Source: Gammaproteobacteria bacterium (GTDB taxonomy: Bacteria > Pseudomonadota > Gammaproteobacteria > Steroidobacterales > Rariloculaceae). Taken from it: a stretch of 64,000 bases of DNA. The notes beneath the pieces are model-generated. The model was not told the origin of the DNA. It did no database searches and saw only the letters and a program-made list of their open reading frames with translations. The stretch lies in the NCBI GenBank assembly GCA_035513215.1, contig DATKCK010000029.1, positions 1,075-65,074 on the forward strand, given 5' to 3'. The position numbers were made by a program, and so were the translations under genes. Every line of letters begins with the position of its first letter. Position 1 is the stretch's first letter. Positions 1-64,000 of this stretch are shown piece after piece.

Positions 1-305
1 GCCCGGTCGAGGTCGAAGCCGTACGCAAGATCATCCACTCGGCTACCGGCGAGGAAGTCAGCGCCGCCGACGTGCGCGTGGCGGCGGCATCGGAGCTTTA
101 CGAAAAGGCCTCGCTGGACGACTATCTTCACGCGATCGGGCGCAAGCTCGGATCGCGCGAGCGCGCAACCCTCGTTCGGAGCCTTGCCGAGGTCGTCAAG
201 AGCGACCGGCGCATCTCTCCCAAGGAGGTGGATTTCTTCAACTGGGTCGTGTCCGCGCTGCGCGCGACGCCGGCAGAGATTGCGGGCTTGCTCGAGGACG
301 CGTGA
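1..305 (+). CDS. TerB-like (tellurite-resistance/DjlA N-domain-like) protein, 5'-truncated by window edge
   Basis: The frame of ORF 72..305 is open back to the window start (PVEVEAVRKIIHSATGEEVSAADV...). The helical pattern with ...KSDRRISPKEVDFFNWV... resembles the TerB family from memory. Confidence 0.4.
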   Translation, partial: PVEVEAVRKIIHSATGEEVSAADVRVAAASELYEKASLDDYLHAIGRKLGSRERATLVRSLAEVVKSDRRISPKEVDFFNWVVSALRATPAEIAGLLEDA

Positions 306-368
306 GCATCAGCGGCGGCGGCTGTTAGGCTTGCTGCCGATTCCTTGGCAACCGACTGACATCCACCA

Positions 369-674
369 ATGAAGCTCGTCGAGGAACGCGAAGGTGAAGG
401 GCGGCTGACCGTGCGCGGCAAGGCCGTCGGCTCCGTCGGCTATGCGATTCACCGCTTCCAGGCAATGACGTTGGGCGGACTGCCCGTGCCGGGCCTGCAC
501 CGCATCGAGGGCCGGCTCGCGATCGAGAAACTGCCGGGGTCGCTCGAGCTCGACAAGGACATGCGCCTCTCGCTCGAGCTCGAGGACGGGCGACGGCTCG
601 AGCTGATCCTCGTCGATGAGAGCGGCCACGTGCTGGCCGAAGGGCACGGGCCCGGCCACTGCGGTTGCTGCTAG
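369..674 (+). CDS. hypothetical small protein with His/Cys-rich C-terminal tail (GHGPGHCGCC)
   Basis: 101-aa ORF with host-like codon usage. No family recognised. Confidence 0.4.
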   Translation: MKLVEEREGEGRLTVRGKAVGSVGYAIHRFQAMTLGGLPVPGLHRIEGRLAIEKLPGSLELDKDMRLSLELEDGRRLELILVDESGHVLAEGHGPGHCGCC

Positions 675-719
675 CCGGCGCCGATCGCCGGCTGCGCCTT
701 TCGGCGCTAAAGTAGCGTC

Positions 720-1739
720 GTGAACTTCACGGTAATCAAGGAGCCGACGATCATCGTGACGTCGGCCGTCTACGGCATCCTGATCTGGGTCTGCCTTCGC
801 GCCGGAATATTCGCCATCGTGTTCGCGCCCTTGCTGTTCGTTTCGATCTGGCGCTATTGCTACGCCGTGCTGCGCACGGTCGCGCGCGGGCACAGGCGCA
901 TCCCGCCGCCCGACGCCGACAGTTTCAATTTCTTCGGCGAGTGGGCGCTGTTCTGGCACTTCGTCGCGTTTCCGGGCCTCGTTTTCGCGACCATGCCGTA
1001 TCAGCCGCTCGGCACCATCGCAGCGGCGCTCGTTGCCGTCACCTTCCCGGCCTCGGCGGCGATGATCGGCGTGTCCGCGAGCCTGGCCCAGGCGTTCAAT
1101 CCTTCGGCCCTGATCGCGTTCGCGCGCGCGCTTCGCGGCGACTACTGGGCACTCGTGCTGGGCTTCGTCGCGATCATCGCCGGCGCCGTGCTGATAGAGA
1201 GCTACGTCGTGCCGAGACTGGGCATTTTCTCGACGATCATCGGCCTGATGATCATGGTCTGGGCGCTGCTCGCATCCTTTGCGCTGATCGGCTCCGCGTT
1301 GCGCGCCCATCGTCTCGAGTTCGAGATCACGGGCGAGCTGAAGCCGCGCGAGGAACAAGCGCTCGAGCTGCGGCACGAGGAATGGCGCAAGACGCTCGAT
1401 ATCGCCTACGCCTCGTTCCGAAGCGGGCTGTTCAGCGCGGGATACAAGACGCTGCATCAACTCGTCGACGCCAACGGCGACAGCATCGAGGTCAACTACT
1501 GGCTCGTCGAGAACATGCTCGAATGGGAGGAGAAGAAGTACGCGTTCGAGGTCGCGGCGAAGCTCATGCCGCGCTTGCTCGCGCGCGGTGACGCGGCCGA
1601 CGCGCTCGAGCTCTATCGGCGCTGCCGCCGGCGCGATCCCGAGTTCCGCCCGGCGAAGGCCGAAGCGGAGCGCCTGGCCGAGTATGCGCGGGCGTTCGGT
1701 CACGCCGGGCTCGCCGACGAGCTGAGCTATAATTCCTAG
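720..1739 (+). CDS. hypothetical multi-pass membrane protein with helical soluble C-terminal domain
   Basis: 339-aa ORF with a GTG start. The N-terminal two-thirds has several hydrophobic helices; the C-terminal ~120 aa is helical-repeat-like. The antisense ORF 309..1835 is Arg/Gly-rich junk. Confidence 0.55.
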   Translation: MNFTVIKEPTIIVTSAVYGILIWVCLRAGIFAIVFAPLLFVSIWRYCYAVLRTVARGHRRIPPPDADSFNFFGEWALFWHFVAFPGLVFATMPYQPLGTIAAALVAVTFPASAAMIGVSASLAQAFNPSALIAFARALRGDYWALVLGFVAIIAGAVLIESYVVPRLGIFSTIIGLMIMVWALLASFALIGSALRAHRLEFEITGELKPREEQALELRHEEWRKTLDIAYASFRSGLFSAGYKTLHQLVDANGDSIEVNYWLVENMLEWEEKKYAFEVAAKLMPRLLARGDAADALELYRRCRRRDPEFRPAKAEAERLAEYARAFGHAGLADELSYNS

Positions 1740-1767
1740 CTCACTCTCAAAGAACAGGATCGAAGCC

Positions 1768-3156
1768 ATGAGCACGGCGGAACGCGCAGTCATCGACGAC
1801 TCCGAGATCAAAACGCTGGTCGCACGGGCGCGCACGGCCCAGGCGATCTACGAGAAATTTTCCCAGGAGCAGGTCGACGCGATCTGCCGCGATATGGCCA
1901 AATTCGTCTACGACAACGCCGAGAAGCTCGCGCGCATGGCTGTCGACGAGACGGGGATCGGCGTCTACGAGGACAAGATCCTCAAGAAGAAGGGCAAGGC
2001 GCGCGTAATCTGGAACAACCTCAAGGACAAGAAGTCCCGTGGCGTCATTGGGGAGGACCCGGAAACGGGGCTGACGCTGGTTGCCAAGCCCATGGGTGTG
2101 GTCGGCGCCGTGACTCCGGTAACGAACCCCGTCGTGACGCCGATGTGCAACGGCATGTTCGCGCTCAAGGCCGGCAACGCCGTAATCTTCGCCGCGCATC
2201 CGAAGGCTCAGAAGTGCACGGAATACCTGACGAACGAGTTCATGAAGATCGTCAGGAAGCACGGCGGTCCGGACAATCTGATTCAGTGCGTCACCAACGG
2301 GTCGATCGACAAGACCAAGGAGCTGATGGCGTCGGTCGATGTCGTCGTAGCCACGGGCGGCCCGGCGATGGTCAAGTCGGCCTACTCGTCCGGCAAGCCG
2401 TCGTACGGCGTCGGCGCGGGCAACGTCCCGGTCATCATCGACCGCGGTGTGGATCTCAAGGCCGCCGTCGACAAGATCGTGACCGGTGCAAGCTTCGATA
2501 ACGGCATCATCTGCTCGCACGAGCAGTTCGTGCTCGCACCGGAGGACAGCTACGAGGAGACCGTCCGGCTGTTCGGCGAGACGGGCAAGGTCTGGTTCAC
2601 CGACGATCCGGGCGAAGTGCAGAAGATCCGCCAGACCGTATTTCCGGATGGTCAGCTCAACAAGGATGTCGTCGGCAAGTCGCCGCGCGAGGTTGGCAGA
2701 ATGGCGGGTATAGACGTTCCCGAATCGGCGCGACTGATTCTCGTGCCGGCCGAAGGCGCAGGCTCCGACGACCTGCTCGCCAAGGAAAAGCTCTGCCCGG
2801 TCATCGCGATCCTGCCCTACAAGGAGTTCGCCGAGGCCGTTCAGAAGGCGAAGGCGAATCTGCTCGTCGAAGGCGCCGGTCACTCGGCGGCGCTGCATTC
2901 CAACGACGACGAGCACATTCGCAGCGCCGGCCTCGAGCTTCCGATAAGCCGCCTCGTCATCAACCAGCCGAGCTCGCTGACCGCGGGCGGCTCGCTGACG
3001 AACGGTTTCGCGCCGACCACGACGCTCGGCTGCGGGTCCTGGGGCGGCAACTCGATCTCGGAGAACCTCGACTACAAGCACCTCATGAACGTCTCTCGCA
3101 TCGGGCGGGTCATCGAGGGCAAGCCAGTTCCGACCGACGAGGAGATCTTCTCCTGA
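1768..3156 (+). CDS. CoA-acylating aldehyde dehydrogenase (EutE/PduP/SucD-like)
   Basis: 462 aa. Aldehyde dehydrogenase fold with ...GGPAMVKSAYSSGKPSYGVGAGN... and catalytic-Cys context FDNGIICSHEQ, typical of acylating ALDHs. It sits beside a 2-oxoacid dehydrogenase operon. Confidence 0.8.
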   Translation: MSTAERAVIDDSEIKTLVARARTAQAIYEKFSQEQVDAICRDMAKFVYDNAEKLARMAVDETGIGVYEDKILKKKGKARVIWNNLKDKKSRGVIGEDPETGLTLVAKPMGVVGAVTPVTNPVVTPMCNGMFALKAGNAVIFAAHPKAQKCTEYLTNEFMKIVRKHGGPDNLIQCVTNGSIDKTKELMASVDVVVATGGPAMVKSAYSSGKPSYGVGAGNVPVIIDRGVDLKAAVDKIVTGASFDNGIICSHEQFVLAPEDSYEETVRLFGETGKVWFTDDPGEVQKIRQTVFPDGQLNKDVVGKSPREVGRMAGIDVPESARLILVPAEGAGSDDLLAKEKLCPVIAILPYKEFAEAVQKAKANLLVEGAGHSAALHSNDDEHIRSAGLELPISRLVINQPSSLTAGGSLTNGFAPTTTLGCGSWGGNSISENLDYKHLMNVSRIGRVIEGKPVPTDEEIFS

Positions 3157-3202
3157 GGCGGCTCTCTTCCTACAACATCAACTAAACGGGGAGTATCCGG
3201 CT

Positions 3203-3442
3203 ATGGAGTTTCGCGACTTGTTGTATTTCGACCAGATGATCGTTCCAAGGATCATCACGTTTCTTTACTGGCTCTTGCTCGTTCTCGTGGTGCTCGGTGG
3301 AGTCGGCGTCATGTTCACGCAGAGCTTTTTCTCGGGGCTCATCGGGATTCTGGTGGGCGCGCTATTGGTTCGCGTCTGGTGCGAGCTTCTGATCGTGATG
3401 TTCAAGATTCACGAGTCGCTGCAGGTCATCAAAGAGAAATGA
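3203..3442 (+). CDS. DUF4282-family small membrane protein
   Basis: 79 aa with two TM helices. The motif ...VRVWCELLIVMFKIHESLQ... matches the remembered DUF4282 pattern. A GGGGAG RBS lies upstream. Confidence 0.7.
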   Translation: MEFRDLLYFDQMIVPRIITFLYWLLLVLVVLGGVGVMFTQSFFSGLIGILVGALLVRVWCELLIVMFKIHESLQVIKEK

Positions 3443-3452
3443 CCCCATTTCG

Positions 3453-4796
3453 CTAGATTTCGCGGAACCAGTCGGTCAGCTCGAGGAGCTTGCGCAGCCG
3501 GTCGAGATAGGCGGCGGAATACGCGCCGTCGATGGCGCGATGATCGAAGGACTGCGCCAGGATGCCGACGGGACGGATCGCGATCGAATCTCCGTCTGGT
3601 CGCTCGATCACGACGGGCCTCTTGCGGACGCCGTCGATCGAAAGGATCGCGACCTGCGGCTGGTTGATGACCGGTGCCGTGATCAGTGTGCCGAAAGTGC
3701 CGGAGTTCGAGAGCGTGTAGGTGCCGCCCGAGAGGTCGTCGGCCTTGAGCTTGTTCGAGCGTGCGCGGCCCGCCACGTCGACGATGGCCTCGGCGAGCTG
3801 CGCCAGGCTCAGGCGGTCGGCACGGCGAATGACCGGTGCGACGAGCCCGTCGGGTCCGAGGTCGACGGCGATCGCGAGGTTGACGTCGTCGTGCAGGATC
3901 AGCTCGTCGTCGCCGACGCTCGCGTTCGCATTCGGGAACTCCTTCAGCGCGGTGCAGACCGCATGCGCGATGAAGGGCAGGTAGGTCAGCGCATAGCCGT
4001 GCTGCGCCTTCCACGACTCCTTCACCGCTGAGCGAACGCGGTCGACGCCGGAGAAATCGACTTCGACGGCCTGTAGTACGTGCGGGCTCGTCGCCTTCGA
4101 CTTGACCATGTGATCGGCCGTGAGCTTGCGGATGCGGTTGAACGGGACGCGGCCCGATGCTGGGGCGGCGGCCCGAGGCCTTGCTGAAGGCGCTGGCTCT
4201 TGGCGTGCCTCGGGCGCCGCAGGCGTCGGCGCAGCGGCCGGTGCGGCCGGTGCGCGTGCGTCCGGCGGCGCCGCTGCCGCGCTGCCCGACTCGATGAACT
4301 CGACGACGTTGCGCCGCGTCACGCGGCCGTTTCGTCCCGTGCCGGGGACGGCTCCGATGTCGATTTCGTGCTCGGCCACGAGCCTGCGCACGGCCGGCGA
4401 AAGCTTCTGGCTCGTCGCGGCCTTCGGAACGCGTACCGTCGTCACGGTTGGCGCGTCGCGCGGCGCGGCGGGCGGCTCCGCGCGCGACGCGGGCGGCTCA
4501 GCGGGATCGGGCTTGCCGGCGGCTTCGGATTTCCCTCCGGGTGCCGGGTCGGCAACGGCCTCGCCCTCGCCCTGAATGATGCCGAGCACCGTGCCGACCT
4601 CGACCGTCTCGCCGGCCGGTACGAGAATCTTCGACAGCGTGCCGGCTTTCGGTACCGGGATTTCCATCGAGACCTTGTCGGTCTCGACATCGAGCAGGAT
4701 CTCGTCGACTTCGACCTTGTCGCCCTCCTGCTTGTGCCAGGTTGCCACCGTGCCTTCGGCCACGGTCTCGCCGAGTTGCGGCATCAATACGTCCAT
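3453..4796 (-). CDS. dihydrolipoamide acyltransferase (E2) of a 2-oxoacid/acetoin dehydrogenase complex
   Basis: 447 aa. N-terminal lipoyl domain (LLDVETDKVSMEIP), Ala/Pro linker, E3/E1-binding domain (SPAVRRLVAEHEIDI), and catalytic domain with DHRAIDG. Confidence 0.9.
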   Translation of the reverse strand: MDVLMPQLGETVAEGTVATWHKQEGDKVEVDEILLDVETDKVSMEIPVPKAGTLSKILVPAGETVEVGTVLGIIQGEGEAVADPAPGGKSEAAGKPDPAEPPASRAEPPAAPRDAPTVTTVRVPKAATSQKLSPAVRRLVAEHEIDIGAVPGTGRNGRVTRRNVVEFIESGSAAAAPPDARAPAAPAAAPTPAAPEARQEPAPSARPRAAAPASGRVPFNRIRKLTADHMVKSKATSPHVLQAVEVDFSGVDRVRSAVKESWKAQHGYALTYLPFIAHAVCTALKEFPNANASVGDDELILHDDVNLAIAVDLGPDGLVAPVIRRADRLSLAQLAEAIVDVAGRARSNKLKADDLSGGTYTLSNSGTFGTLITAPVINQPQVAILSIDGVRKRPVVIERPDGDSIAIRPVGILAQSFDHRAIDGAYSAAYLDRLRKLLELTDWFREI

Positions 4797-4816
4797 GGGC
4801 CTTCGCTCTCCCGTCC

Positions 4817-5794
4817 CTAGTCGACGAGACGCCTGACGGCGTCGACGATTTTCGCGGCGTTCGGAATCTGCGTGTCCTCGAGATTACCTGCGGCCGCGAG
4901 CGGAACGTGCGGCGTCGTGACGCGCACAATCGGCCCGTCGAGGCTCCAGAAGAGCTCATCCGCGACGATCGATGCAATCTCGGCGCCCCAGCCGCAAAGT
5001 CTCGGGTTTTCCTCGACCGTCACGAGCCGGCCCGTCTTCTCGATCTCCTTCAGGATAGTCTGCGTGTCGAGCGGCACGAGCGAGCGAACGTCGATGACGG
5101 TCGCCGAGATGCCGTGCTCCTTCTCGAGCGTCTCGGCCGCCTTCATTGCGCGCGGCACCATCAGTGCGAGCGCGCAGATTGTGACGTCCGAGCCCGAGCG
5201 AAGCACCGCGGCCTCGCCGAGCGGGACGAGATGCTCGCCTTCGGGCACATCGCCCTTCGTCGCATAGAGGGATTTAGACTCGAAGAAGAGCACGGGATCC
5301 GGGTCGCGAATCGCGGCCGCGAGCATGCCCTTGACGTCGGCCGGCGACGCGGGCGCGACGACCTTGAGGCCGGGAACGGCCATCGCCCAGTTCTCGACGG
5401 CCTGGGAATGCTGCGCGCCGAAACGCGCGCCGCCGCCGTTGCCGGACTTGATCACGAGCGGCAGCTCGACCTGGCCGTCCGTCATGTATCGGGTTTTCGC
5501 GATCTCGTTGGCGACGAAATCCCAGCAGACGGCGAAGAAGTCGGAGAACATGATCTCGGCCACGGGCCTCAAGCCGGTCATCGCCGCGCCCATCGTGGCG
5601 CCGAGGATGGCCTGCTCCGAAATCGGTGTGTCGCGCACTCGCTCGGGACCGAACTCCTCGAGCAGCCCGACCGTCGTCTTGAAGACGCCGCCTGCCGCGG
5701 CGACGTCCTCGCCGAGAAAGACGACGCTCTGATCGCGGCGCATCTCCTGAGCGAGGCCGGCCGCGATGGCGTCGCGGTAGGTCAGTTCCGCCAT
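4817..5794 (-). CDS. 2-oxoacid (acetoin/pyruvate-type) dehydrogenase E1 beta subunit
   Basis: Start trimmed inside the 632-aa ORF to MAELTYRDAIAAGLAQEM... (ATG at 5794). Transketolase-like pyrimidine-binding and C-terminal domains. 325 aa. Confidence 0.9.
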   Translation of the reverse strand: MAELTYRDAIAAGLAQEMRRDQSVVFLGEDVAAAGGVFKTTVGLLEEFGPERVRDTPISEQAILGATMGAAMTGLRPVAEIMFSDFFAVCWDFVANEIAKTRYMTDGQVELPLVIKSGNGGGARFGAQHSQAVENWAMAVPGLKVVAPASPADVKGMLAAAIRDPDPVLFFESKSLYATKGDVPEGEHLVPLGEAAVLRSGSDVTICALALMVPRAMKAAETLEKEHGISATVIDVRSLVPLDTQTILKEIEKTGRLVTVEENPRLCGWGAEIASIVADELFWSLDGPIVRVTTPHVPLAAAGNLEDTQIPNAAKIVDAVRRLVD

Positions 5795-6810
5795 GCGGAG
5801 CCTCCGTCGGCCCAGACATCCTTGTCGGCGAGCGAGACGTCGGGCGGCGGCGCGGATTTCGCCTCTTCCGTGGCCTGGTCGATCATCGCGTTGCTTTCCT
5901 CTTCGATCTTTTCGATTTCGGCTGCCGGGATACCGACTTTGAGCAGCCGCTCGCGGTAGACCGGGATCGGATCCTTCGCGAGCCAGGCTTTGACTTCCTC
6001 GTCGGGCCGATACTTGCCGGGGTCGGCGCGCGAGTGCCCGCCATGCCGGTAGGTCTTGGCCTCGATCAGGCTCGGGCCGCCGCCGCGCCGGGCCACGTCG
6101 AGCGCCCGCACAGCCGTCTTGTAGACGACGTCGATGTCGTTGCCGTCGATCAGCACGGACTCGAGGCCATAGGCGCTCGCGCGGTCGGCCGCGGGATGCT
6201 CGACGGCCGTCACGTCGTGAATCGACGTGTACTCCATGTACAGGTTGTTCTCGCAGACGAAGACGACGGGCAGTTTCCAGATGACGGCAAAATTGAGCGC
6301 CTCGTGAAACGCGCCGATGTTCGTCGTGCCGTCGCCGAAGAAGCAGACGGCGACCTGCTCGGTGCCGCGGTACTGCGCCGACCAGGCCGCGCCGTTGGCA
6401 ATGCAAAGATGGGCGCCGACGATCGCGTACGAGCCCATCGCGCCATGCTTGACGCTCGTCAGATGCATCGAGCCGCCCTTGCCGCGCATGAGGCCGGCCG
6501 TCGTGCCCATCAGCTCCCCGAGGATCTGCGCCATTGCGACGCCACGGACATAGGTGTGGTTGTGGCCTCGGTAGGTGCAGAAGGTGTAGTCGTCCGGCCG
6601 CATCGCGATGCCGAAGCCGGCGGCGACGGCCTCCTGACCGAGCGCGAGGTGACTCGTGCCCTTGATCAGGTTCTGCATGAAAAGGTCGTAGGCGCGCTTC
6701 TCGAGCACGCGACATTCATACATCTTTCGATAGAGCCTGAGTCTAAGCTCAGGAGTCAGCGATCCCTGCGGCTGCAATCCGGCCAGGGGCTGCGTCGAGG
6801 AAGTATCCAC
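5782..6810 (-). CDS. 2-oxoacid (acetoin/pyruvate-type) dehydrogenase E1 alpha subunit (TPP-binding)
   Basis: Start trimmed to the GTG at 6810, with an AGGAA about 11 nt upstream, because the upstream M24 gene stops at 6825. TPP motif GDGTTNIGAFHEALNFA...VCENN. Overlaps E1 beta by 13 nt. Confidence 0.85.
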   Translation of the reverse strand: MDTSSTQPLAGLQPQGSLTPELRLRLYRKMYECRVLEKRAYDLFMQNLIKGTSHLALGQEAVAAGFGIAMRPDDYTFCTYRGHNHTYVRGVAMAQILGELMGTTAGLMRGKGGSMHLTSVKHGAMGSYAIVGAHLCIANGAAWSAQYRGTEQVAVCFFGDGTTNIGAFHEALNFAVIWKLPVVFVCENNLYMEYTSIHDVTAVEHPAADRASAYGLESVLIDGNDIDVVYKTAVRALDVARRGGGPSLIEAKTYRHGGHSRADPGKYRPDEEVKAWLAKDPIPVYRERLLKVGIPAAEIEKIEEESNAMIDQATEEAKSAPPPDVSLADKDVWADGGSAWRN

Positions 6811-6824
6811 GGTATTTGTTGTTC

Positions 6825-8126
6825 CTAGTATTCGTTGGCGATCGGCAGGTCCTCGGCCGGGAACAGCGTGATGACCTCGCAACCTTTGTCCGTCACGACG
6901 ACCTCTTCCTCGATGCGCGCCGCCGAGCGGCCATCCTTCGCTGGGCAGTAGGTCTCGAGCGCAAACACCATGCCTTCCTTGATCTCGAGCGGATTCTCCA
7001 TCGAGACGAGGCGGCTGATGATCGGGCGTTCGTGCAGCGCGACGCCGAGACCGTGCCCGAACTGGAGCCCAAAGCACTCCATCTCGCTCGAGAAGCCGAG
7101 CTCCTCGGCTTTCGGCCAGACGGCCGCGACCTTGTCGGTCGAGACGCCCGGCTTGACCAGATTGATCGACGCGTCGATCCACTCACGCGCCTTCTTGTAG
7201 GCATCCCTCTGCGCGTCGTTGGCTCGGCCGACGTTGATCGTGCGGTAGTAGCAGGTGCGATAACCCATGTAAGCCTGGATGACATCGAAGAAGGCCTGGT
7301 CGCCCGGGCGCACCATGCGGTCCGTGAAGTTGTGCGGATGCGGGCTGCAGCGCTCGCCGGCGACGGCATTGATGGCCTCGACGTCGTCGGCGCCGAACTC
7401 GAACAGCATCTTCGTGGCCTCGGCCACGATCTCGTTCTCGCGCACGCCGGGCTTCAGCTTCTCATAGATCATGTGGTAGACGGCGTCGACCATCGATGCC
7501 GCGACGTTGAGCAGCATGATCTCGTCCTGGTTCTTGATCTCGCGAGCGTCGAGCATGACCTGCTGGCCGTCGCGGACGTCGACGCCGAGCTTCTCGAACT
7601 CGCGCAAAAGCGGCGGCTCGACGATGTCGATGCCTAGCGGCTGATCGGCAACGCCGTTCTCCTTGAGGATCGCGAGGATCTCCTTCGCGAAATCGCGCAT
7701 CAGGCCCGAATCGGGCGGCACGGCGCCGCGGAGCCCGAGCATGACGGCATGACACTGCTTGGGATCGAGCCAGGGCGCGTGCAGGCGGTGATGGGCCGCC
7801 GCGGAGCCGAAATCCCACTGGTGCGGCGAGGCGTCGCCGGCCAGAAGCGATGAGCGGCACATCTTGTCGCGCGACCACTCGCCGATACTCGTGCTCGTCA
7901 TGTAGCGGATGTTGTTGGCGTCGAAGCAGAGCACGGCGCCGAGCTCTGAGTTCCTGAGCGCCTGCCGGGTGCGGGCCAGGCGATAGCGGTGCAGGCGTTG
8001 GAAGTTGATCCGCTCCTCGAAGTCGACGGCCATGACGCCTGGCGCGGCGAGAGCCTTCTTCCAGTTGTGGCCGGGGTCGATGTCTGCCTCGCTGATGATT
8101 CTCGGTTCGGATAGCTGTGCGACCAT
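6825..8126 (-). CDS. M24-family metallopeptidase/creatinase-like hydrolase (Xaa-Pro dipeptidase fold)
   Basis: Start at MVAQLSEPR (ATG 8126) preceded by AGGAGAAG. Creatinase-type N-domain plus pita-bread domain (...HGLGVALHERP..., ...EEEVVVTDKG...). Confidence 0.8.
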   Translation of the reverse strand: MVAQLSEPRIISEADIDPGHNWKKALAAPGVMAVDFEERINFQRLHRYRLARTRQALRNSELGAVLCFDANNIRYMTSTSIGEWSRDKMCRSSLLAGDASPHQWDFGSAAAHHRLHAPWLDPKQCHAVMLGLRGAVPPDSGLMRDFAKEILAILKENGVADQPLGIDIVEPPLLREFEKLGVDVRDGQQVMLDAREIKNQDEIMLLNVAASMVDAVYHMIYEKLKPGVRENEIVAEATKMLFEFGADDVEAINAVAGERCSPHPHNFTDRMVRPGDQAFFDVIQAYMGYRTCYYRTINVGRANDAQRDAYKKAREWIDASINLVKPGVSTDKVAAVWPKAEELGFSSEMECFGLQFGHGLGVALHERPIISRLVSMENPLEIKEGMVFALETYCPAKDGRSAARIEEEVVVTDKGCEVITLFPAEDLPIANEY

Positions 8127-8280
8127 TTGACTTCTCCTGAGGATCCTTCCAGCTCGCGCACCGCGACGGACCCTCAATTCTAGCCCAGTCGGCCGGGATT
8201 CTCACACTTGCGCCCCCGGCGCGGCCTGCGCGGCCCGGCGATATACTCGGCTTCGTCGGGTCGAGGAGAATCGGTCGAAA

Positions 8281-9285
8281 GTGCAGACTCGCGCGCGTTT
8301 CCTCCGGGCTTTGTCCTTGTTGCTCGTGCTCGCCGCCGGCTGCGGCGACGATACGGCTTCGCGCGTCTATGTGATCAAGTTTCCGCATGTGACGGCGCCC
8401 GCGACGCCGAAGGGCCAGACCGCCGAGCGCTTCAAGGCGCTCGCCGAGGCACGGTTTCCGGGCCGCGTCCGCGTCGAGGTCTACCCGTCCGGCCAGCTCA
8501 TGGAAGGCCGCGATGCCATTGAGGCGCTGGCTTTCGGCGAGATCCAGCTCATTGCCGAGACGCTTTCGATCTTCAATCGGCATACCGGCCGGTTCGAGAT
8601 CTTCGACCTGCCGTTTCTGTTCCCGAATCTCGCGGCGGTCGAGCGCTTCCAGCGAAGCGAAGAGGGACAGGCGCTGCTCGACTCGCTGTCGGGCAAGGGA
8701 ATTCAGGGCCTGACCTTCTGGCACAACGGCATGAAGCACTTCAGCGGCCCCGTTCCGCTGCGCCTGCCCGAGGACGCCTCGGGCCTGAAGTTCCGGATCA
8801 TGGAATCGGACGTGCTCCAGGCGCAGGTCGAGGCCGTCGGCGGCAGCCCGCAGAAGATGGCGTATGGCGAGGTCTATCAGGCGCTTCAGACCGGAACCGT
8901 CGACGCCCAGGAAAACACCTGGTCGAATATCTACTCGTCGAAGTTCTATGAGGTGCAGCCGTTCATCAGCGAAAGCAACCATGGCTATCTCGGATACTTC
9001 GTGGCAACGAACACGGAGTTCTGGACCTCGCTGCCCGACGACATCCGCATCGGTCTCGAGGAGATCCTCGAGGAGGTCACCGGCTGGGGCAACGCGCGCG
9101 CCGGCGAGATCAACGCCGAGGCGCGGCAGGCCGTCATCGACTCGGGAAGAAGCGAGGTCGTCGATCTCGATGCGGCGGAGCTCGCCGCCTGGCGCGCCGC
9201 GATGGCGCCCGTCTGGGACCAGTTCAGGGACGTCATCGGAGCCGACCTCATCGATGCGGCGCGATCGATCACCGAATCGGAATGA
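8281..9285 (+). CDS. dctP: TRAP transporter substrate-binding protein, DctP family (lipoprotein signal LAAGC)
   Basis: 334 aa. DctP-like motifs (…FDLPFLF…, …FWHNGMKHF…). Followed by the Q and M subunits. Confidence 0.85.
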   Translation: MQTRARFLRALSLLLVLAAGCGDDTASRVYVIKFPHVTAPATPKGQTAERFKALAEARFPGRVRVEVYPSGQLMEGRDAIEALAFGEIQLIAETLSIFNRHTGRFEIFDLPFLFPNLAAVERFQRSEEGQALLDSLSGKGIQGLTFWHNGMKHFSGPVPLRLPEDASGLKFRIMESDVLQAQVEAVGGSPQKMAYGEVYQALQTGTVDAQENTWSNIYSSKFYEVQPFISESNHGYLGYFVATNTEFWTSLPDDIRIGLEEILEEVTGWGNARAGEINAEARQAVIDSGRSEVVDLDAAELAAWRAAMAPVWDQFRDVIGADLIDAARSITESE

Positions 9286-9309
9286 CGGATCGACGATGAC
9301 CGGGCCGCG

Positions 9310-9870
9310 ATGACGCCGCTCAAGCGCGCTTCGGCGTGGCTCGACCGGGCCGAAGAGGTCTTCGCCGCGCTGGCCCTCGGTCTCATGACCGCGCTGACCT
9401 TCGTCCAGGTCATCCTGCGTTACCTCTTCGAGACGGGCTTCGTCTGGTCGCTCGAGGCGACGACTTACACGTTCGGCTGGCTCGTCGTCGTCGGCATGGC
9501 GTACGGTGTTCGCACGCGCGCACACATCGCCACCGATCTTCTGACACGGACGCTGAAGCCCCGCGCCGCGCAGATCGTGGCCTGCATCGCGCTCGCGCTC
9601 TGCCTCGCCTATTGCGCGCTGATGCTCGCGGGAAGCTTCGCCTTCGTCGACGGCCTGATGCGGCTCGGCCATGACGCGCAGGACATTCCGGTGCCGCGCT
9701 GGCTTCTCGCGTCGATACTCCCCGTCGGTTTCGCGCTGCTTGCGCTGCGCTTCGTCCAGGCGGGCTGGCGCCACTTCGCGCCCGCGGCGTCGCCGCGCTC
9801 CGACGGCGGCGTATCTGCCGGGGCCGCGCGGTCGGGTGAAGATGGAAATGCGGCCGGAGGCGGGTCGTGA
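9310..9870 (+). CDS. dctQ: TRAP transporter small permease
   Basis: 186 aa with 4 TM helices, located between dctP and dctM. 4-nt overlap with dctM. Confidence 0.8.
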   Translation: MTPLKRASAWLDRAEEVFAALALGLMTALTFVQVILRYLFETGFVWSLEATTYTFGWLVVVGMAYGVRTRAHIATDLLTRTLKPRAAQIVACIALALCLAYCALMLAGSFAFVDGLMRLGHDAQDIPVPRWLLASILPVGFALLALRFVQAGWRHFAPAASPRSDGGVSAGAARSGEDGNAAGGGS

Positions 9871-11162
9871 GCCTCGTCTGGCTCATGATCGTGCTCTTCG
9901 TCTGCCTCTTTCTCGGCGTGCCCATCGCGATCGCGTTGGGGCTTGCGAGCATTACGACCCTGCTGCTCTTCACGGATCACAGCCTGATCGTGCTCGCGCA
10001 GCGGTTCTTCTACACGATGCAGGTCTATCCTCTGCTTGCGATCCCGTTCTTTATTCTTGCCGGCACGTTCATGACCACGGGCGGCGTCGCGAGACGCATG
10101 ATCGACTTCGCCAACGCTCTAGTCGGCCACTTCCGCGGCGGTCTTGCGATGGCGGCGCTACTGGCGTGCGCACTGTTTGCGGCAGTTTCGGGCTCCTCGC
10201 CCGCAACCGTCGTCGCCGTCGGCACGATCATGATCGCCGGCATGGTCGCGAGCGGTTATCGGCGGGAGTTCGCGGCGGGGCTCATTTGCAATGCCGGCAC
10301 GCTCGGCATCCTGATTCCGCCATCGATCGTCATGGTGGTCTACGGCGCCGTGACCGAGACGTCGATCGGGCATCTGTTCATCGCGGGCGTTCTGCCGGGT
10401 GTCGTCCTCGTGCTCGCGCTGATGGCGGTCGTCGCCTTCCGTGCCCGTCGGGACGATCTGCCACGCCAGCCGCGCGCCGGCTTCGCGACGGTGTTGAGGA
10501 CGGGACGCGAGGCGATCTGGGGGCTCCTGCTCGTCGTCATCATTCTCGGCGGGATCTACCTCGGCGCCTTCACGCCGACCGAGGCGGCAGCCGTCTCGGC
10601 CGTCTACGCGTTCGTCGTCGCGGTCTTCGTCTATCGCGACCTTAAGCTTCGCGACGTGCCGAGGGTGCTGACCGAGAGCGCGCGCATCACGGCGATGCTG
10701 ATGTTCATCATCGCCAATGCGTTTCTGTTCGCGTTCGTCTTGACGACCGAGCAGCTGCCACAGCAGATCTCGGCCTGGATCATCGATCTCGGACTGCCGC
10801 CCTGGGCTTTCCTGCTCGTTCTGAACCTGATCCTGCTCGTCGCCGGGAACTTCATGGAGCCGGCCTCGGTGATTCTGATCCTGGCGCCGATCCTGTTTCC
10901 GATCGCGACGGCGCTCGGCGTTCATCCCGTGCATCTCGGCATCATCATGACGGTCAACATGGAGATCGGCATGATCACGCCGCCCGTCGGCCTCAATCTC
11001 TTCGTCACGGCCGGCATCGCCGACATGAGCGTGGCGCAGGTGATGCGGGCCGCGCTGCCCTGGCTCGCCGTGCTGATCGCCGTGCTGCTGTTGATCACCT
11101 ATGTGCCGGCGATCTCGCTCTGGCTGCCGGTGCTCGTCGGATGGCCGGACGCGGCGTCCTGA
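9867..11162 (+). CDS. dctM: TRAP transporter large permease
   Basis: 431 aa polytopic protein with typical DctM sequence (…AIPFFILAGTFMTTGGVARR…). Confidence 0.9.
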   Translation: MSLVWLMIVLFVCLFLGVPIAIALGLASITTLLLFTDHSLIVLAQRFFYTMQVYPLLAIPFFILAGTFMTTGGVARRMIDFANALVGHFRGGLAMAALLACALFAAVSGSSPATVVAVGTIMIAGMVASGYRREFAAGLICNAGTLGILIPPSIVMVVYGAVTETSIGHLFIAGVLPGVVLVLALMAVVAFRARRDDLPRQPRAGFATVLRTGREAIWGLLLVVIILGGIYLGAFTPTEAAAVSAVYAFVVAVFVYRDLKLRDVPRVLTESARITAMLMFIIANAFLFAFVLTTEQLPQQISAWIIDLGLPPWAFLLVLNLILLVAGNFMEPASVILILAPILFPIATALGVHPVHLGIIMTVNMEIGMITPPVGLNLFVTAGIADMSVAQVMRAALPWLAVLIAVLLLITYVPAISLWLPVLVGWPDAAS

Positions 11163-11188
11163 TGGCAAGTCCGCTAGAATCCGAATCC

Positions 11189-12814
11189 ATGACCAGGAGA
11201 ATCGAGCTCTACGACACAACGCTGCGCGACGGCGCGCAGTCCGAGGACGTCGCGTTCACGCTCGACGACAAGCTGCGCGTCGCCGAGCTCCTCGACGGTT
11301 GCGGGATTGCCTATATCGAGGGCGGCTGGCCCGGGTCGAACCCGCGCGACGAGGAATTCTTCAGCGCCGTCAGAAAGCTCAATCTGAGGCGCGCGCGGGT
11401 CGCGGCCTTCGGCTCGACGCGAAGGGCCAACGTCGCGGTCGCCGACGACCTGAATCTGAGGCAGCTGCTGAAGGCCGAGACGCCGGTCGTCACGATCGTC
11501 GGCAAGACCTGGGACCTGCACGTGCGCGACGATCTGAAAATCTCGAAGGAGCAGAACCTCGAGGTCATTGCTGATTCGATCGCGTATTTGAAGCAGCGCG
11601 TCGACGAGGTGATCTTCGACTGCGAGCACTTTTTCGACGGCTTCAAGGCCGATCCGGATTATTCGCGCGCGTGCCTCGCGGCCGCGGCGGGCGCCGACGT
11701 GCTCGTGCTTTGCGATACGCGCGGCGGCGCGATGCCGGCCGAGATCGTCGAGGCCGTCAGGGCGGCGACGATCCTCGGAGCGAAAGCAATCGGCATTCAT
11801 TGCCACAACGATTGCGAGCTCGCCGTCGCGAACTCGCTCGCGGCGGTCGGGGCCGGCGCAACGCAGGTGCAGGGCACGATCAACGGTTTCGGCGAGCGCT
11901 GCGGGAATGCGAATCTCTGCTCCGTCATTCCGAATCTCCAGCTCAAGCTCGGCTACGAGTGCGTCACGGCCGAGGAGCTTAAAGCGCTGCCGCGCGTCTC
12001 GCGCACGGTCTATGAGCTAGCCAACATCGAGCCGTTCAAGCGCCAGGCCTATGTCGGCGAGAGCGCCTTCGCGCACAAGGGCGGGCTGCACGTCGCGGCC
12101 GTGCAGAAGAACAGCGAGACCTACGAGCACATCGATCCCGCGCTCGTCGGCAACCGCCAGCGCGTGCTGGTCTCGGATCTCTCGGGGCGCAGCAACGTGC
12201 TCTACAAGGCGAAGCAGTTCGGCTACGACATCGACTACGGCAATCCTGCCGTCAAGGCCGTGCTCGAGCGCGTCAAGCAGCTCGAGGCGATCGGCTTCCA
12301 GTACGAAGGCGCCGAGGCGTCGTTTCAGCTATTGATGGAGGAGGCGCTGAACGGCCGCGTCAGCCACTTCAAGCTCAAGTCTTTTCGCGTCAGCGACGAG
12401 AAGATTCACGACGACGAGCCGATGCTCGCCGAGGCGACGGTGCGCATCGAGCTGCCCGACGGCACCGGGGCGCATACGGTCGCCGAGGGCAACGGCCCGC
12501 TGAACGCGCTCGATCTCGCGCTGCGCAAGGCGCTGATGCCGATGTATCCGAATCTCGAGGCAGTTGAGCTGCACGACTACAAGGTGCGCGTGCTCGGCAG
12601 CCACGACGGCACCGACGCCGTCGTTCGCGTTCTGATCGAATCGGGCGATGACGAGGATCACCGCTGGGGCACGGTCGGCGTCTCGTCGAACGTCATCGAA
12701 GCGAGCTGGCAGGCGCTCGTCGACAGCATCGAGTACAAGCTGTTCATCGACGAGAAGCGGGCGGCCGGCGAGCGCGATGCGGAGGTCAAGGCAGGCGAAC
12801 TGCCGGTCGGCTGA
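11189..12814 (+). CDS. cimA: citramalate synthase (LeuA/CimA family)
   Basis: Start trimmed to MTRRIELYDTTLRDGAQSE. HMGL-like TIM barrel (…HCHNDCELAVANSLAAV…) plus a C-terminal LeuA-dimer regulatory domain. The length and N-terminus fit CimA-type enzymes. Confidence 0.85.
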   Translation: MTRRIELYDTTLRDGAQSEDVAFTLDDKLRVAELLDGCGIAYIEGGWPGSNPRDEEFFSAVRKLNLRRARVAAFGSTRRANVAVADDLNLRQLLKAETPVVTIVGKTWDLHVRDDLKISKEQNLEVIADSIAYLKQRVDEVIFDCEHFFDGFKADPDYSRACLAAAAGADVLVLCDTRGGAMPAEIVEAVRAATILGAKAIGIHCHNDCELAVANSLAAVGAGATQVQGTINGFGERCGNANLCSVIPNLQLKLGYECVTAEELKALPRVSRTVYELANIEPFKRQAYVGESAFAHKGGLHVAAVQKNSETYEHIDPALVGNRQRVLVSDLSGRSNVLYKAKQFGYDIDYGNPAVKAVLERVKQLEAIGFQYEGAEASFQLLMEEALNGRVSHFKLKSFRVSDEKIHDDEPMLAEATVRIELPDGTGAHTVAEGNGPLNALDLALRKALMPMYPNLEAVELHDYKVRVLGSHDGTDAVVRVLIESGDDEDHRWGTVGVSSNVIEASWQALVDSIEYKLFIDEKRAAGERDAEVKAGELPVG

Positions 12815-12936
12815 TCACCTGGGCGCAAGCTCGCGGACCTCGGTTGCGCACAGATCGGTATCGATTCCAGCCCGGAGCTCGTCAACGCGGCTCGCGCTCT
12901 CGGTCTCGATTTGGGTTTTCCTCCGGCGTCGAACGC
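12815..12936 (+). pseudogene. possible remnant of a class I SAM methyltransferase (start-less fragment)
   Basis: Directly after the cimA stop, in the same frame: SPGRKLADLGCAQIGIDSSPELVNAARALGLD. This resembles the segment after motif I of class I methyltransferases. There is no start codon and no motif I. Confidence 0.3.
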
Positions 12937-13554
12937 TTACTTCTTCGCCACGATGAACGCCGCCCTGTTCCCGGTGGGCCGCCATCTGTGATCGATCTCG
13001 AAGCCTGCCTCCGTCAACATCGCCTCGAGCTCGGTCTGCGAAAACACGGCGACGTACGGCGTGAGCCGCAGGAACCGCAGGGTCGGCAGGAGAACGCGCC
13101 AGAAGATGCTCGCGTCCCCCACGCATACCGTGCTCGTGACGAACGCGCCGCCGGGCTTCAGCATCGCATAGACCTTCCTGATGACGTCTTCGACGTTCGG
13201 CAGCAGATGCAGAATGCTGTGCGCCATGACGACGTCGACGCTGTCGTTGGGCTTGCGAACGGCGATGACGCTGATGCATTCGAAGTCGATATTCGTGATG
13301 CTCTCCGCTGCGGCCTTGCCCCTGGCGATCTCGATCATCGCCGAGGAATAGTCCGTCGCATGAATGTGCTTTACGTAAGGCGCGTGCCGGATCGCCGTCG
13401 AGCCGGTGCCGCAGCCGAATTCGAAGACCTCGGTACCGGGAGTGAAATACTCGCGCGTGACTCTGAGCTTCTTTTGATAGTCCTCTTCGTGCTTGACCGG
13501 CGCGGCCGCATAGCGCTTGGCCAACCAGTTCCAGAGCTTCGCGGACCTTTCCAT
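12937..13554 (-). CDS. class I SAM-dependent methyltransferase
   Basis: Start trimmed to MERSAKLWNWLAKRY, because the upstream oadB stops at 13580. Motif I is VFEFGCGTGS. Confidence 0.75.
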   Translation of the reverse strand: MERSAKLWNWLAKRYAAAPVKHEEDYQKKLRVTREYFTPGTEVFEFGCGTGSTAIRHAPYVKHIHATDYSSAMIEIARGKAAAESITNIDFECISVIAVRKPNDSVDVVMAHSILHLLPNVEDVIRKVYAMLKPGGAFVTSTVCVGDASIFWRVLLPTLRFLRLTPYVAVFSQTELEAMLTEAGFEIDHRWRPTGNRAAFIVAKK

Positions 13555-13579
13555 TCGCGTCGCGTTTTTGGGCTCAGTC

Positions 13580-14713
13580 TCAGCCGACCAAAGCCAGCAA
13601 TACGCCGGCCGCGACGGCCGACCCGATGACGCCGGCGACGTTCGGGCCCATGGCATGCATCAGGAGGAAGTTGTTCTGATTCGCCTCGAGCCCAACCCGG
13701 TTCACGACGCGCGCGGCCATCGGCACGGCCGAGACGCCGGCGGCGCCGATCAGCGGGTTGACCTGGCCGTTCGTCAGCTTGCACATGAGCTTGCCCATCA
13801 GCACGCCGGCCGCCGTGCCGATCGAAAACGCCGCTGCGCCGAGCACGAGAATACCGAGCGTCTGCACATTGAGGAACGAGTCGGCGCTGAGCTTCGAGCC
13901 GACCGCGAGACCGAGAAAAATCGTCACGATGTTGATGATCTCGTTTTGCGCCGCTTTGCTAAGGCGCTCGACGACGCCGCTCTCACGCAGCAGATTGCCG
14001 AAGGTCAGCATGCCTATCAGCGGCACGGCCTCGGGGAGGAGCAGGGCCGTCACGATCAGCACGGTCAGCGGAAACAGGATCCGTTCGAGCCGCGACACGG
14101 GACGTAGCTGCTGCATGACGATGGCGCGCTCCTTCTCGTTCGTCAGTGCGCGCATGATCGGCGGCTGAATGATCGGCACTAGGGCCATGTACGAGTAGGC
14201 CGCGACGGCGATCGCGCCGAGAAGCTCCGGTGCGAGCCGCGAGGCGAGAAAGATGGCCGTCGGCCCGTCGGCCCCGCCGATGATGCCGATGGCGGCGGCG
14301 TCGGCCAGGCTGAAGTCGAAGCCCGGCAATGCGTTCAGTCCGATCGCGCCGAGCAAGGTCAGAAAGATGCCGAATTGCGCGGCAGCGCCGAGCAGCAGCA
14401 CCTTGGGATTCGCGATCAGCGGGCTGAAGTCTGTCAGCGCCCCGACCCCCATGAAGATCAGCAGCGGAAAGACGCCCGTATCGACGCCGGCGGCGTAGAT
14501 GAGCCCGATGAGCCCTTCGGGGCCCGCGATGCCTGCGACCGGAATGTTGCTCAGGATCGCGCCGAAGCCGATCGGCACGAGCAGCAGCGGCTCGAACTTC
14601 TTGTAGATCGCGAGGAAGAGCAGCAGGCCGCCGACGAGAATCATCGCGACCTCGCCGAGCGTGAAATTGGCGAGCCCGGTCGAGGCCCAAAGCTCCCTGA
14701 TGCCGCTCTCCAT
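13580..14713 (-). CDS. oadB: Na+-translocating oxaloacetate decarboxylase beta subunit
   Basis: 377-aa polytopic protein of the OadB/GcdB/MmdB family (…GADGPTAIF…, …NLLRESGV…). It is the last gene of a gamma-alpha-beta operon. Confidence 0.9.
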
Positions 14714-14721
14714 CCGAAGTC

Positions 14722-16494
14722 TCAGCTCAGGTCGAGCAGCTTGTTACCGAGCTCGACGGTATCCCCTTCCTTGACCGCGATATCGGCAACGAGGCCGGCG
14801 CGCGGCGAGCGGACTTCGGTTTCCATCTTCATTGCCTCGAGGATCAGAAGCACCTCGCCGGCCGCAACCTGCTGGCCGGGGCGCGCGAGGATCTTGAAGA
14901 TATTGCCGGCGAGCGGGGCATTGACGGCTTCGAGCGATCTCGCCGACGCGGCTGCCGACGGCGCCTGCCGCTCAGGCGAGATCGAGCTGATCGCGCCGCC
15001 GGGCGCGACCTCGACCTCATAGGACTGGCCGTTGACTGTGACACGATAGCGCTCGGGTCCGCCGGCCGGCGTCGCCGCTGCCGGCTCGGATCTGGTCTCC
15101 TTAGGCGCCGCCTGGTCCGGAGGCGGCTCGAATGCGTCGGGCTTGCCGCGATTCTCGAGAAACTTCAGGCCGATCTGTGGAAAGAGTGCATAGGTAAGCG
15201 CGTCCTCGACACCATGCGCGGCGATGCCTTTCGCCTTCGACTTCTGCTTGAGATCGGCCGTGATCGTCTGCATTTCCGGCGCGATGAGATCGGCCGGGCG
15301 GCAGGTGATCGGCTTCTCGCCTTCGAGCACGCGCGCCTGAAGATCCTTGTCGACCGGAATCGGTGTTGCGCCGTAGTGGCCCTTGAGGATCGCCTGGGTT
15401 TCTTTCGTGATGTTCTTGTAGCGTTCGCCAAGCAGCACGTTGAGCACGGACTGCGTGCCAACGATCTGGGACGTCGGCGTCACGAGCGGGATATAGCCCA
15501 GATCTTTGCGAACTCGCGGAATCTCCTTGAGCACATCGTCGAACGAATCGGCGGCGCCCTGTTCTTTGAGCTGCTTCTCCATGTTCGTCAGCATGCCGCC
15601 CGGCACCTGCGCGACGAGAATTCGCGCGTCGACGCCGCGCAGGCTACCCTCGAACTGCGCGTACTTCTTGCGCACCTTTCGGAAGTAATCGGCGATATCG
15701 TCGAGCAGATGCAGGTCGAGCTTCGTATCCCGATCCGTGGCCTGGAGAATCGCGACGACCGATTCCGTCGCCGAGTGGCCGTAGGTCATGCTCATCGACG
15801 AGATCGCCGTGTCGAGCATGTCGATGCCGGCTTCGGCGGCCTTGATGTTCGTGACCGTGCTCATGCCCGTCGTCGCGTGCGACTGCATGGCGATCGGAAC
15901 ACTGCATACGCGCTTGAGCTTCGAGACCAGCTCGTACGCGACATAGGGCTTCAGGAGCCCGGCCATGTCCTTGATGCAGATCGAATGGCAGCCCATGTCC
16001 TCGAGCCGCCGGCCCATATCGACCCAGAGGTCCAGTGTGTGGACGGGGCTCACGGTGTACGACATCGTGCCCTGGGCATGCTTGCCGCACTTGATCGTCG
16101 CCTTGACGGCCGTCTCGAGATTGCGAAAGTCGTTCAGCGCGTCGAAGATCCGGAAGATGTCCATGCCATTCTCGGCCGATTTCTCGACGAAGGACTCGAC
16201 GACGTCGTCGGCGTAGTGGCGGTAGCCGAGCAGGTTCTGGCCCCTGAGCAGCATCTGCTGCGGCGTGTTCGGCATGTGCTTCTTGATCTGCCGCAGGCGC
16301 TCCCAGGGATCCTCGCCGAGATACCGGATGCAGGCATCGAAGGTCGCGCCGCCCCAGCTCTCCATCGACCAGTAGCCGACCCGATCGAGCTTCGGCAGGA
16401 TCGGCAGCATGTCCTCGAGCCTGAGCCGCGTGGCGAGCAGCGATTGATGCGCGTCGCGCAATACGAGTTCGGTCAGCTTCAGCGGTTGACTCAT
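14722..16494 (-). CDS. oadA: oxaloacetate decarboxylase alpha subunit (carboxyltransferase + biotinyl domain)
   Basis: 590 aa. N-terminal HMGL-like carboxyltransferase ([12 protein letters not shown]) and a C-terminal biotin attachment motif EAMKME. Confidence 0.9.
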
Positions 16495-16506
16495 TCTTCG
16501 ACGTTC

Positions 16507-16746
16507 CTAGCGGCGTTTTCTTCGATGCGCGGCGATGGCGGCGCTGATGACCCCGACCAGCTCCTGATTCGGGTTGGCAGGCGTTGCGGGGCGCGGCGAG
16601 ACCGTTGCGGTCGGAAAAGCGGCCTCGAGTCTATGACTCAGAGCCGACATGCCGCGGATGATGCCGACGAGCAGGGTCAGCAGCACGAAGACGACGCCCA
16701 TGCCGATGGCAGTCACGTTCAATCCGGCCTGGAGCAGTTGTTCCAT
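16507..16746 (-). CDS. oadG: oxaloacetate decarboxylase gamma subunit
   Basis: 79 aa with a single N-terminal TM helix. The position immediately upstream of oadA is typical of OadG. Confidence 0.7.
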   Translation of the reverse strand: MEQLLQAGLNVTAIGMGVVFVLLTLLVGIIRGMSALSHRLEAAFPTATVSPRPATPANPNQELVGVISAAIAAHRRKRR

Positions 16747-16795
16747 CGCTTGAATCCCCGGGAAGGGGCGAGATTATAGGCCAGAGAGTGGAAAT

Positions 16796-16875
16796 GGGGT
16801 CAGACCCCTTTCAGGATCGGAATCCTGAAATGGGTCTGACCCCCCCAAGATACCGCTGAAGGGGGTCTGACCCCC
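16796..16875. repeat. REP-like palindromic element, copy A (hairpin 16796-16844 plus an extra right arm 16856-16875)
   Basis: GGGGTCAGACCCCTTTCAG-GAT-cgga-ATC-CTGAAATGGGTCTGACCCC. The same 19-nt arm recurs at 24039 and 54941. Confidence 0.8.
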
Positions 16876-16920
16876 AAGACACCGTTGACTAGAACTTACG
16901 CCCGGCATACCGTCTGAGTC

Positions 16921-17754
16921 GTGTCGAGAACGGTGATTCACAAGCTTCGCGGCCGGCCAACGAGCGATGGCGCCGGCGTGCGCATGACGCGCGTGATCGG
17001 AACGCCCGCGCTCGATCATTTCGATCCTTTCCTGCTGCTCGACGAGTTCCGGTCCGACGATCCCAGCGATTATATCGCCGGATTTCCCGATCACCCGCAT
17101 CGCGGCTTCGAAACGGTCACCTACATGCTCGCCGGGCGGATGAAGCACGGCGACAATCAGGGCAACACCGGGCTGCTCGGACCCGGCAGCGTGCAATGGA
17201 TGACGGCCGGACGCGGCATCGTGCATTCGGAGATGCCGCAGCAAGAGAACGGCCTGATGTGGGGCTTTCAGCTCTGGGTCAATCTGCCGGCGTCGGAAAA
17301 GATGACGGCCCCGCGCTATCAGGATTTGCAGGGCGACGAGATACCCGAGGCCGACGTCGCTCCCGGCGTGCATGCGCGCATCATTGCTGGCGAGCTCGCG
17401 GGCGTTGCGGGCGCCGTGACCAAGGTCGCGACGGAGCCCGTTTACTACGATCTGCACTTCGATGACGGCGCGGCACTAACCGTGCCGCTGCCCGAAGCGC
17501 ACAATGCATTCATCTATGTCTATCAGGGCACGATGCGCGCCGGATCCGAAGGCGCGAGCGTCGAGCGTGGCGAGCTCGCCCTCCTGAGTCAGGGCGACTC
17601 GGTCGAGCTCGCGGCGACAGATGAGCCGAGTCGGCTCATTCTCATCGCCGGACGGCCCCTGAAGGAGCCCATTGCTCGCTATGGCCCGTTCGTCATGAAC
17701 ACCAACGACGAGCTCAGGCAGGCCTTTCTCGATTATCAGAGCGGCCGGCTCTAG
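16921..17754 (+). CDS. pirin-family protein (bicupin)
   Basis: 277 aa with a GTG start. Signature …GFPDHPHRGFETVTYML…. Confidence 0.9.
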   Translation: MSRTVIHKLRGRPTSDGAGVRMTRVIGTPALDHFDPFLLLDEFRSDDPSDYIAGFPDHPHRGFETVTYMLAGRMKHGDNQGNTGLLGPGSVQWMTAGRGIVHSEMPQQENGLMWGFQLWVNLPASEKMTAPRYQDLQGDEIPEADVAPGVHARIIAGELAGVAGAVTKVATEPVYYDLHFDDGAALTVPLPEAHNAFIYVYQGTMRAGSEGASVERGELALLSQGDSVELAATDEPSRLILIAGRPLKEPIARYGPFVMNTNDELRQAFLDYQSGRL

Positions 17755-17769
17755 GCGGACAGCCAGGTA

Positions 17770-18750
17770 TTATCCCAAGCGTGTCCTGTCGTGCGGCGCC
17801 GAGTAGTCGATCTCCGGCCCGATCGGCACGATCCGATGTGGATTGATCGTCTCGTGACTGCCGTAGTAGTGCCGCTTGCAAAATTCGATATCGACAGTCT
17901 CAGCGATACCGGGCTGCTGGTACAGGTCGCGCAGATAACCCGACAGATTCGGGTAGTCGATGATGCGCCGGACGTTGCATTTGAAGTGGCCGAAGTAGAC
18001 CGGATCGAAGCGTGCGAGGGTCGTGAACAGTCGCCAGTCGGCTTCGGTGATGCTCGAGCCCGTCAGGTACCGCTTGGCCGACAGGAGATCATCGAGCCAG
18101 TCGAGTGATTCGAACAGCGCCGTGCACGCTTCCTCGTAGGCTTCCTGGGTCGTCGCGAAGCCCGACTTGTAAACGCCGTTGTTGACCGTGTCGTAGACGC
18201 GCTCGTTGATCGCGTCGATCTCCTCGCGCAGCGCCTCGGGACAATAATCGGGGCCAGTCGCGCCGACCTCGTCGAAAGCGCTGTTGAACATGCGAATGAT
18301 CTCGGCCGACTCGTTCGAGACGATCGTCGCGAGCTTCTTGTCCCACAGAACAGGCACCGTGGCGCGGCCCGAGTACTTCGGGTCGGCGGCAAGATAGACC
18401 TCGTAGATGCGTTTGGCCTTATTGATCGGGTCCGCAATGACGCTGGGGCCAGGCTCGAAGGTCCAACCCTCGGAACCCATGTACGAATTCACGGCCGAGA
18501 TCGGAATCATCTCCTCGAGGCCCTTGAGCTTGCGGAAGATCAGCGTCCGATGCGCCCAGGGACAGGCCAGTGATACGTAAAGGTGATAGCGATCGGGCTC
18601 GGCCCTGAAGCCCGACTTGCCCGCCGGTCCAGCGCTGCCGTCAGCCGTGATCCAGTTGCGAAACTGCGATTCGTTGCGCACGAAGCGTCCCTTGGACTTT
18701 TTCGTGTCGTACCAGACATCGTGCCACTGGCCGTCGACCAACATTCCCAT
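17770..18750 (-). CDS. yqjG: glutathionyl-hydroquinone reductase (Xi-class GST, YqjG/ECM4 family)
   Basis: 326 aa. N-terminal …RYHLYVSLACPWAHRTL… CPWA motif and the length are characteristic. Confidence 0.85.
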   Translation of the reverse strand: MGMLVDGQWHDVWYDTKKSKGRFVRNESQFRNWITADGSAGPAGKSGFRAEPDRYHLYVSLACPWAHRTLIFRKLKGLEEMIPISAVNSYMGSEGWTFEPGPSVIADPINKAKRIYEVYLAADPKYSGRATVPVLWDKKLATIVSNESAEIIRMFNSAFDEVGATGPDYCPEALREEIDAINERVYDTVNNGVYKSGFATTQEAYEEACTALFESLDWLDDLLSAKRYLTGSSITEADWRLFTTLARFDPVYFGHFKCNVRRIIDYPNLSGYLRDLYQQPGIAETVDIEFCKRHYYGSHETINPHRIVPIGPEIDYSAPHDRTRLG

Positions 18751-18828
18751 GCCCTCACGATAGCGGCTGGCGCCTTCGCGTCAACCGCAATCGTTTTCAG
18801 CATGCGTCGTACGTGGTACTGTCGCCGC

Positions 18829-19905
18829 ATGCGGGGGAGGCATCTGATTGCAACGGCCAGCCTTGGCCTCGGCTTGCTCGCGGGCGGCGCCGCGGCGGAA
18901 GAGGTGCGGCTGACGATCGCATCGAGTCATACGACGGGCCTGCCCTGGGTGGGGGTCATGCACACGCTCGTCGTTCCGGAATCGAACGCCAGGCTCGAAG
19001 CCATGGGGAGCCCGCATCGCATCCGCTGGACTGAAAGTTACGGCGGCTCGCTCTACAAGCTCAATCACACGCTCGAGGCCGTCGAGATCGGCCTGACGGA
19101 CATCGGCTGGGTCGGCACGCTCTGGGAGCTGTCGAAGATGCCGCTGCAGAATGTGACCTACTACACGCCGTTCGTCACCGACGATCACAACCTGATCTAC
19201 GCGCTCATGAACGAGCTGCACGAGCGCCTGCCGGCGTTGAACGATGCGTGGACCGCGCAGAACCAGAAGTTCCTCGGCGGTAGCGCCGTCGATACCTATC
19301 ACCTGATGACCAATTTCGAGGTCGACAGTCTTGATGATCTCAACGGCAGGAAGATACTCGCGCCCGGACCATCGGCCTCGTGGCTCGAGGGGACGGGGGC
19401 CGTTGCCGTCGACGGCGGGCTCACGACCTACTACACGCAGATCTCCACCGGTGTCGCCGAGGGCGTATTGACGATCCTGACCGGCGCGCTGCCTTACCGG
19501 ATTCATGAGGTCGCACCCTACATCGCGCTCGTCGGAATCGGCGGACAGCTGACGGGGGGCATGGCGATCAATCTCGATACCTGGAACGCGCTCCCCGAGG
19601 ATGTTCGAGACGTGCTGGACGAGCTTGGAATCGACTACAGCGAAGCTGTGGCGGCAGAGGTCGGCGCGCGCTACTCGCGCGGGCTCGAGCAAATGCAGGC
19701 CGAGGGCGCGATCGTGTCCGAGCTTCCCGCGGCCGAGAAGCAACGATGGATCGACGGCCTGCCCAACATCGCGGCACGCTGGGTCGAAGCGAACGAGGCG
19801 CGAGGTTTTCCGGCCGGCGAGGTTCTTCGCGTTTACATGGCTGCCGTCAGGAGCCGTGGCGCGGAGCCGCTCAGAGACTGGGACCTGGAACTCCAACAAC
19901 AATAA
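18829..19905 (+). CDS. TRAP transporter substrate-binding protein (second system)
   Basis: Start trimmed to MRGRHLIATASLGLGLLAGGAAA (signal peptide). The ATG at 18802 is also possible. Followed by a fused TRAP permease. Confidence 0.75.
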   Translation: MRGRHLIATASLGLGLLAGGAAAEEVRLTIASSHTTGLPWVGVMHTLVVPESNARLEAMGSPHRIRWTESYGGSLYKLNHTLEAVEIGLTDIGWVGTLWELSKMPLQNVTYYTPFVTDDHNLIYALMNELHERLPALNDAWTAQNQKFLGGSAVDTYHLMTNFEVDSLDDLNGRKILAPGPSASWLEGTGAVAVDGGLTTYYTQISTGVAEGVLTILTGALPYRIHEVAPYIALVGIGGQLTGGMAINLDTWNALPEDVRDVLDELGIDYSEAVAAEVGARYSRGLEQMQAEGAIVSELPAAEKQRWIDGLPNIAARWVEANEARGFPAGEVLRVYMAAVRSRGAEPLRDWDLELQQQ

Positions 19906-19923
19906 TTCCAACAACAGCCACCG

Positions 19924-21813
19924 ATGCAGCTTTTCGGACGTTTGATCAGCCTGATGAATGGCGCCGGGGTCGTTTGGATCTTTGCGCTGATGTTCTTGAT
20001 TTGTGCCGATATCGTCGGCCGCACGGTCTTCGATAGCCCGATCCGCGGCGTCGCGGAGATGGTCTCGCTGTCGCTCGTGGCCAGCCTGTTTCTGCAGCTT
20101 GCTTTCGCGATTCATCACGAGCGGTTGACGAGCGCCGAGTTCCTGTTCAGGCGAATCGAGGCACGTGATCCGAAGCTTGCGAGCGACTGGTCCGGCATAA
20201 TTTCACTCGCCGCGCTGGCAATGTGTGCCGTCATCGCCGTCGGCATGGCACCCGATTTCGTCCGCTCGTTCCAGACGCGGGAATTCGCCGGTGTTCAGGG
20301 GCTCTTCGCTGTCCAGGTATGGCCGATCAAGGTCCTGATCCTGATCGGTTCGACGGTCGCGGCCATCGAGTGCGGCAGGCGCGCCTGGAATCGTTTCTCG
20401 GCGGCCGGCAAGAGCGCGTCGCGCGGGCTCGCACTGATCGTTCCCGCGCTGATCTTGATCGTTTCGGTGCTACTTTGGACGTCGAATGCGGAGCCGCGGC
20501 TCGTCGGCGCGGCGATGATCGTCATGGTTCTGGCGCTGATTACGCTCGGCATGCCGATCGCGATCTCGTTGCTGCTGACCGGCTTTCTCGGTCTCGTCAT
20601 TCTGCGGCAGGATTTCGAGGTCGCGACGAAGACGATGGCGCTCTCGGCCGAGGGCACGATCTCGGAATACGTCTTTGCCTCCGTGCCGCTCTTCGTCCTG
20701 ATGGGACTTTTCGTCAACGTCTCGGATATCGGCCGCGATGCCTTCCGCGCGGCTCAGGTCGTATTCGGCTGGATTCGCGGCGGTCTCGGTATCGCAACCG
20801 TTGCCGCTAACGCGGCTTTCGCCGCCATCACGGGAATATCGATCGCATCGGCTGCGATCTTCTCGAAGATCGCCGTTCCGGAAATGGTGCGCGAAGGTTA
20901 TACGGCGAAGTTCGCCGTCGGACTGACGGCCGGGTCGTCCGTGCTTGGCATGCTGATCCCGCCGAGCATATTGCTCATCATCTACGGCGTCATCGCCGAA
21001 GTGTCGATCGGCAACCTGTTCAAGGCGGCCGTCATTCCCGGCATTTTGCTTGCTATTGCCTTTGCCGTCGGCGTGTACGTCATGACGATCTTCTGGCCCG
21101 GTTTCGTCGGGCGCGTTAGCGAAGGCGAGCCTCGGCCGCCCGGCTACGGCGGACGAACGCTGCTCGGGCTCGTGCCCGTCGTCATTCTGATCGTGCTCGT
21201 GCTCGGCGGCATATATGGCGGTGTATTCGCGCCGCACGAGGCCGGCGCGGCCGGCGCACTCGCGGCGATGGCGTTGGCCCTCATCAAGCGGCGGCTCGAT
21301 GGGCAAAGGCTATGGTCGGTCATCTGCGAGTCGGGTCAGGTCACCGTCACGATTCTGTTCCTGATCATCGCGGCCAGCACGTTCAGCCGCATGCTGACAC
21401 TCACCGAATTGCCGCAGGACATCGCCTCGTTCCTGGGCGGCACGGGCCTCGGCATGTTCGGGTTCCTCGCAATCTACCTGCTGCTGCTGGTTCTGCTCGG
21501 CACGGTGCTCGATTCGACGTCGATACTGCTGATCCTGTTGCCGCTGGCGCTGCCCGTCGTCTCGGCGCTCGGCGGCGATCTGATCTGGTTCGGCGTCGTG
21601 ACTGTCATCGGCATCGAGATCGGGCTGCTCACGCCGCCGCTCGGATTGAGTGTCTACGTCATCAAGTCGAGCCTCGACGACCAGTCGATCAGTCTCGGCA
21701 CCATATTCGCGGGCGCCTTTCCGTTCGTCCTGATCACTTTCGCGATTACGGTTCTGCTGATGGCGTTTCCCGAGATCACGACGATGAGCGTTCGATGGTT
21801 CAGTTTCGGGTAG
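19924..21813 (+). CDS. TRAP transporter fused small+large permease (DctQ-DctM fusion)
   Basis: 629 aa. The N-terminal ~170 aa is DctQ-like with 4 TM helices; the remainder is DctM-like. Confidence 0.85.
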   Translation: MQLFGRLISLMNGAGVVWIFALMFLICADIVGRTVFDSPIRGVAEMVSLSLVASLFLQLAFAIHHERLTSAEFLFRRIEARDPKLASDWSGIISLAALAMCAVIAVGMAPDFVRSFQTREFAGVQGLFAVQVWPIKVLILIGSTVAAIECGRRAWNRFSAAGKSASRGLALIVPALILIVSVLLWTSNAEPRLVGAAMIVMVLALITLGMPIAISLLLTGFLGLVILRQDFEVATKTMALSAEGTISEYVFASVPLFVLMGLFVNVSDIGRDAFRAAQVVFGWIRGGLGIATVAANAAFAAITGISIASAAIFSKIAVPEMVREGYTAKFAVGLTAGSSVLGMLIPPSILLIIYGVIAEVSIGNLFKAAVIPGILLAIAFAVGVYVMTIFWPGFVGRVSEGEPRPPGYGGRTLLGLVPVVILIVLVLGGIYGGVFAPHEAGAAGALAAMALALIKRRLDGQRLWSVICESGQVTVTILFLIIAASTFSRMLTLTELPQDIASFLGGTGLGMFGFLAIYLLLLVLLGTVLDSTSILLILLPLALPVVSALGGDLIWFGVVTVIGIEIGLLTPPLGLSVYVIKSSLDDQSISLGTIFAGAFPFVLITFAITVLLMAFPEITTMSVRWFSFG

Positions 21814-21820
21814 GTTGAGT

Positions 21821-22141
21821 ATGAGCGGAGAAACCGGGCAATCCTCACTCGATCAGCGCCTGCACGAGGCGCTGGATCGCTATTGGCGGGCGAACCTGAG
21901 AATTATGGCGGCGCTGCTGGTTCTCTGGGCTTTCGTCTCGTTCGGCTGCGGCATTCTTTTCGCCGACTGGCTCAACCGGTTCAATCTCCCGTTCACCGGG
22001 TTTCCGCTCGGCTTCTGGTTCGCGCAGCAGGGAAGCATCGTCGTCTTCGTCATCTGCATCCTGCTCTATTGCCTCGCGATGAACCGGCTCGACCGGAAGC
22101 ATCATGAGGAGCGCGTCGCGATCCAGCGGGGCGAACTATGA
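21821..22141 (+). CDS. DUF4212 small membrane subunit of a sodium:solute symporter
   Basis: ATG at 21821 (the ORF track begins at TTG 21815). Two TM helices and …FPLGFWFAQQGSI…. 4-nt overlap with the SSS gene. Confidence 0.8.
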   Translation: MSGETGQSSLDQRLHEALDRYWRANLRIMAALLVLWAFVSFGCGILFADWLNRFNLPFTGFPLGFWFAQQGSIVVFVICILLYCLAMNRLDRKHHEERVAIQRGEL

Positions 22142-23994
22142 GCACTCAGGCCTGGACGTTCACGTTCGTCGGACTCACGTTCGCGCTTTACCTGGTCATT
22201 GCATGGCTGTCGCGTGTTCGCGATACGCACGGCTTCTACGTCGCGGGACGCGGCGTGCCGAGCGTGGCGAACGGCATGGCCACCGCGTCGGACTGGATGA
22301 GCGCTTCGTCGTTCATCTCGATGGCCGGCCTGATCTCGGTCATGGGTTATGCCGGCGGCGTCTACCTGATGGGCTGGACCGGCGGGTATGTGCTGCTCGC
22401 GCTGCTGCTTGCGCCGTATCTCAGGAAGTTCGGTCATTACACCGTCCCCGATTTCGTCGGCGATCGATTCGACTCACGCATAGCGCGCGTCGTCGCCGTG
22501 CTGTGCGCGATTTTCATTTGCTTCGTCTACGTCGCAGGCCAGATGCGCGGTGTCGGCGTCGTCTTCAGCCGATTCCTCGAGGTCGATATCAACGTCGGCG
22601 TCTTCATCGGCATGGCTATCGTCTTCGTCTATGCCGTGCTCGGCGGCATGAAGAGCATCACCTGGACGCAGGTGGCGCAGTACTGGGTCTTGATCACGGC
22701 GTTTCTGATCGTCGCGATTGCGATTTCGATCAAGCTGACCGGTATCCCGGTCCCGTCACTCGCCATGGGCGCGACGCTCGATCCCGAGTACACTGGCGGG
22801 CAGCAGGCCGTCTATCTGCTCGATCGGCTCAATCAGATTCACGCGGATCTCGGCTTTGCGAGCTACACGGAACCGTTCACCGGTAGCTGGGACAAAGTCA
22901 ACGTGTTCTTGGTCACGCTCGCGATGATGTGCGGCACGGCCGGGCTGCCGCACGTGATCGTCCGCTTCTACACGGTCAAGACCGTGCGTGCCGCCCGCTG
23001 GAGCGCGATGTGGGCGCTGTTCTTCATCGCGATTCTCTATGTCACGGCGCCGGCGACTGCCGCGTTTGCGCGCTTCTTCATGATCGAGAGCTTGAACGGC
23101 GCAACCGAGCAGACGTTGCCGAGCTGGTACGACAACTGGGAGCAGACGGGGCTGATTTTGTGGCTCGATGACGGCGACGGCGTCGTTCTGCATTCGAATC
23201 GCGACGACAACGAGATTTTCCGCAACGGCAGCCTGGGACCGGCCGAGGTCAGCGAGATTCGCGTTTCGCACCAGCAGTGGATCGATTCGGGCGGCGCGGC
23301 CGGGACCGACGGCCGGGGCGTGCTGCGGGAGCTCGGACTTGCTGCGCCCGACAACGACATCATCCTGCTCGCCACGCCCGAGATGGCAGAGCTCGCCTCG
23401 TGGATCATCGCGCTCGTCGCTGCCGGAGGTCTCGCCGCGGCCTTGTCGACCGCGAGTGGATTGCTGCTCGTCATCTCGTCGGGTGTCGCGCACGATATTT
23501 ATTATCGTGTGCTCAAACCGGATGCGGCTGACAGTCAGCGCCTGCTCGTCGGGCGCACGGTCATCGCGCTCGCCGTCGTCGTCGCCGGGCTCATCGGCAT
23601 CAATCCGCCGGGCTTTGTCAGCGAGGTGGTCGCCTTCGCCTTCGGGCTCGCTGCCTCGAGCCTGTTTCCGATCCTGCTGATGGGGATCTTCTCCAAACGC
23701 GTCGGCACGATACCGGCGATCGTCGGCATGATCGTCGGCATCACTTTCACGGCGTCCTACATCATCGCCTGGCGCTATTTCGGCATGGCGCCCTGGACTT
23801 TCGGCATCCTCGAGCGCGGCATCAATCCGCAGGGCATCGGCGTCATCGGCATGCTGCTGAACTTCGGTATCACGCTGGCGCTGACGCCGCTCTTCCCTGC
23901 GCCGTCGAAGGCGTCGCAGGACATGGTCGACGGCGTCCGCGAGCCCGAGGGCTACGGTCCGGCGGCGCGGATCGAGCAGGCTGTCGATCACTGA
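22138..23994 (+). CDS. sodium:solute symporter family permease (ActP-like, DUF4212-associated subfamily)
   Basis: 618 aa polytopic protein with SSS-type sequence and a large central soluble insert. Confidence 0.9.
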   Translation: MSTQAWTFTFVGLTFALYLVIAWLSRVRDTHGFYVAGRGVPSVANGMATASDWMSASSFISMAGLISVMGYAGGVYLMGWTGGYVLLALLLAPYLRKFGHYTVPDFVGDRFDSRIARVVAVLCAIFICFVYVAGQMRGVGVVFSRFLEVDINVGVFIGMAIVFVYAVLGGMKSITWTQVAQYWVLITAFLIVAIAISIKLTGIPVPSLAMGATLDPEYTGGQQAVYLLDRLNQIHADLGFASYTEPFTGSWDKVNVFLVTLAMMCGTAGLPHVIVRFYTVKTVRAARWSAMWALFFIAILYVTAPATAAFARFFMIESLNGATEQTLPSWYDNWEQTGLILWLDDGDGVVLHSNRDDNEIFRNGSLGPAEVSEIRVSHQQWIDSGGAAGTDGRGVLRELGLAAPDNDIILLATPEMAELASWIIALVAAGGLAAALSTASGLLLVISSGVAHDIYYRVLKPDAADSQRLLVGRTVIALAVVVAGLIGINPPGFVSEVVAFAFGLAASSLFPILLMGIFSKRVGTIPAIVGMIVGITFTASYIIAWRYFGMAPWTFGILERGINPQGIGVIGMLLNFGITLALTPLFPAPSKASQDMVDGVREPEGYGPAARIEQAVDH

Positions 23995-24005
23995 GGTCGC
24001 GATCG

Positions 24006-24091
24006 CTGACGGGGTCAGCGTCGCTGACCGGCGCTGACGGGGTCAGACCCCTTTCAGGTTGGCCGGCGGCCAACCTGAAAGGGGTCTGACC
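24006..24091. repeat. REP-like palindromic element, copy B (two CTGACGGGGTCAG mini-palindromes plus the main hairpin 24039-24091)
   Basis: GGGGTCAGACCCCTTTCAG-GTTGGCC-ggc-GGCCAAC-CTGAAAGGGGTCTGACC. The stem is essentially perfect. Confidence 0.8.
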
Positions 24092-25491
24092 ATGGCCACC
24101 GACTCCACGGCGATCACGCGTCCGGGGTTCAGGATGCCCTTGGGATCGAGCATCGCCTTGAGCTTCCGCATCAGCTCGATCTCGCCTTCGTTTCGCGAGA
24201 GGCGAAGATATTCCCGCCGCGAGACGCCGATCCCGTGCTCCGCGGCGATCGAGCCGCCGACCTCGCTCGTGGCCTTATAAACGATCTCGCAGATCCGCTC
24301 GAGATGCTCGTGCCTGCCTGTCGTCACCGTCAGGTGCAGGTTGTTGTCGCCGATGTGACCGAAGACGAGATTCGTGACGGAGGGAAAGGTCGTCTCGAGC
24401 GCCGATGCGGTCGTGTCGAGAAAGCCCGGCATGTCGCGGATCGGCACCGCAACGTCGAAAGCGACGAGCGGTTGCAGCAGGGCCTGGATCTCGGCGATGC
24501 CGTCGCGGATCTGCCAGAACGACTCCGCTTCGCGCTCGGACTGCGCGATCGCGGCATCGAGCACGACGCCCGATTCGAGCAGCTCGCCGAGCACGGCTTC
24601 CATTCGCTCTCGGTCGGCTGCGTGGTCCGAGCCCTCGCTTTGCACGAGCGCGTAGAGCGGATACGCGGCATCGAAAGGCGAGCGCAGCTTTGCGATATTC
24701 GAAATTACGAAATCGAAATAGCTCGCCCACATGGCCTCGAATGCACTGAGGGCGCCGCCGAGCCCGCCTTGCAGCGAATGCAGCAGCTTGACGCAGCCGG
24801 AAAAGTCCGCGATGGCGACGATGGCCGCCGTTCTCGCCGGCAGGGCCGGGTAGAGCTTGAGGACCGCGCGCGTGACGATGCCGAGCGTGCCTTCGCTGCC
24901 GATGAAGAGCTGCTTTATGTCGTAACCGGCGTTGTTCTTGATGAGTCGGTTCATCGAGCTCAGCACCGTGCCGTCGGCGAGCACGGCCTCGAGCCCGAGA
25001 ACGAGATTGCGCATCATGCCGAAGCGCAGCACCTGATTGCCGCCGGCGTTGGTCGCGATGTTGCCGCCGATGGTGCACGAGCCGCGCGCGCCGAGGTCGA
25101 GCGGGAAGAAGAGCCCGGCCTCGGCGGCCGCTTCCTGGACGACCTGCAACGGCGTTCCGGCGAGCACCGTCATCGTCATCGACTGCCTGTCGAGCGCCTC
25201 GATACCGCTGAGGCGCTCGAGTGAGATTGCGATCTCCCCAGACCGTGGCGTCGCGCCGCCGCAGAGCCCCGTCATGCCGCCCTGGATCACGATCGCCTGG
25301 CTCGCGGCCGCGCAGGCGGCGACGGCCGCCGAGAGCTGCTCGACCGTGCGCGGGCAAAGGACGGCGCGGGGCCGGAGGGGGTTCTCGCCGCCGAAGTCGA
25401 CCATGTAGCGCTCGCTGACGTCGTCGCCGACGACGCAACCGTCCGGGCCGAGCAGCTCCGCGAGCTTCCCTGTCAATGCGGTGTCGGGCAT
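24043..25491 (-). CDS. FAD-linked oxidase (GlcD / D-2-hydroxyacid dehydrogenase family)
   Basis: 482 aa. FAD-binding PCMH domain (…QGGMTGLCGGATP…) and a C-terminal …LDPKGILNPGRV…. The last ~15 codons are encoded by REP copy B. Confidence 0.85.
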   Translation of the reverse strand: MPDTALTGKLAELLGPDGCVVGDDVSERYMVDFGGENPLRPRAVLCPRTVEQLSAAVAACAAASQAIVIQGGMTGLCGGATPRSGEIAISLERLSGIEALDRQSMTMTVLAGTPLQVVQEAAAEAGLFFPLDLGARGSCTIGGNIATNAGGNQVLRFGMMRNLVLGLEAVLADGTVLSSMNRLIKNNAGYDIKQLFIGSEGTLGIVTRAVLKLYPALPARTAAIVAIADFSGCVKLLHSLQGGLGGALSAFEAMWASYFDFVISNIAKLRSPFDAAYPLYALVQSEGSDHAADRERMEAVLGELLESGVVLDAAIAQSEREAESFWQIRDGIAEIQALLQPLVAFDVAVPIRDMPGFLDTTASALETTFPSVTNLVFGHIGDNNLHLTVTTGRHEHLERICEIVYKATSEVGGSIAAEHGIGVSRREYLRLSRNEGEIELMRKLKAMLDPKGILNPGRVIAVESVAMVRPLSGWPPANLKGV

Positions 25492-25572
25492 CGAGTCGAT
25501 TCACATCTACGTAAAGGCGCGAAGCGAGTTTGCAGTAAGATTGGCGGCGTTCCAAGCCGAGACGAATCGATC

Positions 25573-26340
25573 GTGCGGGTCAAGGAGTTTTGCAGGGAGT
25601 TTTTCTACGGTACCGGAGAGCTCGGCGCTCGCGGGCGTTACATCATGCTCGTGATCGACGTTGCCATCGTCCTGTACTTCATCGTTACGACGTTTTTGCC
25701 GCTCTATGACTGGATCGTCTTCACTGATCGCATTATCGGCGTGATCCTGATCGCGGAGCTCGCCGGGCGCATCATTGCCGACTCGGACAAGATGGGGCTC
25801 TTGTCGAAGCCGCTGGCACTGCTCGATATTGCAATTATCGTCTCGCTGTTTCTCCCCGATATCGTCGGCAATTTCGCGTTCCTGCGCGTGGTTCGCGCGA
25901 TGCGCGTGGTTCGCTCGTATTACGTGACGCGGCAGTTGAAGAGTCATTTCCGATTCTTCGCGAGAAACGACGAGGTCATCTTCAGCGGTCTCAACCTGCT
26001 CGTCTTCGTCTTCGTCGTGACGGCCTTCGTCTTCGTCCTGCAGCAGGAATCGAACGACTCGATCGATAACTACATCGATGCCCTCTATTTCACGGTCACG
26101 ACGCTGACGACGACGGGTTTCGGCGACGTGATTCTCGTTGGCAGCCAGGGCAGGCTGCTTGCGATCGTCATCATGGTCGTCGGCGTCGCGCTTTTCATTC
26201 GCCTCGTGCAGACGATCTTCAGGCCGAGCAAGATACGATACGAGTGCCCGCAATGCGGCCTGACGCGGCACGACGTCGACTCCGTCTACTGCAAGCACTG
26301 CGGCCACGAGCTGCACATCCGCACCGAGGGGATTACCTAG
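25573..26340 (+). CDS. potassium-channel-type ion transport protein with C-terminal zinc-ribbon
   Basis: 255 aa with a GTG start. TM helices including an Arg-spaced S4-like helix (FLRVVRAMRVVRSYY), selectivity filter TTLTTTGFGD, and a C-terminal CPQCG…CKHCG. Confidence 0.75.
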   Translation: MRVKEFCREFFYGTGELGARGRYIMLVIDVAIVLYFIVTTFLPLYDWIVFTDRIIGVILIAELAGRIIADSDKMGLLSKPLALLDIAIIVSLFLPDIVGNFAFLRVVRAMRVVRSYYVTRQLKSHFRFFARNDEVIFSGLNLLVFVFVVTAFVFVLQQESNDSIDNYIDALYFTVTTLTTTGFGDVILVGSQGRLLAIVIMVVGVALFIRLVQTIFRPSKIRYECPQCGLTRHDVDSVYCKHCGHELHIRTEGIT

Positions 26341-27230
26341 CTTGCGACGAGCGCCCTGAGCGCCGCGATATGCGCCGGTGTGGTGCCGCAGCAGCCGCCG
26401 ACGAGCGTTGCGCCTCGCTCGAGCCAGCTCCGCGCAGCGGCGGCGTAGCTTGCGGCGTCGATCGGCTCGGATCGCGAAACGGCGGGATCCTCGGCATAGG
26501 GCACTTCGGCATAGGCGCCGATCGGGCCCGTCCAGCGCGCGGCGAGCTCCCCCAACGCCCGGTCGATCGCATTGATCGGCGAATGCATGAGAGCAATGCC
26601 TTCGGGCTCGAACGGCAAGACGGCGTCGAGCACGCCAGCGAACGGCTGCCCGGGATCGTCGAACGCCACGAGGCGTCCGTTTCGATCAAGGCGGCAGCTC
26701 AGACCGATCCAGAATGGCAGGCCCGACGCGCGCGCCGCGTGGCAGGCCCGCGGAGCGTGCTCCGAGTCCTGCATCATCTCGAGCAGGATCAGATCGACGC
26801 CGTTGTCGACGAAGCACGCGGCGAGCTCTGAATAGGCGTCGGACTCGGCATCGGGCTCGGGCCAGGCGGCGGCACCGAGCGACGGCGGCAGGCACGAGAG
26901 CGAGGCGGCAACGGCGATTTCGCCGTCCGCGGATTCGGCCGCGCGCCGCGCCGCGGTGATTGCCGCTCGATTGATCTCTTCGAATTGCGCATCGAGCCCG
27001 GCGCTCGCGAGCACGAAGCGCGAGGTCGCGAACGTGTTGGCCGTGACGATGTCGGCGCCGGCCCGGATGAAGTCGTCGTGGATTCGCGTCAGGAGTTCCG
27101 CGTGCGTGAGATTCGCCACGGCGCTCCAGCAGTGCTCGGAAAGCGGGATCTTGCGACGGCGTAGCTCGCTGCCCGTGCCGCCGTCGAGTATCCGAATCGT
27201 ACGATCGTCGCTCCAGCGAGCTTGCATCAT
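26337..27230 (-). CDS. homocysteine S-methyltransferase
   Basis: 297 aa. Pfam S-methyl_trans-like with the zinc-binding …GGCCGTTPAHI… near the C-terminus. Confidence 0.85.
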   Translation of the reverse strand: MMQARWSDDRTIRILDGGTGSELRRRKIPLSEHCWSAVANLTHAELLTRIHDDFIRAGADIVTANTFATSRFVLASAGLDAQFEEINRAAITAARRAAESADGEIAVAASLSCLPPSLGAAAWPEPDAESDAYSELAACFVDNGVDLILLEMMQDSEHAPRACHAARASGLPFWIGLSCRLDRNGRLVAFDDPGQPFAGVLDAVLPFEPEGIALMHSPINAIDRALGELAARWTGPIGAYAEVPYAEDPAVSRSEPIDAASYAAAARSWLERGATLVGGCCGTTPAHIAALRALVAS

Positions 27231-27279
27231 GGTGCTATGCTAAACCGTCGCACCAGCCTCCGGGGCAGCAGCAGCCGAC

Positions 27280-27924
27280 ATGACCGAGCCAGAACCTGCC
27301 CGAGCGAGGCTGCGCATCGCCGTGCTGGCGTCGGGCTCGGGAACGACGCTGCAGGCCGTCATCGACGCCTGCGAGGACGGCTCCCTCGACGGCGCGGTCG
27401 TTCTCGTCATCAGCAACAACAGCGGCTCCGGTGCGATGCAGAGGGCGAGGCGGCACGGCATTCCCGCCGTTCATCTCAGCGGATGCACGCATCCGGCACC
27501 CGGCGACCTCGATCGGGCGTTCGTCGAGACGCTGGATCGGCACGAGCCCGACCTCGTGCTGCTCGCTGGTTACATGAAGAGGCTCGGCACGCGCGTGCTC
27601 GAGGCATTCGGCGGCCGTATGATCAATACGCATCCGTCGCTGCTGCCGAAGTTCGGCGGGCAGGGGATGTACGGCGGTCATGTCCACGCCGCCGTGATCG
27701 CTTCAGGCGAGAACGAGACCGGCGTTTCGGTGCATCTCATCGACCGTGACTACGATACGGGCGAAGTGCTCGCGCAGCGCAGGCTTCCGGTCGAGCCGGA
27801 CGATAATGCCGCGTCGCTGGCCGCCAGGGTCCAGGCCGTAGAGCGTCCGTTTCTCGTCGAGGTGCTCGGGCGTATCGCATCGGGAACGATTCGGCTACCG
27901 GACCGCCGGGAGGCGCATCGATGA
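27280..27924 (+). CDS. purN: phosphoribosylglycinamide formyltransferase
   Basis: 214 aa. …IAVLASGSGTTLQA… and …INTHPSLLPKFGG… motifs. Confidence 0.9.
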   Translation: MTEPEPARARLRIAVLASGSGTTLQAVIDACEDGSLDGAVVLVISNNSGSGAMQRARRHGIPAVHLSGCTHPAPGDLDRAFVETLDRHEPDLVLLAGYMKRLGTRVLEAFGGRMINTHPSLLPKFGGQGMYGGHVHAAVIASGENETGVSVHLIDRDYDTGEVLAQRRLPVEPDDNAASLAARVQAVERPFLVEVLGRIASGTIRLPDRREAHR

Positions 27925-28012
27925 CGCGAAGGCCGGGACGGCTGGTCTTTTGCTCGAGGTTGGTAGTACGGTAGCGGTCGCAAACCGAGAATCTGCCGGG
28001 GGGTGAGCTGTC

Positions 28013-30106
28013 TTGATCGCGTGTGGAGTACGAAAGCGCCTGTCGGGCGGAGCGGTGCTGGTGCTCGTCGCCTTTGCCGCCAACGGGCAGAATCTCGGGC
28101 GCGACTGGACCTCGATCAGCAACGAGCGTCTGCACGAACCCGGCGACGGCGACTGGCTGAGCTACCGGCGCACCTACGACGTCACGGGATACAGCCCGCT
28201 GACCGAGATCGATCGGCGCAACGTCGACGAGCTGCGTCTGGTCTGGGCCTATTCGATGCGCGACAGCGGACGTTGGGTCGTGACGCCGATCGTCGCGAAC
28301 GGCCTCATGTATGTCGTCGAAGGCTCGGGCAGAGTCGCCGCGCTCGATGCCCTGACCGGCGAGCTCGTCTGGGAGCAAAGCCGAGGCCTTCCCGACGATA
28401 TTCGCGCGTCCGAGGCCGCCGGGCGCCATCGCGGCGTCTCGATTTACGGCGACACGATCTACTGGCCGACGGCCGACAGCTTCCTGACCGCGCTCGATGC
28501 GCGAACCGGCGTGGTTCTCTGGGAAGTCCAGACCGCCGACTACCGCGACGGCGAGGGCCATGCGCATCCGCCGCTGATCGCCGACGGCAAGGTGTTTCTC
28601 GGCATGGCCGGCGGCGACTTCGCGGCGCGCGGCAAGCTGCATGCATTCGACGCCGAAACCGGCGAGCGGCTCTGGACGTTCTACACGATCCCGGGCCCCG
28701 AGGACCCCGGCGCGGAGACCTGGGACTGGGAGGCCGATTTTCCGCCGGCCGGCGCCGCCACCTGGAACACGATCAGCTTCGATCCCGAGCTCAACCTCGT
28801 CTATGCGTCGACGGGGCAGCCCTCGCCGTGGACGACGGCGACGCGAGGCCTCGGCGACTCGCTCTATACGAACAGCATCGTCGCGCTCGATGCCGATTCG
28901 GGCGAGCTTCGCTGGCACTTCCAGCTCGTGCCGGCCGACGAATGGGACCGCGCTGCCTACGAAAGCATGCTCGTCGATCTGCCGATCGACGGTGTCATGC
29001 GGAAAGCCCTGATCCAGACTGGGAAGATCGGCTGGGGCGTCGTGCTCGATCGCGAGACGGGCGAGTTCCTGCATGCGTTCAGGACGGCCTACGACAACAC
29101 GATCACGGGCTGGACCGAAGAGGGCAGGGCCATCTACGATCCGAAGACGATTCCGCAGATCGCCGATGTCGATTCCGGCCGGGTCTTCGAGATCTGCCCG
29201 CACATTCATGGCGCGCGCAATCTTCAGGCTCCGAGCTATAGCCCCGCGACCGGTCTTTATTACCTCGGCGTCAACAACTCCTGCATGAACGCGCTCGTCG
29301 TGACGCCGGTCATGAGCCCCTTCGGTCTGACGGGCGTCTCGTATACGGCGTCGCTGGCGCCGGGCTACGACTTCGTCGGCGAGTTCGTCGCGTTCGATCC
29401 CGTGACCGGCGAGCGCGAGTGGGTCTATCGTCCCTTGAGCGGCGCGCCGATGTCCGCGTCGGCGCTTTCGACGGCCGGCGGGATTGTCTTCGGCGGCACG
29501 TCGGATCGTCAGCTTTTCGCGCTGAACGACGAGACGGGCGAGCTGCTCTGGCAGACGCGCCTTAACGGCGACGTCTCCGGCGCCCCGATCACTTACGAGA
29601 TCGACGGCAAGCAGTACCTCGCCGTCACGGCCGGCGGGCGGATCGCGCAAACGACGACGCTCGGGCGGCTCGTCGGCGTCGACGTGCCGCAAGGCTCGGG
29701 CGTCGTCTGGGTCTTCGCGCTGCCCGAGCGCGGGCCGCGAGAGGTGCCGCGTCCCGCGAGGCTCGATGCGCCCGAGCTATCGGTCAACGACGGCGTCTAT
29801 CAGCCGGCTCAGGCCGATCAGGGCGAGCAGATCTTTGCTCAGGAATGCCTTGTCTGTCACGAACCCGAAATCTATACGGGCGCGAACCTGACCGCGAAGT
29901 GGGGCGGCGGGACCCTGAGCGATATCTATCAGGACATCTCGCTGACGATGCCGCCGGCCAACCCACGGGGGCTGACACCGGTCAGCTATTCCAGCATCGT
30001 CGCGTATTTCCTCAGGGAGTCCAGCTACCCTTCGGGTGACACGAATCTGCCGGGCAGTGCTTTCGGGCTCGGCAACATCTCGATAGAGGAACCGGCCGAG
30101 CCCTGA
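28013..30106 (+). CDS. PQQ-dependent dehydrogenase with C-terminal cytochrome c domain (quinohemoprotein, type II ADH-like)
   Basis: 697 aa with a TTG start and a signal peptide. Eight-bladed propeller W-motifs and a C-terminal CLVCH haem-binding site. Confidence 0.85.
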   Translation: MIACGVRKRLSGGAVLVLVAFAANGQNLGRDWTSISNERLHEPGDGDWLSYRRTYDVTGYSPLTEIDRRNVDELRLVWAYSMRDSGRWVVTPIVANGLMYVVEGSGRVAALDALTGELVWEQSRGLPDDIRASEAAGRHRGVSIYGDTIYWPTADSFLTALDARTGVVLWEVQTADYRDGEGHAHPPLIADGKVFLGMAGGDFAARGKLHAFDAETGERLWTFYTIPGPEDPGAETWDWEADFPPAGAATWNTISFDPELNLVYASTGQPSPWTTATRGLGDSLYTNSIVALDADSGELRWHFQLVPADEWDRAAYESMLVDLPIDGVMRKALIQTGKIGWGVVLDRETGEFLHAFRTAYDNTITGWTEEGRAIYDPKTIPQIADVDSGRVFEICPHIHGARNLQAPSYSPATGLYYLGVNNSCMNALVVTPVMSPFGLTGVSYTASLAPGYDFVGEFVAFDPVTGEREWVYRPLSGAPMSASALSTAGGIVFGGTSDRQLFALNDETGELLWQTRLNGDVSGAPITYEIDGKQYLAVTAGGRIAQTTTLGRLVGVDVPQGSGVVWVFALPERGPREVPRPARLDAPELSVNDGVYQPAQADQGEQIFAQECLVCHEPEIYTGANLTAKWGGGTLSDIYQDISLTMPPANPRGLTPVSYSSIVAYFLRESSYPSGDTNLPGSAFGLGNISIEEPAEP

Positions 30107-30147
30107 TCAGGGTCCTTGGCAGACAAGAAATAGGGGGTAAGCGAATA

Positions 30148-30582
30148 ATGGATTGGTTCAAGAGCATTTGGCCAGCTCGCATCCTCGTTATCGCGGGATT
30201 CCTGTTTGGCTGGAACAGCCTGGGCGCGACGGTGGGGCACATGGGCAACGAAGCCTTCCTGCTCGTGCCCGAGTCGCCGGTCGGTCAGACGCATAGCTGG
30301 CATCACTTCTTTCGGGAGCTCGGCGGCGACTTCGGGGCGATGGCGGCGATCCTCGTGATCCTGTTCGCCGCGCCGAAGTATCGGACGCCCGTGACCTGGT
30401 GGGTCATGTTGATACTGATGATCGGGTTCTACGCCCCATTCTGGGTCGGCGTTCCCTTCATGGCCGAGCTCGCCGCGCCGAATCTGCAGGCCGAGATCAA
30501 TCATCTGGCGATGGCGGTGCCCGCGCTGATCGGATGCTTTCTCGCGTGGCCGCATTTCATGCGGCGGGGGCACACGTTATAG
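30148..30582 (+). CDS. hypothetical membrane protein
   Basis: 144 aa with 4 predicted TM helices. No family recognised. Confidence 0.5.
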   Translation: MDWFKSIWPARILVIAGFLFGWNSLGATVGHMGNEAFLLVPESPVGQTHSWHHFFRELGGDFGAMAAILVILFAAPKYRTPVTWWVMLILMIGFYAPFWVGVPFMAELAAPNLQAEINHLAMAVPALIGCFLAWPHFMRRGHTL

Positions 30583-30595
30583 GCGTCGTCATCGC

Positions 30596-31147
30596 TCAGT
30601 CGAGGACGTCACTGCTCGGCGCGAGATAGCGCAGGAACTCCTCCTCGAACGCGAGCAATCGCATGTCGGTGATCCGGTCGACGTAGAGCTTGCCGTCGAG
30701 GTGGTCGAATTCGTGCTGAAACACGGTCGCGACAAAGCCCTCAAGCTCGATCGCCCGGGGGTTTCCGTCGATGTCGAGGTAGTCGACACGAACCTTCTGC
30801 GGCCGCTCGACGAATCCGCGGAGCCCGGGAACCGAGAGGCAGCCCTCCCAGAAGCCGCGCGATTCCGTCTCGAGCACCGTAATCGTTGGGTTGAAGAAGA
30901 CGGTCAGCGGCATCTCGGGCACGTCGCCGTAGCGCGTGCCGCTCTCGGGGATCTCGACGATGGCGATCCGTACCGATTCGCCGACCTGAGGCGCGGCGAG
31001 ACCGATACCGCCGTAGTCGTGCAGCGTGTCGATCATGTCGGCGATGAGAAGCCGCGTCTCGAAGCTTTCGATCGCCGCGGGATCGATCGGGTCGGCGGGG
31101 CGCCTCAAGACCGGATGCCCCATGCGCAGGACTTTGCGAACGGCCAT
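30596..31147 (-). CDS. def: peptide deformylase
   Basis: 183 aa. The three signature motifs GIGLAAPQVG, EGCLS and HEFDHLDG are present. Confidence 0.95.
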   Translation of the reverse strand: MAVRKVLRMGHPVLRRPADPIDPAAIESFETRLLIADMIDTLHDYGGIGLAAPQVGESVRIAIVEIPESGTRYGDVPEMPLTVFFNPTITVLETESRGFWEGCLSVPGLRGFVERPQKVRVDYLDIDGNPRAIELEGFVATVFQHEFDHLDGKLYVDRITDMRLLAFEEEFLRYLAPSSDVLD

Positions 31148-31221
31148 GGCTTTCGTCCGGACTCGCTATCACTCGAATCGTTGCTAATCTAGGCTCAAGT
31201 GTAACGGTATCCAACGAACCG

Positions 31222-31857
31222 ATGTGCGGCCGCTATCTGACGCCCGGAGAAGCCGATCTCGAGCGGGCCTGGGACCTGAAGCTCCCCGCGGATTACCGGC
31301 AGTCGTTCAATCTCGCGCCGAGCCAGCGCGCGCCGGTCGTGCGCCCCGATCGCGAAGGCGCGAGAGAGCTTGCGCTGGTCGTCTGGGGCTTCAGGCCGCA
31401 GTGGGCGAAGCGCGCGTGGATCAATGCGCGGTCGGAGACGGTCTTTACGTCGCGCGCCTTCGAGCACGCCGCGAGGCGTCATCGTTGCCTCGTTCTGGCG
31501 CTCGGCTGGTACGAGTGGCAGGGGGAGAAGGCGCCGAAGCAGCCTTGGCTATTTCACGTCGACGGATTCCGGCCGTTCGCTTTCGCCGGCATCTGGACCC
31601 CAGGCGGTCCCGAGCTGCCGCATTCGTTTGCGATTCTGACGACCGATGCGCCGCCCGCGCTCGCCGGTATCCACGACCGGATGCCGGTGGTCGTCAACGA
31701 GGCCGATTACGCGCGCTGGCTCGCACCCGATTGCGGCGAAGCGGAGGCGCAAGCGATTCTCGGCAACAACCGGTCCGACATGGCGTTCTACAAGGTGTCG
31801 CCTTACGTCAACAAGCCCGAGCACAACGACGCAGCCTGTATCCGACCGGTGGAGTGA
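31222..31857 (+). CDS. SOS-response-associated peptidase (SRAP/YedK family, abasic-site processing)
   Basis: 211 aa beginning MCGRY, with the catalytic Cys2. Confidence 0.85.
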   Translation: MCGRYLTPGEADLERAWDLKLPADYRQSFNLAPSQRAPVVRPDREGARELALVVWGFRPQWAKRAWINARSETVFTSRAFEHAARRHRCLVLALGWYEWQGEKAPKQPWLFHVDGFRPFAFAGIWTPGGPELPHSFAILTTDAPPALAGIHDRMPVVVNEADYARWLAPDCGEAEAQAILGNNRSDMAFYKVSPYVNKPEHNDAACIRPVE

Positions 31858-31874
31858 AGCGGAGCCAGGCGCCG

Positions 31875-32528
31875 CTAGGCGCCGAGCAGGTACATCTGGC
31901 CCGCCGTCCCGATTCGATGACCGCTCTTCTTCGTGAACGCCTCGCTGCCGGCTTCGATGAGTTTGAGCTCGAGGAGTCGTCGAATCACGGGCTTGAGGTT
32001 TTGCCTCGTTTGCCTCAGGCGTGTCGCGAGCTCGTCGAGCGTCATGACGTCGCCGTCCTCGAGGCCCGACAGGCAGCGCAGCACGGCGGTCTCGATGTTC
32101 GCGAGAACGACCGATTCGACGACGAGATCGTCGCTTCGCTCGGCGCGGAACCTCGAGTTGATCAGCGCGACCGTGCGGCGTCTCAGGATCCGAACCTGCC
32201 GCTTGAGCTCCTCATGGCGGCCGAGCGCCCAGGAGGTCAGTCGGCGGTCAAATTCGCGAATCGCATTCAGCAGGCTGCCGGCTACGATGATGGCTGCGAG
32301 CCAGATCAGAACGGACGCCCAGATCGAGACGGCGCCGCCGTAGTCCTCGCTGCCGAGCTCGAAGAACTCCGCGACGCCGGGCGCGTGATTGATCAGGAGA
32401 TAGAGAAACGCGTCGCCCGGCAGGAGCAGGATCTCGAGCGACCACGATCCGAGATCGCCGATCGTGATGCGGCCGTCACCGTTGATATCGGCGCCGAGCC
32501 TTACCCAAAGAGAGTCGTCTTCGTTCAT
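31875..32528 (-). CDS. hypothetical protein: EF-hand-like Ca-binding loop + TM segments + C-terminal winged-helix (MarR-like) domain
   Basis: 217 aa. DINGDGRITIGD loop at residues 14-25, two or three hydrophobic helices, and a C-terminal …LDELATRLRQTRQNLKPVIRRLLELKLIE…. Confidence 0.6.
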   Translation of the reverse strand: MNEDDSLWVRLGADINGDGRITIGDLGSWSLEILLLPGDAFLYLLINHAPGVAEFFELGSEDYGGAVSIWASVLIWLAAIIVAGSLLNAIREFDRRLTSWALGRHEELKRQVRILRRRTVALINSRFRAERSDDLVVESVVLANIETAVLRCLSGLEDGDVMTLDELATRLRQTRQNLKPVIRRLLELKLIEAGSEAFTKKSGHRIGTAGQMYLLGA

Positions 32529-32589
32529 GAGCAGCCCCGACTGGCACTGCGTTTATGAACCTATCTTGGCACCGGCCAAGAGCGCGGCA

Positions 32590-32605
32590 TGTGACGTACG
32601 TCACA
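32590..32605. promoter_or_regulatory. perfect CRP/Vfr/Clp-type palindrome TGTGA-N6-TCACA
   Basis: TGTGACGTACGTCACA is a perfect 16-bp palindrome. It lies 62 nt upstream of the start of the 31875..32528 gene. Confidence 0.5.
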
Positions 32606-32710
32606 GGGGGAAAACGTCTCGTGGGACCCTGACGAGCCCAACGCGGGCCCGACATCCGGCTGGTCTGCCGAGAGAGAGTGTCCGACTACAGGAGCACGCT
32701 CGCTCGTGCC

Positions 32711-33475
32711 TCAGGATTTGCGGTTCCGCCGTGGCTTGCTTCTCGCATTGCGCACGAACACGGACCTATGCCCCTTGTCCCCGCTCGACTCGCGGCGGAC
32801 CTCGAACAGGTCAATCGATTCGAGCAGCGAGCTCAGCTTGGCGAAGCCGTAGTGACGTGAGTCGAAGTCAGGCTTCTGCGACGAGATCTGCTTGCCGACC
32901 TGGCCGAGCTCGGCCCAGCCGCCCTCGTCGGCACTCGCTTCAATGGCCGAGCGCAAAAGGTTGACGAGCCCCGTGTCGCGCTTGAGATTCTCGGCCGACG
33001 CGGCCGCGGTCTTCTTCGGCGCCTCCTCCGGGTCGGTCAGGATGTCGACGAAGGTGAATTTGTCGCAGGCGCTGACGAAGGCACTGGGCGTCTTGCGCTC
33101 GCCGAAACCGTAGACGACGAGCCCGCTCTCCCGGATCCTCGATGCCAGCCGCGTGAAGTCGCTGTCGCTCGAGACGAGACAGAAGCCGTCGACCTTGCCG
33201 CTGTAGAGAGTATCCATGGCATCGATGATCATCGCCGTATCGGTCGCGTTCTTGCCGACGGTGTAGCGAAACTGCTGAATCGGCACGATCGAGTGATTGA
33301 GCAATGAGGTCTTCCAGCCGCCGAGATGCGGCGTCGTCCAGTCGCCGTAGATGCGCTTGACGGTCAGGACGCCGAATTTCGATATCTCGGACAAGAGGCC
33401 GGCAATGATCGCGGGCGATGCATTGTCGGCGTCGATGAGCAATGCCAGGCGCTGGGCCTCGACGGGTCTTTCCAT
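32711..33475 (-). CDS. NYN-domain (LabA-like) protein with C-terminal OST-HTH/LOTUS domain
   Basis: Start at MERPVEAQRLALLIDADN. NYN core (…LVSSDSDFTRL…) and a C-terminal OST-HTH-like segment (…GWAELGQVGKQI…FDSRHYGFAKLSSLL…). Confidence 0.8.
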   Translation of the reverse strand: MERPVEAQRLALLIDADNASPAIIAGLLSEISKFGVLTVKRIYGDWTTPHLGGWKTSLLNHSIVPIQQFRYTVGKNATDTAMIIDAMDTLYSGKVDGFCLVSSDSDFTRLASRIRESGLVVYGFGERKTPSAFVSACDKFTFVDILTDPEEAPKKTAAASAENLKRDTGLVNLLRSAIEASADEGGWAELGQVGKQISSQKPDFDSRHYGFAKLSSLLESIDLFEVRRESSGDKGHRSVFVRNARSKPRRNRKS

Positions 33476-33480
33476 GCGTC

Positions 33481-34320
33481 TCAATCCTTGCCCTTGAAGT
33501 GCTCGACGCCCGGCTTGAAGGTCTTATCGTCGAGGAAGGCCTTCATCGCGCTCTGGCGGTTCTCGGCGCCGCCGAGATGCAGCGCCTCGGCCATCTTGGC
33601 GTAGAGATAATCGGCCGAAACCTCCCAATCCATGTATCGCGTGCGCTTCATCGCGAGCTTGGCGCCGCGCAGCACGGTCTGATTCTTCTCGAGCAGCGTC
33701 TGGGCCAGCGCCCGCGTCCGGTCCCTAAGCTCCGCGAGCGGCACGGCTTCGTTGACGAGCCCCATTTCGGCGGCCTTCCTGCCGTTGAAGGATTCGCCCG
33801 TCATCGTGTAGTAGAGCGCGTTGCGGTAGCCCATCGTCTCGATCGCCGCCTTGGTCACGTTGCCGGCCGGAAGGATGCCCCAGTTGACCTCGGACAGTCC
33901 GAATATGGCTTCCTCGGCCGCTATCGCGAGATCGCACGCGCAAACCGGGGTGAACGCGCCGCCGAAGCACCAGCCGTTGACCATGGCGATCGTCGGCTTC
34001 GGATAGTCTCTCAAGCGCCGCCATTGCCACTCCTCGGCGACGCGCCGGACGTTGAGCAGCACCGTGTCGGGCGCGTTATCGGTCGCGCGGAAGTACTCCT
34101 TGAGATCCATGCCGGCCGCGAACGACTCGCCGGCCCCCGTCAGGACGAAGACGCCGCAGCGCTCGTCCACGGCCAGGGCCTCGACCACGTCGCGCATTTC
34201 CTCGTTGAGCGCAGGGCTCATGGCGTTACGCTTCTCGGGCCGATTCAGTGTCACCCAGGCGATGCCGTCCTCGAATTCGACGAGGACGTTCCTGCCCCAG
34301 GGTTCGCGAGCTGCCGTCAT
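33481..34320 (-). CDS. crotonase-superfamily hydroxycinnamoyl-CoA hydratase/lyase-like enzyme (HCHL/Ech family)
   Basis: 279 aa. There are long stretches matching my memory of Pseudomonas HCHL (…EDGIAWVTLNRPEKRNAMSP…, …KPTIAMVNGWCFGG…, …FLDDK…KPG…). Confidence 0.8.
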   Translation of the reverse strand: MTAAREPWGRNVLVEFEDGIAWVTLNRPEKRNAMSPALNEEMRDVVEALAVDERCGVFVLTGAGESFAAGMDLKEYFRATDNAPDTVLLNVRRVAEEWQWRRLRDYPKPTIAMVNGWCFGGAFTPVCACDLAIAAEEAIFGLSEVNWGILPAGNVTKAAIETMGYRNALYYTMTGESFNGRKAAEMGLVNEAVPLAELRDRTRALAQTLLEKNQTVLRGAKLAMKRTRYMDWEVSADYLYAKMAEALHLGGAENRQSAMKAFLDDKTFKPGVEHFKGKD

Positions 34321-34358
34321 TTCTGTCCTCCCAGACTAAAGCAGCCTATGGTACACGC

Positions 34359-35225
34359 TTACCCGGCCGAGCCAGCCTGTGCGAGAAGCGCCTTGGCACG
34401 CTTGACGACCGGCACGTCGATGACCCGGCCGTCGAGCGAGGTTGAGCCGCGCCCCGTGCGTTCGGCCGCCTCGAATGCGGCGACGATGCGTTTTGCCTCT
34501 TCGATCTCGGCTTCGCTCGGTGAGAAGCAGGCGTTGATCGCTTCGATCTGATCGGGATGAATCGCGAAGCGGCCCTTGAAGCCGAGACGCTTCGCGGCGA
34601 GCGAGCTCGATTCGAGCCCGTCCCTGTCGCGAAACTGAAAGTAGGGCGTGTCGAGCGCGAGCACGCCTGCGGCTCGCGCTGCGTTACAGATCGTCGACCG
34701 CGCATAGATCAGATTGGACTCGTCGTCGAGCCGCTCGATTCCGAGATCCGCCGTGTAATCCTCGCCGCCGAAGGCAACGGCAGCGATGCGCTCGCTCGCC
34801 GTGCAGATCTCATAGCAGTTGACGATCGCGCGTGCCGTCTCGATCCAGGGAACCAGGCGCAGGCTGCCGCTATCGAGTCCGATGTTGCGTTCGCAGCGGG
34901 CGAGCGCAGCGGAGATCAGGCTAACATCTCCTGCCGATTCGACCTTCCCGATCGAGATCCCGTAGACACCCGGCACGGCAACGGCCGCAACGTCGTCCTC
35001 GAACCAGTCCGTTCGAATCGCGTTGACGCGCGGCAACAGCAGCGCGGCGTGCGCCGCGAGCCGCGGCAGCCACTCGACGATCGTCGAGCGCGCCGAGGCC
35101 TTCTCGGCGTCGGGCACCGAGTCCTCCATGTCGGGCACGAGTACGTCGGGCGCGAGGCCCGCTGCCTTGGCGAGCATGCTTGCCTTGTTGCCGGGGATGA
35201 ACAGCAGGCTTCGCACCGGCGTCAT
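34359..35225 (-). CDS. HpcH/HpaI aldolase / citrate-lyase beta (CitE)-like acyl-CoA lyase
   Basis: 288 aa. …RSLLFIPGN…, …VPDMEDSV… and …IHPDQI… motifs of CitE/malyl-CoA-lyase-like proteins. 4-nt overlap with the upstream gene. Confidence 0.8.
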   Translation of the reverse strand: MTPVRSLLFIPGNKASMLAKAAGLAPDVLVPDMEDSVPDAEKASARSTIVEWLPRLAAHAALLLPRVNAIRTDWFEDDVAAVAVPGVYGISIGKVESAGDVSLISAALARCERNIGLDSGSLRLVPWIETARAIVNCYEICTASERIAAVAFGGEDYTADLGIERLDDESNLIYARSTICNAARAAGVLALDTPYFQFRDRDGLESSSLAAKRLGFKGRFAIHPDQIEAINACFSPSEAEIEEAKRIVAAFEAAERTGRGSTSLDGRVIDVPVVKRAKALLAQAGSAG

Positions 35226-36211
35226 CGATCCCCGATGCGCAGTACGATCTTGCCGAAATGCTCACTCGCTTCCATCCGGCGGTGCGCGTCGGCGACGCGC
35301 TCGAGCGGCAGCTCGCTGTCGATCATGGGCGCGATCCGGCCCTCGGCGAACAAAGGCATGACGGTTTTGGTGAAGTCGGCGATGATCGCTGCCTTTTCCG
35401 CCTTCGGCCGCGGACGCAGGACCGACCCGATGATGCGCTGGCGCCTGACCATGAGGCGCCCGAGGCTCAAGCTCGCATCGCTGCCCTTCATGATGCCGAT
35501 GATGACGAGCCGGCCGCCGATAGCTAGCGCTTCGAGGTTCTGCTCAAGATAAGCCGCGCCGATGTGATCGAGTATGACGTCGACACCGTGTGAGTCGGTG
35601 AAGCGCCCGATCTCGCCCGCGAAATCCTGGCTCGTGTAATCGATGACGAGATCAGGCCCGAGCCGGGCGACGCGATTGAGCTTGCCGGCAGAGGCCGTGA
35701 CGATGATCGGGCTTTGCGGGCAAAGGGCATCGACGAGCTGGATGGCCGCCGTGTTCACGCCGCCGCCGCCACCATGCAGCAGTACGCTCTCGCCGTCGGC
35801 CAGGTTCGCGTTTCGAAACAGGTTGTGCCAGGCCGTGATATAGGTCTCGGCGACGCAGGCCGCCTGCTCGAATGGCATGTCGGCCGGTACCGGGAGCGTC
35901 AGCGCCGCGTCGGCGACGCAGAGCTCGGCATAGGCGCCGCCGCTGACGAGCGCGAAGACGCGGTCGCCGACGGCAGGCGAGCTGACACCGGGTCCGGCCC
36001 CGACGACCGTTCCGGCGCACTCGAGCCCTAGTATCTCCGACTCCCCCGGCGGCGGCGGGTAGTGTCCCTGCCGCTGCACGATGTCGGGACGGTTCACCGA
36101 CGTCGCGGCGACCTCGATCAGCACCTGACCTTTGCCCGGAACGGGCGCCGCAATCTGATCGATGCGCATGACCTCGGCGGCGCCGAAGGAATCCATGACG
36201 ACGGCCTTCAC
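35222..36211 (-). CDS. NAD(P)H:quinone oxidoreductase (zinc-independent MDR, Qor/PIG3-like)
   Basis: Start moved to the GTG at 36211 (MKAVVMDSFGAAEV…). The ORF's extra 31 N-terminal residues are atypical. Rossmann motif …LLHGGGGGVNTAAIQL…. Confidence 0.8.
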   Translation of the reverse strand: MKAVVMDSFGAAEVMRIDQIAAPVPGKGQVLIEVAATSVNRPDIVQRQGHYPPPPGESEILGLECAGTVVGAGPGVSSPAVGDRVFALVSGGAYAELCVADAALTLPVPADMPFEQAACVAETYITAWHNLFRNANLADGESVLLHGGGGGVNTAAIQLVDALCPQSPIIVTASAGKLNRVARLGPDLVIDYTSQDFAGEIGRFTDSHGVDVILDHIGAAYLEQNLEALAIGGRLVIIGIMKGSDASLSLGRLMVRRQRIIGSVLRPRPKAEKAAIIADFTKTVMPLFAEGRIAPMIDSELPLERVADAHRRMEASEHFGKIVLRIGDR

Positions 36212-36336
36212 TGATCGCGGCTCAGATTTGGTGTTGTTGTGCCAGCGGCATCTCCTTACTATACCGGACCGGTTCGGGTGCGGCGTCGACCAGACGGGCG
36301 ACACGGCTGACGATTCCCGGCGAGAAAGGAAGCAAG

Positions 36337-37533
36337 GTGTTCGAATCCCTGGAACGACTCCCGGCCGATGCCATCATCGGCATCATGGCGCTGTTTCGCG
36401 CCGACCCCAGCAAGAACAAGGTCGATCTCAGCGTCGGCGTCTATCAGGACGACGAGGGCAGGACGCCGATCCTCGAATGCGTCCGCCGAGGGGAGAAAGC
36501 CATGCTCGAGGCGCAGTCCACGAAGACGTACGTCGGGATTACGGGTAATGCCGGATTCAATTCGGGCATTCAGGAGTTGATCTTCGGTCGCGACCATGAG
36601 GTCGTCGCCGACCAGCGAGTCGCGACCGTTCAGACGCCGGGCGGCAGCGGCGGACTTTGCGTCGCAGCTCATCTTATTCATCGCGCGCGTCATGGCGTGC
36701 ACGTGCACATCAGCGATCCGTCGTGGCCGAACCATCTGCCGCTGTTGAAGCTCGCCGGCCTCGCCATCGAGCAGTATCCCTACTACGACAATGCCGAGCA
36801 TCGCATCGACTTCGAGGGCATGGTCAAGGCCGTCGAGGCGATTCATTCCGGTCACGTCCTGCTGTTGCACGGCTGCTGCCACAACCCCTGCGGCGCGGAT
36901 CTCTCGAAGGAGCAGTGGCACGTGCTCGCCGAGCTCTGCCAGCGCCGCAAGATCGTTCCGTTTATCGATCTGGCCTACCAGGGCCTGAGCCAGGGGCTCG
37001 AGGAAGACGCATATGGCGTTCGGATCATGGCCGAGCACGTGCCGGAGCTCATCGTCGTCGCATCGTGCTCGAAGAACTTCGGGCTTTATCGTGAGCGCGT
37101 CGGCTCGGTCAGCGTCGTTGCCGCGGACACGGAGTCGCGCGACAGGATCCTGACCAATCTTGCGAACGTCGCGCGCGGGCTTTACTCGATGCCGCCCGAC
37201 CACGGCGCGGCGATCGTCGATCGCGTGCTGCACGATGCCGAGCTCAGGCGGCTCTGGGAATCGGAGGTCGGCGAGATCAGGGAACGGATCAACGGGCTCC
37301 GGCAACTGTTCGTCGAGAAGATCGCGGAGCGGAGAACGCCGCGGGATTTTTCCTTCATTGCCCATGAACGGGGCATGTTCTCGTTTCTCGGCATCAGCAA
37401 GGAGCAGGTCGTCCGGCTGCGCGAGGAGTTCCATGTTTACATGCTGGAGTCGAGCCGGATCAATCTGGCCGGCATCAACTCGTCCAACGTCGAATACGTC
37501 GTCGATTCCATCGCCAAGGTTTTGAGCCGCTGA
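36337..37533 (+). CDS. aromatic-amino-acid / aspartate aminotransferase (class I, TyrB/AspC type)
   Basis: 398 aa with a GTG start. MFESLERLPADAIIG… N-terminus and a PLP-lysine context …SCSKNFGLYRERVG…. Confidence 0.9.
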   Translation: MFESLERLPADAIIGIMALFRADPSKNKVDLSVGVYQDDEGRTPILECVRRGEKAMLEAQSTKTYVGITGNAGFNSGIQELIFGRDHEVVADQRVATVQTPGGSGGLCVAAHLIHRARHGVHVHISDPSWPNHLPLLKLAGLAIEQYPYYDNAEHRIDFEGMVKAVEAIHSGHVLLLHGCCHNPCGADLSKEQWHVLAELCQRRKIVPFIDLAYQGLSQGLEEDAYGVRIMAEHVPELIVVASCSKNFGLYRERVGSVSVVAADTESRDRILTNLANVARGLYSMPPDHGAAIVDRVLHDAELRRLWESEVGEIRERINGLRQLFVEKIAERRTPRDFSFIAHERGMFSFLGISKEQVVRLREEFHVYMLESSRINLAGINSSNVEYVVDSIAKVLSR

Positions 37534-37537
37534 TGGT

Positions 37538-38752
37538 TTGCGTCTGAAGCCCCCATTCGATCGGCTCCTGCTGCCGATCTACGTCCCGTCGCTGATCGTC
37601 TCGGCGAGTCAGACGGCGCTGCTCATATTGCTGCCGCTCTATGTCGTCGAGCTTGGAATGAGTGCAGCGATCGCGGCGCTGATCGTCGGCATTCGCGGTA
37701 TCGGGCTCCTGCTGTTCGACGTTCCCGCAGGGATGTTCGCAAGCCGTTTCGGCGATCGCGCCATCCTGCTGCTCGGTCTCGCCGTGCTCGTGGCCGGCAC
37801 GGGGCTCATCGCGCTCTCGGCGAACCCCTGGCTGCTTGCGCTCGGCGCGTTTTTGACCGGCGCCGGCTTCGCCGCCTGGATGCTCGGACGTCAGTCCTAT
37901 ATCGCCGACACCTGCGCACCGCGCGAGACGGGCCGGGCGATTACCGTCATGGCGGGCCTTCAGCGCGTCGGGATCTTCATCGGCCCCGGACTCGGTGGCG
38001 TGCTCGCGGCGGCGACAAGCTACTCGCTGACATTCGCCGTCGGCGCCGCGATCACCGTTGCGGCGGGCGCGCTCGTCTGGCCCTACTGCCAGGTGGGCAG
38101 CCGGCCGTCAGCGGGCGACGCGGCCGGGCACTTCAGTCTCGCGCCGACGCTCAGGCTCGCGCGCCGACATGCGCGCGTGTTCCTGACTGCCGGTTGGGCG
38201 GCGATGTCGCTTCAGCTCATGCGCGCGACGCGCATGCTGCTCGTGCCGCTCGCCGGTGTCGAGCTCGGGCTCGACGCCGCGGCCGTCGGGCTCATCTTTT
38301 CGGTCTCTGCCGGCATCGACATGTGCCTCTTCTACCCGGTCGGCTGGGTCGTCGACCGGCACGGGCGCAGATGGAGTGCCGTTCCGAGCCTGACGCTGTT
38401 CGCTCTCGGTCTCGCGTTGCTGCCGCTGGCATCGGGTTTCGCCTCGCTGCTCGCCGTCGCCTGCCTGCTCGGCTTCGCGAACGGAATCGGCACCGGCATC
38501 GTCATGATCATCGGTGCCGATCTCTCGCGCCGCTCCGAGGACCGCAGCCAGTTTCTCGGCGTCTGGCGCCTGATCGGCGACGCCGGCATGAGCGGCGCGC
38601 CGCTTTTGAGCGCGGCCTTGTTGAGCGTCGCCAGCCTGGCGGCGGCCAGCGTCGTCGTCGCCGCGCTCGGGTTCGCCGGCGCTTTCGTCATGCTAACGCT
38701 GGTGCCCGAGACGCTCGAGCGTGGGCCGACAGACTCCACTGAACGCCCATAG
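37538..38752 (+). CDS. MFS transporter
   Basis: 404 aa with 12 TM helices. It lies 4 nt after the aminotransferase stop. Its 3' end (…LVPETLERGP…) is partially duplicated at 48463-48533. Confidence 0.85.
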   Translation: MRLKPPFDRLLLPIYVPSLIVSASQTALLILLPLYVVELGMSAAIAALIVGIRGIGLLLFDVPAGMFASRFGDRAILLLGLAVLVAGTGLIALSANPWLLALGAFLTGAGFAAWMLGRQSYIADTCAPRETGRAITVMAGLQRVGIFIGPGLGGVLAAATSYSLTFAVGAAITVAAGALVWPYCQVGSRPSAGDAAGHFSLAPTLRLARRHARVFLTAGWAAMSLQLMRATRMLLVPLAGVELGLDAAAVGLIFSVSAGIDMCLFYPVGWVVDRHGRRWSAVPSLTLFALGLALLPLASGFASLLAVACLLGFANGIGTGIVMIIGADLSRRSEDRSQFLGVWRLIGDAGMSGAPLLSAALLSVASLAAASVVVAALGFAGAFVMLTLVPETLERGPTDSTERP

Positions 38753-39073
38753 CGCCAGGATCGGAAATAGCTCCCTGCCCTGACGTCCTCGACGGCTTCG
38801 TTGATTTCCTCGCCGGCGCGCTCAAGCGGGCCGCTTCGCGAAGCATCGGGTCTACGCGGCCGCGCGGTCTGTATGCTGGCGCACGTAGCGGCTCGCCTTA
38901 GGTGCGTCAGCGTACAGACGTCGCTGCGCGCTGAAGCTAGCGTCATTCGATGACGAGAAAAGCCGAGATCGGCTGCTGCGCGCTCGGGATCGCGCTGCTC
39001 GCGATTACTTCGGAGCGCGCACAGGGCGAAATTGGGCGGCAGCAGTCGATCCCTGAACTAGGTAGGCGATAGG

Positions 39074-41482
39074 GTGGGCTCGAGTTCTTTGCGTTGGGCG
39101 GCGTTCGCGTGGGCTTTGTTGCTCGCTGCGGCTCCCGCCGTAGCGGATCCGGTGATCGTGAGCGTTCCGCGTCTTTTCGTGAACGAAGGCGAATCGTACT
39201 CGTACACGATCGTCGTTCGGGACGACGATGACGACGACGACGACGATGACGACGATGACGATGACGACGACGATGACAGGCGTCGATACCGAATCAGCGT
39301 GACTTCCAAGCTGCCGCAGTGGCTCGCATTCGACGGCGACGACACGCTTTCGGGCACGCCCGGCGCGCAGGACTCGGGCAAGTATCGAATCTCGATCGAG
39401 GCAAGGCAAGGTCGCGACAAGGATACGCAGGACTTCACGATCACGGTACGGGACGTCGCGCCGACTCCTCCACCGCAGACGCCACCGCCTCAGCAACCGC
39501 CGCCACCGGCCCCGGCCCCACCGGCTCCGGCCCCACCGGCTCCGGCCCCACCGGCTCCGGCCCCACCGGCTCCGGCCCCACCGCCGCCAACGCCGCCACC
39601 GGCTTCGGCGCCACCAACGCTACCCTCGGCCGATCTCGCGGCCGCCATTGCGGTCTCACCGAATCCGACGCTCGCAGGCTCGCCCGCGAGGTGGACGTTG
39701 ACCGTGCGCAACGTTGGGGGCGCCTACGTCGCGAACATCGGTTTGCGCGCGCGGTTCTCGGGCATCGGGCCCCTTCAGCTCGAGCTCGTCTCTTCGCCGG
39801 CGTGCACGCTGCAACTACTAGGCAACGAGGCTGAGCTTGACTGCCGCCTCGGGCCGCTGGCCGGCGGGCAGGCGCAGTCGATCGAAGTCCTCGGCGGCAG
39901 CCGCGAGGCCGGCGAAGTTCTCGGCGTCGCCACGGTATCGATCGCCGACGCGGCGCCGCTCGATGGCGTGCTCGGCAACAACGAGGCGCGCGCATTGTTG
40001 ACGGTCGCCATGCAGTTGAGCAGCGGTCCCGCGCAACAGCTCCACGCGCCGGGCGGCACGGCATTGGCGGCCGGGGACCTTAACGGCGACGGTCTCGAGG
40101 ACATTGCCGTTGCGACGCGCTTCGGCGAGCGCACGTTGATCTTTTTGAACGGCCGCGATCCGAACGACGAGAACAAGCGCGCGTTCGCGCCGACGCCGCT
40201 GCGTTTCGGTACATCCGCGAACGGCAACGACATTGCCGCCGCCGATCTCGACGGGGACGGCCACCTCGATCTCGTCGTCGCGAACGCCAACGCCGACAAT
40301 CACATCCTCATCAATGACGGCAGTGGCGGGTTCGCGGTGATCGCACTGAGCGGCAGCTCGGCGTCGAGCAACGCCGTGGCACTCGGGGACGTCAATGGCG
40401 ACGGGCTCGTCGACATCGTGTTCGCGAATGCTGGCGCCAACACGGTATACCTCAATCAGGGCGGGAGGACGTTCGTGCGCGGCGCGAGTCTCGGCCAGGC
40501 GCAGGCCAACAGTGTCGATGTCGCGATCGTGGACTTGCTCGGCGATGCTCTGCCCGAGCTCGTGTTCGCGAACCCGGTCGGCGATGCCGCCGTGTACCAG
40601 AGCTCGGGAGGGAGCATCGTGCTCGCTGCTCCGCTGTCGACGGGCCCGACGACCGCGGTTTCCTCCGCGGACTTCGACGGCGACGGGCGCCTCGATCTCG
40701 TCTTCGCACGAAGCGCCGGCGCGGCGCGTGCGGCCTCGAATCTCGTCTACTTGAATCGCTCCACGGCGGTGCCTGTGTTCCTGCTTGCCGATGAGCTCGG
40801 CGGTTCCTCGACCGTCGACGTCGTCGCGGACGACGTCGATCTCGATGGTCTGGATGACGTCGTCGCGATCAACGCCGTCGGGAGCCACCAGCTCTACAAG
40901 AACAGCTCGCTCGGCGGCAGCATTGCGTTCCTGCTGCATCCCGAGCAGTTCGGGGGCGGCGGCGCCGCGGCCTCGGTGGCCGGCAAATTCAATCCAGACG
41001 AGCGCGTCGACATCGCGATCGTCGGCGCCGACCGGATTTCGATCTTCTTCAACGACGGTCGCGGCAATCTCGGCCCCGGCGACGTCGATGCGCCGACGCT
41101 AACGCTCGTGGGTACGCCATCGGTCGCATTTCCGGTCGGCACGCCCTACGTAGACAAGGGTGCGACCGCGATGGATGTCATCGACGGGGACCTGACCGCC
41201 GCGATCGAGGTCGACAATCCCGTCGACGCGAACGTCATCGGCACGTATACCGTTCGCTACGGCGTCGTCGACAGCTCCGGCAACGCGGCCTCGGCAGTCC
41301 ACCGTACCGTCCAGGTGGAGGCGCGTGGCGGTTCCGGCGGCGGCGGTGGCGGAGCGGTTTCGATCGAAATGCTGCTGCTGTTGCTCGCAGCCGCGTCGCT
41401 ACGCCGAGGTCTCGTCCGGGATTGGGCGCAGTGCCGGCACCTGCCAAGGCCCGTTTTTCCGGGATCGCCTAGCGAGATCTGA
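39074..41482 (+). CDS. large secreted FG-GAP/VCBS beta-propeller protein with Ig-like domains and GlyGly-CTERM-like tail
   Basis: 802 aa. Signal peptide; He_PIG/cadherin-like Ig domain interrupted by 19 Asp; Pro/Ala linker; CARDB/DUF11-like domain; seven D-x-[ND]-G-D-G-x-x-D FG-GAP repeats; DUF5011-like Ig domain; and GGSGGGGGGAVSIEMLLLLLAAASLRRG. Confidence 0.8.
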   Translation: MGSSSLRWAAFAWALLLAAAPAVADPVIVSVPRLFVNEGESYSYTIVVRDDDDDDDDDDDDDDDDDDDRRRYRISVTSKLPQWLAFDGDDTLSGTPGAQDSGKYRISIEARQGRDKDTQDFTITVRDVAPTPPPQTPPPQQPPPPAPAPPAPAPPAPAPPAPAPPAPAPPPPTPPPASAPPTLPSADLAAAIAVSPNPTLAGSPARWTLTVRNVGGAYVANIGLRARFSGIGPLQLELVSSPACTLQLLGNEAELDCRLGPLAGGQAQSIEVLGGSREAGEVLGVATVSIADAAPLDGVLGNNEARALLTVAMQLSSGPAQQLHAPGGTALAAGDLNGDGLEDIAVATRFGERTLIFLNGRDPNDENKRAFAPTPLRFGTSANGNDIAAADLDGDGHLDLVVANANADNHILINDGSGGFAVIALSGSSASSNAVALGDVNGDGLVDIVFANAGANTVYLNQGGRTFVRGASLGQAQANSVDVAIVDLLGDALPELVFANPVGDAAVYQSSGGSIVLAAPLSTGPTTAVSSADFDGDGRLDLVFARSAGAARAASNLVYLNRSTAVPVFLLADELGGSSTVDVVADDVDLDGLDDVVAINAVGSHQLYKNSSLGGSIAFLLHPEQFGGGGAAASVAGKFNPDERVDIAIVGADRISIFFNDGRGNLGPGDVDAPTLTLVGTPSVAFPVGTPYVDKGATAMDVIDGDLTAAIEVDNPVDANVIGTYTVRYGVVDSSGNAASAVHRTVQVEARGGSGGGGGGAVSIEMLLLLLAAASLRRGLVRDWAQCRHLPRPVFPGSPSEI
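39221..39277 (+). repeat. (GAC/GAT)19 trinucleotide tract encoding 19 consecutive Asp
   Basis: Read directly from the sequence, in frame with CDS 39074..41482. Confidence 0.9.
39503..39577 (+). repeat. 15-bp tandem repeat CCACCGGCTCCGGCC x5 (4 identical, 1 variant) encoding (PPAPA)n
   Basis: Read directly from the sequence, in frame with CDS 39074..41482. Confidence 0.85.
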
Positions 41483-41549
41483 GCAAGCTGCTGATCAGTA
41501 ATCCTGCGGTAACCGCGATTCCGAGCGAGGCGATGGGGTGATCGCGCAT
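41469..41549 (-). pseudogene. 3'-terminal remnant of a DUF883/ElaB/YqjD-family membrane-anchored protein
   Basis: The minus strand reads (SREY)MRDHPIASLGIAVTAGLLISSLLRSR*. This matches the conserved C-terminal anchor of the ElaB family (…YVRENPWQGIGVGAAVGLVLGLLLARR, from memory). The frame is closed by a TGA at 41565-41567, so more than 70% of the gene is missing. Confidence 0.55.
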
Positions 41550-41627
41550 ATACTCGCGCGAGTGTCACCCGCATGTGCGTCAGGAATCCCGCGCACCACC
41601 ACAACCACGACGAAGCGAAATCACCGC

Positions 41628-42380
41628 ATGGAACCGACCGCACTCGAACGTCCCGCCGGCCGCATTCAATCGCCGCTGTGGGGTATTCTGGCCAGCATCC
41701 TGTTCGTCGCCGCTATCGTCGGTGTACTGGTCTATTTCGGCGCCCACGAGCAGATCCTGCGCCTGCTGGAGTGGTTCGACGCCCAGGGGGCGTGGGTGTC
41801 GCTGCTGTTCATCCTGCTCATGGCGGCGGTGGTGGTGCTGGTACTGCCGGGTGTGCTGTTCACCACCGGCGCCGGTTTCGTGTTCGGCGTCATGGAGGGT
41901 TCCATCTATGTGGTGACCGGCACCACCCTGGGGGCGGTGCTGGCCTTCCTCATCGCCCGCTACCTGTTCGGGCAGCGCGCGCGGCGGTTCGTCATGGCCC
42001 GGTCAAAACTCCGCGTGGTCAGCGAGGAGCTCACACCGCATGGATGGAAGATCGTGCTGCTGACACGCCTGATCCCGTTCTTCCCCAGCAAGATCGCCAA
42101 CTATTTTTTCGGGCTGACCCCGTTCTCGCTGCGCGGTTACGCTGCCGGCTCGCTGCTGGGTTTCATCCCCTTCTCGGTGCACAACGTCTATCTCGGCTCC
42201 ATCGTCGCCGACCTCTCCACGCTGGGCGCGCGCGACCAGGGCCGTTCTCCACTGGAATGGACCCTCTACGGCGCCGGCTTCGTGGCCACCGTGGTCGCGG
42301 TCGTCTACCTCAACCGTCTGGCGCGTCGCGCGCTGGCCCGCTATACGGACGCAGGCACGATCGACGAGAATCAACCGTGA
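41628..42380 (+). CDS. TVP38/TMEM64-family (DedA superfamily, SNARE_assoc) membrane protein
   Basis: Start trimmed to MEPTALERPAG. 250 aa. …VLPGVLFTTGAGFVFG… and …LTRLIPFFPSKIANYFFGLT… are typical family motifs. Confidence 0.85.
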   Translation: MEPTALERPAGRIQSPLWGILASILFVAAIVGVLVYFGAHEQILRLLEWFDAQGAWVSLLFILLMAAVVVLVLPGVLFTTGAGFVFGVMEGSIYVVTGTTLGAVLAFLIARYLFGQRARRFVMARSKLRVVSEELTPHGWKIVLLTRLIPFFPSKIANYFFGLTPFSLRGYAAGSLLGFIPFSVHNVYLGSIVADLSTLGARDQGRSPLEWTLYGAGFVATVVAVVYLNRLARRALARYTDAGTIDENQP

Positions 42381-44626
42381 GCTGGATGACGTGGCTGCCC
42401 TGGCGTTTTGTCATTCGCTATATCGCGCGTAAGCAAGGCTTCCTGGATCCCATCGCCCTGTTGGCGCGTCTGCACAGATTTGCCCAACCGTCCGAGGTCG
42501 GTGAACCCATCGAGCTGCTACGCGCCGGCGTGGTGTTTCACGCCCGCGGCCTGAACAACAGCCGCGTCATCCAGCACAACCTGGACTGGGTCTGGCCCTA
42601 CTGGATCGAACGCCAGTTCGATCCGCATGATGTGTCGTTCATCCCGCGCGCCTTTTCCATCACCCACATCAATCTCACGCACCGCAACTGGACCGCGCTC
42701 GGCTATCCGGATTGCCCGGAACTACCGATCGTCGATCCCCGCGGCCTGCTCACACCCATCCTCGATGGCTGGTCGCTGGACGGCTGGCTGCTGGCCGAGG
42801 ACGGCCGCTGCCTGCTGCCCTCGCGGGCCGCCGATTGCCGGCAGCGTCAGGACATGGACCCCGGCGTGCGCATCACCACCGACACAGAAATGGGTGGCCT
42901 GGCCCTGAGCAGCAGCGCCTGGGTGCAGCTCGAATCGGGTGTCCCGGTGTGCAAGCTGCGCCTGCAGGCGCACTCCGACACGCAAGCCTGGCTGGTGCTG
43001 GCGCTACGTCCGTACAACCCGGAGGGCATCAGCTTCATTCATCAGGTCAGCCTGTCGAGTGACCGCAGGGCCTGGCTCGTCGACGATACCCAGCGCGTCG
43101 ACTTCAGCCGCCCCGCCGCGCGGCATCATGCCACTGATTACCGTCACGGGGACGTGTACATACATCTCGAGGATCTCGACGATCAGACCGGCGGCGGCTG
43201 CGACGTGGGCATGGTCACCGCGGCGGCGCTGTTTTCGGTCGCGGCCGGTGAAGCCACGGAGATCACCGCCAGCATCCCGCTCACGGACACACCCGGCCTG
43301 CTCGCCGCCGACGCCTGGAACGCCGCGCAACGCGGGCGCTGCACACTCACTTGCCCGGAGCCGCGTTACCAGTTTCTGTTTGATGCCGCAGTCGCCTCGC
43401 TGATTCTGCATTCACCGGACGACGTCTATCCCGGCCCCTTCACCTACAAGCGCTTCTGGTTTCGCGACGCCGCCTTCATCATCCATGCGCTGCTGTGCGT
43501 CGGCCTCACCGGACGAGCCGAACGCGCGCTGGCGCGCTTCCCGGAACGGCTGACGGCGCTCGGCTATTTCCGCTCCCAGGAAGGCGAGTGGGATGCCAAC
43601 GGCGAAGTGTTGTGGATCCTGCAGCGCTTCTACGCCCTGACCGGAAGGACGGCCTCGTCCGACTGGAATGGGACCATCCAGCGCGGCGCCCGCTGGATCG
43701 TACGCAAGCGCCTCGCCGACGATCTGGATGCGCCCCACGCCGGACTGCTGCCAGCTGGTTTCAGCGCCGAGCACCTGGGCCCTAACGATTACTATTACTG
43801 GGATGATTTCTGGGGCATCGCCGGTCTGCGTGCGGCGGCAGTCATGCTCGCGGATGCGGACCCCGTACACAGCGCGGAATTCGCGCAAGCGGCGGATGAT
43901 TTCGCGGCGGCGGTGCAACGCAGCCTGGCAGCTTGCACGCACCGCCTCGGTCGTCCCGCCATGCCGGCCTCGCCTTATCGCCGTCTGGATGCCGGCGCCA
44001 TCGGCTCGCTGGCGTTCGGCTATCCGGTGCAACTGTGCGCAGCGGACGATCCCCGACTGCTCGATTGCGTCGAGTTCCTGCTCGAGCGCTGTTTTGTGAA
44101 TGGCGCGTTTTACCAGGATATGATCCACTCCGGCCTCAACGCCTACCTGACCCTGCACGTCGCCCAGATCCTGTTACGCGCCAATGACCCGCGCCACCTC
44201 GAACTGATGGACACCGTCGCCGCCCTGGCATCGCCGACCGGCCACTGGCCGGAGGCGATCCATCCGCGCACCGGAGGTGGCTGCATGGGCGACGGTCACC
44301 ATGTGTGGGCTGCCGCCGATTGGGTGCTGATGCTGCGCAACTGTTTCGTGCGCGAGGAAGGCGAACGTCTCATCCTGTGCGCGGGCATCCCGCCGCGCTG
44401 GCTCGAGCACGGCACGCCGATCCGTTTCGGACCCGCGCCGACGGCCTTCGGCGCGGTGTCGATCGAGATCAAAGAGCACCCCGCGTCCGCGCTACGCATC
44501 ACATGGCGTGGCGATTGGCATCACAGCGCACCGCCCCTCGAGGTGCGCCTGCCTGGATACAAGGTGGTTAGCGTCACTGATGACAGCACGACCGTGGTCC
44601 CGGACAAAAAGGAAACTGTTGCTTGA
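42377..44626 (+). CDS. uncharacterised glycoside-hydrolase-like protein with C-terminal GH15/GDE-type (alpha/alpha)6 domain
   Basis: The GTG at 42377 overlaps the upstream stop (GTGA); the ATG at 42386 is an alternative. 749 aa. …TYKRFWFRDAAFIIHAL…, …EWDANGEVLW…, …YYYWDDFWG… and …GHHVWAAADWV… resemble six-hairpin glucoamylase-like catalytic domains. The N-terminal half is unassigned. Confidence 0.7.
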   Translation: MSWMTWLPWRFVIRYIARKQGFLDPIALLARLHRFAQPSEVGEPIELLRAGVVFHARGLNNSRVIQHNLDWVWPYWIERQFDPHDVSFIPRAFSITHINLTHRNWTALGYPDCPELPIVDPRGLLTPILDGWSLDGWLLAEDGRCLLPSRAADCRQRQDMDPGVRITTDTEMGGLALSSSAWVQLESGVPVCKLRLQAHSDTQAWLVLALRPYNPEGISFIHQVSLSSDRRAWLVDDTQRVDFSRPAARHHATDYRHGDVYIHLEDLDDQTGGGCDVGMVTAAALFSVAAGEATEITASIPLTDTPGLLAADAWNAAQRGRCTLTCPEPRYQFLFDAAVASLILHSPDDVYPGPFTYKRFWFRDAAFIIHALLCVGLTGRAERALARFPERLTALGYFRSQEGEWDANGEVLWILQRFYALTGRTASSDWNGTIQRGARWIVRKRLADDLDAPHAGLLPAGFSAEHLGPNDYYYWDDFWGIAGLRAAAVMLADADPVHSAEFAQAADDFAAAVQRSLAACTHRLGRPAMPASPYRRLDAGAIGSLAFGYPVQLCAADDPRLLDCVEFLLERCFVNGAFYQDMIHSGLNAYLTLHVAQILLRANDPRHLELMDTVAALASPTGHWPEAIHPRTGGGCMGDGHHVWAAADWVLMLRNCFVREEGERLILCAGIPPRWLEHGTPIRFGPAPTAFGAVSIEIKEHPASALRITWRGDWHHSAPPLEVRLPGYKVVSVTDDSTTVVPDKKETVA

Positions 44627-45912
44627 ACATCCTGATCCTCACCAACACCTTCACGCCGCATGTGGGCGGCGTGGCGCGCTCGGTGGAGGCGTTCAGCGCG
44701 GAATACCGTAAACGCGGACACCGCGTACTGGTCGTGGCGCCCGAATTTCCCGACATGTCGCTGGATGAAGTCGACGTGGTGCGCATCAACGCGATCCAAA
44801 ATTTCAACGACAGTGACTTCTCGGTCGCGCTGCCGATACATCCACAGCTCACCGATTCCATCGACGCCTTCGGCGCCGACATCGTGCACTCCCAGCATCC
44901 CTTTCTGCTGGGTATCACTGCGCTGCGCCTGGCGCGCCACCGGGGACTGCCGCTGGTATTCACGCATCACACCCTGTATGACCAATATACGCACTATGTC
45001 CCCGGCGACTCGTCCGCCCTGAAACGTTTCGCGATCGAACTCGCCACCCGCTATGCTAATCTCTGCGATCAGGTCTTCGCCCCCAGCGAGAGCATCCAGG
45101 CGCTGTTGCAGCAACGCGGCGTCACCACGCCGATTGCCGTAGTGCCCACCGGCGTGCGCCTGGAAAATTTTGCACAGGGAGATGGACCGGCCTTTCGCAG
45201 GCAGATGGGCATTCCGGAAACTGCCTTCGTGGTCGGCCATCTGGGCCGCCTGGCGCCGGAAAAGAACCTGGAATTTCTGACTCAGGCGGTCGCTGATTTC
45301 ATCAACCGCAACAGCCGTGCGCATTTCGTCTTGATCGGCACCGGCCCGTCCGAAGACGCCATCCGGAGTACTTTTGCCCGCGCCGGCTTAGAATCGCAGT
45401 TACACATTGCCGGCATTCTGCAGCAGCAACCGTTGGCCGACGCCCTGCACGCGATGGACGTGTTCGCCTTCGCGTCCACGAGCGAGACTCAAGGCATGGT
45501 GCTGACGGAGGCCATGGCGGCCGGTCTGCCGGTCGTTGCCCTGGACGCTCCCGGCGCCCGTGAAGTAGTCAGCGACGGGCTCAACGGCCGCCTGCTGACG
45601 GAGGCATCGTCCGCGACCTTCGGCGCCGCCTTGGCGTGGGTGGCCGGACTGGCACCGGAGCAATTGCGCGACGTGCAACAAGCCGCACTCGCCACCGCCG
45701 CGGCCTTTTCAATACCCCGATCGGCGGACAAGTCCCTGGCCTGCTACGCAGCGCTCGAATCTAAATCGACTATTTTTGATGCGAACAGAGATGAGCATGG
45801 CTGGGAGGATGTCATGACATTTATAAAAACAGAGTGGAATATCCTGAAAACTATGGCCCGAGCGAGCGACGCGGCGCTCGGCACTCACCTGTTTCCCGAA
45901 CAGGAAGACTGA
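44623..45912 (+). CDS. GT4-family (GT-B, group 1) glycosyltransferase
   Basis: The TTG start overlaps the upstream stop (TTGA). 429 aa. N-terminal NILILTNTFTPHVGGVARSV and the E-x7-E region …STSETQGMVLTEAMAAGLPVV…. Confidence 0.9.
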   Translation: MNILILTNTFTPHVGGVARSVEAFSAEYRKRGHRVLVVAPEFPDMSLDEVDVVRINAIQNFNDSDFSVALPIHPQLTDSIDAFGADIVHSQHPFLLGITALRLARHRGLPLVFTHHTLYDQYTHYVPGDSSALKRFAIELATRYANLCDQVFAPSESIQALLQQRGVTTPIAVVPTGVRLENFAQGDGPAFRRQMGIPETAFVVGHLGRLAPEKNLEFLTQAVADFINRNSRAHFVLIGTGPSEDAIRSTFARAGLESQLHIAGILQQQPLADALHAMDVFAFASTSETQGMVLTEAMAAGLPVVALDAPGAREVVSDGLNGRLLTEASSATFGAALAWVAGLAPEQLRDVQQAALATAAAFSIPRSADKSLACYAALESKSTIFDANRDEHGWEDVMTFIKTEWNILKTMARASDAALGTHLFPEQED

Positions 45913-45965
45913 TGCTGCACATATACCATTCACCACCCACGGCCGCGGACGAGGCAGACTAGCCC

Positions 45966-48383
45966 ATGCTTGGCCGAATCGAGACCCAACTACGGCGCCT
46001 GCGCCGCAACCTCAGTCGCAGTATCTGGCTTTCGCGTCTGCTGCGTCTGCCGGTGTCGGAGGGAGCGCCGACGCGGCCGGGGTTGATCATGATCCAGACC
46101 GACGGACTGTCGCAGCCGCAGTTCGAACGCGCCCTGGATCGAGGTGAACTGCCGTTCCTGCGCCGGCTGATCCAGCGCGAACACTATCAGCTCCATGCCC
46201 ACTATTCGGGCCTGCCGGCGACGACGCCCGCGGTCCAGGCCGAGCTGTTCTATGGTGTCAAAGGTGCCGTCCCGGCATTTTCCTTCAGAGACCATGAATC
46301 GCGGCGAATCGTGCGCATGTACGAACCGGACACGGCGGCGCGTGTCGAGGCGCTGCTCGCAGGCAACGGCAACGAGGCACTGCTCAAAGAGGGCAGCGCC
46401 TACTCTGACAACTTCACCGGCGGTGCGGCGGAGTCGCATTTCTGTCCATCATCGATGGGTTGGGGCCCGACATTGCGCGCGGCCAATCCGCTGGTGATGC
46501 TGGCGTTTCTGATCGCCAATTTCTACAGTTTTCTGCGCGTTGCTGTCTTGTTGTTGATGGAGTTGGGCCTGGCGCTGGTCGATTTCGTGCGTGGGATCCG
46601 GCGCGGACACAACTTCCTTGCGGAACTGAAATTCATACCGGCGCGGGTCGGCATCTCGATCCTGCTGCGCGAATTCTGTGTGATCGGCGGCAAGATCGAC
46701 ATCGCTCGCGGTCTGCCCATTATTCATATCAACTTCATCGGCTACGACGAACAGTCGCACCGCCGCGGTCCGCGCTCACTGTTTGCCCACTGGACCCTGA
46801 AAGGGATCGACGACGCCATCGCCCGGTTATGGCGCGCCGCCAATCATTCCGCATGGCGACATTACGAACTCTGGATCTACTCCGATCATGGACAGGCCCA
46901 CACCCGGCCCTACCATCACGTTCAAGGCTATACCCTGGCAGAGGCCGTGACCGCGGCGCTCGAAAAATCGGGCGCCAATACAGTCGAAATTCGCACCCAA
47001 GGCGTGGGCAGTATTCAGACCCAGCGGGTGCGTTTCCTCGGCGGCAAACGGATTCAGCACTTGTTCTCGGTGGGTATCAATGGCGAGGAAGCGCATGAAC
47101 ACCAACCCGTGCTTACCGCCCTGGGACCCGTGGGCCATGTCTATGCGCCGCAGCAAATGACTGGCGATGAACGAGATTTTGTCGCCCGTGAATTGGCGCG
47201 CACGCATAAGGTACCAATCGTGCTCAATGTGGAGGCCCCGGGCACGCTGTGCGCCCGCACCGATGCCGGTGAATTCCGTTTGCCGCAGGATCGTGCCGCT
47301 TTGTTCGGAGAGCGACATCCATTCCTCGATTCGATTGGCGAGGATCTGGTGCGCCTCTGCGAACACCCGGATGCTGGCGACTTCGTTGTGCTTGGCTGGC
47401 GTGAAGGCGTGATACCGATGACCTTCGCCGAGGAGAACGGCTCCCACGCCGGTGCGACGCCCGAAGAGACCAACGGTTTTGCGCTGCTGCCCGTGGACGC
47501 TCCTTTGGCGGCACGTGAACATGCGTACTTACGTCCCATGGACCTGCGCATTGCGGCGCTGCAGCATCTGGAGCGACAGGATCGTAAACCTGTCGCAACA
47601 CGCATACGTGCCGTCGCCACACCGACGGATACGCTGCGGGTCATGACCTACAATGTGCACAGTTGCATCGGCATGGACGGCAAGCTCGACGCCCAGCGCA
47701 TCGCCCGGGTGATTGCCCGCGGCAGACCGGATGTGGTGGCGTTGCAGGAGCTGGACGTGGGCCGCGCCCGCACCGATGGCATGAACCAGGCGCATTTGAT
47801 CGCCCGTTATCTGGAAATGGAGTTTCATTTCCATCCAACCCTGCATCTCGAGGAAGAACGCTATGGCGATGCCATCCTGACGAATCTGCCACAGCGCCTG
47901 GTCAAGGCCGGCGCGCTGCCGGGGCTCGCCGGCAAACGGCACCTGGAACCGCGCGGAGCGCTCTGGGTTGCCATCGAACTGCATGGTAAAGAGATTCAGA
48001 TCATCAATACTCACCTGGGATTGTTCCCGCGGGAACGCATGGCGCAGGGTGAAGCGCTGCTCGGCAGCGACTGGCTGGCACACGAACAGTGCCGGGAGCC
48101 GGTGATCCTGTGCGGCGACTTCAACGCCCTGCCGTCATCGTCGGTGTGCCGCCGGCTCGCTGGGCAACTCAAGGACGTTCAAACCGAGGTGCAGCACCAC
48201 CGCCCTAAAGGCACCTATTCCGGACGCTTTCCGACGGTGCGCATTGACCACATCTACATCAGCCCCGGACTCGAAGTAACCGGCATCGAAGTCCCGGCCT
48301 CGGAAATGGCGCGCGTCGCCTCCGACCATCTGCCGCTGGTCGCGGAGATGCGCATCCCTGAACAGCGCAACCTGCGGACATGA
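45966..48383 (+). CDS. two-domain phosphoesterase: alkaline-phosphatase-superfamily (NPP/type I phosphodiesterase-like) N-domain + endonuclease/exonuclease/phosphatase (EEP) C-domain
   Basis: 805 aa. AlkP-type ligands IMIQTDGLS, GLPATTPAVQ (Thr nucleophile), YDEQSHRRGP and IYSDHGQ. A hydrophobic stretch covers about residues 175-215. EEP motifs are MTYNVH, ALQELD, CGDFN and ASDHLP. Confidence 0.85.
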   Translation: MLGRIETQLRRLRRNLSRSIWLSRLLRLPVSEGAPTRPGLIMIQTDGLSQPQFERALDRGELPFLRRLIQREHYQLHAHYSGLPATTPAVQAELFYGVKGAVPAFSFRDHESRRIVRMYEPDTAARVEALLAGNGNEALLKEGSAYSDNFTGGAAESHFCPSSMGWGPTLRAANPLVMLAFLIANFYSFLRVAVLLLMELGLALVDFVRGIRRGHNFLAELKFIPARVGISILLREFCVIGGKIDIARGLPIIHINFIGYDEQSHRRGPRSLFAHWTLKGIDDAIARLWRAANHSAWRHYELWIYSDHGQAHTRPYHHVQGYTLAEAVTAALEKSGANTVEIRTQGVGSIQTQRVRFLGGKRIQHLFSVGINGEEAHEHQPVLTALGPVGHVYAPQQMTGDERDFVARELARTHKVPIVLNVEAPGTLCARTDAGEFRLPQDRAALFGERHPFLDSIGEDLVRLCEHPDAGDFVVLGWREGVIPMTFAEENGSHAGATPEETNGFALLPVDAPLAAREHAYLRPMDLRIAALQHLERQDRKPVATRIRAVATPTDTLRVMTYNVHSCIGMDGKLDAQRIARVIARGRPDVVALQELDVGRARTDGMNQAHLIARYLEMEFHFHPTLHLEEERYGDAILTNLPQRLVKAGALPGLAGKRHLEPRGALWVAIELHGKEIQIINTHLGLFPRERMAQGEALLGSDWLAHEQCREPVILCGDFNALPSSSVCRRLAGQLKDVQTEVQHHRPKGTYSGRFPTVRIDHIYISPGLEVTGIEVPASEMARVASDHLPLVAEMRIPEQRNLRT

Positions 48384-48462
48384 AGTCAGCCTGGCCGTGA
48401 GATACGCCTGTTGTCGCTGCAGTCCCCGTCTTCTGACGGCCTGGCGGCCGCGTAAAGGTCGA

Positions 48463-48533
48463 AAGGCGTCGTCCTGACGATGGTGCCCGAGACGCTCGAA
48501 CGTGCGCCCGCCGATCCCGCTCGACTAACATAG
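48463..48533 (+). pseudogene. 3'-terminal remnant of an MFS transporter gene (paralogous/duplicated copy of the 38690-38752 end)
   Basis: Reads GVVLTMVPETLERAPADPARLT*, against FVMLTLVPETLERGPTDSTERP* at the end of the intact MFS gene. The 18 nt GGTGCCCGAGACGCTCGA are identical (38701-38718 and 48482-48499). An in-frame TAA lies just upstream and there is no start codon. Confidence 0.6.
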
Positions 48534-48537
48534 CCCG

Positions 48538-49605
48538 ATGCAACGCGCGATTCACTGCTGCCTGATGCGCGGCGGGAGCTCCAAAGGGCTCTACTTCGAG
48601 GCTGCGAACCTGCCGGTGGACGTGGTCGAGCGGGACCGCATTCTCGTGGCGGCGATGGGCTCGGACCAGCGGCAGATCGACGGTGTCGGCGGCGCGCATC
48701 CCCTGACGAGCAAGGTCGCGATCGTGAGTCGTGCGGCCGAGGATTCGGCCGACGTCGATTATCTGTTCGCGCAGGTCGTCGTCGGCGAGGGCCGCGTCGA
48801 TACGACGCCGAACTGCGGCAACATGCTCGCGGCCGTCGGCCCGTTCGCGATCGAGGCGGGAATGATCGCGGCCGGCGACGGCGAGACGCGCGTGCGCGTA
48901 CGCATGCTGAACACGGGCAACCTCTGCGAGCTCGTCGTGCAGACGCCCGGCGGGCGCGTAACCTACGAAGGCAGCGCCAGGATAGACGGCGTGCCGGGAA
49001 CGGCCGCGCCGATCGTCTGCAACTATCTCGATGTCGCGGGCTCCGTCTGCGGCTCGCTGCTGCCGACCGGCAATGCGATCGATATCGTCGACGGCATCGA
49101 GGTCACCTGCATCGACAACGGCATGCCCGTCGTCGTGCTGCGGGCGCGTGACCTCGGCATCACTGGCCACGAGACGCGCGAGGTGCTCGATGGCAACGAG
49201 ACGCTCAAGCAAAGGCTCGAGTCGATCCGATTGCAGATCGGGCCGAAGATGAATCTCGGCGACGTCACGAGCAAGGTCGTTCCGAAAATGAGCCTGATCT
49301 CGGCGCCGCGGGCCGGCGGGCATGTCAACACGCGCACGTTCATTCCTCACGATTGCCACGCCGCGATCGGCGTACTCGGCGCCGTCTCGGTAGCGACTGC
49401 CTGCATCGTCCCCGGCACCGTGGCCGAAGGCATCGCCACCGTTCCCGAAGGGTCGATCAAGCAGATGTCGGTCGAGCATCCGTCGGGCGAGTTCTCGGTG
49501 ACGCTGGAGGTCGGCGGCACGCCCGACGCGCCCGAGGTGCTGAAGGCGGGACTGCTACGCACCGCGCGGCTCATCATGCGAGGCGAGGTATTCGTGGTTC
49601 AGTGA
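48538..49605 (+). CDS. ligU: PrpF-superfamily 4-oxalomesaconate tautomerase (GalD/LigU-like)
   Basis: 355 aa. …CLMRGGSSKG…, …QIDGVGGAHPLTSKVAIV…DVDYLFAQV… and …CIDNGMPVV… closely follow my memory of GalD/LigU. Confidence 0.85.
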   Translation: MQRAIHCCLMRGGSSKGLYFEAANLPVDVVERDRILVAAMGSDQRQIDGVGGAHPLTSKVAIVSRAAEDSADVDYLFAQVVVGEGRVDTTPNCGNMLAAVGPFAIEAGMIAAGDGETRVRVRMLNTGNLCELVVQTPGGRVTYEGSARIDGVPGTAAPIVCNYLDVAGSVCGSLLPTGNAIDIVDGIEVTCIDNGMPVVVLRARDLGITGHETREVLDGNETLKQRLESIRLQIGPKMNLGDVTSKVVPKMSLISAPRAGGHVNTRTFIPHDCHAAIGVLGAVSVATACIVPGTVAEGIATVPEGSIKQMSVEHPSGEFSVTLEVGGTPDAPEVLKAGLLRTARLIMRGEVFVVQ

Positions 49606-50291
49606 GGATTGCACTCGCATTCGATGTCTACGGCACGCTGATCGACACGGCCGGCGTCGTCGCTGAGCTGCGCGCGCTCGTCGGCAATCGTGCCGAGGCC
49701 TTCTCGGCACTCTGGCGCGAGAAGCAGCTCGAGTACTCGTTCCGGCGCGCGCTGATGCGCCGCTACGCGAAGTTCTCCGTCTGTGTCAGCGAGTCGCTCG
49801 ATTATGTCTCGGCCCGTCTCGACGTCTCACTGGCGGACGAGGACAGGGCGCGTGTGCTCGGCGTTTTCGGCGCCCTGCCGGCTTTCGACGATGTCGACTA
49901 TTGCCTGGCCCGGCTCGACATCGGCGAGTTCGGGCTCTATGCGTTGTCGAACGGGTCGCGCGACGCCGTCGAGAAACTGCTCGAGAACGCCGGGATCAAC
50001 GAGCGGTTCGCCGATATCGTCAGCGTCGACGAGATCGAGACGTTCAAGCCGGATCCAGCCGTCTACGAGCATTTCCTTAAGCGGGCCGGTGTGGACGGCA
50101 GCCACGCGTGGCTGATCTCGGGGAACCCTTTCGACGTGATCGGCGCCCAGTCGGCCGGGATGAACGGCGTCTGGGTCAAGCGGTCTCTCGATGCGGTCTA
50201 CGATCCCTGGGGCGTCGAGCCGACGCTGACGGCTTCGAGTCTTGCCGAGCTGGGTCCGAAGCTGCAGGAGTTCCTCGCGCGAAGCCGCTGA
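49602..50291 (+). CDS. HAD-superfamily hydrolase (type II haloacid dehalogenase-like)
   Basis: The GTG at 49602 overlaps the ligU stop (GTGA). VRIALAFDVYGTLID carries the DxYGT nucleophile motif. 229 aa. Confidence 0.75.
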   Translation: MRIALAFDVYGTLIDTAGVVAELRALVGNRAEAFSALWREKQLEYSFRRALMRRYAKFSVCVSESLDYVSARLDVSLADEDRARVLGVFGALPAFDDVDYCLARLDIGEFGLYALSNGSRDAVEKLLENAGINERFADIVSVDEIETFKPDPAVYEHFLKRAGVDGSHAWLISGNPFDVIGAQSAGMNGVWVKRSLDAVYDPWGVEPTLTASSLAELGPKLQEFLARSR

Positions 50292-50294
50292 AGC

Positions 50295-51548
50295 TCATCG
50301 AGCTTCTGCTCCGGCATCCGCGCGCGGCAGGATCAGCACGACGAGCCAGCAGGCCGCGGTGCAGGCTGCGCCGATCGAGACCAGCGAGTCGAACGCGCGT
50401 TCCGCGCCGAGGCGCGCGGCCCACGACTCGTACCAGCCGCCGCCAACGCGGCTGCCGAGCGAGTAGCTCAGGTTGCTTAGCGCCATCAGCAAGGCGAACA
50501 CCGTGCCGGCCGATGCCGGCGGGCAATAGCGCGCGGCGAGATCGAGCTGCGCGAGCGTCGTGAACATGTAGGCGAAACCGACCGCGCCCGCGATGACGAG
50601 CGCCGAAAGCCAGCCCGACAGCGCAAAGTAGCTGAGGCTCGAGATCAGCATCGCGACGAGAGAGATATGAATGATCGACCGCACGCGGAAGCGCGGCGAG
50701 AGCCAGCCATAGACGAAGCAGCCGACGATCGCGGCGGCGCTGCCGACCGAGTACATCGTGCCGACGACGGTCTCGCTGATGCCGAGCGCGCCGGTCAGGT
50801 GGACATAGAGCACGTCGGCCGAGAACGGGTTGAAGTTGAGCAGGATCAGAAAGAGCGCAACGGGCAGAATATAGCCTGCGCGGATCGCACCGAGCGTCTG
50901 TCTCAGCGTCGCTCGAGCCTGGCCGGCATCGAGCCGTGCCGGCGGCTCGCGATCGAGGACGCGCCAGGCCACGAAAAAGCTCAGCAACGAGAACGCCCCG
51001 GCCAGTACGAACCCGAGCTGCTGCGCGCCGCGCTCGCTCAGCAGGCCGCCGGCAACACCGGTCAGAATGCCGGCCGCATAGAGCGACGCCCACTGCACGG
51101 ACTGAAGTCGACCCGTCAGCCCGAGCGGCTGGCCCTTTTCGACCATCAGGGCATCCGCGACGACATCGGCGAGCGCGACGCCGGCGCAGGGCACGAGCAG
51201 CACGAGTGTCAGCGTGCCGACGGATCCGGGCGGAAGCTCGAGCGTTCCCGCGAGCATGAGGCCGATTCCCGCCATCAGCGTCGCAAGCAGCAGGTAGCTC
51301 CTGCGTCTCGATCCCAGGATCGGAACGAAATCGCTCAGGAGCCCGAGCAGCGGCTTCAGATACCAGGGCAGGCCGACGATGAGCATGAAGCCCGCGATCT
51401 CATCGGCGCCGAGACCCCAGCTCCTGAGCAGCGATCGCGTCGGTTGCGCGATCAGTCCCTCGGTTGGCTCGCCGACGCCCTGGACGAAATAGATGAAACC
51501 GAAGAGCAGCGCGAGCCGGGATGCCGGTGAACGCGCTGCGACGCTCAC
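50295..51548 (-). CDS. MFS transporter, folate-biopterin transporter (BT1)-like
   Basis: 417 aa with 12 TM helices. N-terminal …FGFIYFVQG…PWYLKPLLGLLSD… pattern. Confidence 0.8.
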   Translation of the reverse strand: MSVAARSPASRLALLFGFIYFVQGVGEPTEGLIAQPTRSLLRSWGLGADEIAGFMLIVGLPWYLKPLLGLLSDFVPILGSRRRSYLLLATLMAGIGLMLAGTLELPPGSVGTLTLVLLVPCAGVALADVVADALMVEKGQPLGLTGRLQSVQWASLYAAGILTGVAGGLLSERGAQQLGFVLAGAFSLLSFFVAWRVLDREPPARLDAGQARATLRQTLGAIRAGYILPVALFLILLNFNPFSADVLYVHLTGALGISETVVGTMYSVGSAAAIVGCFVYGWLSPRFRVRSIIHISLVAMLISSLSYFALSGWLSALVIAGAVGFAYMFTTLAQLDLAARYCPPASAGTVFALLMALSNLSYSLGSRVGGGWYESWAARLGAERAFDSLVSIGAACTAACWLVVLILPRADAGAEAR

Positions 51549-51567
51549 TCGCGGTTATCCCGATCGA

Positions 51568-53004
51568 TCACCGTGCGACGCTGATGACTTCGGGCTCCAT
51601 GTAGGACTTGAGCCCGAGATGCGAGTACTGCCGGCCGAGCCCGGATTCCTTCGCGCCGCCGAAAGGCACGATGGCCGAGGTCGCGCGATGCTGATTGACC
51701 CAGGCCGTGCCGACCTCGAGTCGCGCGGCGATGGCCTTGCCGCGCTCGATGTCGGACGTCCAGACCGATCCCGACAGGCCGAATCGAGTGTCGTTCGCGC
51801 GCCTTATCGCATCGTCGAGATCGGAGTACTTCAGGATCGGCACGACGGGTCCGAATTGCTCCTCGGCGACGAGCCGGCTGTCGTCGCTGACGTCGGTGAC
51901 GAGCGTCGGCGGAATGAAGTAGCCGGGCGTATCGGGAATCTCGCCGCCGCAAAGAATCCTCGCGCCGCTCGCCTTCGTGTCCTCGATGAGCTCGCGTACC
52001 TTGTCGTACTGCATCTTGTTCTGCAAGGGTCCGAGTGTCGTCGCAGGATCGAGTCCGCTGCCGACTCTCGCTTTCGACGCTTCCTCGACGAGCGCATCGC
52101 AGAGCGCGTCGTAGATGCTCTCATGGGCGTAGATGCGCTTGATCGCCATGCAGACCTGGCCCGAGTTGACGAACGAGGCGAAGAAAACCTTCTTTGCGAT
52201 CGCCTTCGGGTCGACGTCCTCAAGAATGATCGCCGGATCGTTGCCGCCGAGCTCGAGCGTCAGGCGCTTCATCGTGCCGGCGGCGCTTGCAAAGACCTTC
52301 TTGCCGGTCGTAACGGAACCGGTGAACGAGATCTTGTCGATGCCGGGGTGCTCCGTCATCAGCCGGCCGAGCTCGTCGCCGCCGGCGAGCACGTTAGCGA
52401 CGCCGGCCGGCACGAGCCGAGCGAGCAGCTCGCCGAGCTTCAGCGTCGTCAGCGGTGTGTAGGGCGAGGGCTTCAGGATGACGGTGTTGCCGGTGTAGAG
52501 CGCGGAGACGAGCGGCCCGAGCGCGAGGTTCACGGGCGCGTTCCACGGCGTGATGATGCCGACGACGCCGAGCGGCCGGTAATGGAGCTCAATAAGGCGC
52601 TCGTCGTTGTCGACGAGCGTCTCGATCGGGAGCTCGATTGCCACCATGCCTTCCGATTGCGCGGCGCCGCGGTCGATCTCGGCGACCGACTGGCCGAGTG
52701 GCTTGCCTTGCTCGAGCGTCAGGAGCTCGGCCAGCGCGTCCTGATGCTCGCGCAGCGCCCCCGCCAGGCGCCGGATGACCTCGGCGCGGGCGGCGAAGCC
52801 GATATCCCGCCAGGCCGGCGCGGCACGGCGCGCGGCCGCGACGGCGCGTTCGAGCTCGGGCTCACCGGCCGCCGGGCAGCGCGCGAACACGCTGCCCGTT
52901 GCCGGATTAACGACGTCGAGCGTGCTCTCGCCTCCGGTCAGCTTGCCGTCGATGAGCAGGGAGAAATCCGTGCGCACGGGATCGGTGGCGGCGGCCTTGA
53001 CCAT
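51568..53004 (-). CDS. NAD(P)-dependent aldehyde dehydrogenase
   Basis: Start trimmed to MVKAAATDP (ATG 53004, GGAGAAG RBS). ELGGNDP, catalytic …GQVCMAIKR…, and EEQFGPV. Confidence 0.9.
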   Translation of the reverse strand: MVKAAATDPVRTDFSLLIDGKLTGGESTLDVVNPATGSVFARCPAAGEPELERAVAAARRAAPAWRDIGFAARAEVIRRLAGALREHQDALAELLTLEQGKPLGQSVAEIDRGAAQSEGMVAIELPIETLVDNDERLIELHYRPLGVVGIITPWNAPVNLALGPLVSALYTGNTVILKPSPYTPLTTLKLGELLARLVPAGVANVLAGGDELGRLMTEHPGIDKISFTGSVTTGKKVFASAAGTMKRLTLELGGNDPAIILEDVDPKAIAKKVFFASFVNSGQVCMAIKRIYAHESIYDALCDALVEEASKARVGSGLDPATTLGPLQNKMQYDKVRELIEDTKASGARILCGGEIPDTPGYFIPPTLVTDVSDDSRLVAEEQFGPVVPILKYSDLDDAIRRANDTRFGLSGSVWTSDIERGKAIAARLEVGTAWVNQHRATSAIVPFGGAKESGLGRQYSHLGLKSYMEPEVISVAR

Positions 53005-53119
53005 AGGTAAGCTTCTCCGGGGATCGTTCTGAATGCAGAAAGGCTGTGTTAACCTGTTTGGCGAGAATAATACATCAACGATTCTCGCATTCCCCTCGAT
53101 CGATCCTGCGGAGACTTGC

Positions 53120-54061
53120 ATGAAGATTGTCATGGTTGGCCAGGGCGCGTTTGGCCAGAAGCATTTGGACGGACTCAAGAACATCGACGGCGTCGAGGTC
53201 GTAAGCCTCGCGGGCGGCAAGCTCGAGTCGGTCGAGGCCGTCGCGCAGAAGTACGGCATCGGGCACTGGACGTCCGATCTGGCCGAGGCGCTCGAGCAGC
53301 CCGGCGTCGATGCGGCGATCATTGCGTCGCCGACGCAGATGCACGCGGCTCAGGCGATTCAGTGCCTCGAGGCCGGCAAGCACGTCGAGATCGAGATTCC
53401 GATTGCCGATTCACTCGCGGATGCGAAGGCGATCGCAAAGGCGCAGGAGAAGTCGGGCGTGATCGCGATGGCGGGCCACACGCGGCGATTCAATCCGTCA
53501 CATCAATGGGTGCACAACAGGGTCGTCGCCGGGGAGCTCAAGCTCCAACATCTCGTCGTTCAGACATTTTTCTTTCGCCGCAAGAACATCAACCTCGAGG
53601 GCAAGCCGAGGAGCTGGACCGATCATTTGCTCTGGCATCATGCCTGCCATACGGTCGATCTCTTCCAGCATCAGACCGGCGAGACGGCATCCGATGTCCA
53701 CGCGTTCGAAGGGCCGACGCATCCGGAGCTCGGGATCGCGCTGGACATGAGCATCGGCATGAAGGTGCCTTCCGGCGCCACCTGCACGCTCGCGCTCTCG
53801 TTCAACAACGACGGGCCGCAGGGCACGTTCTTCCGCTACATCTGCGACAATGGCACCTATATCGCGCGCTATGACGATCTCGTCGACGGCAAGGAGAATC
53901 CGATCGATCTGTCGGGCGTCGCCGTGTCGATGAACGGTATCGAGCTTCAGGATCGCGAGTTCATTGCCGCGATTCGCGAGGGCAGGGAGCCGAACGGCAG
54001 CGTCGCGCAGGTCCTGCCGGCGATGGAGACCCTGCATCGTCTGGAGCAATGCCTTGGGTGA
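53120..54061 (+). CDS. ligC: Gfo/Idh/MocA oxidoreductase, 4-carboxy-2-hydroxymuconate-6-semialdehyde dehydrogenase (LigC)-like
   Basis: Start trimmed to MKIVMVGQGAFGQKHLDGLKNIDGVEVV. Long stretches match remembered Sphingobium LigC (…GHTRRFNPSHQ…, …PRSWTDHLLWHHA…, …FRYICDNGT…IARYDDLV…, …NGIELQDREFIAAIREGREPN…). Confidence 0.8.
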   Translation: MKIVMVGQGAFGQKHLDGLKNIDGVEVVSLAGGKLESVEAVAQKYGIGHWTSDLAEALEQPGVDAAIIASPTQMHAAQAIQCLEAGKHVEIEIPIADSLADAKAIAKAQEKSGVIAMAGHTRRFNPSHQWVHNRVVAGELKLQHLVVQTFFFRRKNINLEGKPRSWTDHLLWHHACHTVDLFQHQTGETASDVHAFEGPTHPELGIALDMSIGMKVPSGATCTLALSFNNDGPQGTFFRYICDNGTYIARYDDLVDGKENPIDLSGVAVSMNGIELQDREFIAAIREGREPNGSVAQVLPAMETLHRLEQCLG

Positions 54062-54074
54062 GATTGCCGTCTGT

Positions 54075-54929
54075 ATGGCGCCGGACCCCGCTACGAAGGT
54101 GCCGAAATACAAACCGCCGTCCGGCGCCTGCGACGCTCACTGCCATATCTTCGGTCCCGGCGATGTCTATCCCTACGCTCCGGACAGAAGCTACACGCCG
54201 CCCGATGCTCCGCTCGCCCGGTTCAAGGAGCTACAGGCGACGCTCGGGCTCGAACGCGCCGTGCTCGTCAACGCGAGCTGCCACGGCACCGACAACACTG
54301 TCATTCTCGACGCGATTGCGCAAAGCAACGGGCAGTATCGCGGCGTCGCGAACGTCGACGCGGCGATCACGGACGCGGAGCTTGAGCGCCTGGACGAAGG
54401 CGGCGTCCGCGGTATTCGCTTCAACTTCGTCCAGCACCTCGGCGGCACGCCGGATCTCGGCGAGTTCGATGCGCTCGTGCATCGCATCGTGCCGCTCGGG
54501 TGGCACGTCGTTTTGCACTTCGACGCGAAGGACCTCGTCGATTTCGGCGACATGCTGCGCGATCTTCCCGTGCCTTTCATTATCGACCACATGGGCCGCG
54601 TGCCGACGAAGGACGGCCTCGATCAGAAGCCGTTCAGGATATTGCTCGATACGGCCCGGATGGACAACTGCTGGGTCAAGATCTGCGGTGCCGAGCGGGT
54701 CTCGTCGGTCGGGCCGCCGTTCACCGACGCCGTGCCGTTCGCCCAAGCCGTGATCGAGGTCGCGCCGCAGCGCACGCTCTGGGGCACCGACTGGCCGCAT
54801 CCGAACATCAAGCGCCACATGCCGAACGACGGCGATCTCGTCGATCTGATCCCGCTCTTCATGCCGGATCCTGCGTTACAGCGGACGGTTCTCGTCGACA
54901 ATCCTCATCGACTTTACGGGTTTGCGTAA
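54075..54929 (+). CDS. ligI: amidohydrolase-2 family 2-pyrone-4,6-dicarboxylate hydrolase (LigI)-like
   Basis: Start trimmed to MAPDPATKVPKYKPPSGACDAHCHIFGP. …ASCHGTDN…, …VIDHMGR… and …WGTDWPHPN… match LigI-type lactonases. Confidence 0.8.
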   Translation: MAPDPATKVPKYKPPSGACDAHCHIFGPGDVYPYAPDRSYTPPDAPLARFKELQATLGLERAVLVNASCHGTDNTVILDAIAQSNGQYRGVANVDAAITDAELERLDEGGVRGIRFNFVQHLGGTPDLGEFDALVHRIVPLGWHVVLHFDAKDLVDFGDMLRDLPVPFIIDHMGRVPTKDGLDQKPFRILLDTARMDNCWVKICGAERVSSVGPPFTDAVPFAQAVIEVAPQRTLWGTDWPHPNIKRHMPNDGDLVDLIPLFMPDPALQRTVLVDNPHRLYGFA

Positions 54930-54940
54930 TGGTGCGTAAT

Positions 54941-54993
54941 GGGGTCAGACCCCTTTCAGCTTTCCGGAGGAAAGCTGAAAGGGGTCTGACCCC
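54941..54993. repeat. REP-like palindromic element, copy C (perfect 25-bp stem, 3-nt loop)
   Basis: GGGGTCAGACCCCTTTCAG-CTTTCC-gga-GGAAAG-CTGAAAGGGGTCTGACCCC. It lies between the convergent ligI and modC genes. Confidence 0.85.
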
Positions 54994-55022
54994 ATCTGCG
55001 ACCGACCCCGTCTGCGACCCCG

Positions 55023-56093
55023 TCACCCGAACGCTTCCAGCGCGACCGTCTTGATCAGCGCATACACCGGCCGGCCCTCGCCGAGCTCGAGCTCGCGGGC
55101 GGCATCGGCCGTCACGCGCGCCTTCAAAAGCTGATCGCCGACCGCGAGGCTGACGAGAACCTGATCGCCGCGGGACGGCTCGAGCTTGCGGACCGTCGCC
55201 GCCAGGCAGTTGCGGATGCTGATTCGCGCGACGGGCTCTGCGGCCAGGATGACGTCGCGCGGATGCACGCGCAGTCGCACGATATCGCCTGGCTGGCCGG
55301 CCATGCGCGGAATGCGAAGCTCTCCCGACGGCAGCGAAGCAATCGTCAGGCCGCCGCTGTGATTCGCGATGCGAGCTTCGAGCACGAGGCCCGGCTCTTC
55401 GAGCCCGGCGAGCAGCTCGAAATCGCCGCGCTCGAGAATCTCGCGGGCGCTGCCTCGCGCGACGACCTTCCCGCCGGCAAGCAGAACGACCGTATCGGCC
55501 AGGTAGACGAGCTCGTCGATATCGTGCGTGACATAGATGATCGGCATGCCGTATCGCCTCGGCAGGCTCCGGATCAGCGGCAGGAGCTCATGCTTGCGGG
55601 ACCGATCGAGCGAGCTCAGCGGCTCATCCATGAGCAGCAGCCCGGGATTCGCGAGCAGGGCTCTGGCAACCGCGACGCGCTGCCGTTCGCCGCCGGAAAG
55701 CGCGCCGGGATATCGGTGCAGCAGCTCATGGAGATCGAAGGTCTCGACGGTCTCGTCGAGGTCGATCGGACCGGTCCGCCCGCCGTGGCGGCGCGGAAAC
55801 TCGAGATTGCCGCGCACGTCGAGATGGGGGAAGAGCCTTCCATCCTGGAACACATAGCCGATCCTGCGGGCTTCGGCCTCGAGTCTCGCTTTCGGTCCGA
55901 GCCATTGCTCGCCACGGCACGTCACGCGACCGCGAGCCGCGGGCTCGAGGCCGGCAATGACGCGCAGGAGCGAAGTCTTCCCCGATCCATTGGCGCCGAA
56001 AACCGCCGTGATCCCCGAAAGGTCGAACGACTCCCTGACCGCGAGCCGGAAGGCCTCGCGGTCGAGTTCGATGTCGAGCTCGAGCAGATCCAT
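55023..56093 (-). CDS. modC: molybdate ABC transporter ATP-binding protein
   Basis: 356 aa. Walker A GANGSGKTS, the LSGGERQRV signature, and a C-terminal TOBE/Mop domain. Confidence 0.9.
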   Translation of the reverse strand: MDLLELDIELDREAFRLAVRESFDLSGITAVFGANGSGKTSLLRVIAGLEPAARGRVTCRGEQWLGPKARLEAEARRIGYVFQDGRLFPHLDVRGNLEFPRRHGGRTGPIDLDETVETFDLHELLHRYPGALSGGERQRVAVARALLANPGLLLMDEPLSSLDRSRKHELLPLIRSLPRRYGMPIIYVTHDIDELVYLADTVVLLAGGKVVARGSAREILERGDFELLAGLEEPGLVLEARIANHSGGLTIASLPSGELRIPRMAGQPGDIVRLRVHPRDVILAAEPVARISIRNCLAATVRKLEPSRGDQVLVSLAVGDQLLKARVTADAARELELGEGRPVYALIKTVALEAFG

Positions 56094-56773
56094 CAGGCCG
56101 GATACCGAATCGGAATGCGGCGATTCAGCCCGAAAATCAGAAGCAGCAGCAGGAAGGAAAAAACGAGCAAGCCCGCCGAAAGAATATGCGCCTGCGCGTA
56201 ATCGATCGTCTCGACGTGCTCGAAGACGGCGATCGAGATCACCTTCGTGCGTCCCGGGATATTACCCCCGACCATCAGCACAACGCCGAACTCGCCGAGC
56301 GTGTGGGCGAAGACGAGAACGATTGCGGACAGATATCCGCGCGCCGCCAGCGGCAACGCGACATTGACGAATCGCTTCGACGCGGTAGCGCCGAGCGTCG
56401 CCGCCGCCTCGAGCGGCCCGCGGCCGACGGCTTCGAATGCGCCCTGTAGCGGTTGCACGGCAAAAGGCAGTGAGTAGAGGATCGACGCGACGACGAGCCC
56501 GGCGAACGAGAACGTCAGCGTTGAATCGGTGACCTCGACCCAGAGCCGGCCGATCCATCCGGCGGGACCGAGCAGTATCAGCAGATAGAACCCGAGAACC
56601 GTCGGCGGCAGCACGAGCGGCAGCGCGACCACGGCCTCCACGGGAGCGCGGGCGCGGCTGCGCGTAAACGCGAGCCACCAGGCGAGCGGCGTCGCGATCA
56701 GGAGCAGGCAAAGGACGGTCGCGACACCGAGTTTGAGGCTCACCCAAAGCGGGCCGAGCTCGAGCTCAGGCAT
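56093..56773 (-). CDS. modB: molybdate ABC transporter permease
   Basis: 226 aa. EAA-loop …LEAAATLGA… and a 1-nt overlap with modC. Confidence 0.9.
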   Translation of the reverse strand: MPELELGPLWVSLKLGVATVLCLLLIATPLAWWLAFTRSRARAPVEAVVALPLVLPPTVLGFYLLILLGPAGWIGRLWVEVTDSTLTFSFAGLVVASILYSLPFAVQPLQGAFEAVGRGPLEAAATLGATASKRFVNVALPLAARGYLSAIVLVFAHTLGEFGVVLMVGGNIPGRTKVISIAVFEHVETIDYAQAHILSAGLLVFSFLLLLLIFGLNRRIPIRYPA

Positions 56774-56807
56774 GGCGCAATGTTGCCACGTGCTATGCTG
56801 ATCTCAA

Positions 56808-57398
56808 ATGAAAAGAAGAATAGTCGTTGCGCTTACCGGCGCAAGCGGCGCGGTCTACGGCGTGCGTCTGCTCGAAGAGCTGAGAGAGGCGAACGACGTG
56901 GAGACGCATCTCGTCGTGTCGAACGCCGCCTGGCTCAATCTCGCGACCGAGCTCGATGTCGGCCGCGCCCGGGTCGAAGCGCTGGCCGACTTCTCGTACT
57001 CGGATAAGGACATCGGGGCCTCGATTGCGAGCGGGTCGTTCAGGACCGATGCGATGGTCGTCGCGCCTTGCTCGATGCGGACGCTGGCGGGCGTCGCGAC
57101 CGGGCTTGCCGGCTCGCTCATTACGCGCGCGGCCGACGTGACGCTGAAGGAGCGGCGGCGGCTCCTGCTGGTAACGCGAGAGGCGCCGCTCCACGTCGTG
57201 CATCTGCGGAACATGGTCACCGTCACGGAGATGGGCGGAATCATATTTCCGCCCGTGCCGGCGTTTTACGTCGGGCTCGACAGCCTCGACGCGATGGTCG
57301 ATCAGACGGTCGGCCGCGTGCTCGAGCTGATCGGCATCGACTCGCCGTTGCTCAGACGATGGGAAGGGATGAAGCCGGGGCGAGCCCCCGAGGACTGA
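56808..57398 (+). CDS. ubiX: flavin prenyltransferase UbiX
   Basis: 196 aa. MKRRIVVALTGASGAVYGVRLLE… and …VAPCSMRTLAG…. Confidence 0.9.
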   Translation: MKRRIVVALTGASGAVYGVRLLEELREANDVETHLVVSNAAWLNLATELDVGRARVEALADFSYSDKDIGASIASGSFRTDAMVVAPCSMRTLAGVATGLAGSLITRAADVTLKERRRLLLVTREAPLHVVHLRNMVTVTEMGGIIFPPVPAFYVGLDSLDAMVDQTVGRVLELIGIDSPLLRRWEGMKPGRAPED

Positions 57399-57407
57399 AG
57401 TCTGCGC

Positions 57408-57683
57408 TCAGTCCGTGTAGACGACGAGGATGTTCTTGCGCTCCGCGTAACAGGTCGCGAAGCCGAGCGCCTCGTCCGTCGACATCGGCTGCCTCAGGAT
57501 CAGCGTCTTGACGTGGACGCCCTTGGAGGCGCCGTTGAGGCGCTGCTTCTCGACGAACCGCTGAATCGTGGCCAAGGTGACGGTGTCGTCGAGTGGATCG
57601 TTGCACGTGCTGACGCGCAAATAGTCGCTCTCGGGATGATCCCGTGATTCGAGTTGTGGCACGATTCTGACCGCCATGTCCAA
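57408..57683 (-). CDS. hypothetical small protein
   Basis: 91-aa ORF (the start may be Met3). No family recognised. Lower-GC sequence lies upstream. Confidence 0.4.
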   Translation of the reverse strand: MDMAVRIVPQLESRDHPESDYLRVSTCNDPLDDTVTLATIQRFVEKQRLNGASKGVHVKTLILRQPMSTDEALGFATCYAERKNILVVYTD

Positions 57684-57848
57684 ACTCCCGCAAAAGCCTC
57701 CAGACCTCGGGTCTTTTGAAGCAAGAGCTGTGCCAAACGGCCGGATGGGTACCTGCGGGGGATTTTTCGGGATTTATGTTCAATGATACTGACGCGCCAT
57801 GTCGGTTCCTGACACGGTGCGGGGCGGGCGCGCGGGCATCGACGGCCT

Positions 57849-58433
57849 TCAGCGCTGACTGGTCGGGGGCCCGATGATGCTGAGGAACTCGCCGCGCGTG
57901 CGTGGATCCGAGCGGAACTGGCCGAGGAGCTGACTCGTGATCATCGACACGCCGTGCTTGCGCACGCCTCGCGTCGTCATGCATTGATGCTCGCCTTCGA
58001 TGACGACGCCGACCCCTTTGGGCATCAGTACGTCCTGGATGCAATTGGCGATCTGGGCCGTCATCGACTCCTGAACCTGAAGACGCCGGGCGAAGGCCTC
58101 CACGACGCGGGCCAGCTTGCTGATGCCGACGACCTTTCGGTCCGGCAGGTAGCCGACATGGGCCCGGCCGATGATCGGTGCCATGTGATGCTCGCAGTGC
58201 GATTCGAACTCGATGTCCCGCAGCACGATCATCTCGTCGTAGCCGTCGACCTCCTCGAACGTGCGCCGGAGGAAGTCCACGGGGTCCTCCTGGTAGCCGC
58301 TGCACCAGTCCTCCCAGGCGCGCGCGACGCGGCCGGGCGTCCCGCGTAATCCCTCGCGGTCCGGATCCTCGCCTACCCAGAGCAATAGGGTTCTGATGGC
58401 GTTCTCTGCTTCTTTTCTGGATGGTCGACTCAA
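57849..58433 (-). CDS. folE: GTP cyclohydrolase I
   Basis: Start moved to the TTG at 58433, with a GAGG 8 nt upstream ([17 protein letters not shown]…). The core motif …[12 protein letters not shown]… is present. Confidence 0.9.
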
Positions 58434-58485
58434 TGCGGTAACCTCGATGATGTCAGACGGTCTCGAATCCGCTCGGCGGCAGTCT

Positions 58486-59307
58486 ATGTTGACCAAAATC
58501 GGTGCGCAACACGCGGGCATGCGGGTTTTCCGCAGCGAGCGGGCAGGTTATCGTGTGCCGGTGAATCCGATCTCGGCGCCTAAATGGCCGGACGACCCGG
58601 CTCTCTTCCTCGATCTCGACGGCACTCTTCTCGATTTCGCGCCCGAACCGGCCGCCGTGCAGGTCCCCGCGCGACTTCGCGCGATTCTCGCCGAGCTGTC
58701 GTCGGTCACCGATGGCGCCGTTGCGTTCGTCAGCGGCCGCACGCTGGCGGACCTCGACCGGATCCTCGGCGATGGACGGTTCCCGCTGGCTGCGGTCCAC
58801 GGTATCGAGCGACGCGACGCCGAGGGGAGGTTGTCGCGAGAGGCAGCAGACGTCGCGGCCCTCGACCGCATGCATGGCGCGCTCGAGAACGTCATGACGC
58901 ACTATCCCCTGGCTCTCCTCGAGCACAAGGGCGTCGCGCTCGCGATCCACTACCGTCGCTGCCCGGAAGTCGAGCAGCAACTCGTCGAGGCCGTCGAAAG
59001 ACGGCTCGACGGGATCGGCTCCGAGCTGAAGCTCATGCGCGGCAACAAAGTGCTCGAGATCAAGCCGGGATCGGGAAACAAGGGAACGGCGATCACGGCG
59101 TTCATGAAGGAGCCGCCTTTCAGCGGCCGCACGCCCGTCTTCGTCGGCGATGACGTCACCGACGAGGACGGATTCCGCGTCGTCAACGAGCTCGGCGGCG
59201 TCTCCGTCAAGGTAGATGCCGGGCCGAGCTGCGCGAGCTATCGCCTGCCGGATACGAAGGCCGTCCTCGACTGGATCGATCAGCTCCTGGCTAGAGGCAG
59301 GACATGA
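58486..59307 (+). CDS. otsB: trehalose-6-phosphate phosphatase
   Basis: HAD motif [13 protein letters not shown] and …[12 protein letters not shown]…. The start is uncertain (ATG 58486 or 58519). 4-nt overlap with the next gene. Confidence 0.8.
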
Positions 59308-61094
59308 GCAGCCTCGATCTCGGTGTCATCGGCAACTGCCAGATCGCGGTCCTCGTCGATAAGGTCGGCCGCTACGTCTGGGGATGCTTCCCGCGCTATG
59401 ACAGCGACCCGGTGTTCTGCTCTCTGCTGAACTCGGACGACGGCGGCGATCGATTCGGGTTTTTCGACATCGAGCTACAGGACTTCGCTCGTTCGGAGCA
59501 GGCCTATGTCGAGAACACGGCCATATTGAGCACCACGCTGATCGACGGCACGGGAGGCGCAGTCAGAATCATCGACTATGCACCACGCTACTCTCAGTAC
59601 GGCCGAAGCTTTCATCCGATCATGGTCATCAGGCAGGTCGTTCCCGTCGGGGGCGCCCCGGCGATCCGAATCCGGCTGCGTCCGGCCACCGACTACGGCA
59701 GCCGGAGGCCGGCCGTGACGCACGGAAGCAATCACATCCGGTTCGAGAGCGGCGACTATCGGATGCGTCTCACGACCAACGCGCAGCTCTCAGCCATCCT
59801 CGAGGAGCGCGTCGTGATGCTGCAAAAGCCGATCACGCTGATACTCGGGCCGGATGAGACCATCTCCGAGAGTCCCGACAAGATCAATCGGGAAATGTGC
59901 GGCGAAACGCAGAGCTACTGGCAAGGATGGACCCGCGCGCTCTCCATTCCGTTCGAGTGGCAGCGAGAGGTCATACGAGCGGCGATCACGCTCAAGCTGT
60001 GCACCTACGAGGACACCGGCGCGGTGCTGGCCGCCCTCACGACCTCGATCCCCGAGGCGCCGGACAGCGGCCGAAACTGGGACTACCGATATTGCTGGCT
60101 GCGGGACAGCTACTACACCGTTCAGGCATTGAACCGCCTCGGCGCAACCAAGACCATGGAGGAGTTTCTTCGATACATCTTCAATATCGTTGCGGCTCAC
60201 GGTAAGGGCGACATGCTGCAGCCCGTCTACGGAATCTCGGGGGAAGCCGATCTGTCCGAGCGTTCGGTTCCGGGGCTCGAAGGCTATCGCGGCATGGGAC
60301 CCGCGCGCGTCGGCAACGATGCCTATCTCCAGGTGCAGAACGACAGCTACGGCGCGGCGATCATGGCCGCGACGCAGAGCTTCTTCGATTCGCGTCTCGT
60401 CGATCGCCGCGGCCGGCGCGAGTTCGAATGGCTCGAGTCGCTGGGGCGTCGCGCGGCGGAGCTCTACGACAAGCCGGATGCGGGCCTCTGGGAGTATCGC
60501 GGACGCAGCCGGGTTCATACCTATTCGAGCGTCATGTGCTGGGCCGCCTGCGATCGCCTCGCGCGAATCGCTTCGCGCCTCGGTCTGACGGATCGCGCCG
60601 CATTCTGGACTCGCGAAGCCGCCGGCATTCAGAGGACGGTGCTCGAGAAGGCGTGGAGCGAGAAGCGCAAGTCGCTGGTCGCGAGCTTCGACGACGAGCA
60701 GCTCGACGCGAGCCTGCTGACGCTCGCGGATCTCGGTTTCATCGAGGCCCAGGATCCCCGCTTTCTCGCGACCGTGGCGGCGATCGAAAAGGAGCTGAAG
60801 CACGGGCCCTATCTGTTTCGCTATATGTCCGAGGACGACTTCGGCGCGCCTGTGACGGCATTCAATATCTGCACATTCTGGTATATCAATGCCTTGGCGG
60901 CCATCGGCCGGCGCGAGGAGGCGCGGGAGCTGTTCGAGAACATGCTCGCGCGCCGCACGACCCAGGGACTGTTGTCGGAGGATCTCAGCCCGGCGACGGG
61001 CGAGCTCTGGGGAAACTTCCCGCAAACTTACAGCATGGTCGGCATAATCTCCGCGGCGATGCGACTCAGCAAGACCTGGGAGCAGGCACTTTGA
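59304..61094 (+). CDS. glycoside hydrolase family 15 protein (glucoamylase/trehalase-like)
   Basis: 596 aa. …NWDYRYCWLRDSYYTV…, …GLWEYRG… and …GNFPQTYSMVG…. Confidence 0.85.
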   Translation: MSSLDLGVIGNCQIAVLVDKVGRYVWGCFPRYDSDPVFCSLLNSDDGGDRFGFFDIELQDFARSEQAYVENTAILSTTLIDGTGGAVRIIDYAPRYSQYGRSFHPIMVIRQVVPVGGAPAIRIRLRPATDYGSRRPAVTHGSNHIRFESGDYRMRLTTNAQLSAILEERVVMLQKPITLILGPDETISESPDKINREMCGETQSYWQGWTRALSIPFEWQREVIRAAITLKLCTYEDTGAVLAALTTSIPEAPDSGRNWDYRYCWLRDSYYTVQALNRLGATKTMEEFLRYIFNIVAAHGKGDMLQPVYGISGEADLSERSVPGLEGYRGMGPARVGNDAYLQVQNDSYGAAIMAATQSFFDSRLVDRRGRREFEWLESLGRRAAELYDKPDAGLWEYRGRSRVHTYSSVMCWAACDRLARIASRLGLTDRAAFWTREAAGIQRTVLEKAWSEKRKSLVASFDDEQLDASLLTLADLGFIEAQDPRFLATVAAIEKELKHGPYLFRYMSEDDFGAPVTAFNICTFWYINALAAIGRREEARELFENMLARRTTQGLLSEDLSPATGELWGNFPQTYSMVGIISAAMRLSKTWEQAL

Positions 61095-61132
61095 CGCGAC
61101 TCGTCGCCGTCTCGAACCGTCCGGAAGCATGA
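61091..61132 (+). pseudogene. otsA: 13-codon 5' remnant of trehalose-6-phosphate synthase gene
   Basis: The TTG overlaps the GH15 stop (TTGA) and reads (M)TRLVAVSNRPEA*. The conserved OtsA N-terminus is MSRLVVVSNR… (E. coli, from memory). The stop is part of the ATGA overlap with the next gene's start. Confidence 0.5.
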
Positions 61133-62217
61133 TGAACTCACTCCACCTCGTCGAACGATTCGCGACCTGTCGCGAGGACGGCGAGGCGCTCGTGCTGGTC
61201 ACGGTCTACGAGACGCTCGGTTCGACCTATAGCAAGGCCGGCGCGCGCATGCTGATCACGGCCGGCGGCGATAGCCAGGGGCTCGTCAGCGGCGGATGCC
61301 TGGAGGGGGATCTCGCGGAGCGCGCGCGTCGCGTTCTCGACGAGAAGCGCGCCGCAACGGTCACCTACGATCTCCGCGACGAGGCCGACGAGCTGTTCGG
61401 GCTCGGCATCGGTTGCAACGGGCTCATCAGCGTGCTGCTTCAGCCTGCCGACTCTGCCGGGGCGTACGAGCCGCTGACGTCGATCACCGAGGCGCTGCTC
61501 GGCCGGACGAGGGCCGCCCTTGCCACTGTCGTCGAGTCGCGGGTCGGGGAGCTCGGAATCGGCGCGACGATCGTACGGATCGGTAACCAAACGCGTGCGT
61601 TCGGCGTGCCGTTGCGATTCGAATCGACGCTCGCGGGCGGATGCCGCGCCGCGGCCGAGCAGCGACAGGCGGCTCTCGTCAGCGAGCCCGAAGGGTTCCG
61701 CGTGCTTTACGTGCCGCTCACGCCTGTGCCCCGCGTTCTGATACTCGGCGCCGGCCTCGATGCCGTGCCGCTCGTCAACGTTCTCGCCGAGCTCGGCTGG
61801 CGGGTCTCGATTGCCGACCACCGTCCGGCCTATCTCGAGCGGCGGGGCCTCGAGCGCGCCGAGTCGAAGCGCGCGGTCAGGCCCGAGATGCTGGCGGACG
61901 ACCTCGATATCGACGTCGACGCCGGATTCGATGCGATCGTCATCATGAGCCATCATCTGGCGACGGACCGCGAGTACCTGCGCCAGCTCGCGCGTGTCGA
62001 CGTGCCTTATATCGGATTGCTCGGTCCGCCGGCCCGCAAGCGGCGCTTGCTCGACGACCTCGGCAACGAGGCCGGGGCGCTGACTGGCCGCCTCAGAGGC
62101 CCCGTTGGAATCGACATCGGCGCGGACTCCGCGGAGTCGATAGCCGTCTCGATCGCGGCCGAGATTCAGCAGGTGCTCGTCACGGCCGTCGGATCTGACT
62201 TTCGTCGAACAGCTTGA
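61129..62217 (+). CDS. XdhC/CoxI-family molybdoenzyme maturation protein
   Basis: 362 aa. N-terminal XdhC_CoxI domain (…ALVLVTVYETLGSTYSKAGARMLI…) and a C-terminal Rossmann-like domain (RVLILGAGLDAVPL). Confidence 0.8.
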   Translation: MMNSLHLVERFATCREDGEALVLVTVYETLGSTYSKAGARMLITAGGDSQGLVSGGCLEGDLAERARRVLDEKRAATVTYDLRDEADELFGLGIGCNGLISVLLQPADSAGAYEPLTSITEALLGRTRAALATVVESRVGELGIGATIVRIGNQTRAFGVPLRFESTLAGGCRAAAEQRQAALVSEPEGFRVLYVPLTPVPRVLILGAGLDAVPLVNVLAELGWRVSIADHRPAYLERRGLERAESKRAVRPEMLADDLDIDVDAGFDAIVIMSHHLATDREYLRQLARVDVPYIGLLGPPARKRRLLDDLGNEAGALTGRLRGPVGIDIGADSAESIAVSIAAEIQQVLVTAVGSDFRRTA

Positions 62218-63541
62218 TCAGTAAGCCCCGTATGCTCGCTTCGGCCTCGATGGCCGGCATCAGCCGCTCGCGCTCGAGCAGGCCCGCGATGTCGGCGATC
62301 GAGCGGCGGCCGTCGATGAGCGACATGATCTGGGCATGTATGCGCGTCGACATCGCGGCGACGCGAAAGTGCTCGATGGCCGGGATCGGCTCCCTGCCGC
62401 GAACGATCCAGTCCGGCAGCGCCTCGTGGCGGGCCGGCCCCTTGATATGCCGCTTCTTCAACGCGCGCCATGAGAGGACTGTCTCCCGACGGCCGTGCCG
62501 GCTCGCCGGCGAGCACAAATACGGAATCCTCGTATCGGTGTGGACCGGCGCGTCGAATCCCTGTTGCTCGACGATCTCGAAGCACTCATCGGGCCCGAGC
62601 TGCGCCGCGGGGTCGGCCTGGTGAAAGTTCAGCGACCCGAAGTTGATCCAGACGCCGTCGTCCTCGAGCAGATGATTGACCCTGGCGCAAAGTTCCGCGA
62701 AGTCGCCAGGCAGGATGTCAATCAGCCACGGGGTCACGACCGTGTCGAAGGCCTTCGCGGGGAACGGCGGGCGATGCACGTCGGCGATCACGAAGCGGAG
62801 ACCTTCGCGGGCCGGCCGGGGCGCCGCGAGCTCGCGCAGGATCGCCGCATGATTCGCGTCGATCGGCGCGAGCGGAAACTCGTAGAGCTCGACCGTCTCG
62901 CCCGCTGCGATGCGCGACCCGACGAGCGACAGCAGCGGATTGAAATCGAGCGCGACGGTCAGCTCCGCCTCCGTTCGATCGTGCAGATCGTAGGCCAGGC
63001 GGCCGGCGCCCGCGCCGAGCACGAGCGTCCGGCGCGCCGTATGCCCGCCCATGGCGTCGACGACGACGGCGATCGACGCCTCGTTCTCTTCCTCGCCCCA
63101 CGACCAGTCACGGTGAACGTTCGGGAAGTAGGTCATCAGACCCTGGTCCGGAGGCAGACGCGTCCTGAGCGCGAGGTAGGTCTCGATCGAAGCCCGAGGC
63201 TCGCCGAGGTCGAGCGCCGCGAGGAGCTTACGCAGGCGGCTGCAATGATCGGACGTCGCGGCCGCGAGCGCCTCGAGCCGGGACTTCGTCGACGCGACGA
63301 TGTCCGGGCGATTGGCGGCATTGAGGTACCGCTTGGCATTCGCCTCGAGCACGCGGATCAGGTAGTCGAAACGGGCCCGCCACTCGGCCAACGCGGCATT
63401 CGGCTCGGCGAAGAGCCACGGCAGTCCGCCGATCAGCGGAAACTCGACCTTGCAGCCTGAGCAGCGGAAACCCGACGCGATCGTATCGAGCGCGCGGTCG
63501 CAGCGCGGACAGGCGTAGGACGGGGTCGCGCTCGATTCCAT
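62180..63541 (-). CDS. multidomain SAM methyltransferase: Trm112-like zinc ribbon + N2227-like class I MTase + PqqD-like C-terminal domain
   Basis: 453 aa. CPRCD…CSGCKVEFPLIGGLPWLF; motif I LVLGAGAGRLAYDL; …FDTVVTPWLIDILP…DGVWINFGSLNFH…; and a C-terminal …IMSLIDGRRSIADIAGLLERE…. Confidence 0.7.
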   Translation of the reverse strand: MESSATPSYACPRCDRALDTIASGFRCSGCKVEFPLIGGLPWLFAEPNAALAEWRARFDYLIRVLEANAKRYLNAANRPDIVASTKSRLEALAAATSDHCSRLRKLLAALDLGEPRASIETYLALRTRLPPDQGLMTYFPNVHRDWSWGEEENEASIAVVVDAMGGHTARRTLVLGAGAGRLAYDLHDRTEAELTVALDFNPLLSLVGSRIAAGETVELYEFPLAPIDANHAAILRELAAPRPAREGLRFVIADVHRPPFPAKAFDTVVTPWLIDILPGDFAELCARVNHLLEDDGVWINFGSLNFHQADPAAQLGPDECFEIVEQQGFDAPVHTDTRIPYLCSPASRHGRRETVLSWRALKKRHIKGPARHEALPDWIVRGREPIPAIEHFRVAAMSTRIHAQIMSLIDGRRSIADIAGLLERERLMPAIEAEASIRGLLIKLFDESQIRRP

Positions 63542-63552
63542 CGCGAAGTTAT

Positions 63553-63606
63553 AGCAAAAAGAGGCGGCCGGTCATGCGATCTAAAGTCGATCGCATGACC
63601 GCCGCC
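63553..63606 (-). terminator. Rho-independent terminator (minus strand)
   Basis: A 13-bp perfect stem CGGTCATGCGATC/GATCGCATGACCG (63569-63581 and 63589-63601) with a 7-nt loop. On the minus strand it is followed, after a short GC-rich stretch, by a five-T run (complement of 63556-63560). It lies downstream of the 63642 stop. Confidence 0.6.
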
Positions 63607-63641
63607 GGTGACCGGCTGGTAATCAGCCACGCACGATGTTC

Positions 63642-64000
63642 TCAGGTGCGAACGACAGGACCGAACTGAATCTGCTCGAAGGCCGTGAACCGGTCGAGGT
63701 TTACGGTATTGCCCAGGCCATGATTCGGGAAAGCTGCGGCAAAGTCGTCCTGCTGTCCGTGCAGGGCCATGTAGTTCAGCGCCACCATTTCCACGAGCAA
63801 ATTGACGTTATTCGCGCCCGGCGTGCCGGCACGCATGACGTTGCCGTCGGCCGTGAAGGCGCCGATCTGCTGGTGCTGCGCCGCCGGCAGGCCGTCGCTG
63901 CCGCTCTGAAACAGAGGCGGTGTTCCGTTCGGGCTGTAGACCAGGAAGAACGAGGCGGCCGTGTCCTGATTGTCCGACGTCCATTCGCCCTTGCCGCGGC
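63642..64000 (-). CDS. hypothetical protein, 5'-truncated by window edge
   Basis: The minus-strand frame is open from the window end to the stop at 63642 (…WTSDNQDTAASFFLVYSPNGTPPLFQSGSDG…FEQIQFGPVVRT*). No family recognised. Confidence 0.5.
   Translation of the reverse strand, partial: RGKGEWTSDNQDTAASFFLVYSPNGTPPLFQSGSDGLPAAQHQQIGAFTADGNVMRAGTPGANNVNLLVEMVALNYMALHGQQDDFAAAFPNHGLGNTVNLDRFTAFEQIQFGPVVRT

What the first reader, a model, noticed from the sequence alone, without database searches (positions are those of the whole stretch)
41550..48465. Compositionally foreign ~6.9 kb block wedged between two truncated host genes
Seen in the sequence: between about 41.56 and 48.46 kb the sequence style changes. 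Leu is mostly CTG rather than the host's roughly equal CTC/CTG. For example, I counted about 12 CTG against 4 CTC in the first 450 nt of the GT4 gene, but about equal use at the start of cimA. AAA, GAA, CAA and CAT codons become common, and the host's ubiquitous GAGCTC/CTCGAG strings become rare. The left edge abuts a 27-codon 3' remnant of a DUF883/ElaB-type gene on the minus strand, whose frame is closed by a TGA at 41565-41567. The right edge abuts a ~23-codon 3' remnant of an MFS gene on the plus strand (48463-48533), 4 nt before the ligU-like start. The two remnants point away from each other. This is what a single replacement event would leave if it removed the 5' parts and shared promoter region of a divergent gene pair. 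I could find no integrase, transposase, tRNA or terminal inverted repeats, so the acquisition mechanism is unexplained.
Basis: partly seen in the sequence, partly recalled or inferred. Interest (0 to 1): 0.8.

Follow-up and report, generated by a model that had tools for sequence, protein, structure and literature searches.

The report
Acquired four-gene operon in variable slot
A 6.8 kb block of four genes was acquired by horizontal transfer and sits in a spot of this bacterium's chromosome where relatives carry nothing or quite different inserts; this is an ordinary kind of genomic island, though the four genes form a very widely shared module of unknown function.

Summary
The block at 41,563-48,383 is the only compositional outlier in the 64 kb window, and both gene remnants are real.

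The block is a conserved four-gene operon:
- a DedA/VTT membrane protein;
- a 749-aa protein with no Pfam match and a GH15/GH65-like fold;
- a GT4 glycosyltransferase;
- an alkaline-phosphatase-like/EEP fusion protein.

The same four genes occur in Beta- and Gammaproteobacteria, Lentisphaeria and Planctomycetota. The proteins are 68-86% identical to the window's, and the flanks differ every time. The codon usage of the window's block matches one such donor-like genome.

The MFS remnant is not half of a divergent pair. It repeats the last 68 nt of an intact MFS gene 9,781 nt upstream, with a 19-nt identical core. In seven relatives that MFS gene directly abuts the PrpF-family gene. A contig at 94-97% DNA identity shares the block-to-PrpF junction. 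Two contigs at 85% keep the MFS remnant but hold a different island (IS110 transposase, ParA, BrnT/BrnA toxin-antitoxin). A 91.5%-identical contig has the DUF883 gene continuing past 41,562.

So the block landed inside an older mosaic island in a recurrently variable slot. No recombinase is present, and the insertion mechanism and the operon's function remain inferred.

The parts
37538..38752 (+). Intact MFS transporter gene (404 aa). Orthologues in relatives lie directly upstream of the PrpF-family gene.
   Evidence: Pfam MFS_1, E = 1.1e-41. tblastn finds orthologues adjacent to PrpF in L001, L002, L003, L008, L086, L089 and L090.
38686..38753 (+). Direct repeat copy A: the last 22 codons plus stop of the intact MFS gene. 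The 19-nt exact core TGGTGCCCGAGACGCTCGA lies at 38,700-38,718.
   Evidence: Repeat family D6: 68 nt, 75% identity, spacing 9,781. The core occurs exactly twice in the window against 0.06 expected.
38754..39073 (.). Non-coding stretch between the MFS gene and the FG-GAP gene. Homology to the FG-GAP locus of contig L091 begins at 38,887.
   Evidence: blastn. Six-frame translation shows no gene remnant.
39074..41482 (+). Secreted FG-GAP/Ig-like surface protein (802 aa). Its codon usage is host-like, but it is absent from this position in relatives.
   Evidence: Pfam FG-GAP_3, Bact_surface_Ig-like and He_PIG. Codon statistics. Homologue P0121 lies in an unrelated context in L091. No FG-GAP match in any PrpF locus.
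41469..41564 (-). 3' stump of a DUF883/ElaB-type gene (31 codons plus stop). It converges on the FG-GAP gene and overlaps its end by 14 nt. It is truncated at 41,562/41,563.
   Evidence: Pfam DUF883_C, E = 3.6e-5. L092 has the same gene continuing past the breakpoint.
41563..41627 (+). 65-nt junction and leader of unknown origin between the DUF883 breakpoint and the DedA start codon.
   Evidence: Homology to L092 ends at 41,562. Homology to the operon in other genomes begins at 41,628. No similarity to the upstream regions of other copies.
41628..42380 (+). Gene 1 of the acquired operon: DedA/TVP38-family (VTT domain) membrane protein, 250 aa.
   Evidence: Pfam VTT_dom, 83.9 bits against a cut-off of 33.9. 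77-84% identical to L082, L084 and L085.
42377..44626 (+). Gene 2: conserved protein of about 749 aa with no Pfam family. The likely start is the GTG at 42,377, overlapping the DedA stop as GTGA. The predicted fold is a beta-sandwich plus an (alpha/alpha)6 barrel, like GH15/GH65/GH94 enzymes.
   Evidence: No Pfam, NCBIfam or PDB sequence hit. AlphaFold2 mean pLDDT 62.9. Foldseek against PDB: E = 3e-10, probability 1.00, TM about 0.3. Homologues are 72-92% identical in many phyla. The start is inferred from the homologue consensus MSWMKWLPW.
44623..45912 (+). Gene 3: GT4-family glycosyltransferase (429 aa). Its start overlaps the stop of gene 2.
   Evidence: Pfam Glyco_transf_4, E = 7e-36, and Glycos_transf_1. 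The best NCBIfam similarity is alpha-monoglucosyl-diacylglycerol synthase at 131 bits, below the 400-bit cut-off.
45966..48383 (+). Gene 4: 805-aa fusion of an alkaline-phosphatase-superfamily (type I phosphodiesterase) domain and a C-terminal endonuclease/exonuclease/phosphatase (EEP) domain.
   Evidence: Pfam Exo_endo_phos at 82.4 bits and Phosphodiest at 38.6 bits, both above their cut-offs. 97% identical to L093 and 72-78% to copies in other classes and phyla.
48384..48464 (.). 81-nt spacer of unknown origin between the EEP stop and the MFS remnant. It lies within the 125 nt (48,377-48,501) that are missing in the close relative L093.
48465..48534 (+). MFS 3' remnant: 22 codons, TAG at 48,531-48,533, and direct repeat copy B at 48,467-48,534 with its core at 48,481-48,499. 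The native junction to the PrpF-family start follows.
   Evidence: The junction sequence CATAGCCCGATGCAACGCGCG is identical to that of the uninterrupted MFS-PrpF junction in L086.
48538..49605 (+). Host backbone gene: 4-oxalomesaconate tautomerase (PrpF family). It anchors the right side of the variable slot.
   Evidence: NCBIfam NF033377 at 533 bits against a cut-off of 440. Synteny in L001-L008, L086, L089, L090, L093-L095 and L098.

Best explanation
The block at 41,563-48,383 is a horizontally acquired four-gene operon. It is translationally coupled (shown) and probably co-transcribed (inferred). Its genes are a DedA/VTT protein, a GH15/65-like protein with no Pfam family, a GT4 glycosyltransferase, and an alkaline-phosphatase-like/EEP fusion. 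It is the youngest layer of a 9.7-kb mosaic island that fills a recurrently variable slot between a conserved aminotransferase-MFS pair and a PrpF-family gene.

Proposed order of events:
1. An older event split or duplicated the last 68 nt of the MFS gene. This left the remnant that still abuts the PrpF-family gene. The remnant is shared with relatives that carry another island.
2. A resident FG-GAP and DUF883 gene pair came to lie in the slot.
3. The operon arrived from a CTG-preferring donor of about 58-64% GC, resembling the gammaproteobacterial MAG of locus L084. Its arrival deleted the 5' part of DUF883 and whatever lay between DUF883 and the MFS remnant.
4. Since then the operon has been inherited vertically. 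It was present before the split from the 94-97%-identical relative L093.

The joining mechanism is inferred, not shown. The most likely route is illegitimate or flank-homology-driven recombination into a permissive slot, with no element-encoded recombinase remaining.

The operon's function is also inferred. The favoured reading is a membrane-linked glycoconjugate module, most likely lipid head-group remodelling. In this reading the two-domain phosphoesterase removes phospho-head groups, GT4 glycosylates the lipid, the DedA protein redistributes it across the bilayer, and the GH-like protein trims or recycles the sugar.
For: **Foreignness**
- Codon and oligonucleotide outlier statistics.
- Codon usage equals that of the operon and of its flanks in L084: GC3 0.76 and 0.71, CTG fraction 0.74 and 0.72.
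- DNA homology of 78-81% to copies in Thiobacillus and in other Gammaproteobacteria starts at the DedA ATG (41,628) and ends at about 48,358. Flanks are unrelated in every genome.
- The same four genes occur in Lentisphaeria and Planctomycetota. Proteins are 68-86% identical across classes and phyla. The host's PrpF-family protein is only 76-80% identical even to the nearest genomes in the genome collection.

**Slot and history**
- Empty sites in L001, L002, L003, L008, L086, L089 and L090.
- Aminotransferase directly next to PrpF, with no MFS gene, in L098.
- An aldo/keto reductase in the slot in L005 and L058.
- A different island with IS110, ParA and BrnT/BrnA, but the same MFS remnant, in L094 and L095.
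- The same EEP-to-PrpF junction in L093 at 94-97% identity.
- DUF883 extends past the breakpoint in L092.
- A 68-nt repeat with a 19-nt exact core.

**Function hints**
- Pfam and NCBIfam assignments.
- Fold match of gene 2 to GH65, GH94 and GH15 enzymes.
- 4-nt start/stop overlaps between the genes.
Against: - No donor with near-identical DNA was found. The best copy is 81% identical at the DNA level, and the best gene 2 homologue is 92% identical at the protein level on a 4-kb contig.
- The left junction (DUF883 to DedA) is not confirmed by an independent assembly. L093 starts inside GT4.
- High conservation of the four proteins could partly reflect strong purifying selection rather than recent transfer.
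- It is not resolved which of the two MFS 3' copies is ancestral. Each is about 57-63% identical to the L086 tail and to the other copy.
- The functional model rests on family-level similarity only. GT4's similarity to glucosyl-diacylglycerol synthase is far below the family cut-off. The gene 2 model has mean pLDDT 63 and TM about 0.3. A profile search of PDB sequences gave only E = 0.13-0.33. Only one of seven contexts (L081) is next to phosphate-regulon genes.
Confidence: 0.8

Rival explanations
1. The whole 9.78 kb (38,754-48,534) is a decayed site-specific integrative island. The attachment site lies in the 3' end of the MFS gene. The element brought a replacement MFS tail (copy A, right of the core). 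The 19-nt identical core is the crossover region. The recombinase has since been lost or was replaced when the four-gene operon came in.
For: - Direct repeats flank the island exactly. A perfectly identical 19-nt core sits between flanks of 63-76% identity, and the stop codons are in register.
- The intact gene is restored, as at classic 3'-end integration sites.
- The same point is occupied by an unrelated island with mobile-element genes (IS110 transposase, ParA, BrnT/BrnA) in L094 and L095.
- The core has decayed in the L094 remnant but is identical between the two copies in the window.
Against: - There is no integrase or other recombinase anywhere in the island.
- A mismatch-free run of 19 in a 68-nt, 75%-identical alignment is only mildly unlikely (my estimate: roughly 0.1-0.2).
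- The VPETLER motif is conserved coding sequence in copy A.
- The left end of the L094/L095 island was not seen.
- The FG-GAP gene is host-like in composition and lies in another chromosomal context in L091.
Confidence: 0.3
2. One replacement event removed the 5' parts and the common promoter of a divergently transcribed DUF883/MFS gene pair and put the 6.9-kb block in their place.
For: Both stumps are real and face away from each other. The DUF883 truncation coincides with the left edge of the foreign DNA.
Against: - An intact MFS gene with the same 3' end lies 9.78 kb upstream, and orthologues of it abut PrpF in seven relatives.
- The MFS stump exists in L094 and L095, which lack the block.
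- No relative shows a DUF883-MFS divergent pair.
Confidence: 0.05
3. The block is native and the compositional difference is intrinsic to these genes, for example an expression-level or protein-composition effect. Alternatively, the block is an assembly chimera.
For: The four proteins are unusually conserved, so selection on them is strong. DedA and gene 2 have near-host GC3. The window probably comes from a metagenome-type assembly, since the exact-protein look-up found nothing.
Against: - The block is absent from this site in all relatives below about 92% PrpF identity.
- The synonymous choice between CTG and CTC shifts in all four genes and matches another genome's usage.
- An independent assembly (L093, a different ENA sample) has the same EEP-to-PrpF junction.
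- L092 independently supports the FG-GAP and DUF883 side.
Confidence: 0.05

Closest known systems
Genomic islands in chromosomal hotspots: variable slots between conserved core genes. This comparison is from general knowledge of bacterial pangenome organisation, not tested against a named catalogue.
   Same: Conserved backbone genes lie on both sides. Close relatives carry different cargo or none at the same point. The cargo is compositionally deviant. Layers of different age form a mosaic.
   Different: No integrase, transposase or tRNA is present. The boundary is the 3' end of a protein-coding MFS gene, duplicated as a 68-nt diverged repeat.
Integrative elements that insert into the 3' end of a gene and carry a replacement 3' end, giving attL/attR direct repeats. 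These are typified by tRNA- and tmRNA-targeting islands (from general knowledge).
   Same: The target gene stays intact. A short stump of its 3' end lies at the far side. The direct repeats have an identical core.
   Different: No recombinase gene is present. The repeats are only 75% identical outside a 19-nt core. The cargo includes a host-like gene.
PlcP-Agt lipid renovation genes of marine bacteria. A phospholipase C plus a GT4 glycosyltransferase replace phospholipids with glycolipids under phosphate starvation (recalled from the literature, not retrieved here).
   Same: A phosphoesterase is paired with a GT4 enzyme whose best family-level similarity is to a glucosyl-diacylglycerol synthase. 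One copy (L081) lies beside PhoX, PhoU and a phosphate-transporter ATPase gene.
   Different: The phosphoesterase here is an alkaline-phosphatase-like/EEP fusion, not a PlcP metallophosphoesterase. There are two additional invariant partners (DedA and the GH-like protein). Phosphate regulation was not tested.
Clan GH-L and related (alpha/alpha)6 enzymes: GH15 glucoamylase/trehalase, GH65 and GH94 phosphorylases.
   Same: The predicted architecture is an N-terminal beta-sandwich, an (alpha/alpha)6 barrel and a C-terminal beta domain. There is an FWFRDAAF motif that, from memory and untested here, resembles a GH15 signature. Foldseek probability is 1.00.
   Different: No significant sequence match to any Pfam or PDB family. 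There is a highly conserved N-terminal region of about 125 residues with no confident model. Catalytic residues are unassigned.

Membership tests
Horizontally acquired genomic island | Composition deviates from the host genome. | tested here: met
   CTG fraction z = 3.1-4.1. AAA and GAA z up to 5. Tetranucleotide z = 2.3-3.3 only at 41-48.5 kb. The GAGCTC/CTCGAG count is the window's minimum here.
Horizontally acquired genomic island | Absent at the same site in related genomes (empty site). | tested here: met
   MFS directly abuts PrpF in L001, L002, L003, L008, L086, L089 and L090. Other content fills the slot in L005, L058, L094, L095 and L098.
Horizontally acquired genomic island | Closest homologues lie in unrelated lineages and different contexts. 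| tested here: met
   The gene 2 protein is 76-86% identical in Thiobacillus, Lentisphaeria, Planctomycetota and other Gammaproteobacteria. Flanks differ every time.
Site-specific integrative element | Flanking direct repeats (attL/attR) with an identical core. | tested here: met
   68-nt repeat at 38,686-38,753 and 48,467-48,534 with a 19-nt exact core. The core occurs twice against 0.06 expected. The repeats bound the 9.78-kb mosaic, not the 6.9-kb block.
Site-specific integrative element | Element-encoded integrase, recombinase or transposase. | tested here: not met
   No such domain appears in Pfam, NCBIfam or PADLOC scans of the genes. By eye, the six-frame translations of the spacers show no long open frame and were not scanned against any family library.
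Site-specific integrative element | Insertion next to a tRNA or tmRNA gene. | tested here: not met
   ARAGORN finds no tRNA or tmRNA in the 64 kb.
DUF883/ElaB family (the left stump) | C-terminal glycine-zipper membrane anchor matching Pfam DUF883_C. | tested here: inconclusive
   E = 3.6e-5 at 23.8 bits, against a curated cut-off of 27, for a 31-aa fragment. The longer orthologue in L092 gives 24.2 bits. Truncation is shown by L092 continuing past 41,562.
MFS transporter (the right stump) | Homology to the C-terminus of a bona fide MFS gene. | tested here: met
   In-register 75% DNA identity to the 3' end of the MFS_1 gene at 37,538-38,752. The junction to PrpF is the same as in L086 and L090.
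DedA/TVP38 (VTT domain) family | VTT domain above the Pfam gathering score. | tested here: met
   PF09335 at 83.9 bits against 33.9.
GT4 glycosyltransferases | Glyco_transf_4 N-domain plus Glycos_transf_1 C-domain. | tested here: met
   124.2 and 101.1 bits, both above their cut-offs. No NCBIfam equivalog reached its cut-off, so the acceptor is unknown.
GH15/GH65/GH94-type (alpha/alpha)6 glycoside hydrolases or phosphorylases (gene 2) | (alpha/alpha)6 catalytic barrel with flanking beta-sandwich, plus the family's catalytic acid and base. | tested here: inconclusive
   The fold match is significant by Foldseek (E = 3e-10, probability 1.00). However TM is about 0.3 and model pLDDT is 62.9. The sequence profile against PDB gives only E = 0.13-0.33. 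Catalytic residues were not mapped.
PlcP-Agt phosphate-starvation lipid remodelling | PlcP-type metallophosphoesterase plus Agt GT4, under Pho control. | tested here: not met
   No metallophosphoesterase domain is present; the phosphoesterase is a Phosphodiest plus EEP fusion. Pho regulation was not tested. Only L081 is near PhoX and PhoU.
Anti-phage defence or conflict system (suggested by the weak GT4-conflict Pfam hit) | Match to known defence-system protein models. | tested here: not met
   PADLOC gave no hit for any of the five proteins. The GT4-conflict hit (30 bits) lies under much stronger generic GT4 hits.

The most novel reading that the evidence does not exclude
The four-gene module (DedA/VTT protein, GH-L-like protein with no Pfam family, GT4, alkaline-phosphatase-like/EEP fusion) is an uncharacterised envelope glycolipid or glycoconjugate remodelling pathway that spreads between phyla as a unit. 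Its roughly 750-aa core protein would found a new glycoside hydrolase or phosphorylase family: 2,232 clusters at 50% identity match it, and none of the members sampled has a Pfam domain. A second possible novelty is that the 19-nt core in the MFS 3' end is a reusable attachment site for islands that carry no recombinase of their own.
Probability: 0.35. Interest if true: 0.55.

Novelty: new member of a known kind. Interest (0 to 1): 0.35.

Why it matters
For the genome scan, this is a clean and well-bounded example of horizontal acquisition into a variable chromosomal slot. The breakpoint is dated at 41,562/41,563 and an older scar is recognisable. That makes it useful as a calibration case but ordinary in kind.

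The more valuable by-product is the cargo. It is a four-gene module that stays together across at least four phyla or classes with unusually high protein identity. It includes a large family with a glycoside-hydrolase-like fold that has no Pfam or structural annotation, always partnered with a DedA-family membrane protein. DedA proteins are currently being assigned lipid-carrier and scramblase roles. An invariant genomic partnership with a GT4 enzyme and a two-domain phosphoesterase therefore offers a concrete, testable lead for what one DedA subfamily handles.

Tried and rejected
- **Exact-protein look-up of the window's PrpF-family protein:** not on record, so the source genome could not be identified.
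- **tRNA and tmRNA scan:** none.
- **Promoter and terminator scan of 38.6-48.7 kb:** no more sites than in shuffled sequence, and nothing at the junctions.
- **Inverted repeats bounding the block:** only scattered chance-level pairs.
- **Conserved non-coding flanks among seven operon copies:** none. Homology is confined to the coding sequence.
- **PADLOC defence models:** no hits, so the weak GT4-conflict Pfam hit was discounted.
- **Known plasmids:** only 24-27%-identical discoidin-domain proteins, so no plasmid-borne copy.
- **Literature searches** for the DedA, GT4 and EEP gene combination: nothing relevant.
- **Pfam on ten distant members of the gene 2 family:** no domains.
- **Profile of the gene 2 family against PDB sequences:** only sub-threshold hits to GH15 and glycogen-debranching enzymes.
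- **Which MFS tail (A or B) is ancestral:** comparison with L086 and L090 left it undecided, with all pairs about 57-63% identical.
- **Pho box upstream of DedA:** by eye there is only a weak TGTCAC...TGTGCG pair at 41,563-41,579. I did not pursue it.
- **Low GC3 of my crude ORF at 4,817-6,715:** this is an ORF-calling artefact. Only its C-terminal half is a transketolase-like E1-beta gene.

Full report
**1. What is at the coordinates**

A GC-phase plot and ORF listing give this order of features:
- an aromatic-amino-acid-type aminotransferase gene at 36,337-37,533 (+);
- a full-length MFS transporter gene at 37,538-38,752 (+);
- 320 nt of non-coding DNA;
- a secreted FG-GAP/Ig-like protein gene at 39,074-41,482 (+);
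- a short minus-strand stump at 41,469-41,564;
- four tightly packed plus-strand genes from 41,628 to 48,383;
- an 81-nt spacer;
- a 22-codon stump at 48,465-48,533;
- 4 nt later, a PrpF-family gene at 48,538-49,605. NCBIfam calls this gene a 4-oxalomesaconate tautomerase (533 bits, cut-off 440).

The four genes are as follows.
- **Gene 1** is a DedA/TVP38 protein with a VTT domain (83.9 bits).
- **Gene 2** is a protein of about 749 aa with no Pfam, NCBIfam or PDB sequence match.
- **Gene 3** is a GT4 glycosyltransferase.
- **Gene 4** is an 805-aa fusion of a type I phosphodiesterase (alkaline-phosphatase superfamily) domain and an EEP domain.

The 1,017-codon ORF at 41,573-44,626 is real only from about 42,377 onward. 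Its first 800 nt overlap the DedA gene in another frame. Gene 2 most likely starts at the GTG at 42,377, which overlaps the DedA stop as GTGA. This matches the homologue consensus MSWMKWLPW.

**2. Check of the observation**

The compositional claim holds.
- CTG/(CTG+CTC) is 0.69-0.78 in all four genes. In 38 other genes of the window the mean is 0.41, sd 0.09, and no gene exceeds 0.59.
- AAA and GAA use is raised, with z about 5 in GT4 and EEP.
- CAA and CAT are not different from the host.
- GC3 is reduced only in GT4 and EEP.
- GAGCTC plus CTCGAG occur 6 times in the block, against 18.2 ± 6.5 for windows of the same size. The minimum for the whole 64 kb lies here.
- Strand-symmetric tetranucleotide distance exceeds z = 2 only for 3-kb windows between 41.0 and 48.5 kb.
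- The FG-GAP gene just to the left is host-like on every measure. The left compositional break at about 41.6 kb is therefore real.

Both stumps are real.
- The minus-strand stump translates to HSREYMRDHPIASLGIAVTAGLLISSLLRSR*. It hits Pfam DUF883_C at E = 3.6e-5 and 23.8 bits, just below the curated 27 bits.
- A 2.2-kb metagenome contig, L092, is 91.5% identical to window 39,400-41,562. It carries the same convergent gene with the reading frame continuing past the point where the window diverges. The breakpoint is 41,562/41,563.
- No tRNA is present. No recombinase domain was found. No bounding inverted repeats were found.

**3.

The MFS stump is a direct repeat of the last 68 nt of the intact MFS gene 9,781 nt upstream.
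- The two copies are 38,686-38,753 and 48,467-48,534.
- They are 75% identical, with stop codons in register and a 19-nt exact core, TGGTGCCCGAGACGCTCGA.
- The core occurs exactly twice in the window, against 0.06 expected.

A scan of one genome per species with the PrpF-family protein found the nearest relatives at only 76-80% protein identity. These are uncultured Gammaproteobacteria, one of them labelled Candidatus Rariloculaceae.
- In L001, L002, L003 and L008 the order is ADH, aminotransferase, MFS, PrpF, with MFS ending 20-90 nt before PrpF.
- Closer metagenome contigs show the same: L086, L089 and L090, with PrpF 79-82% and MFS 62-82% identical.
- In L086 the junction ...CCATAGCCCGATGCAACGCGCG is identical to the sequence that follows the stump in the window.

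So the stump marks the native end of the MFS gene. What is inserted relative to kin is 38,754-48,466. That stretch includes the FG-GAP gene and the DUF883 stump.

**4. The slot is recurrently variable**

| Locus | Similarity to the window | Content between the aminotransferase and PrpF |
|---|---|---|
| L098 | PrpF 85% (protein) | Aminotransferase directly next to PrpF, no MFS at all |
| L005, L058 | PrpF 76% (protein) | An aldo/keto reductase between MFS and PrpF |
| L094, L095 | 85% (DNA, backbone) | More than 9.8 kb of unrelated genes: alpha/beta-hydrolase, cell-wall hydrolase, ParA, PhyH, IS110-family transposase, BrnT/BrnA, GNAT |
| L093 | 94-97% (DNA) | GT4 (partial) and EEP directly upstream of PrpF |

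L094 and L095 still keep the MFS stump. Their homology to the window starts at about 48,481-48,501, and the tail CGTGCGCCCGCCGA(C/T)CCC...CATAG is 90% identical.

L093 has the block at 96.7% identity and the backbone at 94-96%. It lacks window 48,377-48,501. This 125-nt loss is bounded by TGCG microhomology and fuses the EEP reading frame to the tail of the stump.

Three things follow.
- The MFS scar predates the split from the L094/L095 lineage.
- The four-gene block was present before the split from L093.
- The DUF883 truncation belongs to the arrival of the block.

The FG-GAP gene has a 75%-identical homologue, 87% at the DNA level over most of its length, in a quite different context in L091. 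The region is therefore a mosaic of at least two layers.

**5. Origin of the block**

The gene 2 protein has thousands of homologues. The best 120 are 72-92% identical. The named ones include Gammaproteobacteria, Thiobacillus, Thiohalophilus, Haliea, Desulfobulbaceae, Trichloromonadaceae, Pelovirga, Planctomycetota and Lentisphaeria.

Seven contexts were read: L081-L085, L096 and L097.
- All have the same four genes.
- In the Proteobacteria the order is the same and the genes show 4-nt start/stop overlaps.
- In Lentisphaeria the order is permuted (gene 2, VTT, GT4, EEP).
- In Planctomycetota the VTT gene is divergent.
- The flanks are unrelated in every case.

At the DNA level the window is 78-81% identical to L082-L085, from exactly the DedA start (41,628) to about 48,358. 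There is no similarity outside the coding sequence. Protein identities are 68-86% across classes and phyla. That equals or exceeds the identity of the host's PrpF-family protein to its nearest genome-collection relatives.

In L084, a gammaproteobacterial MAG, the operon's codon usage equals that of its own flanks. It is also practically identical to the window's block: GC3 0.76, CTG fraction 0.73-0.74, GAA 0.53-0.54. This points to an L084-like donor background.

The block is not on any plasmid in PLSDB and matches no PADLOC defence model.

**6. How it got there**

This section is inference. The left junction is a clean break inside DUF883, followed by 65 nt of unassignable sequence. The right junction is 81 nt of unassignable sequence followed by the old MFS scar. 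No recombinase, inverted repeats or target duplication bound the 6.8-kb block itself.

The simplest reading is one illegitimate insertion-with-deletion event, or an exchange driven by homology in the conserved flanks. Such an event replaced whatever lay between the DUF883 gene and the MFS scar.

The older 68-nt repeat has a perfectly conserved core between much more diverged flanks. It restores an intact MFS gene, and the same point is occupied by a mobile-element-rich island in L094/L095. This is the pattern left by site-specific integration into the 3' end of a gene. I rate that reading at about 0.3, because no recombinase is present and because a 19-nt mismatch-free run is only mildly improbable (my estimate: roughly 0.1-0.2).

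**7. What the operon does**

This section is also inference.
- The AlphaFold2 model of gene 2 has mean pLDDT 62.9, and the N-terminal 127 residues are unmodelled. It shows a beta-sandwich, an (alpha/alpha)6 barrel and a C-terminal beta domain.
- Foldseek matches GH65 maltose and glucosylglycerol phosphorylases, GH94 phosphorylases and GH15 glucoamylase at E about 1e-10 and probability 1.00, though TM is only about 0.3.
- A 43-sequence family profile gives only sub-threshold PDB hits, to GH15 glucodextranase and glucoamylase and to a glycogen-debranching enzyme (E = 0.13-0.33).
- The family is large: 2,232 clusters at 50% identity with E ≤ 1e-3, and 462 with E ≤ 1e-30. It has no Pfam model; ten distant members gave no hits.
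- GT4's best family-level similarity is to alpha-monoglucosyl-diacylglycerol synthase and GlcNAc-phosphatidylglycerol synthase, far below the equivalog cut-offs.
- From general knowledge, both domains of gene 4 belong to superfamilies that include phospholipase-C and sphingomyelinase-type enzymes.
- From general knowledge, DedA-family proteins are lipid and lipid-carrier transporters.

The invariant presence of the membrane protein makes me favour a lipid head-group remodelling module (about 0.35) over a compatible-solute synthesis and turnover set (about 0.2).

Neighbouring genes in other genomes are often stress-related: CsbD plus PhoX and PhoU in L081, BON and Usp in L085, ferritin and SOD in L097, and DUF883 here. 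This is suggestive but not tested.

**8. Verdict**

In kind this is an ordinary genomic island with no surviving mobility gene, so it is a new member of a known kind.

The cargo deserves a note of its own. It is a cross-phylum, tightly conserved four-gene module with an unannotated GH-like family.

Noticed in passing
L094:1-9800 and L095:1-4860: In relatives at 85% DNA identity, the same slot upstream of the PrpF-family gene holds an unrelated island: alpha/beta-hydrolase, Hydrolase_2, ParA, PhyH, IS110-family transposase, BrnT/BrnA toxin-antitoxin, GNAT, DUF4160 and DUF2442. The island's left end lies beyond the contig.
   Followed up: partly
L093:3180-3310 (window 48,377-48,501): The closest relative lacks 125 nt between TGCG microhomologies. 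Its EEP gene therefore loses its stop and reads into the tail of the MFS stump (813 aa instead of 805).
   Followed up: yes
L098:8802-11068; L005:8832-10010; L058:9093-10166: Further states of the same slot. In L098 the aminotransferase lies directly next to PrpF with no MFS gene. In L005 and L058 a minus-strand aldo/keto reductase lies between MFS and PrpF.
   Followed up: partly
window 42,377-44,626 and proteins P0361-P0510: Gene 2 belongs to a large family with no Pfam model: 2,232 clusters at 50% identity, with full-length members down to about 30% identity. About 35 residues are invariant, including R360, D361, E401-W402-D403, E462-H463 and E623, which could be catalytic. The N-terminal 125 residues are highly conserved but were not modelled confidently.
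   Followed up: partly
L096:8001-14710; L097:7086-13973: The four genes stay together across phyla, but their order is permuted. In Lentisphaeria it is gene 2, VTT, GT4, EEP. In Planctomycetota the VTT gene is divergent. This argues for functional coupling rather than mere co-transfer.
   Followed up: partly
L081:9027-9218 and 15780-22247; L085:14078-14812 and 18367-18819; L097:1198-2618: Neighbours of the operon in other genomes are often stress or phosphate-regulon genes: CsbD, PhoX, PhoU and a phosphate-transporter-type ATPase; a BON-domain protein and Usp; ferritin-like protein and superoxide dismutase.
   Followed up: no
window 39,212-39,283 and 39,455-39,615: The FG-GAP surface protein contains a run of about 20 aspartates encoded by a 9-nt GAC/GAT periodicity. 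It also has a Pro/Ala-rich linker encoded by a 15-nt tandem repeat with about 8 copies. Both are likely length-variable.
   Followed up: no
L082:1-8905; L083:761-8905: In Thiobacillus the operon lies next to a giant protein (over 2,700 aa) with SpvB, TcdB_toxin_midN, FG-GAP and RHS domains. The window's FG-GAP protein also has a weak TcdB_toxin_midN hit. This may be a coincidence.
   Followed up: no
window 33,481-37,533 and 48,538-54,929: The conserved backbone around the slot looks like an aromatic-acid meta-cleavage pathway of the protocatechuate/gallate type. It includes enoyl-CoA hydratase, HpcH-type aldolase, a zinc alcohol dehydrogenase, an aminotransferase, 4-oxalomesaconate tautomerase, a HAD hydrolase, a BT1/MFS transporter, an aldehyde dehydrogenase and an amidohydrolase_2.
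   Followed up: partly
window 44,623-44,626: In the window, GT4 appears to start with TTG in a TTGA overlap with the stop of gene 2. I did not check the start codons of homologues.
   Followed up: no

Follow-up and report, generated by a model that had tools for sequence, protein, structure and literature searches.

Several described gene sets resemble the locus analysed here. In phosphate-starved Proteobacteria a phosphoesterase (PlcP, a calcineurin-type metallophosphoesterase) and a lipid glycosyltransferase (Agt) are encoded together, and in the E. coli operon ybhP-clsB-ybhN the ybhP gene overlaps both clsB and ybhN. In Pseudomonas aeruginosa the gpgSDF genes encode a GT4 glycosyltransferase, a modifying enzyme and a putative flippase that make GlcN-PG (PMC12713373).

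We analysed a stretch of 64,000 nt of gammaproteobacterial DNA (the window, to which all positions refer), in which four genes, A to D, lie on the forward strand at 41628-48383. Gene A (41628-42380) encodes a 250-aa polytopic membrane protein with a VTT domain (DedA superfamily, TVP38/YdjX type), gene B (42377-44626, GTG start) a 749-aa, presumably cytoplasmic protein with a predicted glucoamylase/phosphorylase-type fold, gene C (44623-45912, TTG start) a 429-aa GT4 (GT-B, retaining) glycosyltransferase and gene D (45966-48383) an 805-aa phosphoesterase in which a PF01663 alkaline-phosphatase-fold domain is followed by an EEP domain. A to D are translationally coupled: the stop of A overlaps the start of B in GTGA (42377-42380), the stop of B overlaps the start of C in TTGA (44623-44626) and 53 nt separate C from D, an arrangement that the initial annotation had described and that our ORF calls reproduce in full. 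The called starts of A and C are supported by alignment with homologues from residue 1, and that of B fits the N-termini of its homologues, whose consensus opens MSWMKWLPW. A 1017-aa ORF (41573-44626) is not a gene; it is an upstream run of the B frame in high-GC DNA, lying over A, which is read in another frame. The flanking genes are of ordinary metabolism, and no integrase, tRNA or repeats are found in the cassette flanks; GC3 of C and D is below that of the flanking genes. Our literature search returned no paper on this cassette and no characterised system of such composition, in agreement with the initial annotation.

Conservation of the cassette and its hub

In 160 related loci, drawn from many phyla, the four families occur together, in at least six gene orders (with V for the VTT gene: V-B-C-D, B-V-C-D, B-C-D-V, C-D-V-B, B-C-V and Dc-V-B-C-Dn), so the four-gene arrangement, first noticed in the window alone, is conserved far beyond chance. 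Across these loci, identity to the window proteins co-varies, with r = 0.95 for B and C, 0.98 for B and D and 0.86 for B and A. The distribution is patchy across phyla, at 65-85% identity, and the cassette is most likely horizontally mobile and co-inherited. Many of the hosts are halophilic or alkaliphilic, and freshwater hosts (Thiobacillus, Azoarcus, Nitrotoga) carry it too. No other genes are conserved beside it across the loci.

The most widespread pair is B-C (of the 40 complete metagenome loci, 37 have C after B), D is frequent, and in 58 of the 59 complete genome loci A adjoins B. About 17 of the 40 complete metagenome loci showed no VTT gene nearby, and 10 of these are plain B-C-D; conversely, 25 of the 59 complete genome loci, mainly those of Marinobacter, carry A-B (as V-B or V-V-B) but neither C nor D, so the four proposed steps are not obligatorily linked. 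B, not the VTT protein, is the hub of the cassette, since B-C pairs and B-C-D triplets occur without VTT and A-B pairs occur without C and D.

The usual membrane partner of B is the VTT protein, but it is exchangeable for unrelated small membrane proteins. A GtrA/DPMS transmembrane domain is fused in frame to B in loci L165, L166 and L171 (E 8e-18, 3e-15 and 4e-13, respectively), where the basic start of B comes directly after the fused domain, and a DUF2062 or small 4-TM protein is encoded immediately upstream of B in three other loci, one of which also has an alpha/beta hydrolase gene after the GT4 gene. The GtrA/DPMS family is associated with polyprenyl-P-sugar translocation (see also PMC12992685). 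In four loci B and C are separated by genes for an ACP and a PlsC-type (acyl-ACP:phospholipid-type) acyltransferase, patatin phospholipase and AsmA-like genes belong to the same gene string in variant clusters, and a glucokinase and an MFS transporter are encoded near B in one locus.

The four proteins

Protein A matches the VTT domain (PF09335, E 1.7e-23), as expected from the initial annotation, and has at least three to four hydrophobic segments by hydropathy. By BLASTP against E. coli it is closer to YdjX (E 3e-18) and YdjZ (E 1e-13), of COG0398 type, than to YqjA (E 0.024 only); a weak match to UptA (E 3.7e-4) is found in NCBIfam. The YdjX/YdjZ subfamily has been argued to be scramblase-like and not to flip UndP (PMC10127716). 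Of the two DedA roles initially considered for A, lipid scrambling thus agrees with its YdjX type, whereas polyprenyl-phosphate recycling is weakened by the subfamily and yet kept alive by the GtrA fusions.

The B sequence matches nothing in Pfam, NCBIfam or PDB, profile searches included, and 2232 clusters (at 50% identity) reach E<1e-3. Its AF2 model (pLDDT 68.8, pTM 0.71) consists of a beta-sandwich and an (alpha/alpha)6 barrel (43364-44347, + strand, residues 330-657) with twelve barrel helices, and Foldseek places it nearest to GH94 (4zle, E 1.7e-12) and GH15 (1ug9, E 4.5e-12), with GH65 1h54, GH15 1lf6, the GH116-type 5bvu (E 2.9e-8) and 2-O-alpha-glucosylglycerol phosphorylase also among the fold neighbours. 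B therefore represents a new, un-modelled family with a predicted GH15/GH65/GH94-type fold; the label "GH15-like six-hairpin" that it had been given agrees with this fold and with sub-significant GH15 motif matches, but finds no counterpart in the Pfam, NCBIfam and PDB sequence searches. In an alignment of 59 sequences with identity down to 27% (A3), R363, D364, W405, D406, E465, H466, D476, H584, Y590, E626, H642 and W644 are invariant family-wide. The segment YhrfWfRDA aligns with YHAVWARD of glucodextranase 1ug9 (sub-significant), and the WDD of B aligns with the WEE of GH15 (hhalign, E 0.028, not significant). The model is only moderate, and mapping of the catalytic residues onto GH15 gave no significant correspondence; we assume from the model and from what is known of GH15 that the invariant carboxylates of two loops, between helices 5 and 6 and between helices 11 and 12, occupy the GH15 acid/base sites. 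The N-terminal region (42377-42766, + strand, residues 1-130) opens with a basic amphipathic start (WLPWRFVIRYIARKQGF), after which comes the part of B that is best conserved, with dense invariant columns (alignment A1); residues 31-109 are poorly modelled (pLDDT <50). No transmembrane segment is predicted in B, and no signal peptide in B, C or D.

C is a GT4 enzyme, as initially assigned (PF13439, E 7e-36; PF00534, E 6.5e-29). Its top NCBIfam models are the alpha-monoglucosyl-DAG synthase Mgs (131 bits against a cut-off of 400, residues 1-327) and the GlcNAc-PG synthase of the GpgS family (104 bits against a cut-off of 480, residues 1-338), and this similarity covers the N-terminal domain of C from residue 1. 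Both scores are far below the cut-offs and that of the third model, MshA, which has a soluble acceptor, is almost equal to those of the lipid-acceptor models, a counterpoint to a lipid substrate. Some C orthologues are named 1,2-diacylglycerol 3-alpha-glucosyltransferase by JGI. Weak matches to GlgA and Glyco_transf_5 are also found, and C passes PF20706 (GT4-conflict; 30 bits against a cut-off of 26) beneath much stronger generic GT4 matches.

Both D domains named in the initial annotation were recovered by profile search. The alkaline-phosphatase-superfamily domain (46077-47585, + strand, residues 38-540) matches PF01663 at residues 254-327 (38.6-39.9 bits against a cut-off of 23); D46-G47, T87, H265 and H308 are invariant and D261 and D307 are kept in at least 90% of sequences (alignment A2), which, from knowledge of NPP enzymes, we take to be the NPP-type metal/nucleophile set. 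PF01663 also takes in cytoplasmic nucleotide phosphodiesterases. Inserted in this domain is a helical hairpin (46461-46709, + strand, residues 166-248), a candidate monotopic membrane anchor, with hydropathy of 1.6-2.1 across residues 172-208, long predicted helices at 175-184, 186-213 and 217-248 and a hydrophobic consensus retained in alignment A2; among B, C and D only D has such a hairpin. The EEP domain (47631-48353, + strand, residues 556-796) matches PF03372 at residues 560-788 (E 4.9e-23), its canonical residues N563, E595, H683, D718/N720, D761/H762 and D787/H788 are invariant (alignment A2), and it is YbhP-like: by BLASTP against E. coli it matches YbhP end to end (E 2e-15) and XthA at 0.002. 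The two domains are encoded by separate genes in four loci. Structural neighbours of the modelled EEP domain (4ruw, Nocturnin, Tdp2, CNOT6L) act on nucleotides and nucleic acids; these, like the nucleotide phosphodiesterases of PF01663, the loci without VTT or without C and D and the lack of any regulatory signal in our searches, are counterpoints to a lipid model.

Candidate functions

We give about an even chance to the explanation that the cassette acts on a membrane lipid that carries a sugar, working at the cytoplasmic side of the inner membrane, and makes, flips and trims this lipid. D would be membrane-bound via its hydrophobic hairpin, and the target of its two metallo-phosphoesterase domains, by cleavage or dephosphorylation, may be the head group of a phospholipid or a lipid intermediate bearing phosphate; C, whose acceptor-side domain is most like those of lipid glycosyltransferases, would add an alpha-linked sugar from an NDP-sugar to a lipid acceptor, and A would shift the lipid between leaflets. 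B would work at the membrane, complexed with the flippase-type protein, and either hydrolyse an alpha-glycoside or pass the sugar onward, setting the level or final form of the glycolipid. A lipid-linked substrate at the cytoplasmic face is favoured by the replaceable membrane partner, the GtrA fusions, the lipid genes of the variant clusters and the YbhP-like EEP domain. The idea of a membrane-lipid substrate, raised from the window alone, has thereby gained independent support, to which the lipid-acceptor models of C, the YdjX type of A, the acyltransferase, patatin, AsmA-like and alpha/beta-hydrolase genes and the hairpin of D also contribute, and gpgSDF provides a precedent. The specific chemistry, head-group removal and then diacylglycerol glycosylation, we purely infer.

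A special case of the membrane-glycolipid explanation, possible but rather improbable, is phosphate-sparing lipid renovation, in which on phosphate starvation D would strip off phospho-head groups to yield diacylglycerol and C would form glycosyl-diacylglycerol, A would scramble the lipid and B would reverse the reaction on repletion. The top model of C and the JGI names agree with it, as do the hairpin of D and the phospholipase-C-type enzymes that occur in both the PF01663 and EEP families. But 69 orthologous upstream regions contain no Pho-box site above chance and no conserved promoter or other motif, and pho/pst genes are not recurrent neighbours across the loci, so that the phosphate-starvation logic of PlcP-Agt invoked in the initial annotation is not borne out; moreover, a reverse-reaction enzyme would be unexpected as the most conserved hub, and Marinobacter retains A-B only. 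We consider it unlikely that the substrate is a polyprenyl-phosphate-linked sugar, with the partner flipping the carrier (undecaprenyl-phosphate-sugar or related), D dephosphorylating the carrier (pyro)phosphate and B releasing or transferring the sugar: the GtrA/DPMS fusions, the weak UptA match of A and the phosphorylases acting on glycosyl phosphates among the fold neighbours of B would fit, but polyprenyl phosphate is to our knowledge rarely a GT4 acceptor, and glycerolipids are what the links to acyltransferase, patatin and YbhP/ClsB suggest. The YdjX type of A also speaks against it, given the argument that this subfamily does not flip UndP (PMC10127716).

About equally doubtful is a cycle of a soluble glycoside, either a compatible solute or a phosphorylated sugar: C would synthesise a glycoside phosphate, D would take off the phosphate and B would break down what results, with A as an exporter or unrelated. 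Pathways for sucrose, mannosylfructose and GlcNAc-inositol follow such a scheme of GT4 synthase, phosphatase and hydrolase, and the MshA match, the glucosylglycerol phosphorylase among the fold neighbours of B, the many halophilic or alkaliphilic hosts and the locus with glucokinase and MFS transporter genes agree with such a cycle; however, flippase-type membrane proteins are fused or coupled to B, lipid enzymes occur in the variant clusters, D with its two domains and hairpin is unlike a simple HAD phosphatase, we know of no DedA protein that transports sugars, and freshwater hosts carry the cassette too. Intracellular alpha-glucan or trehalose turnover by a GT4 synthase and a GH15-type glucoamylase or trehalase would draw on the GH15 glucoamylase and glucodextranase among the top fold matches of B and on the GlgA and Glyco_transf_5 matches of C. 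It is very improbable: A and D, cast as passengers in this scheme, diverge in step with B and C (r 0.86-0.98) and so are not; the neighbourhood holds no further conserved genes of glycogen or trehalose metabolism; and the membrane-protein fusions are left unaccounted for. Hardly credible at all is a horizontally spread anti-phage or conflict system: the PF20706 match, the nuclease-type EEP domain, the patchy cross-phylum distribution and the lower GC3 of C and D might suggest one, but PADLOC gives no match for any of the four proteins, the PF20706 match lies under much stronger generic GT4 matches, and the flanks are metabolic, with no integrase, tRNA or repeats.

Comparison with known systems

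B shares its N-terminal beta-sandwich and (alpha/alpha)6 barrel with GH15 glucoamylases, glucodextranases and trehalases and with GH65/GH94 phosphorylases, and with GH15 also a W-x-R-D motif where helix 2 begins (sub-significant motif matches to 1ug9 and 1lf6); it differs from GH15 in having no significant sequence relation to PF00723 or any PDB chain, WDD in place of WEE, a highly conserved additional N-terminal region, and coupling or fusion to membrane proteins. GBA2 (GH116 glucosylceramidase) has a beta-sandwich and (alpha/alpha)6 barrel as well, is membrane-associated at the cytosolic face and hydrolyses or transglycosylates a glycolipid, but it is a retaining beta-glucosidase, shares no sequence similarity with B and is a weaker fold match than GH15, GH65 and GH94. 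The GtrA-B fusions recall GtrA/GtrB and three-component lipid-linked glycosylation, where a small 4-TM GtrA-family protein accompanies a cytoplasmic sugar enzyme; there, however, a GT2 enzyme acts on polyprenyl phosphate together with a periplasmic GT-C, whereas the cassette has a GT4 enzyme and the fused enzyme is of glycosidase fold.

The pairing of phosphoesterase and glycosyltransferase is shared with PlcP-Agt, although the folds are different, two conserved parts (B and VTT) are added, Pho regulation is not detected and the hub is B rather than the phosphoesterase. E. coli YbhP has a single domain, and the enzyme encoded with it is a cardiolipin synthase of PLD type where the cassette has GT4 and GH-like proteins; what recalls the cassette is the translational coupling of YbhP, an EEP protein of the type seen in D, to an enzyme of phospholipid head groups and to a flippase-type membrane protein. 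In gpgSDF and its Clostridioides difficile analogue hexSDF a membrane lipid is glycosylated by a cytoplasmic GT4 enzyme, the glycolipid is modified by a second cytoplasmic enzyme, and a small polytopic membrane protein is proposed to flip it, a set of parts that the cassette resembles. There, however, the modifying enzyme is a deacetylase instead of a GH15-fold protein, the membrane protein belongs to YbhN/UPF0104 instead of VTT/DedA or GtrA, the AlkP-EEP protein has no counterpart, and C is no GpgS orthologue by its score.

The cassette and its flanks

The cassette occupies four genes on the forward strand of a window of about 65% G+C: gene A for a VTT/DedA protein (41628-42380, 250 aa), gene B for a protein with a glycosidase fold (42377-44626, 749 aa, GTG start), gene C for a GT4 glycosyltransferase (44623-45912, 429 aa, TTG start) and gene D for a protein with an AlkP-fold and an EEP domain (45966-48383, 805 aa), all taken from the ORF listing and its translation. 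The raw sequence confirms the coupling described in the initial annotation: A and B share the overlap GTGA (42377-42380), B and C share TTGA (44623-44626), and a spacer of 53 nt separates C from D. The assigned starts are supported by the homologues, which start at the same residues. A 1017-aa ORF (41573-44626) was rejected, as it is the frame of B extending upstream through GC-rich DNA.

The 5' neighbor on the same strand (39074-41482, + strand) encodes an 802-aa surface protein with FG-GAP/VCBS and Ig-like repeats. This protein has a signal-like N-terminal segment, and ends in a Gly-run, a hydrophobic helix and a basic tail (GGSGGGGGGAVSIEMLLLLLAAASLRRG), an arrangement like that of C-terminal sorting signals. 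On the 3' side, the genes between 48538 and 54929 look like an aromatic-acid catabolic set of the gallate/protocatechuate 4,5-cleavage type, with no relation to the cassette. Their products are a 4-oxalomesaconate tautomerase, encoded downstream of D (533 bits, above the cut-off), a transporter (BT1/MFS), an aldehyde dehydrogenase, an oxidoreductase of the GFO/IDH/MocA type and an Amidohydro_2 protein. The FG-GAP protein and the tautomerase were both rejected as cassette members, as neither is conserved beside B.

GC3 is lower in C (0.74) and D (0.72) than in A (0.84), B (0.79) and the flanking genes (0.80-0.87), a composition that fits a possible foreign origin of the cassette, at least in part. 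No integrase, tRNA or flanking repeats were found around the cassette in the window, and a search of plasmids gave no close homologue, only 'discoidin domain' matches at 24-27% identity.

Four protein families, one without a database model

The family assignments proposed for A, C and D hold at the profile level, each being above its cut-off. A matches PF09335 (Pfam; 83.9 bits against a cut-off of 33.9, E 1.7e-23) and has several predicted TM segments. Among E. coli proteins YdjX (E 3e-18) and YdjZ (E 1e-13) are far closer to it than YqjA, which reaches E 0.024 only, and A is therefore placed in the COG0398 (TVP38/TMEM64) subfamily rather than in COG0586. YdjZ serves as the structural example of COG0398, a subfamily that has been argued to be scramblase-like and unlikely to flip undecaprenyl phosphate; lipid scrambling or flipping is itself a proposal for all of COG0398 (PMC10127716).

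C is a two-domain GT-B protein of family GT4 (Pfam PF13439, 124 bits; PF00534, 101 bits), with PimA, MshA and BshA among its PDB relatives. Its best NCBIfam model is Mgs, the alpha-monoglucosyl-diacylglycerol synthase (131 bits over residues 1-327, cut-off 400), followed by the GlcNAc-phosphatidylglycerol synthase GpgS (104 bits over residues 1-338, cut-off 480) and by MshA (101 bits over residues 86-377 only, far under its cut-off). Judged by these scores, C is not orthologous to Mgs or to the GlcNAc-PG synthase, although both are its top models; similarity in the N-domain and gene context are indirect indications of a putative lipid acceptor.

The N-terminal domain of D matches PF01663 (38.6-39.9 bits against a cut-off of 23) over residues 254-328 only, and a helical hairpin (residues 166-248), hydrophobic and conserved, is inserted in this domain. 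In the alignment of D homologues, D46, T87, H265 and H308 of this domain are invariant and D261 and D307 are conserved in at least 90%; these Asp, Thr and His residues are assigned to a putative NPP-type site by motif order only. A PDB sequence search with the N-terminal domain alone gave no match, and the top 50 Foldseek matches of D all fall on the EEP domain. The latter matches PF03372 (82.4 bits against a cut-off of 24.5), keeps the nine canonical catalytic residues invariant in the same alignment (N563, E595, H683, D718, N720, D761, H762, D787 and H788) and gives a full-length alignment with E. coli YbhP (E 2e-15; exonuclease III, E 0.002); its score against NCBIfam PRK05421 (30.5 bits) is under the cut-off of 144. 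In four of the loci collected for comparison (L010, L021, L051 and L118) D is split: the AlkP-like part stands alone after the GT4 gene, and the VTT gene is preceded by a separate EEP gene, whose product is only 33-35% identical to the EEP domain of the window. The AlkP-like and EEP domains are thus independent modules, fused in the lineage of the window.

B has no sequence match in Pfam (E<0.01), NCBIfam or PDB, either singly or as a profile (two profile searches). The GH15-like character first proposed for it stands at the level of fold, and no significant sequence match to PF00723 (GH15) accompanies it: B gives no Pfam match, its distant relatives reach E 0.05 at most, and hhalign returned a probability of 0.3% against A. 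niger glucoamylase and of 1.8% (E 0.028) against a GH15 profile of five sequences from plasmid genes. In an AlphaFold model built with 35 homologues (pLDDT 68.8, pTM 0.71), the N-terminal 130 residues are poorly modelled yet extremely conserved, and are followed by a beta-sandwich, a twelve-helix (alpha/alpha)6 barrel and a C-terminal beta-sandwich. Foldseek matches this model to GH94, GH15 and GH65 at E 1e-12 to 1e-9 (TM about 0.45-0.5), with the GH15 structures 1ug9 at E 4.5e-12 and 1lf6 at E 2.7e-10, GH94 and GH65 equally high and GH116 weaker. B as a simple divergent GH15 was downgraded to a likeness of fold and topology only, since hhalign gave no support.

Twelve residues are invariant in an alignment of 59 B sequences with identities down to 27%: R363, D364, W405, D406, E465, H466, D476, H584, Y590, E626, H642 and W644. 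In the model they would occupy the same five inter-helix loops as the signature residues of GH15, and by helix order and knowledge of GH15 D476 would lie at the position of the acid and E626 at that of the base. Two sub-significant alignments may be added: 'YhrfWfRDA' of B aligns with 'YHAVWARD' of glucodextranase 1ug9, and WDD (D476) aligns with WEE of GH15 in the non-significant hhalign comparison (E 0.028). The family is large, with 4874 proteins at E<=1e-5 among the candidates scored, 2232 clusters (at 50% identity) at E<1e-3 and 462 at E<1e-30, and relatives encoded in at least 593 matched stretches of a species-representative genome collection. Unrepresented in Pfam, NCBIfam and PDB, it would probably found a new CAZy family.

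Distribution, gene orders and membrane partners

We collected 80 loci from genomes, with neighbors mapped by tblastn. The order A-B-C-D is found at 60-84% identity in Thiobacillus, Azoarcus, Thiohalophilus, Haliea, Rheinheimera, Arsukibacterium and Sedimenticola, as well as in Desulfuromonadales, Desulfomicrobium and Nitrospinae; the cassette is also found in Lentisphaeria (in the order B-A-C-D) and in Riflebacteria. No fifth conserved neighbor was found beside A-D across these loci. In Marinobacter, Marinimicrobium and Saccharospirillum impatiens only A-B is present, and the genes that come next are unrelated. With distant B relatives as seeds, a scan of metagenomes yielded a further 80 loci (B at 46-81% identity), in which B-C is almost universal and B-C-D common; in those missed by the A-type query, a divergent VTT protein of about 216 aa (PF09335, E 3.9e-8) is often encoded 3' of D. 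With V for the VTT gene and Dn and Dc for the parts of a split D, the gene orders include V-B-C-D, B-V-C-D, B-C-D-V, C-D-V-B, B-C-V, Dc-V-B-C-Dn, V-B, B-C and B-C-D.

Among loci with enough flank, VTT, C and D are present in 58, 33 and 32 out of 59 from genomes, and in 23, 37 and 28 out of 40 from metagenomes. The linkage of the four families seen in the initial annotation holds, their co-occurrence being recurrent in both collections. Identities to the window proteins co-vary (r = 0.95 for B/C, 0.98 for B/D, 0.96 for C/D and 0.86 for B/A), so the genes move together. Horizontal spread is indicated by identities of 70-80% between phyla and by the lower GC3 of C and D relative to the flanks. 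The central role given to the DedA protein in the initial annotation is not borne out, as B-C and B-C-D loci without VTT occur.

Some loci depart from these patterns. A Saccharospirillum MAG (L031) has A-B-D without the GT4, and Thiohalophilus thiocyanatoxydans DSM 16326 (L013) has A-B-C with no D within 6.7 kb downstream; the two are natural 'knock-outs', useful for comparative lipidomics. Distant B relatives (35-53% identity) are found alone, with an overlapping GT4 gene next, or with a small membrane protein before. In L088 (2759-9923) a B homologue with 42% identity lies without GT4, VTT or D, near genes for a glucokinase, a sigma-54 activator and an MFS transporter, and the contig ends with a genuine GH15/TREH_N gene. 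In this lineage B may act on a soluble glucoside.

The membrane partner varies. In L165, L166 and L171 a GtrA/DPMS TM domain (PF04138; E 8e-18, 3e-15 and 4e-13, respectively) is fused in frame to the N-terminus of B, and runs straight into the conserved segment, basic and amphipathic, with which B begins. In L116 the gene before B encodes a DUF2062 membrane protein and stops 19 nt short of B, and a 145-aa protein with four TM segments is encoded immediately upstream of B in L086 and L125. The exchange of VTT for other small polytopic proteins, and the true fusion, argue that B acts at the membrane with a translocator-type protein. None of B, C and D has a signal peptide, which places their chemistry on the cytoplasmic side.

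Lipid enzymes are found in variant clusters. Four loci have, between B and C, a gene for a 485-aa protein with phosphopantetheine-binding and PlsC-type acyltransferase domains (top NCBIfam model: acyl-ACP:phospholipid O-acyltransferase). L166 (2482-11777) encodes on one strand a patatin phospholipase, an unknown 125-aa ORF, an AsmA/DUF748-like protein, GtrA::B (908 aa), the ACP-acyltransferase, a GT4 and a DUF3108 protein, and then a histidine kinase and a response regulator. Clusters of this type are also present in L165, L171 and L120, and look like a fuller lipid synthesis and export pathway centred on this B-C pair. The GT4 gene of L086 is followed by one for an alpha/beta hydrolase.

Proposed function and relation to known systems

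The lipid theme of the initial annotation holds: the variant clusters, the likeness of C to lipid GT4 models, the hairpin of D and the link to YbhP together speak for a membrane lipid as the glycosylated molecule, a glycerolipid being the simplest choice. We infer every catalytic step of the module: D would prepare or dephosphorylate a lipid or lipid head group, C would put an alpha-linked sugar on it, the VTT (or GtrA) protein would redistribute the lipid across the bilayer, and B, bound to the VTT or GtrA protein, would trim or transfer the sugar. Retaining GT4 enzymes make alpha-glycosides and GH15-type enzymes cleave them, so the anomeric logic of C and B fits. The lineages with A-B only and with B-C(-D) only speak against strict interdependence of the four steps. 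That the cassette handles a lipid-linked glycoside at the cytoplasmic face of the membrane is the reading with the most support, and one that we hold to be evenly balanced between right and wrong. A more specific form of it is tentative, and we consider it rather doubtful: B would be a new GH-fold family, tethered to the membrane in a physical complex with a scramblase or flippase (VTT-coupled or GtrA-fused), hydrolysing or transglycosylating a novel bacterial glycolipid or phospho-glycolipid made by the dedicated GT4 and the hairpin-anchored AlkP-EEP protein.

The cassette had been likened to the PlcP-Agt lipid renovation of phosphate-starved bacteria, and a phosphate-sparing version with DAG-glycolipids would agree with Mgs as the best model of C. 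The regulatory evidence goes the other way, and we regard this version as unlikely. In 69 orthologous upstream regions the best Pho-box candidates match 7-11 out of 14 positions of the E. coli consensus (from which the consensus of these taxa may differ) at inconsistent positions, and no conserved upstream block was found; no pho or pst genes are among the recurrent neighbors, and no riboswitch was found with Rfam. A promoter and terminator scan gave numbers at background level. Other rivals are polyprenyl-linked sugars, a soluble glycoside cycle (compare L088), glucan or trehalose turnover, and phage defence; PADLOC anti-phage models matched none of the four proteins.

If the specific form of the lipid-glycoside reading is true, the B system would be a bacterial counterpart of the eukaryotic GBA2-type turnover of glycolipids at the cytosolic face, and would provide the first biochemical context for any COG0398 (TVP38-type) DedA protein. 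DedA/TVP38-type proteins are nearly universal, but to our knowledge no substrate has been assigned to the bacterial members of COG0398; a COG0398 protein coupled to three enzymes, with B fused to GtrA elsewhere, offers a concrete route to the identity of its lipid. The hosts of the cassette include organisms of environmental importance in the cycling of sulfur, nitrogen and metals (Thiobacillus, Nitrotoga, Thiohalophilus, Desulfuromonas, Marinobacter and Nitrospinae), and a novel membrane lipid in such organisms could bear on intact-polar-lipid biomarker work and on envelope physiology.

As first supposed, no characterised system of the same composition came to light: our literature search found no description of the cassette, and a search of the glycolipid-hydrolase literature gave nothing relevant to B or the cassette. 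Of the characterised systems, gpgSDF of P. aeruginosa comes nearest: its GT4, its deacetylase and its putative flippase of the YbhN type produce GlcN-PG, and hexSDF of C. difficile is analogous to it (PMC12713373). The cassette has this layout; however, the GT4 of the cassette is non-orthologous, its modifying enzyme has a glycosidase fold instead of being a deacetylase, its membrane protein is DedA-type rather than YbhN-type, and it has an extra double phosphoesterase. In E. coli K-12 (L172, 2543-5498) there are overlaps of 4 nt between ybhP and clsB, which encodes cardiolipin synthase B, and of 1 nt between clsB and the flippase-type gene ybhN, an uncharacterised association of an EEP protein with lipid genes that parallels the cassette; YbhN and the GpgF protein of the GlcN-PG operon belong to one family. 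We place the cassette among the lipid glycosylation-and-flipping operons, with a new enzyme family, that of B, inside it.
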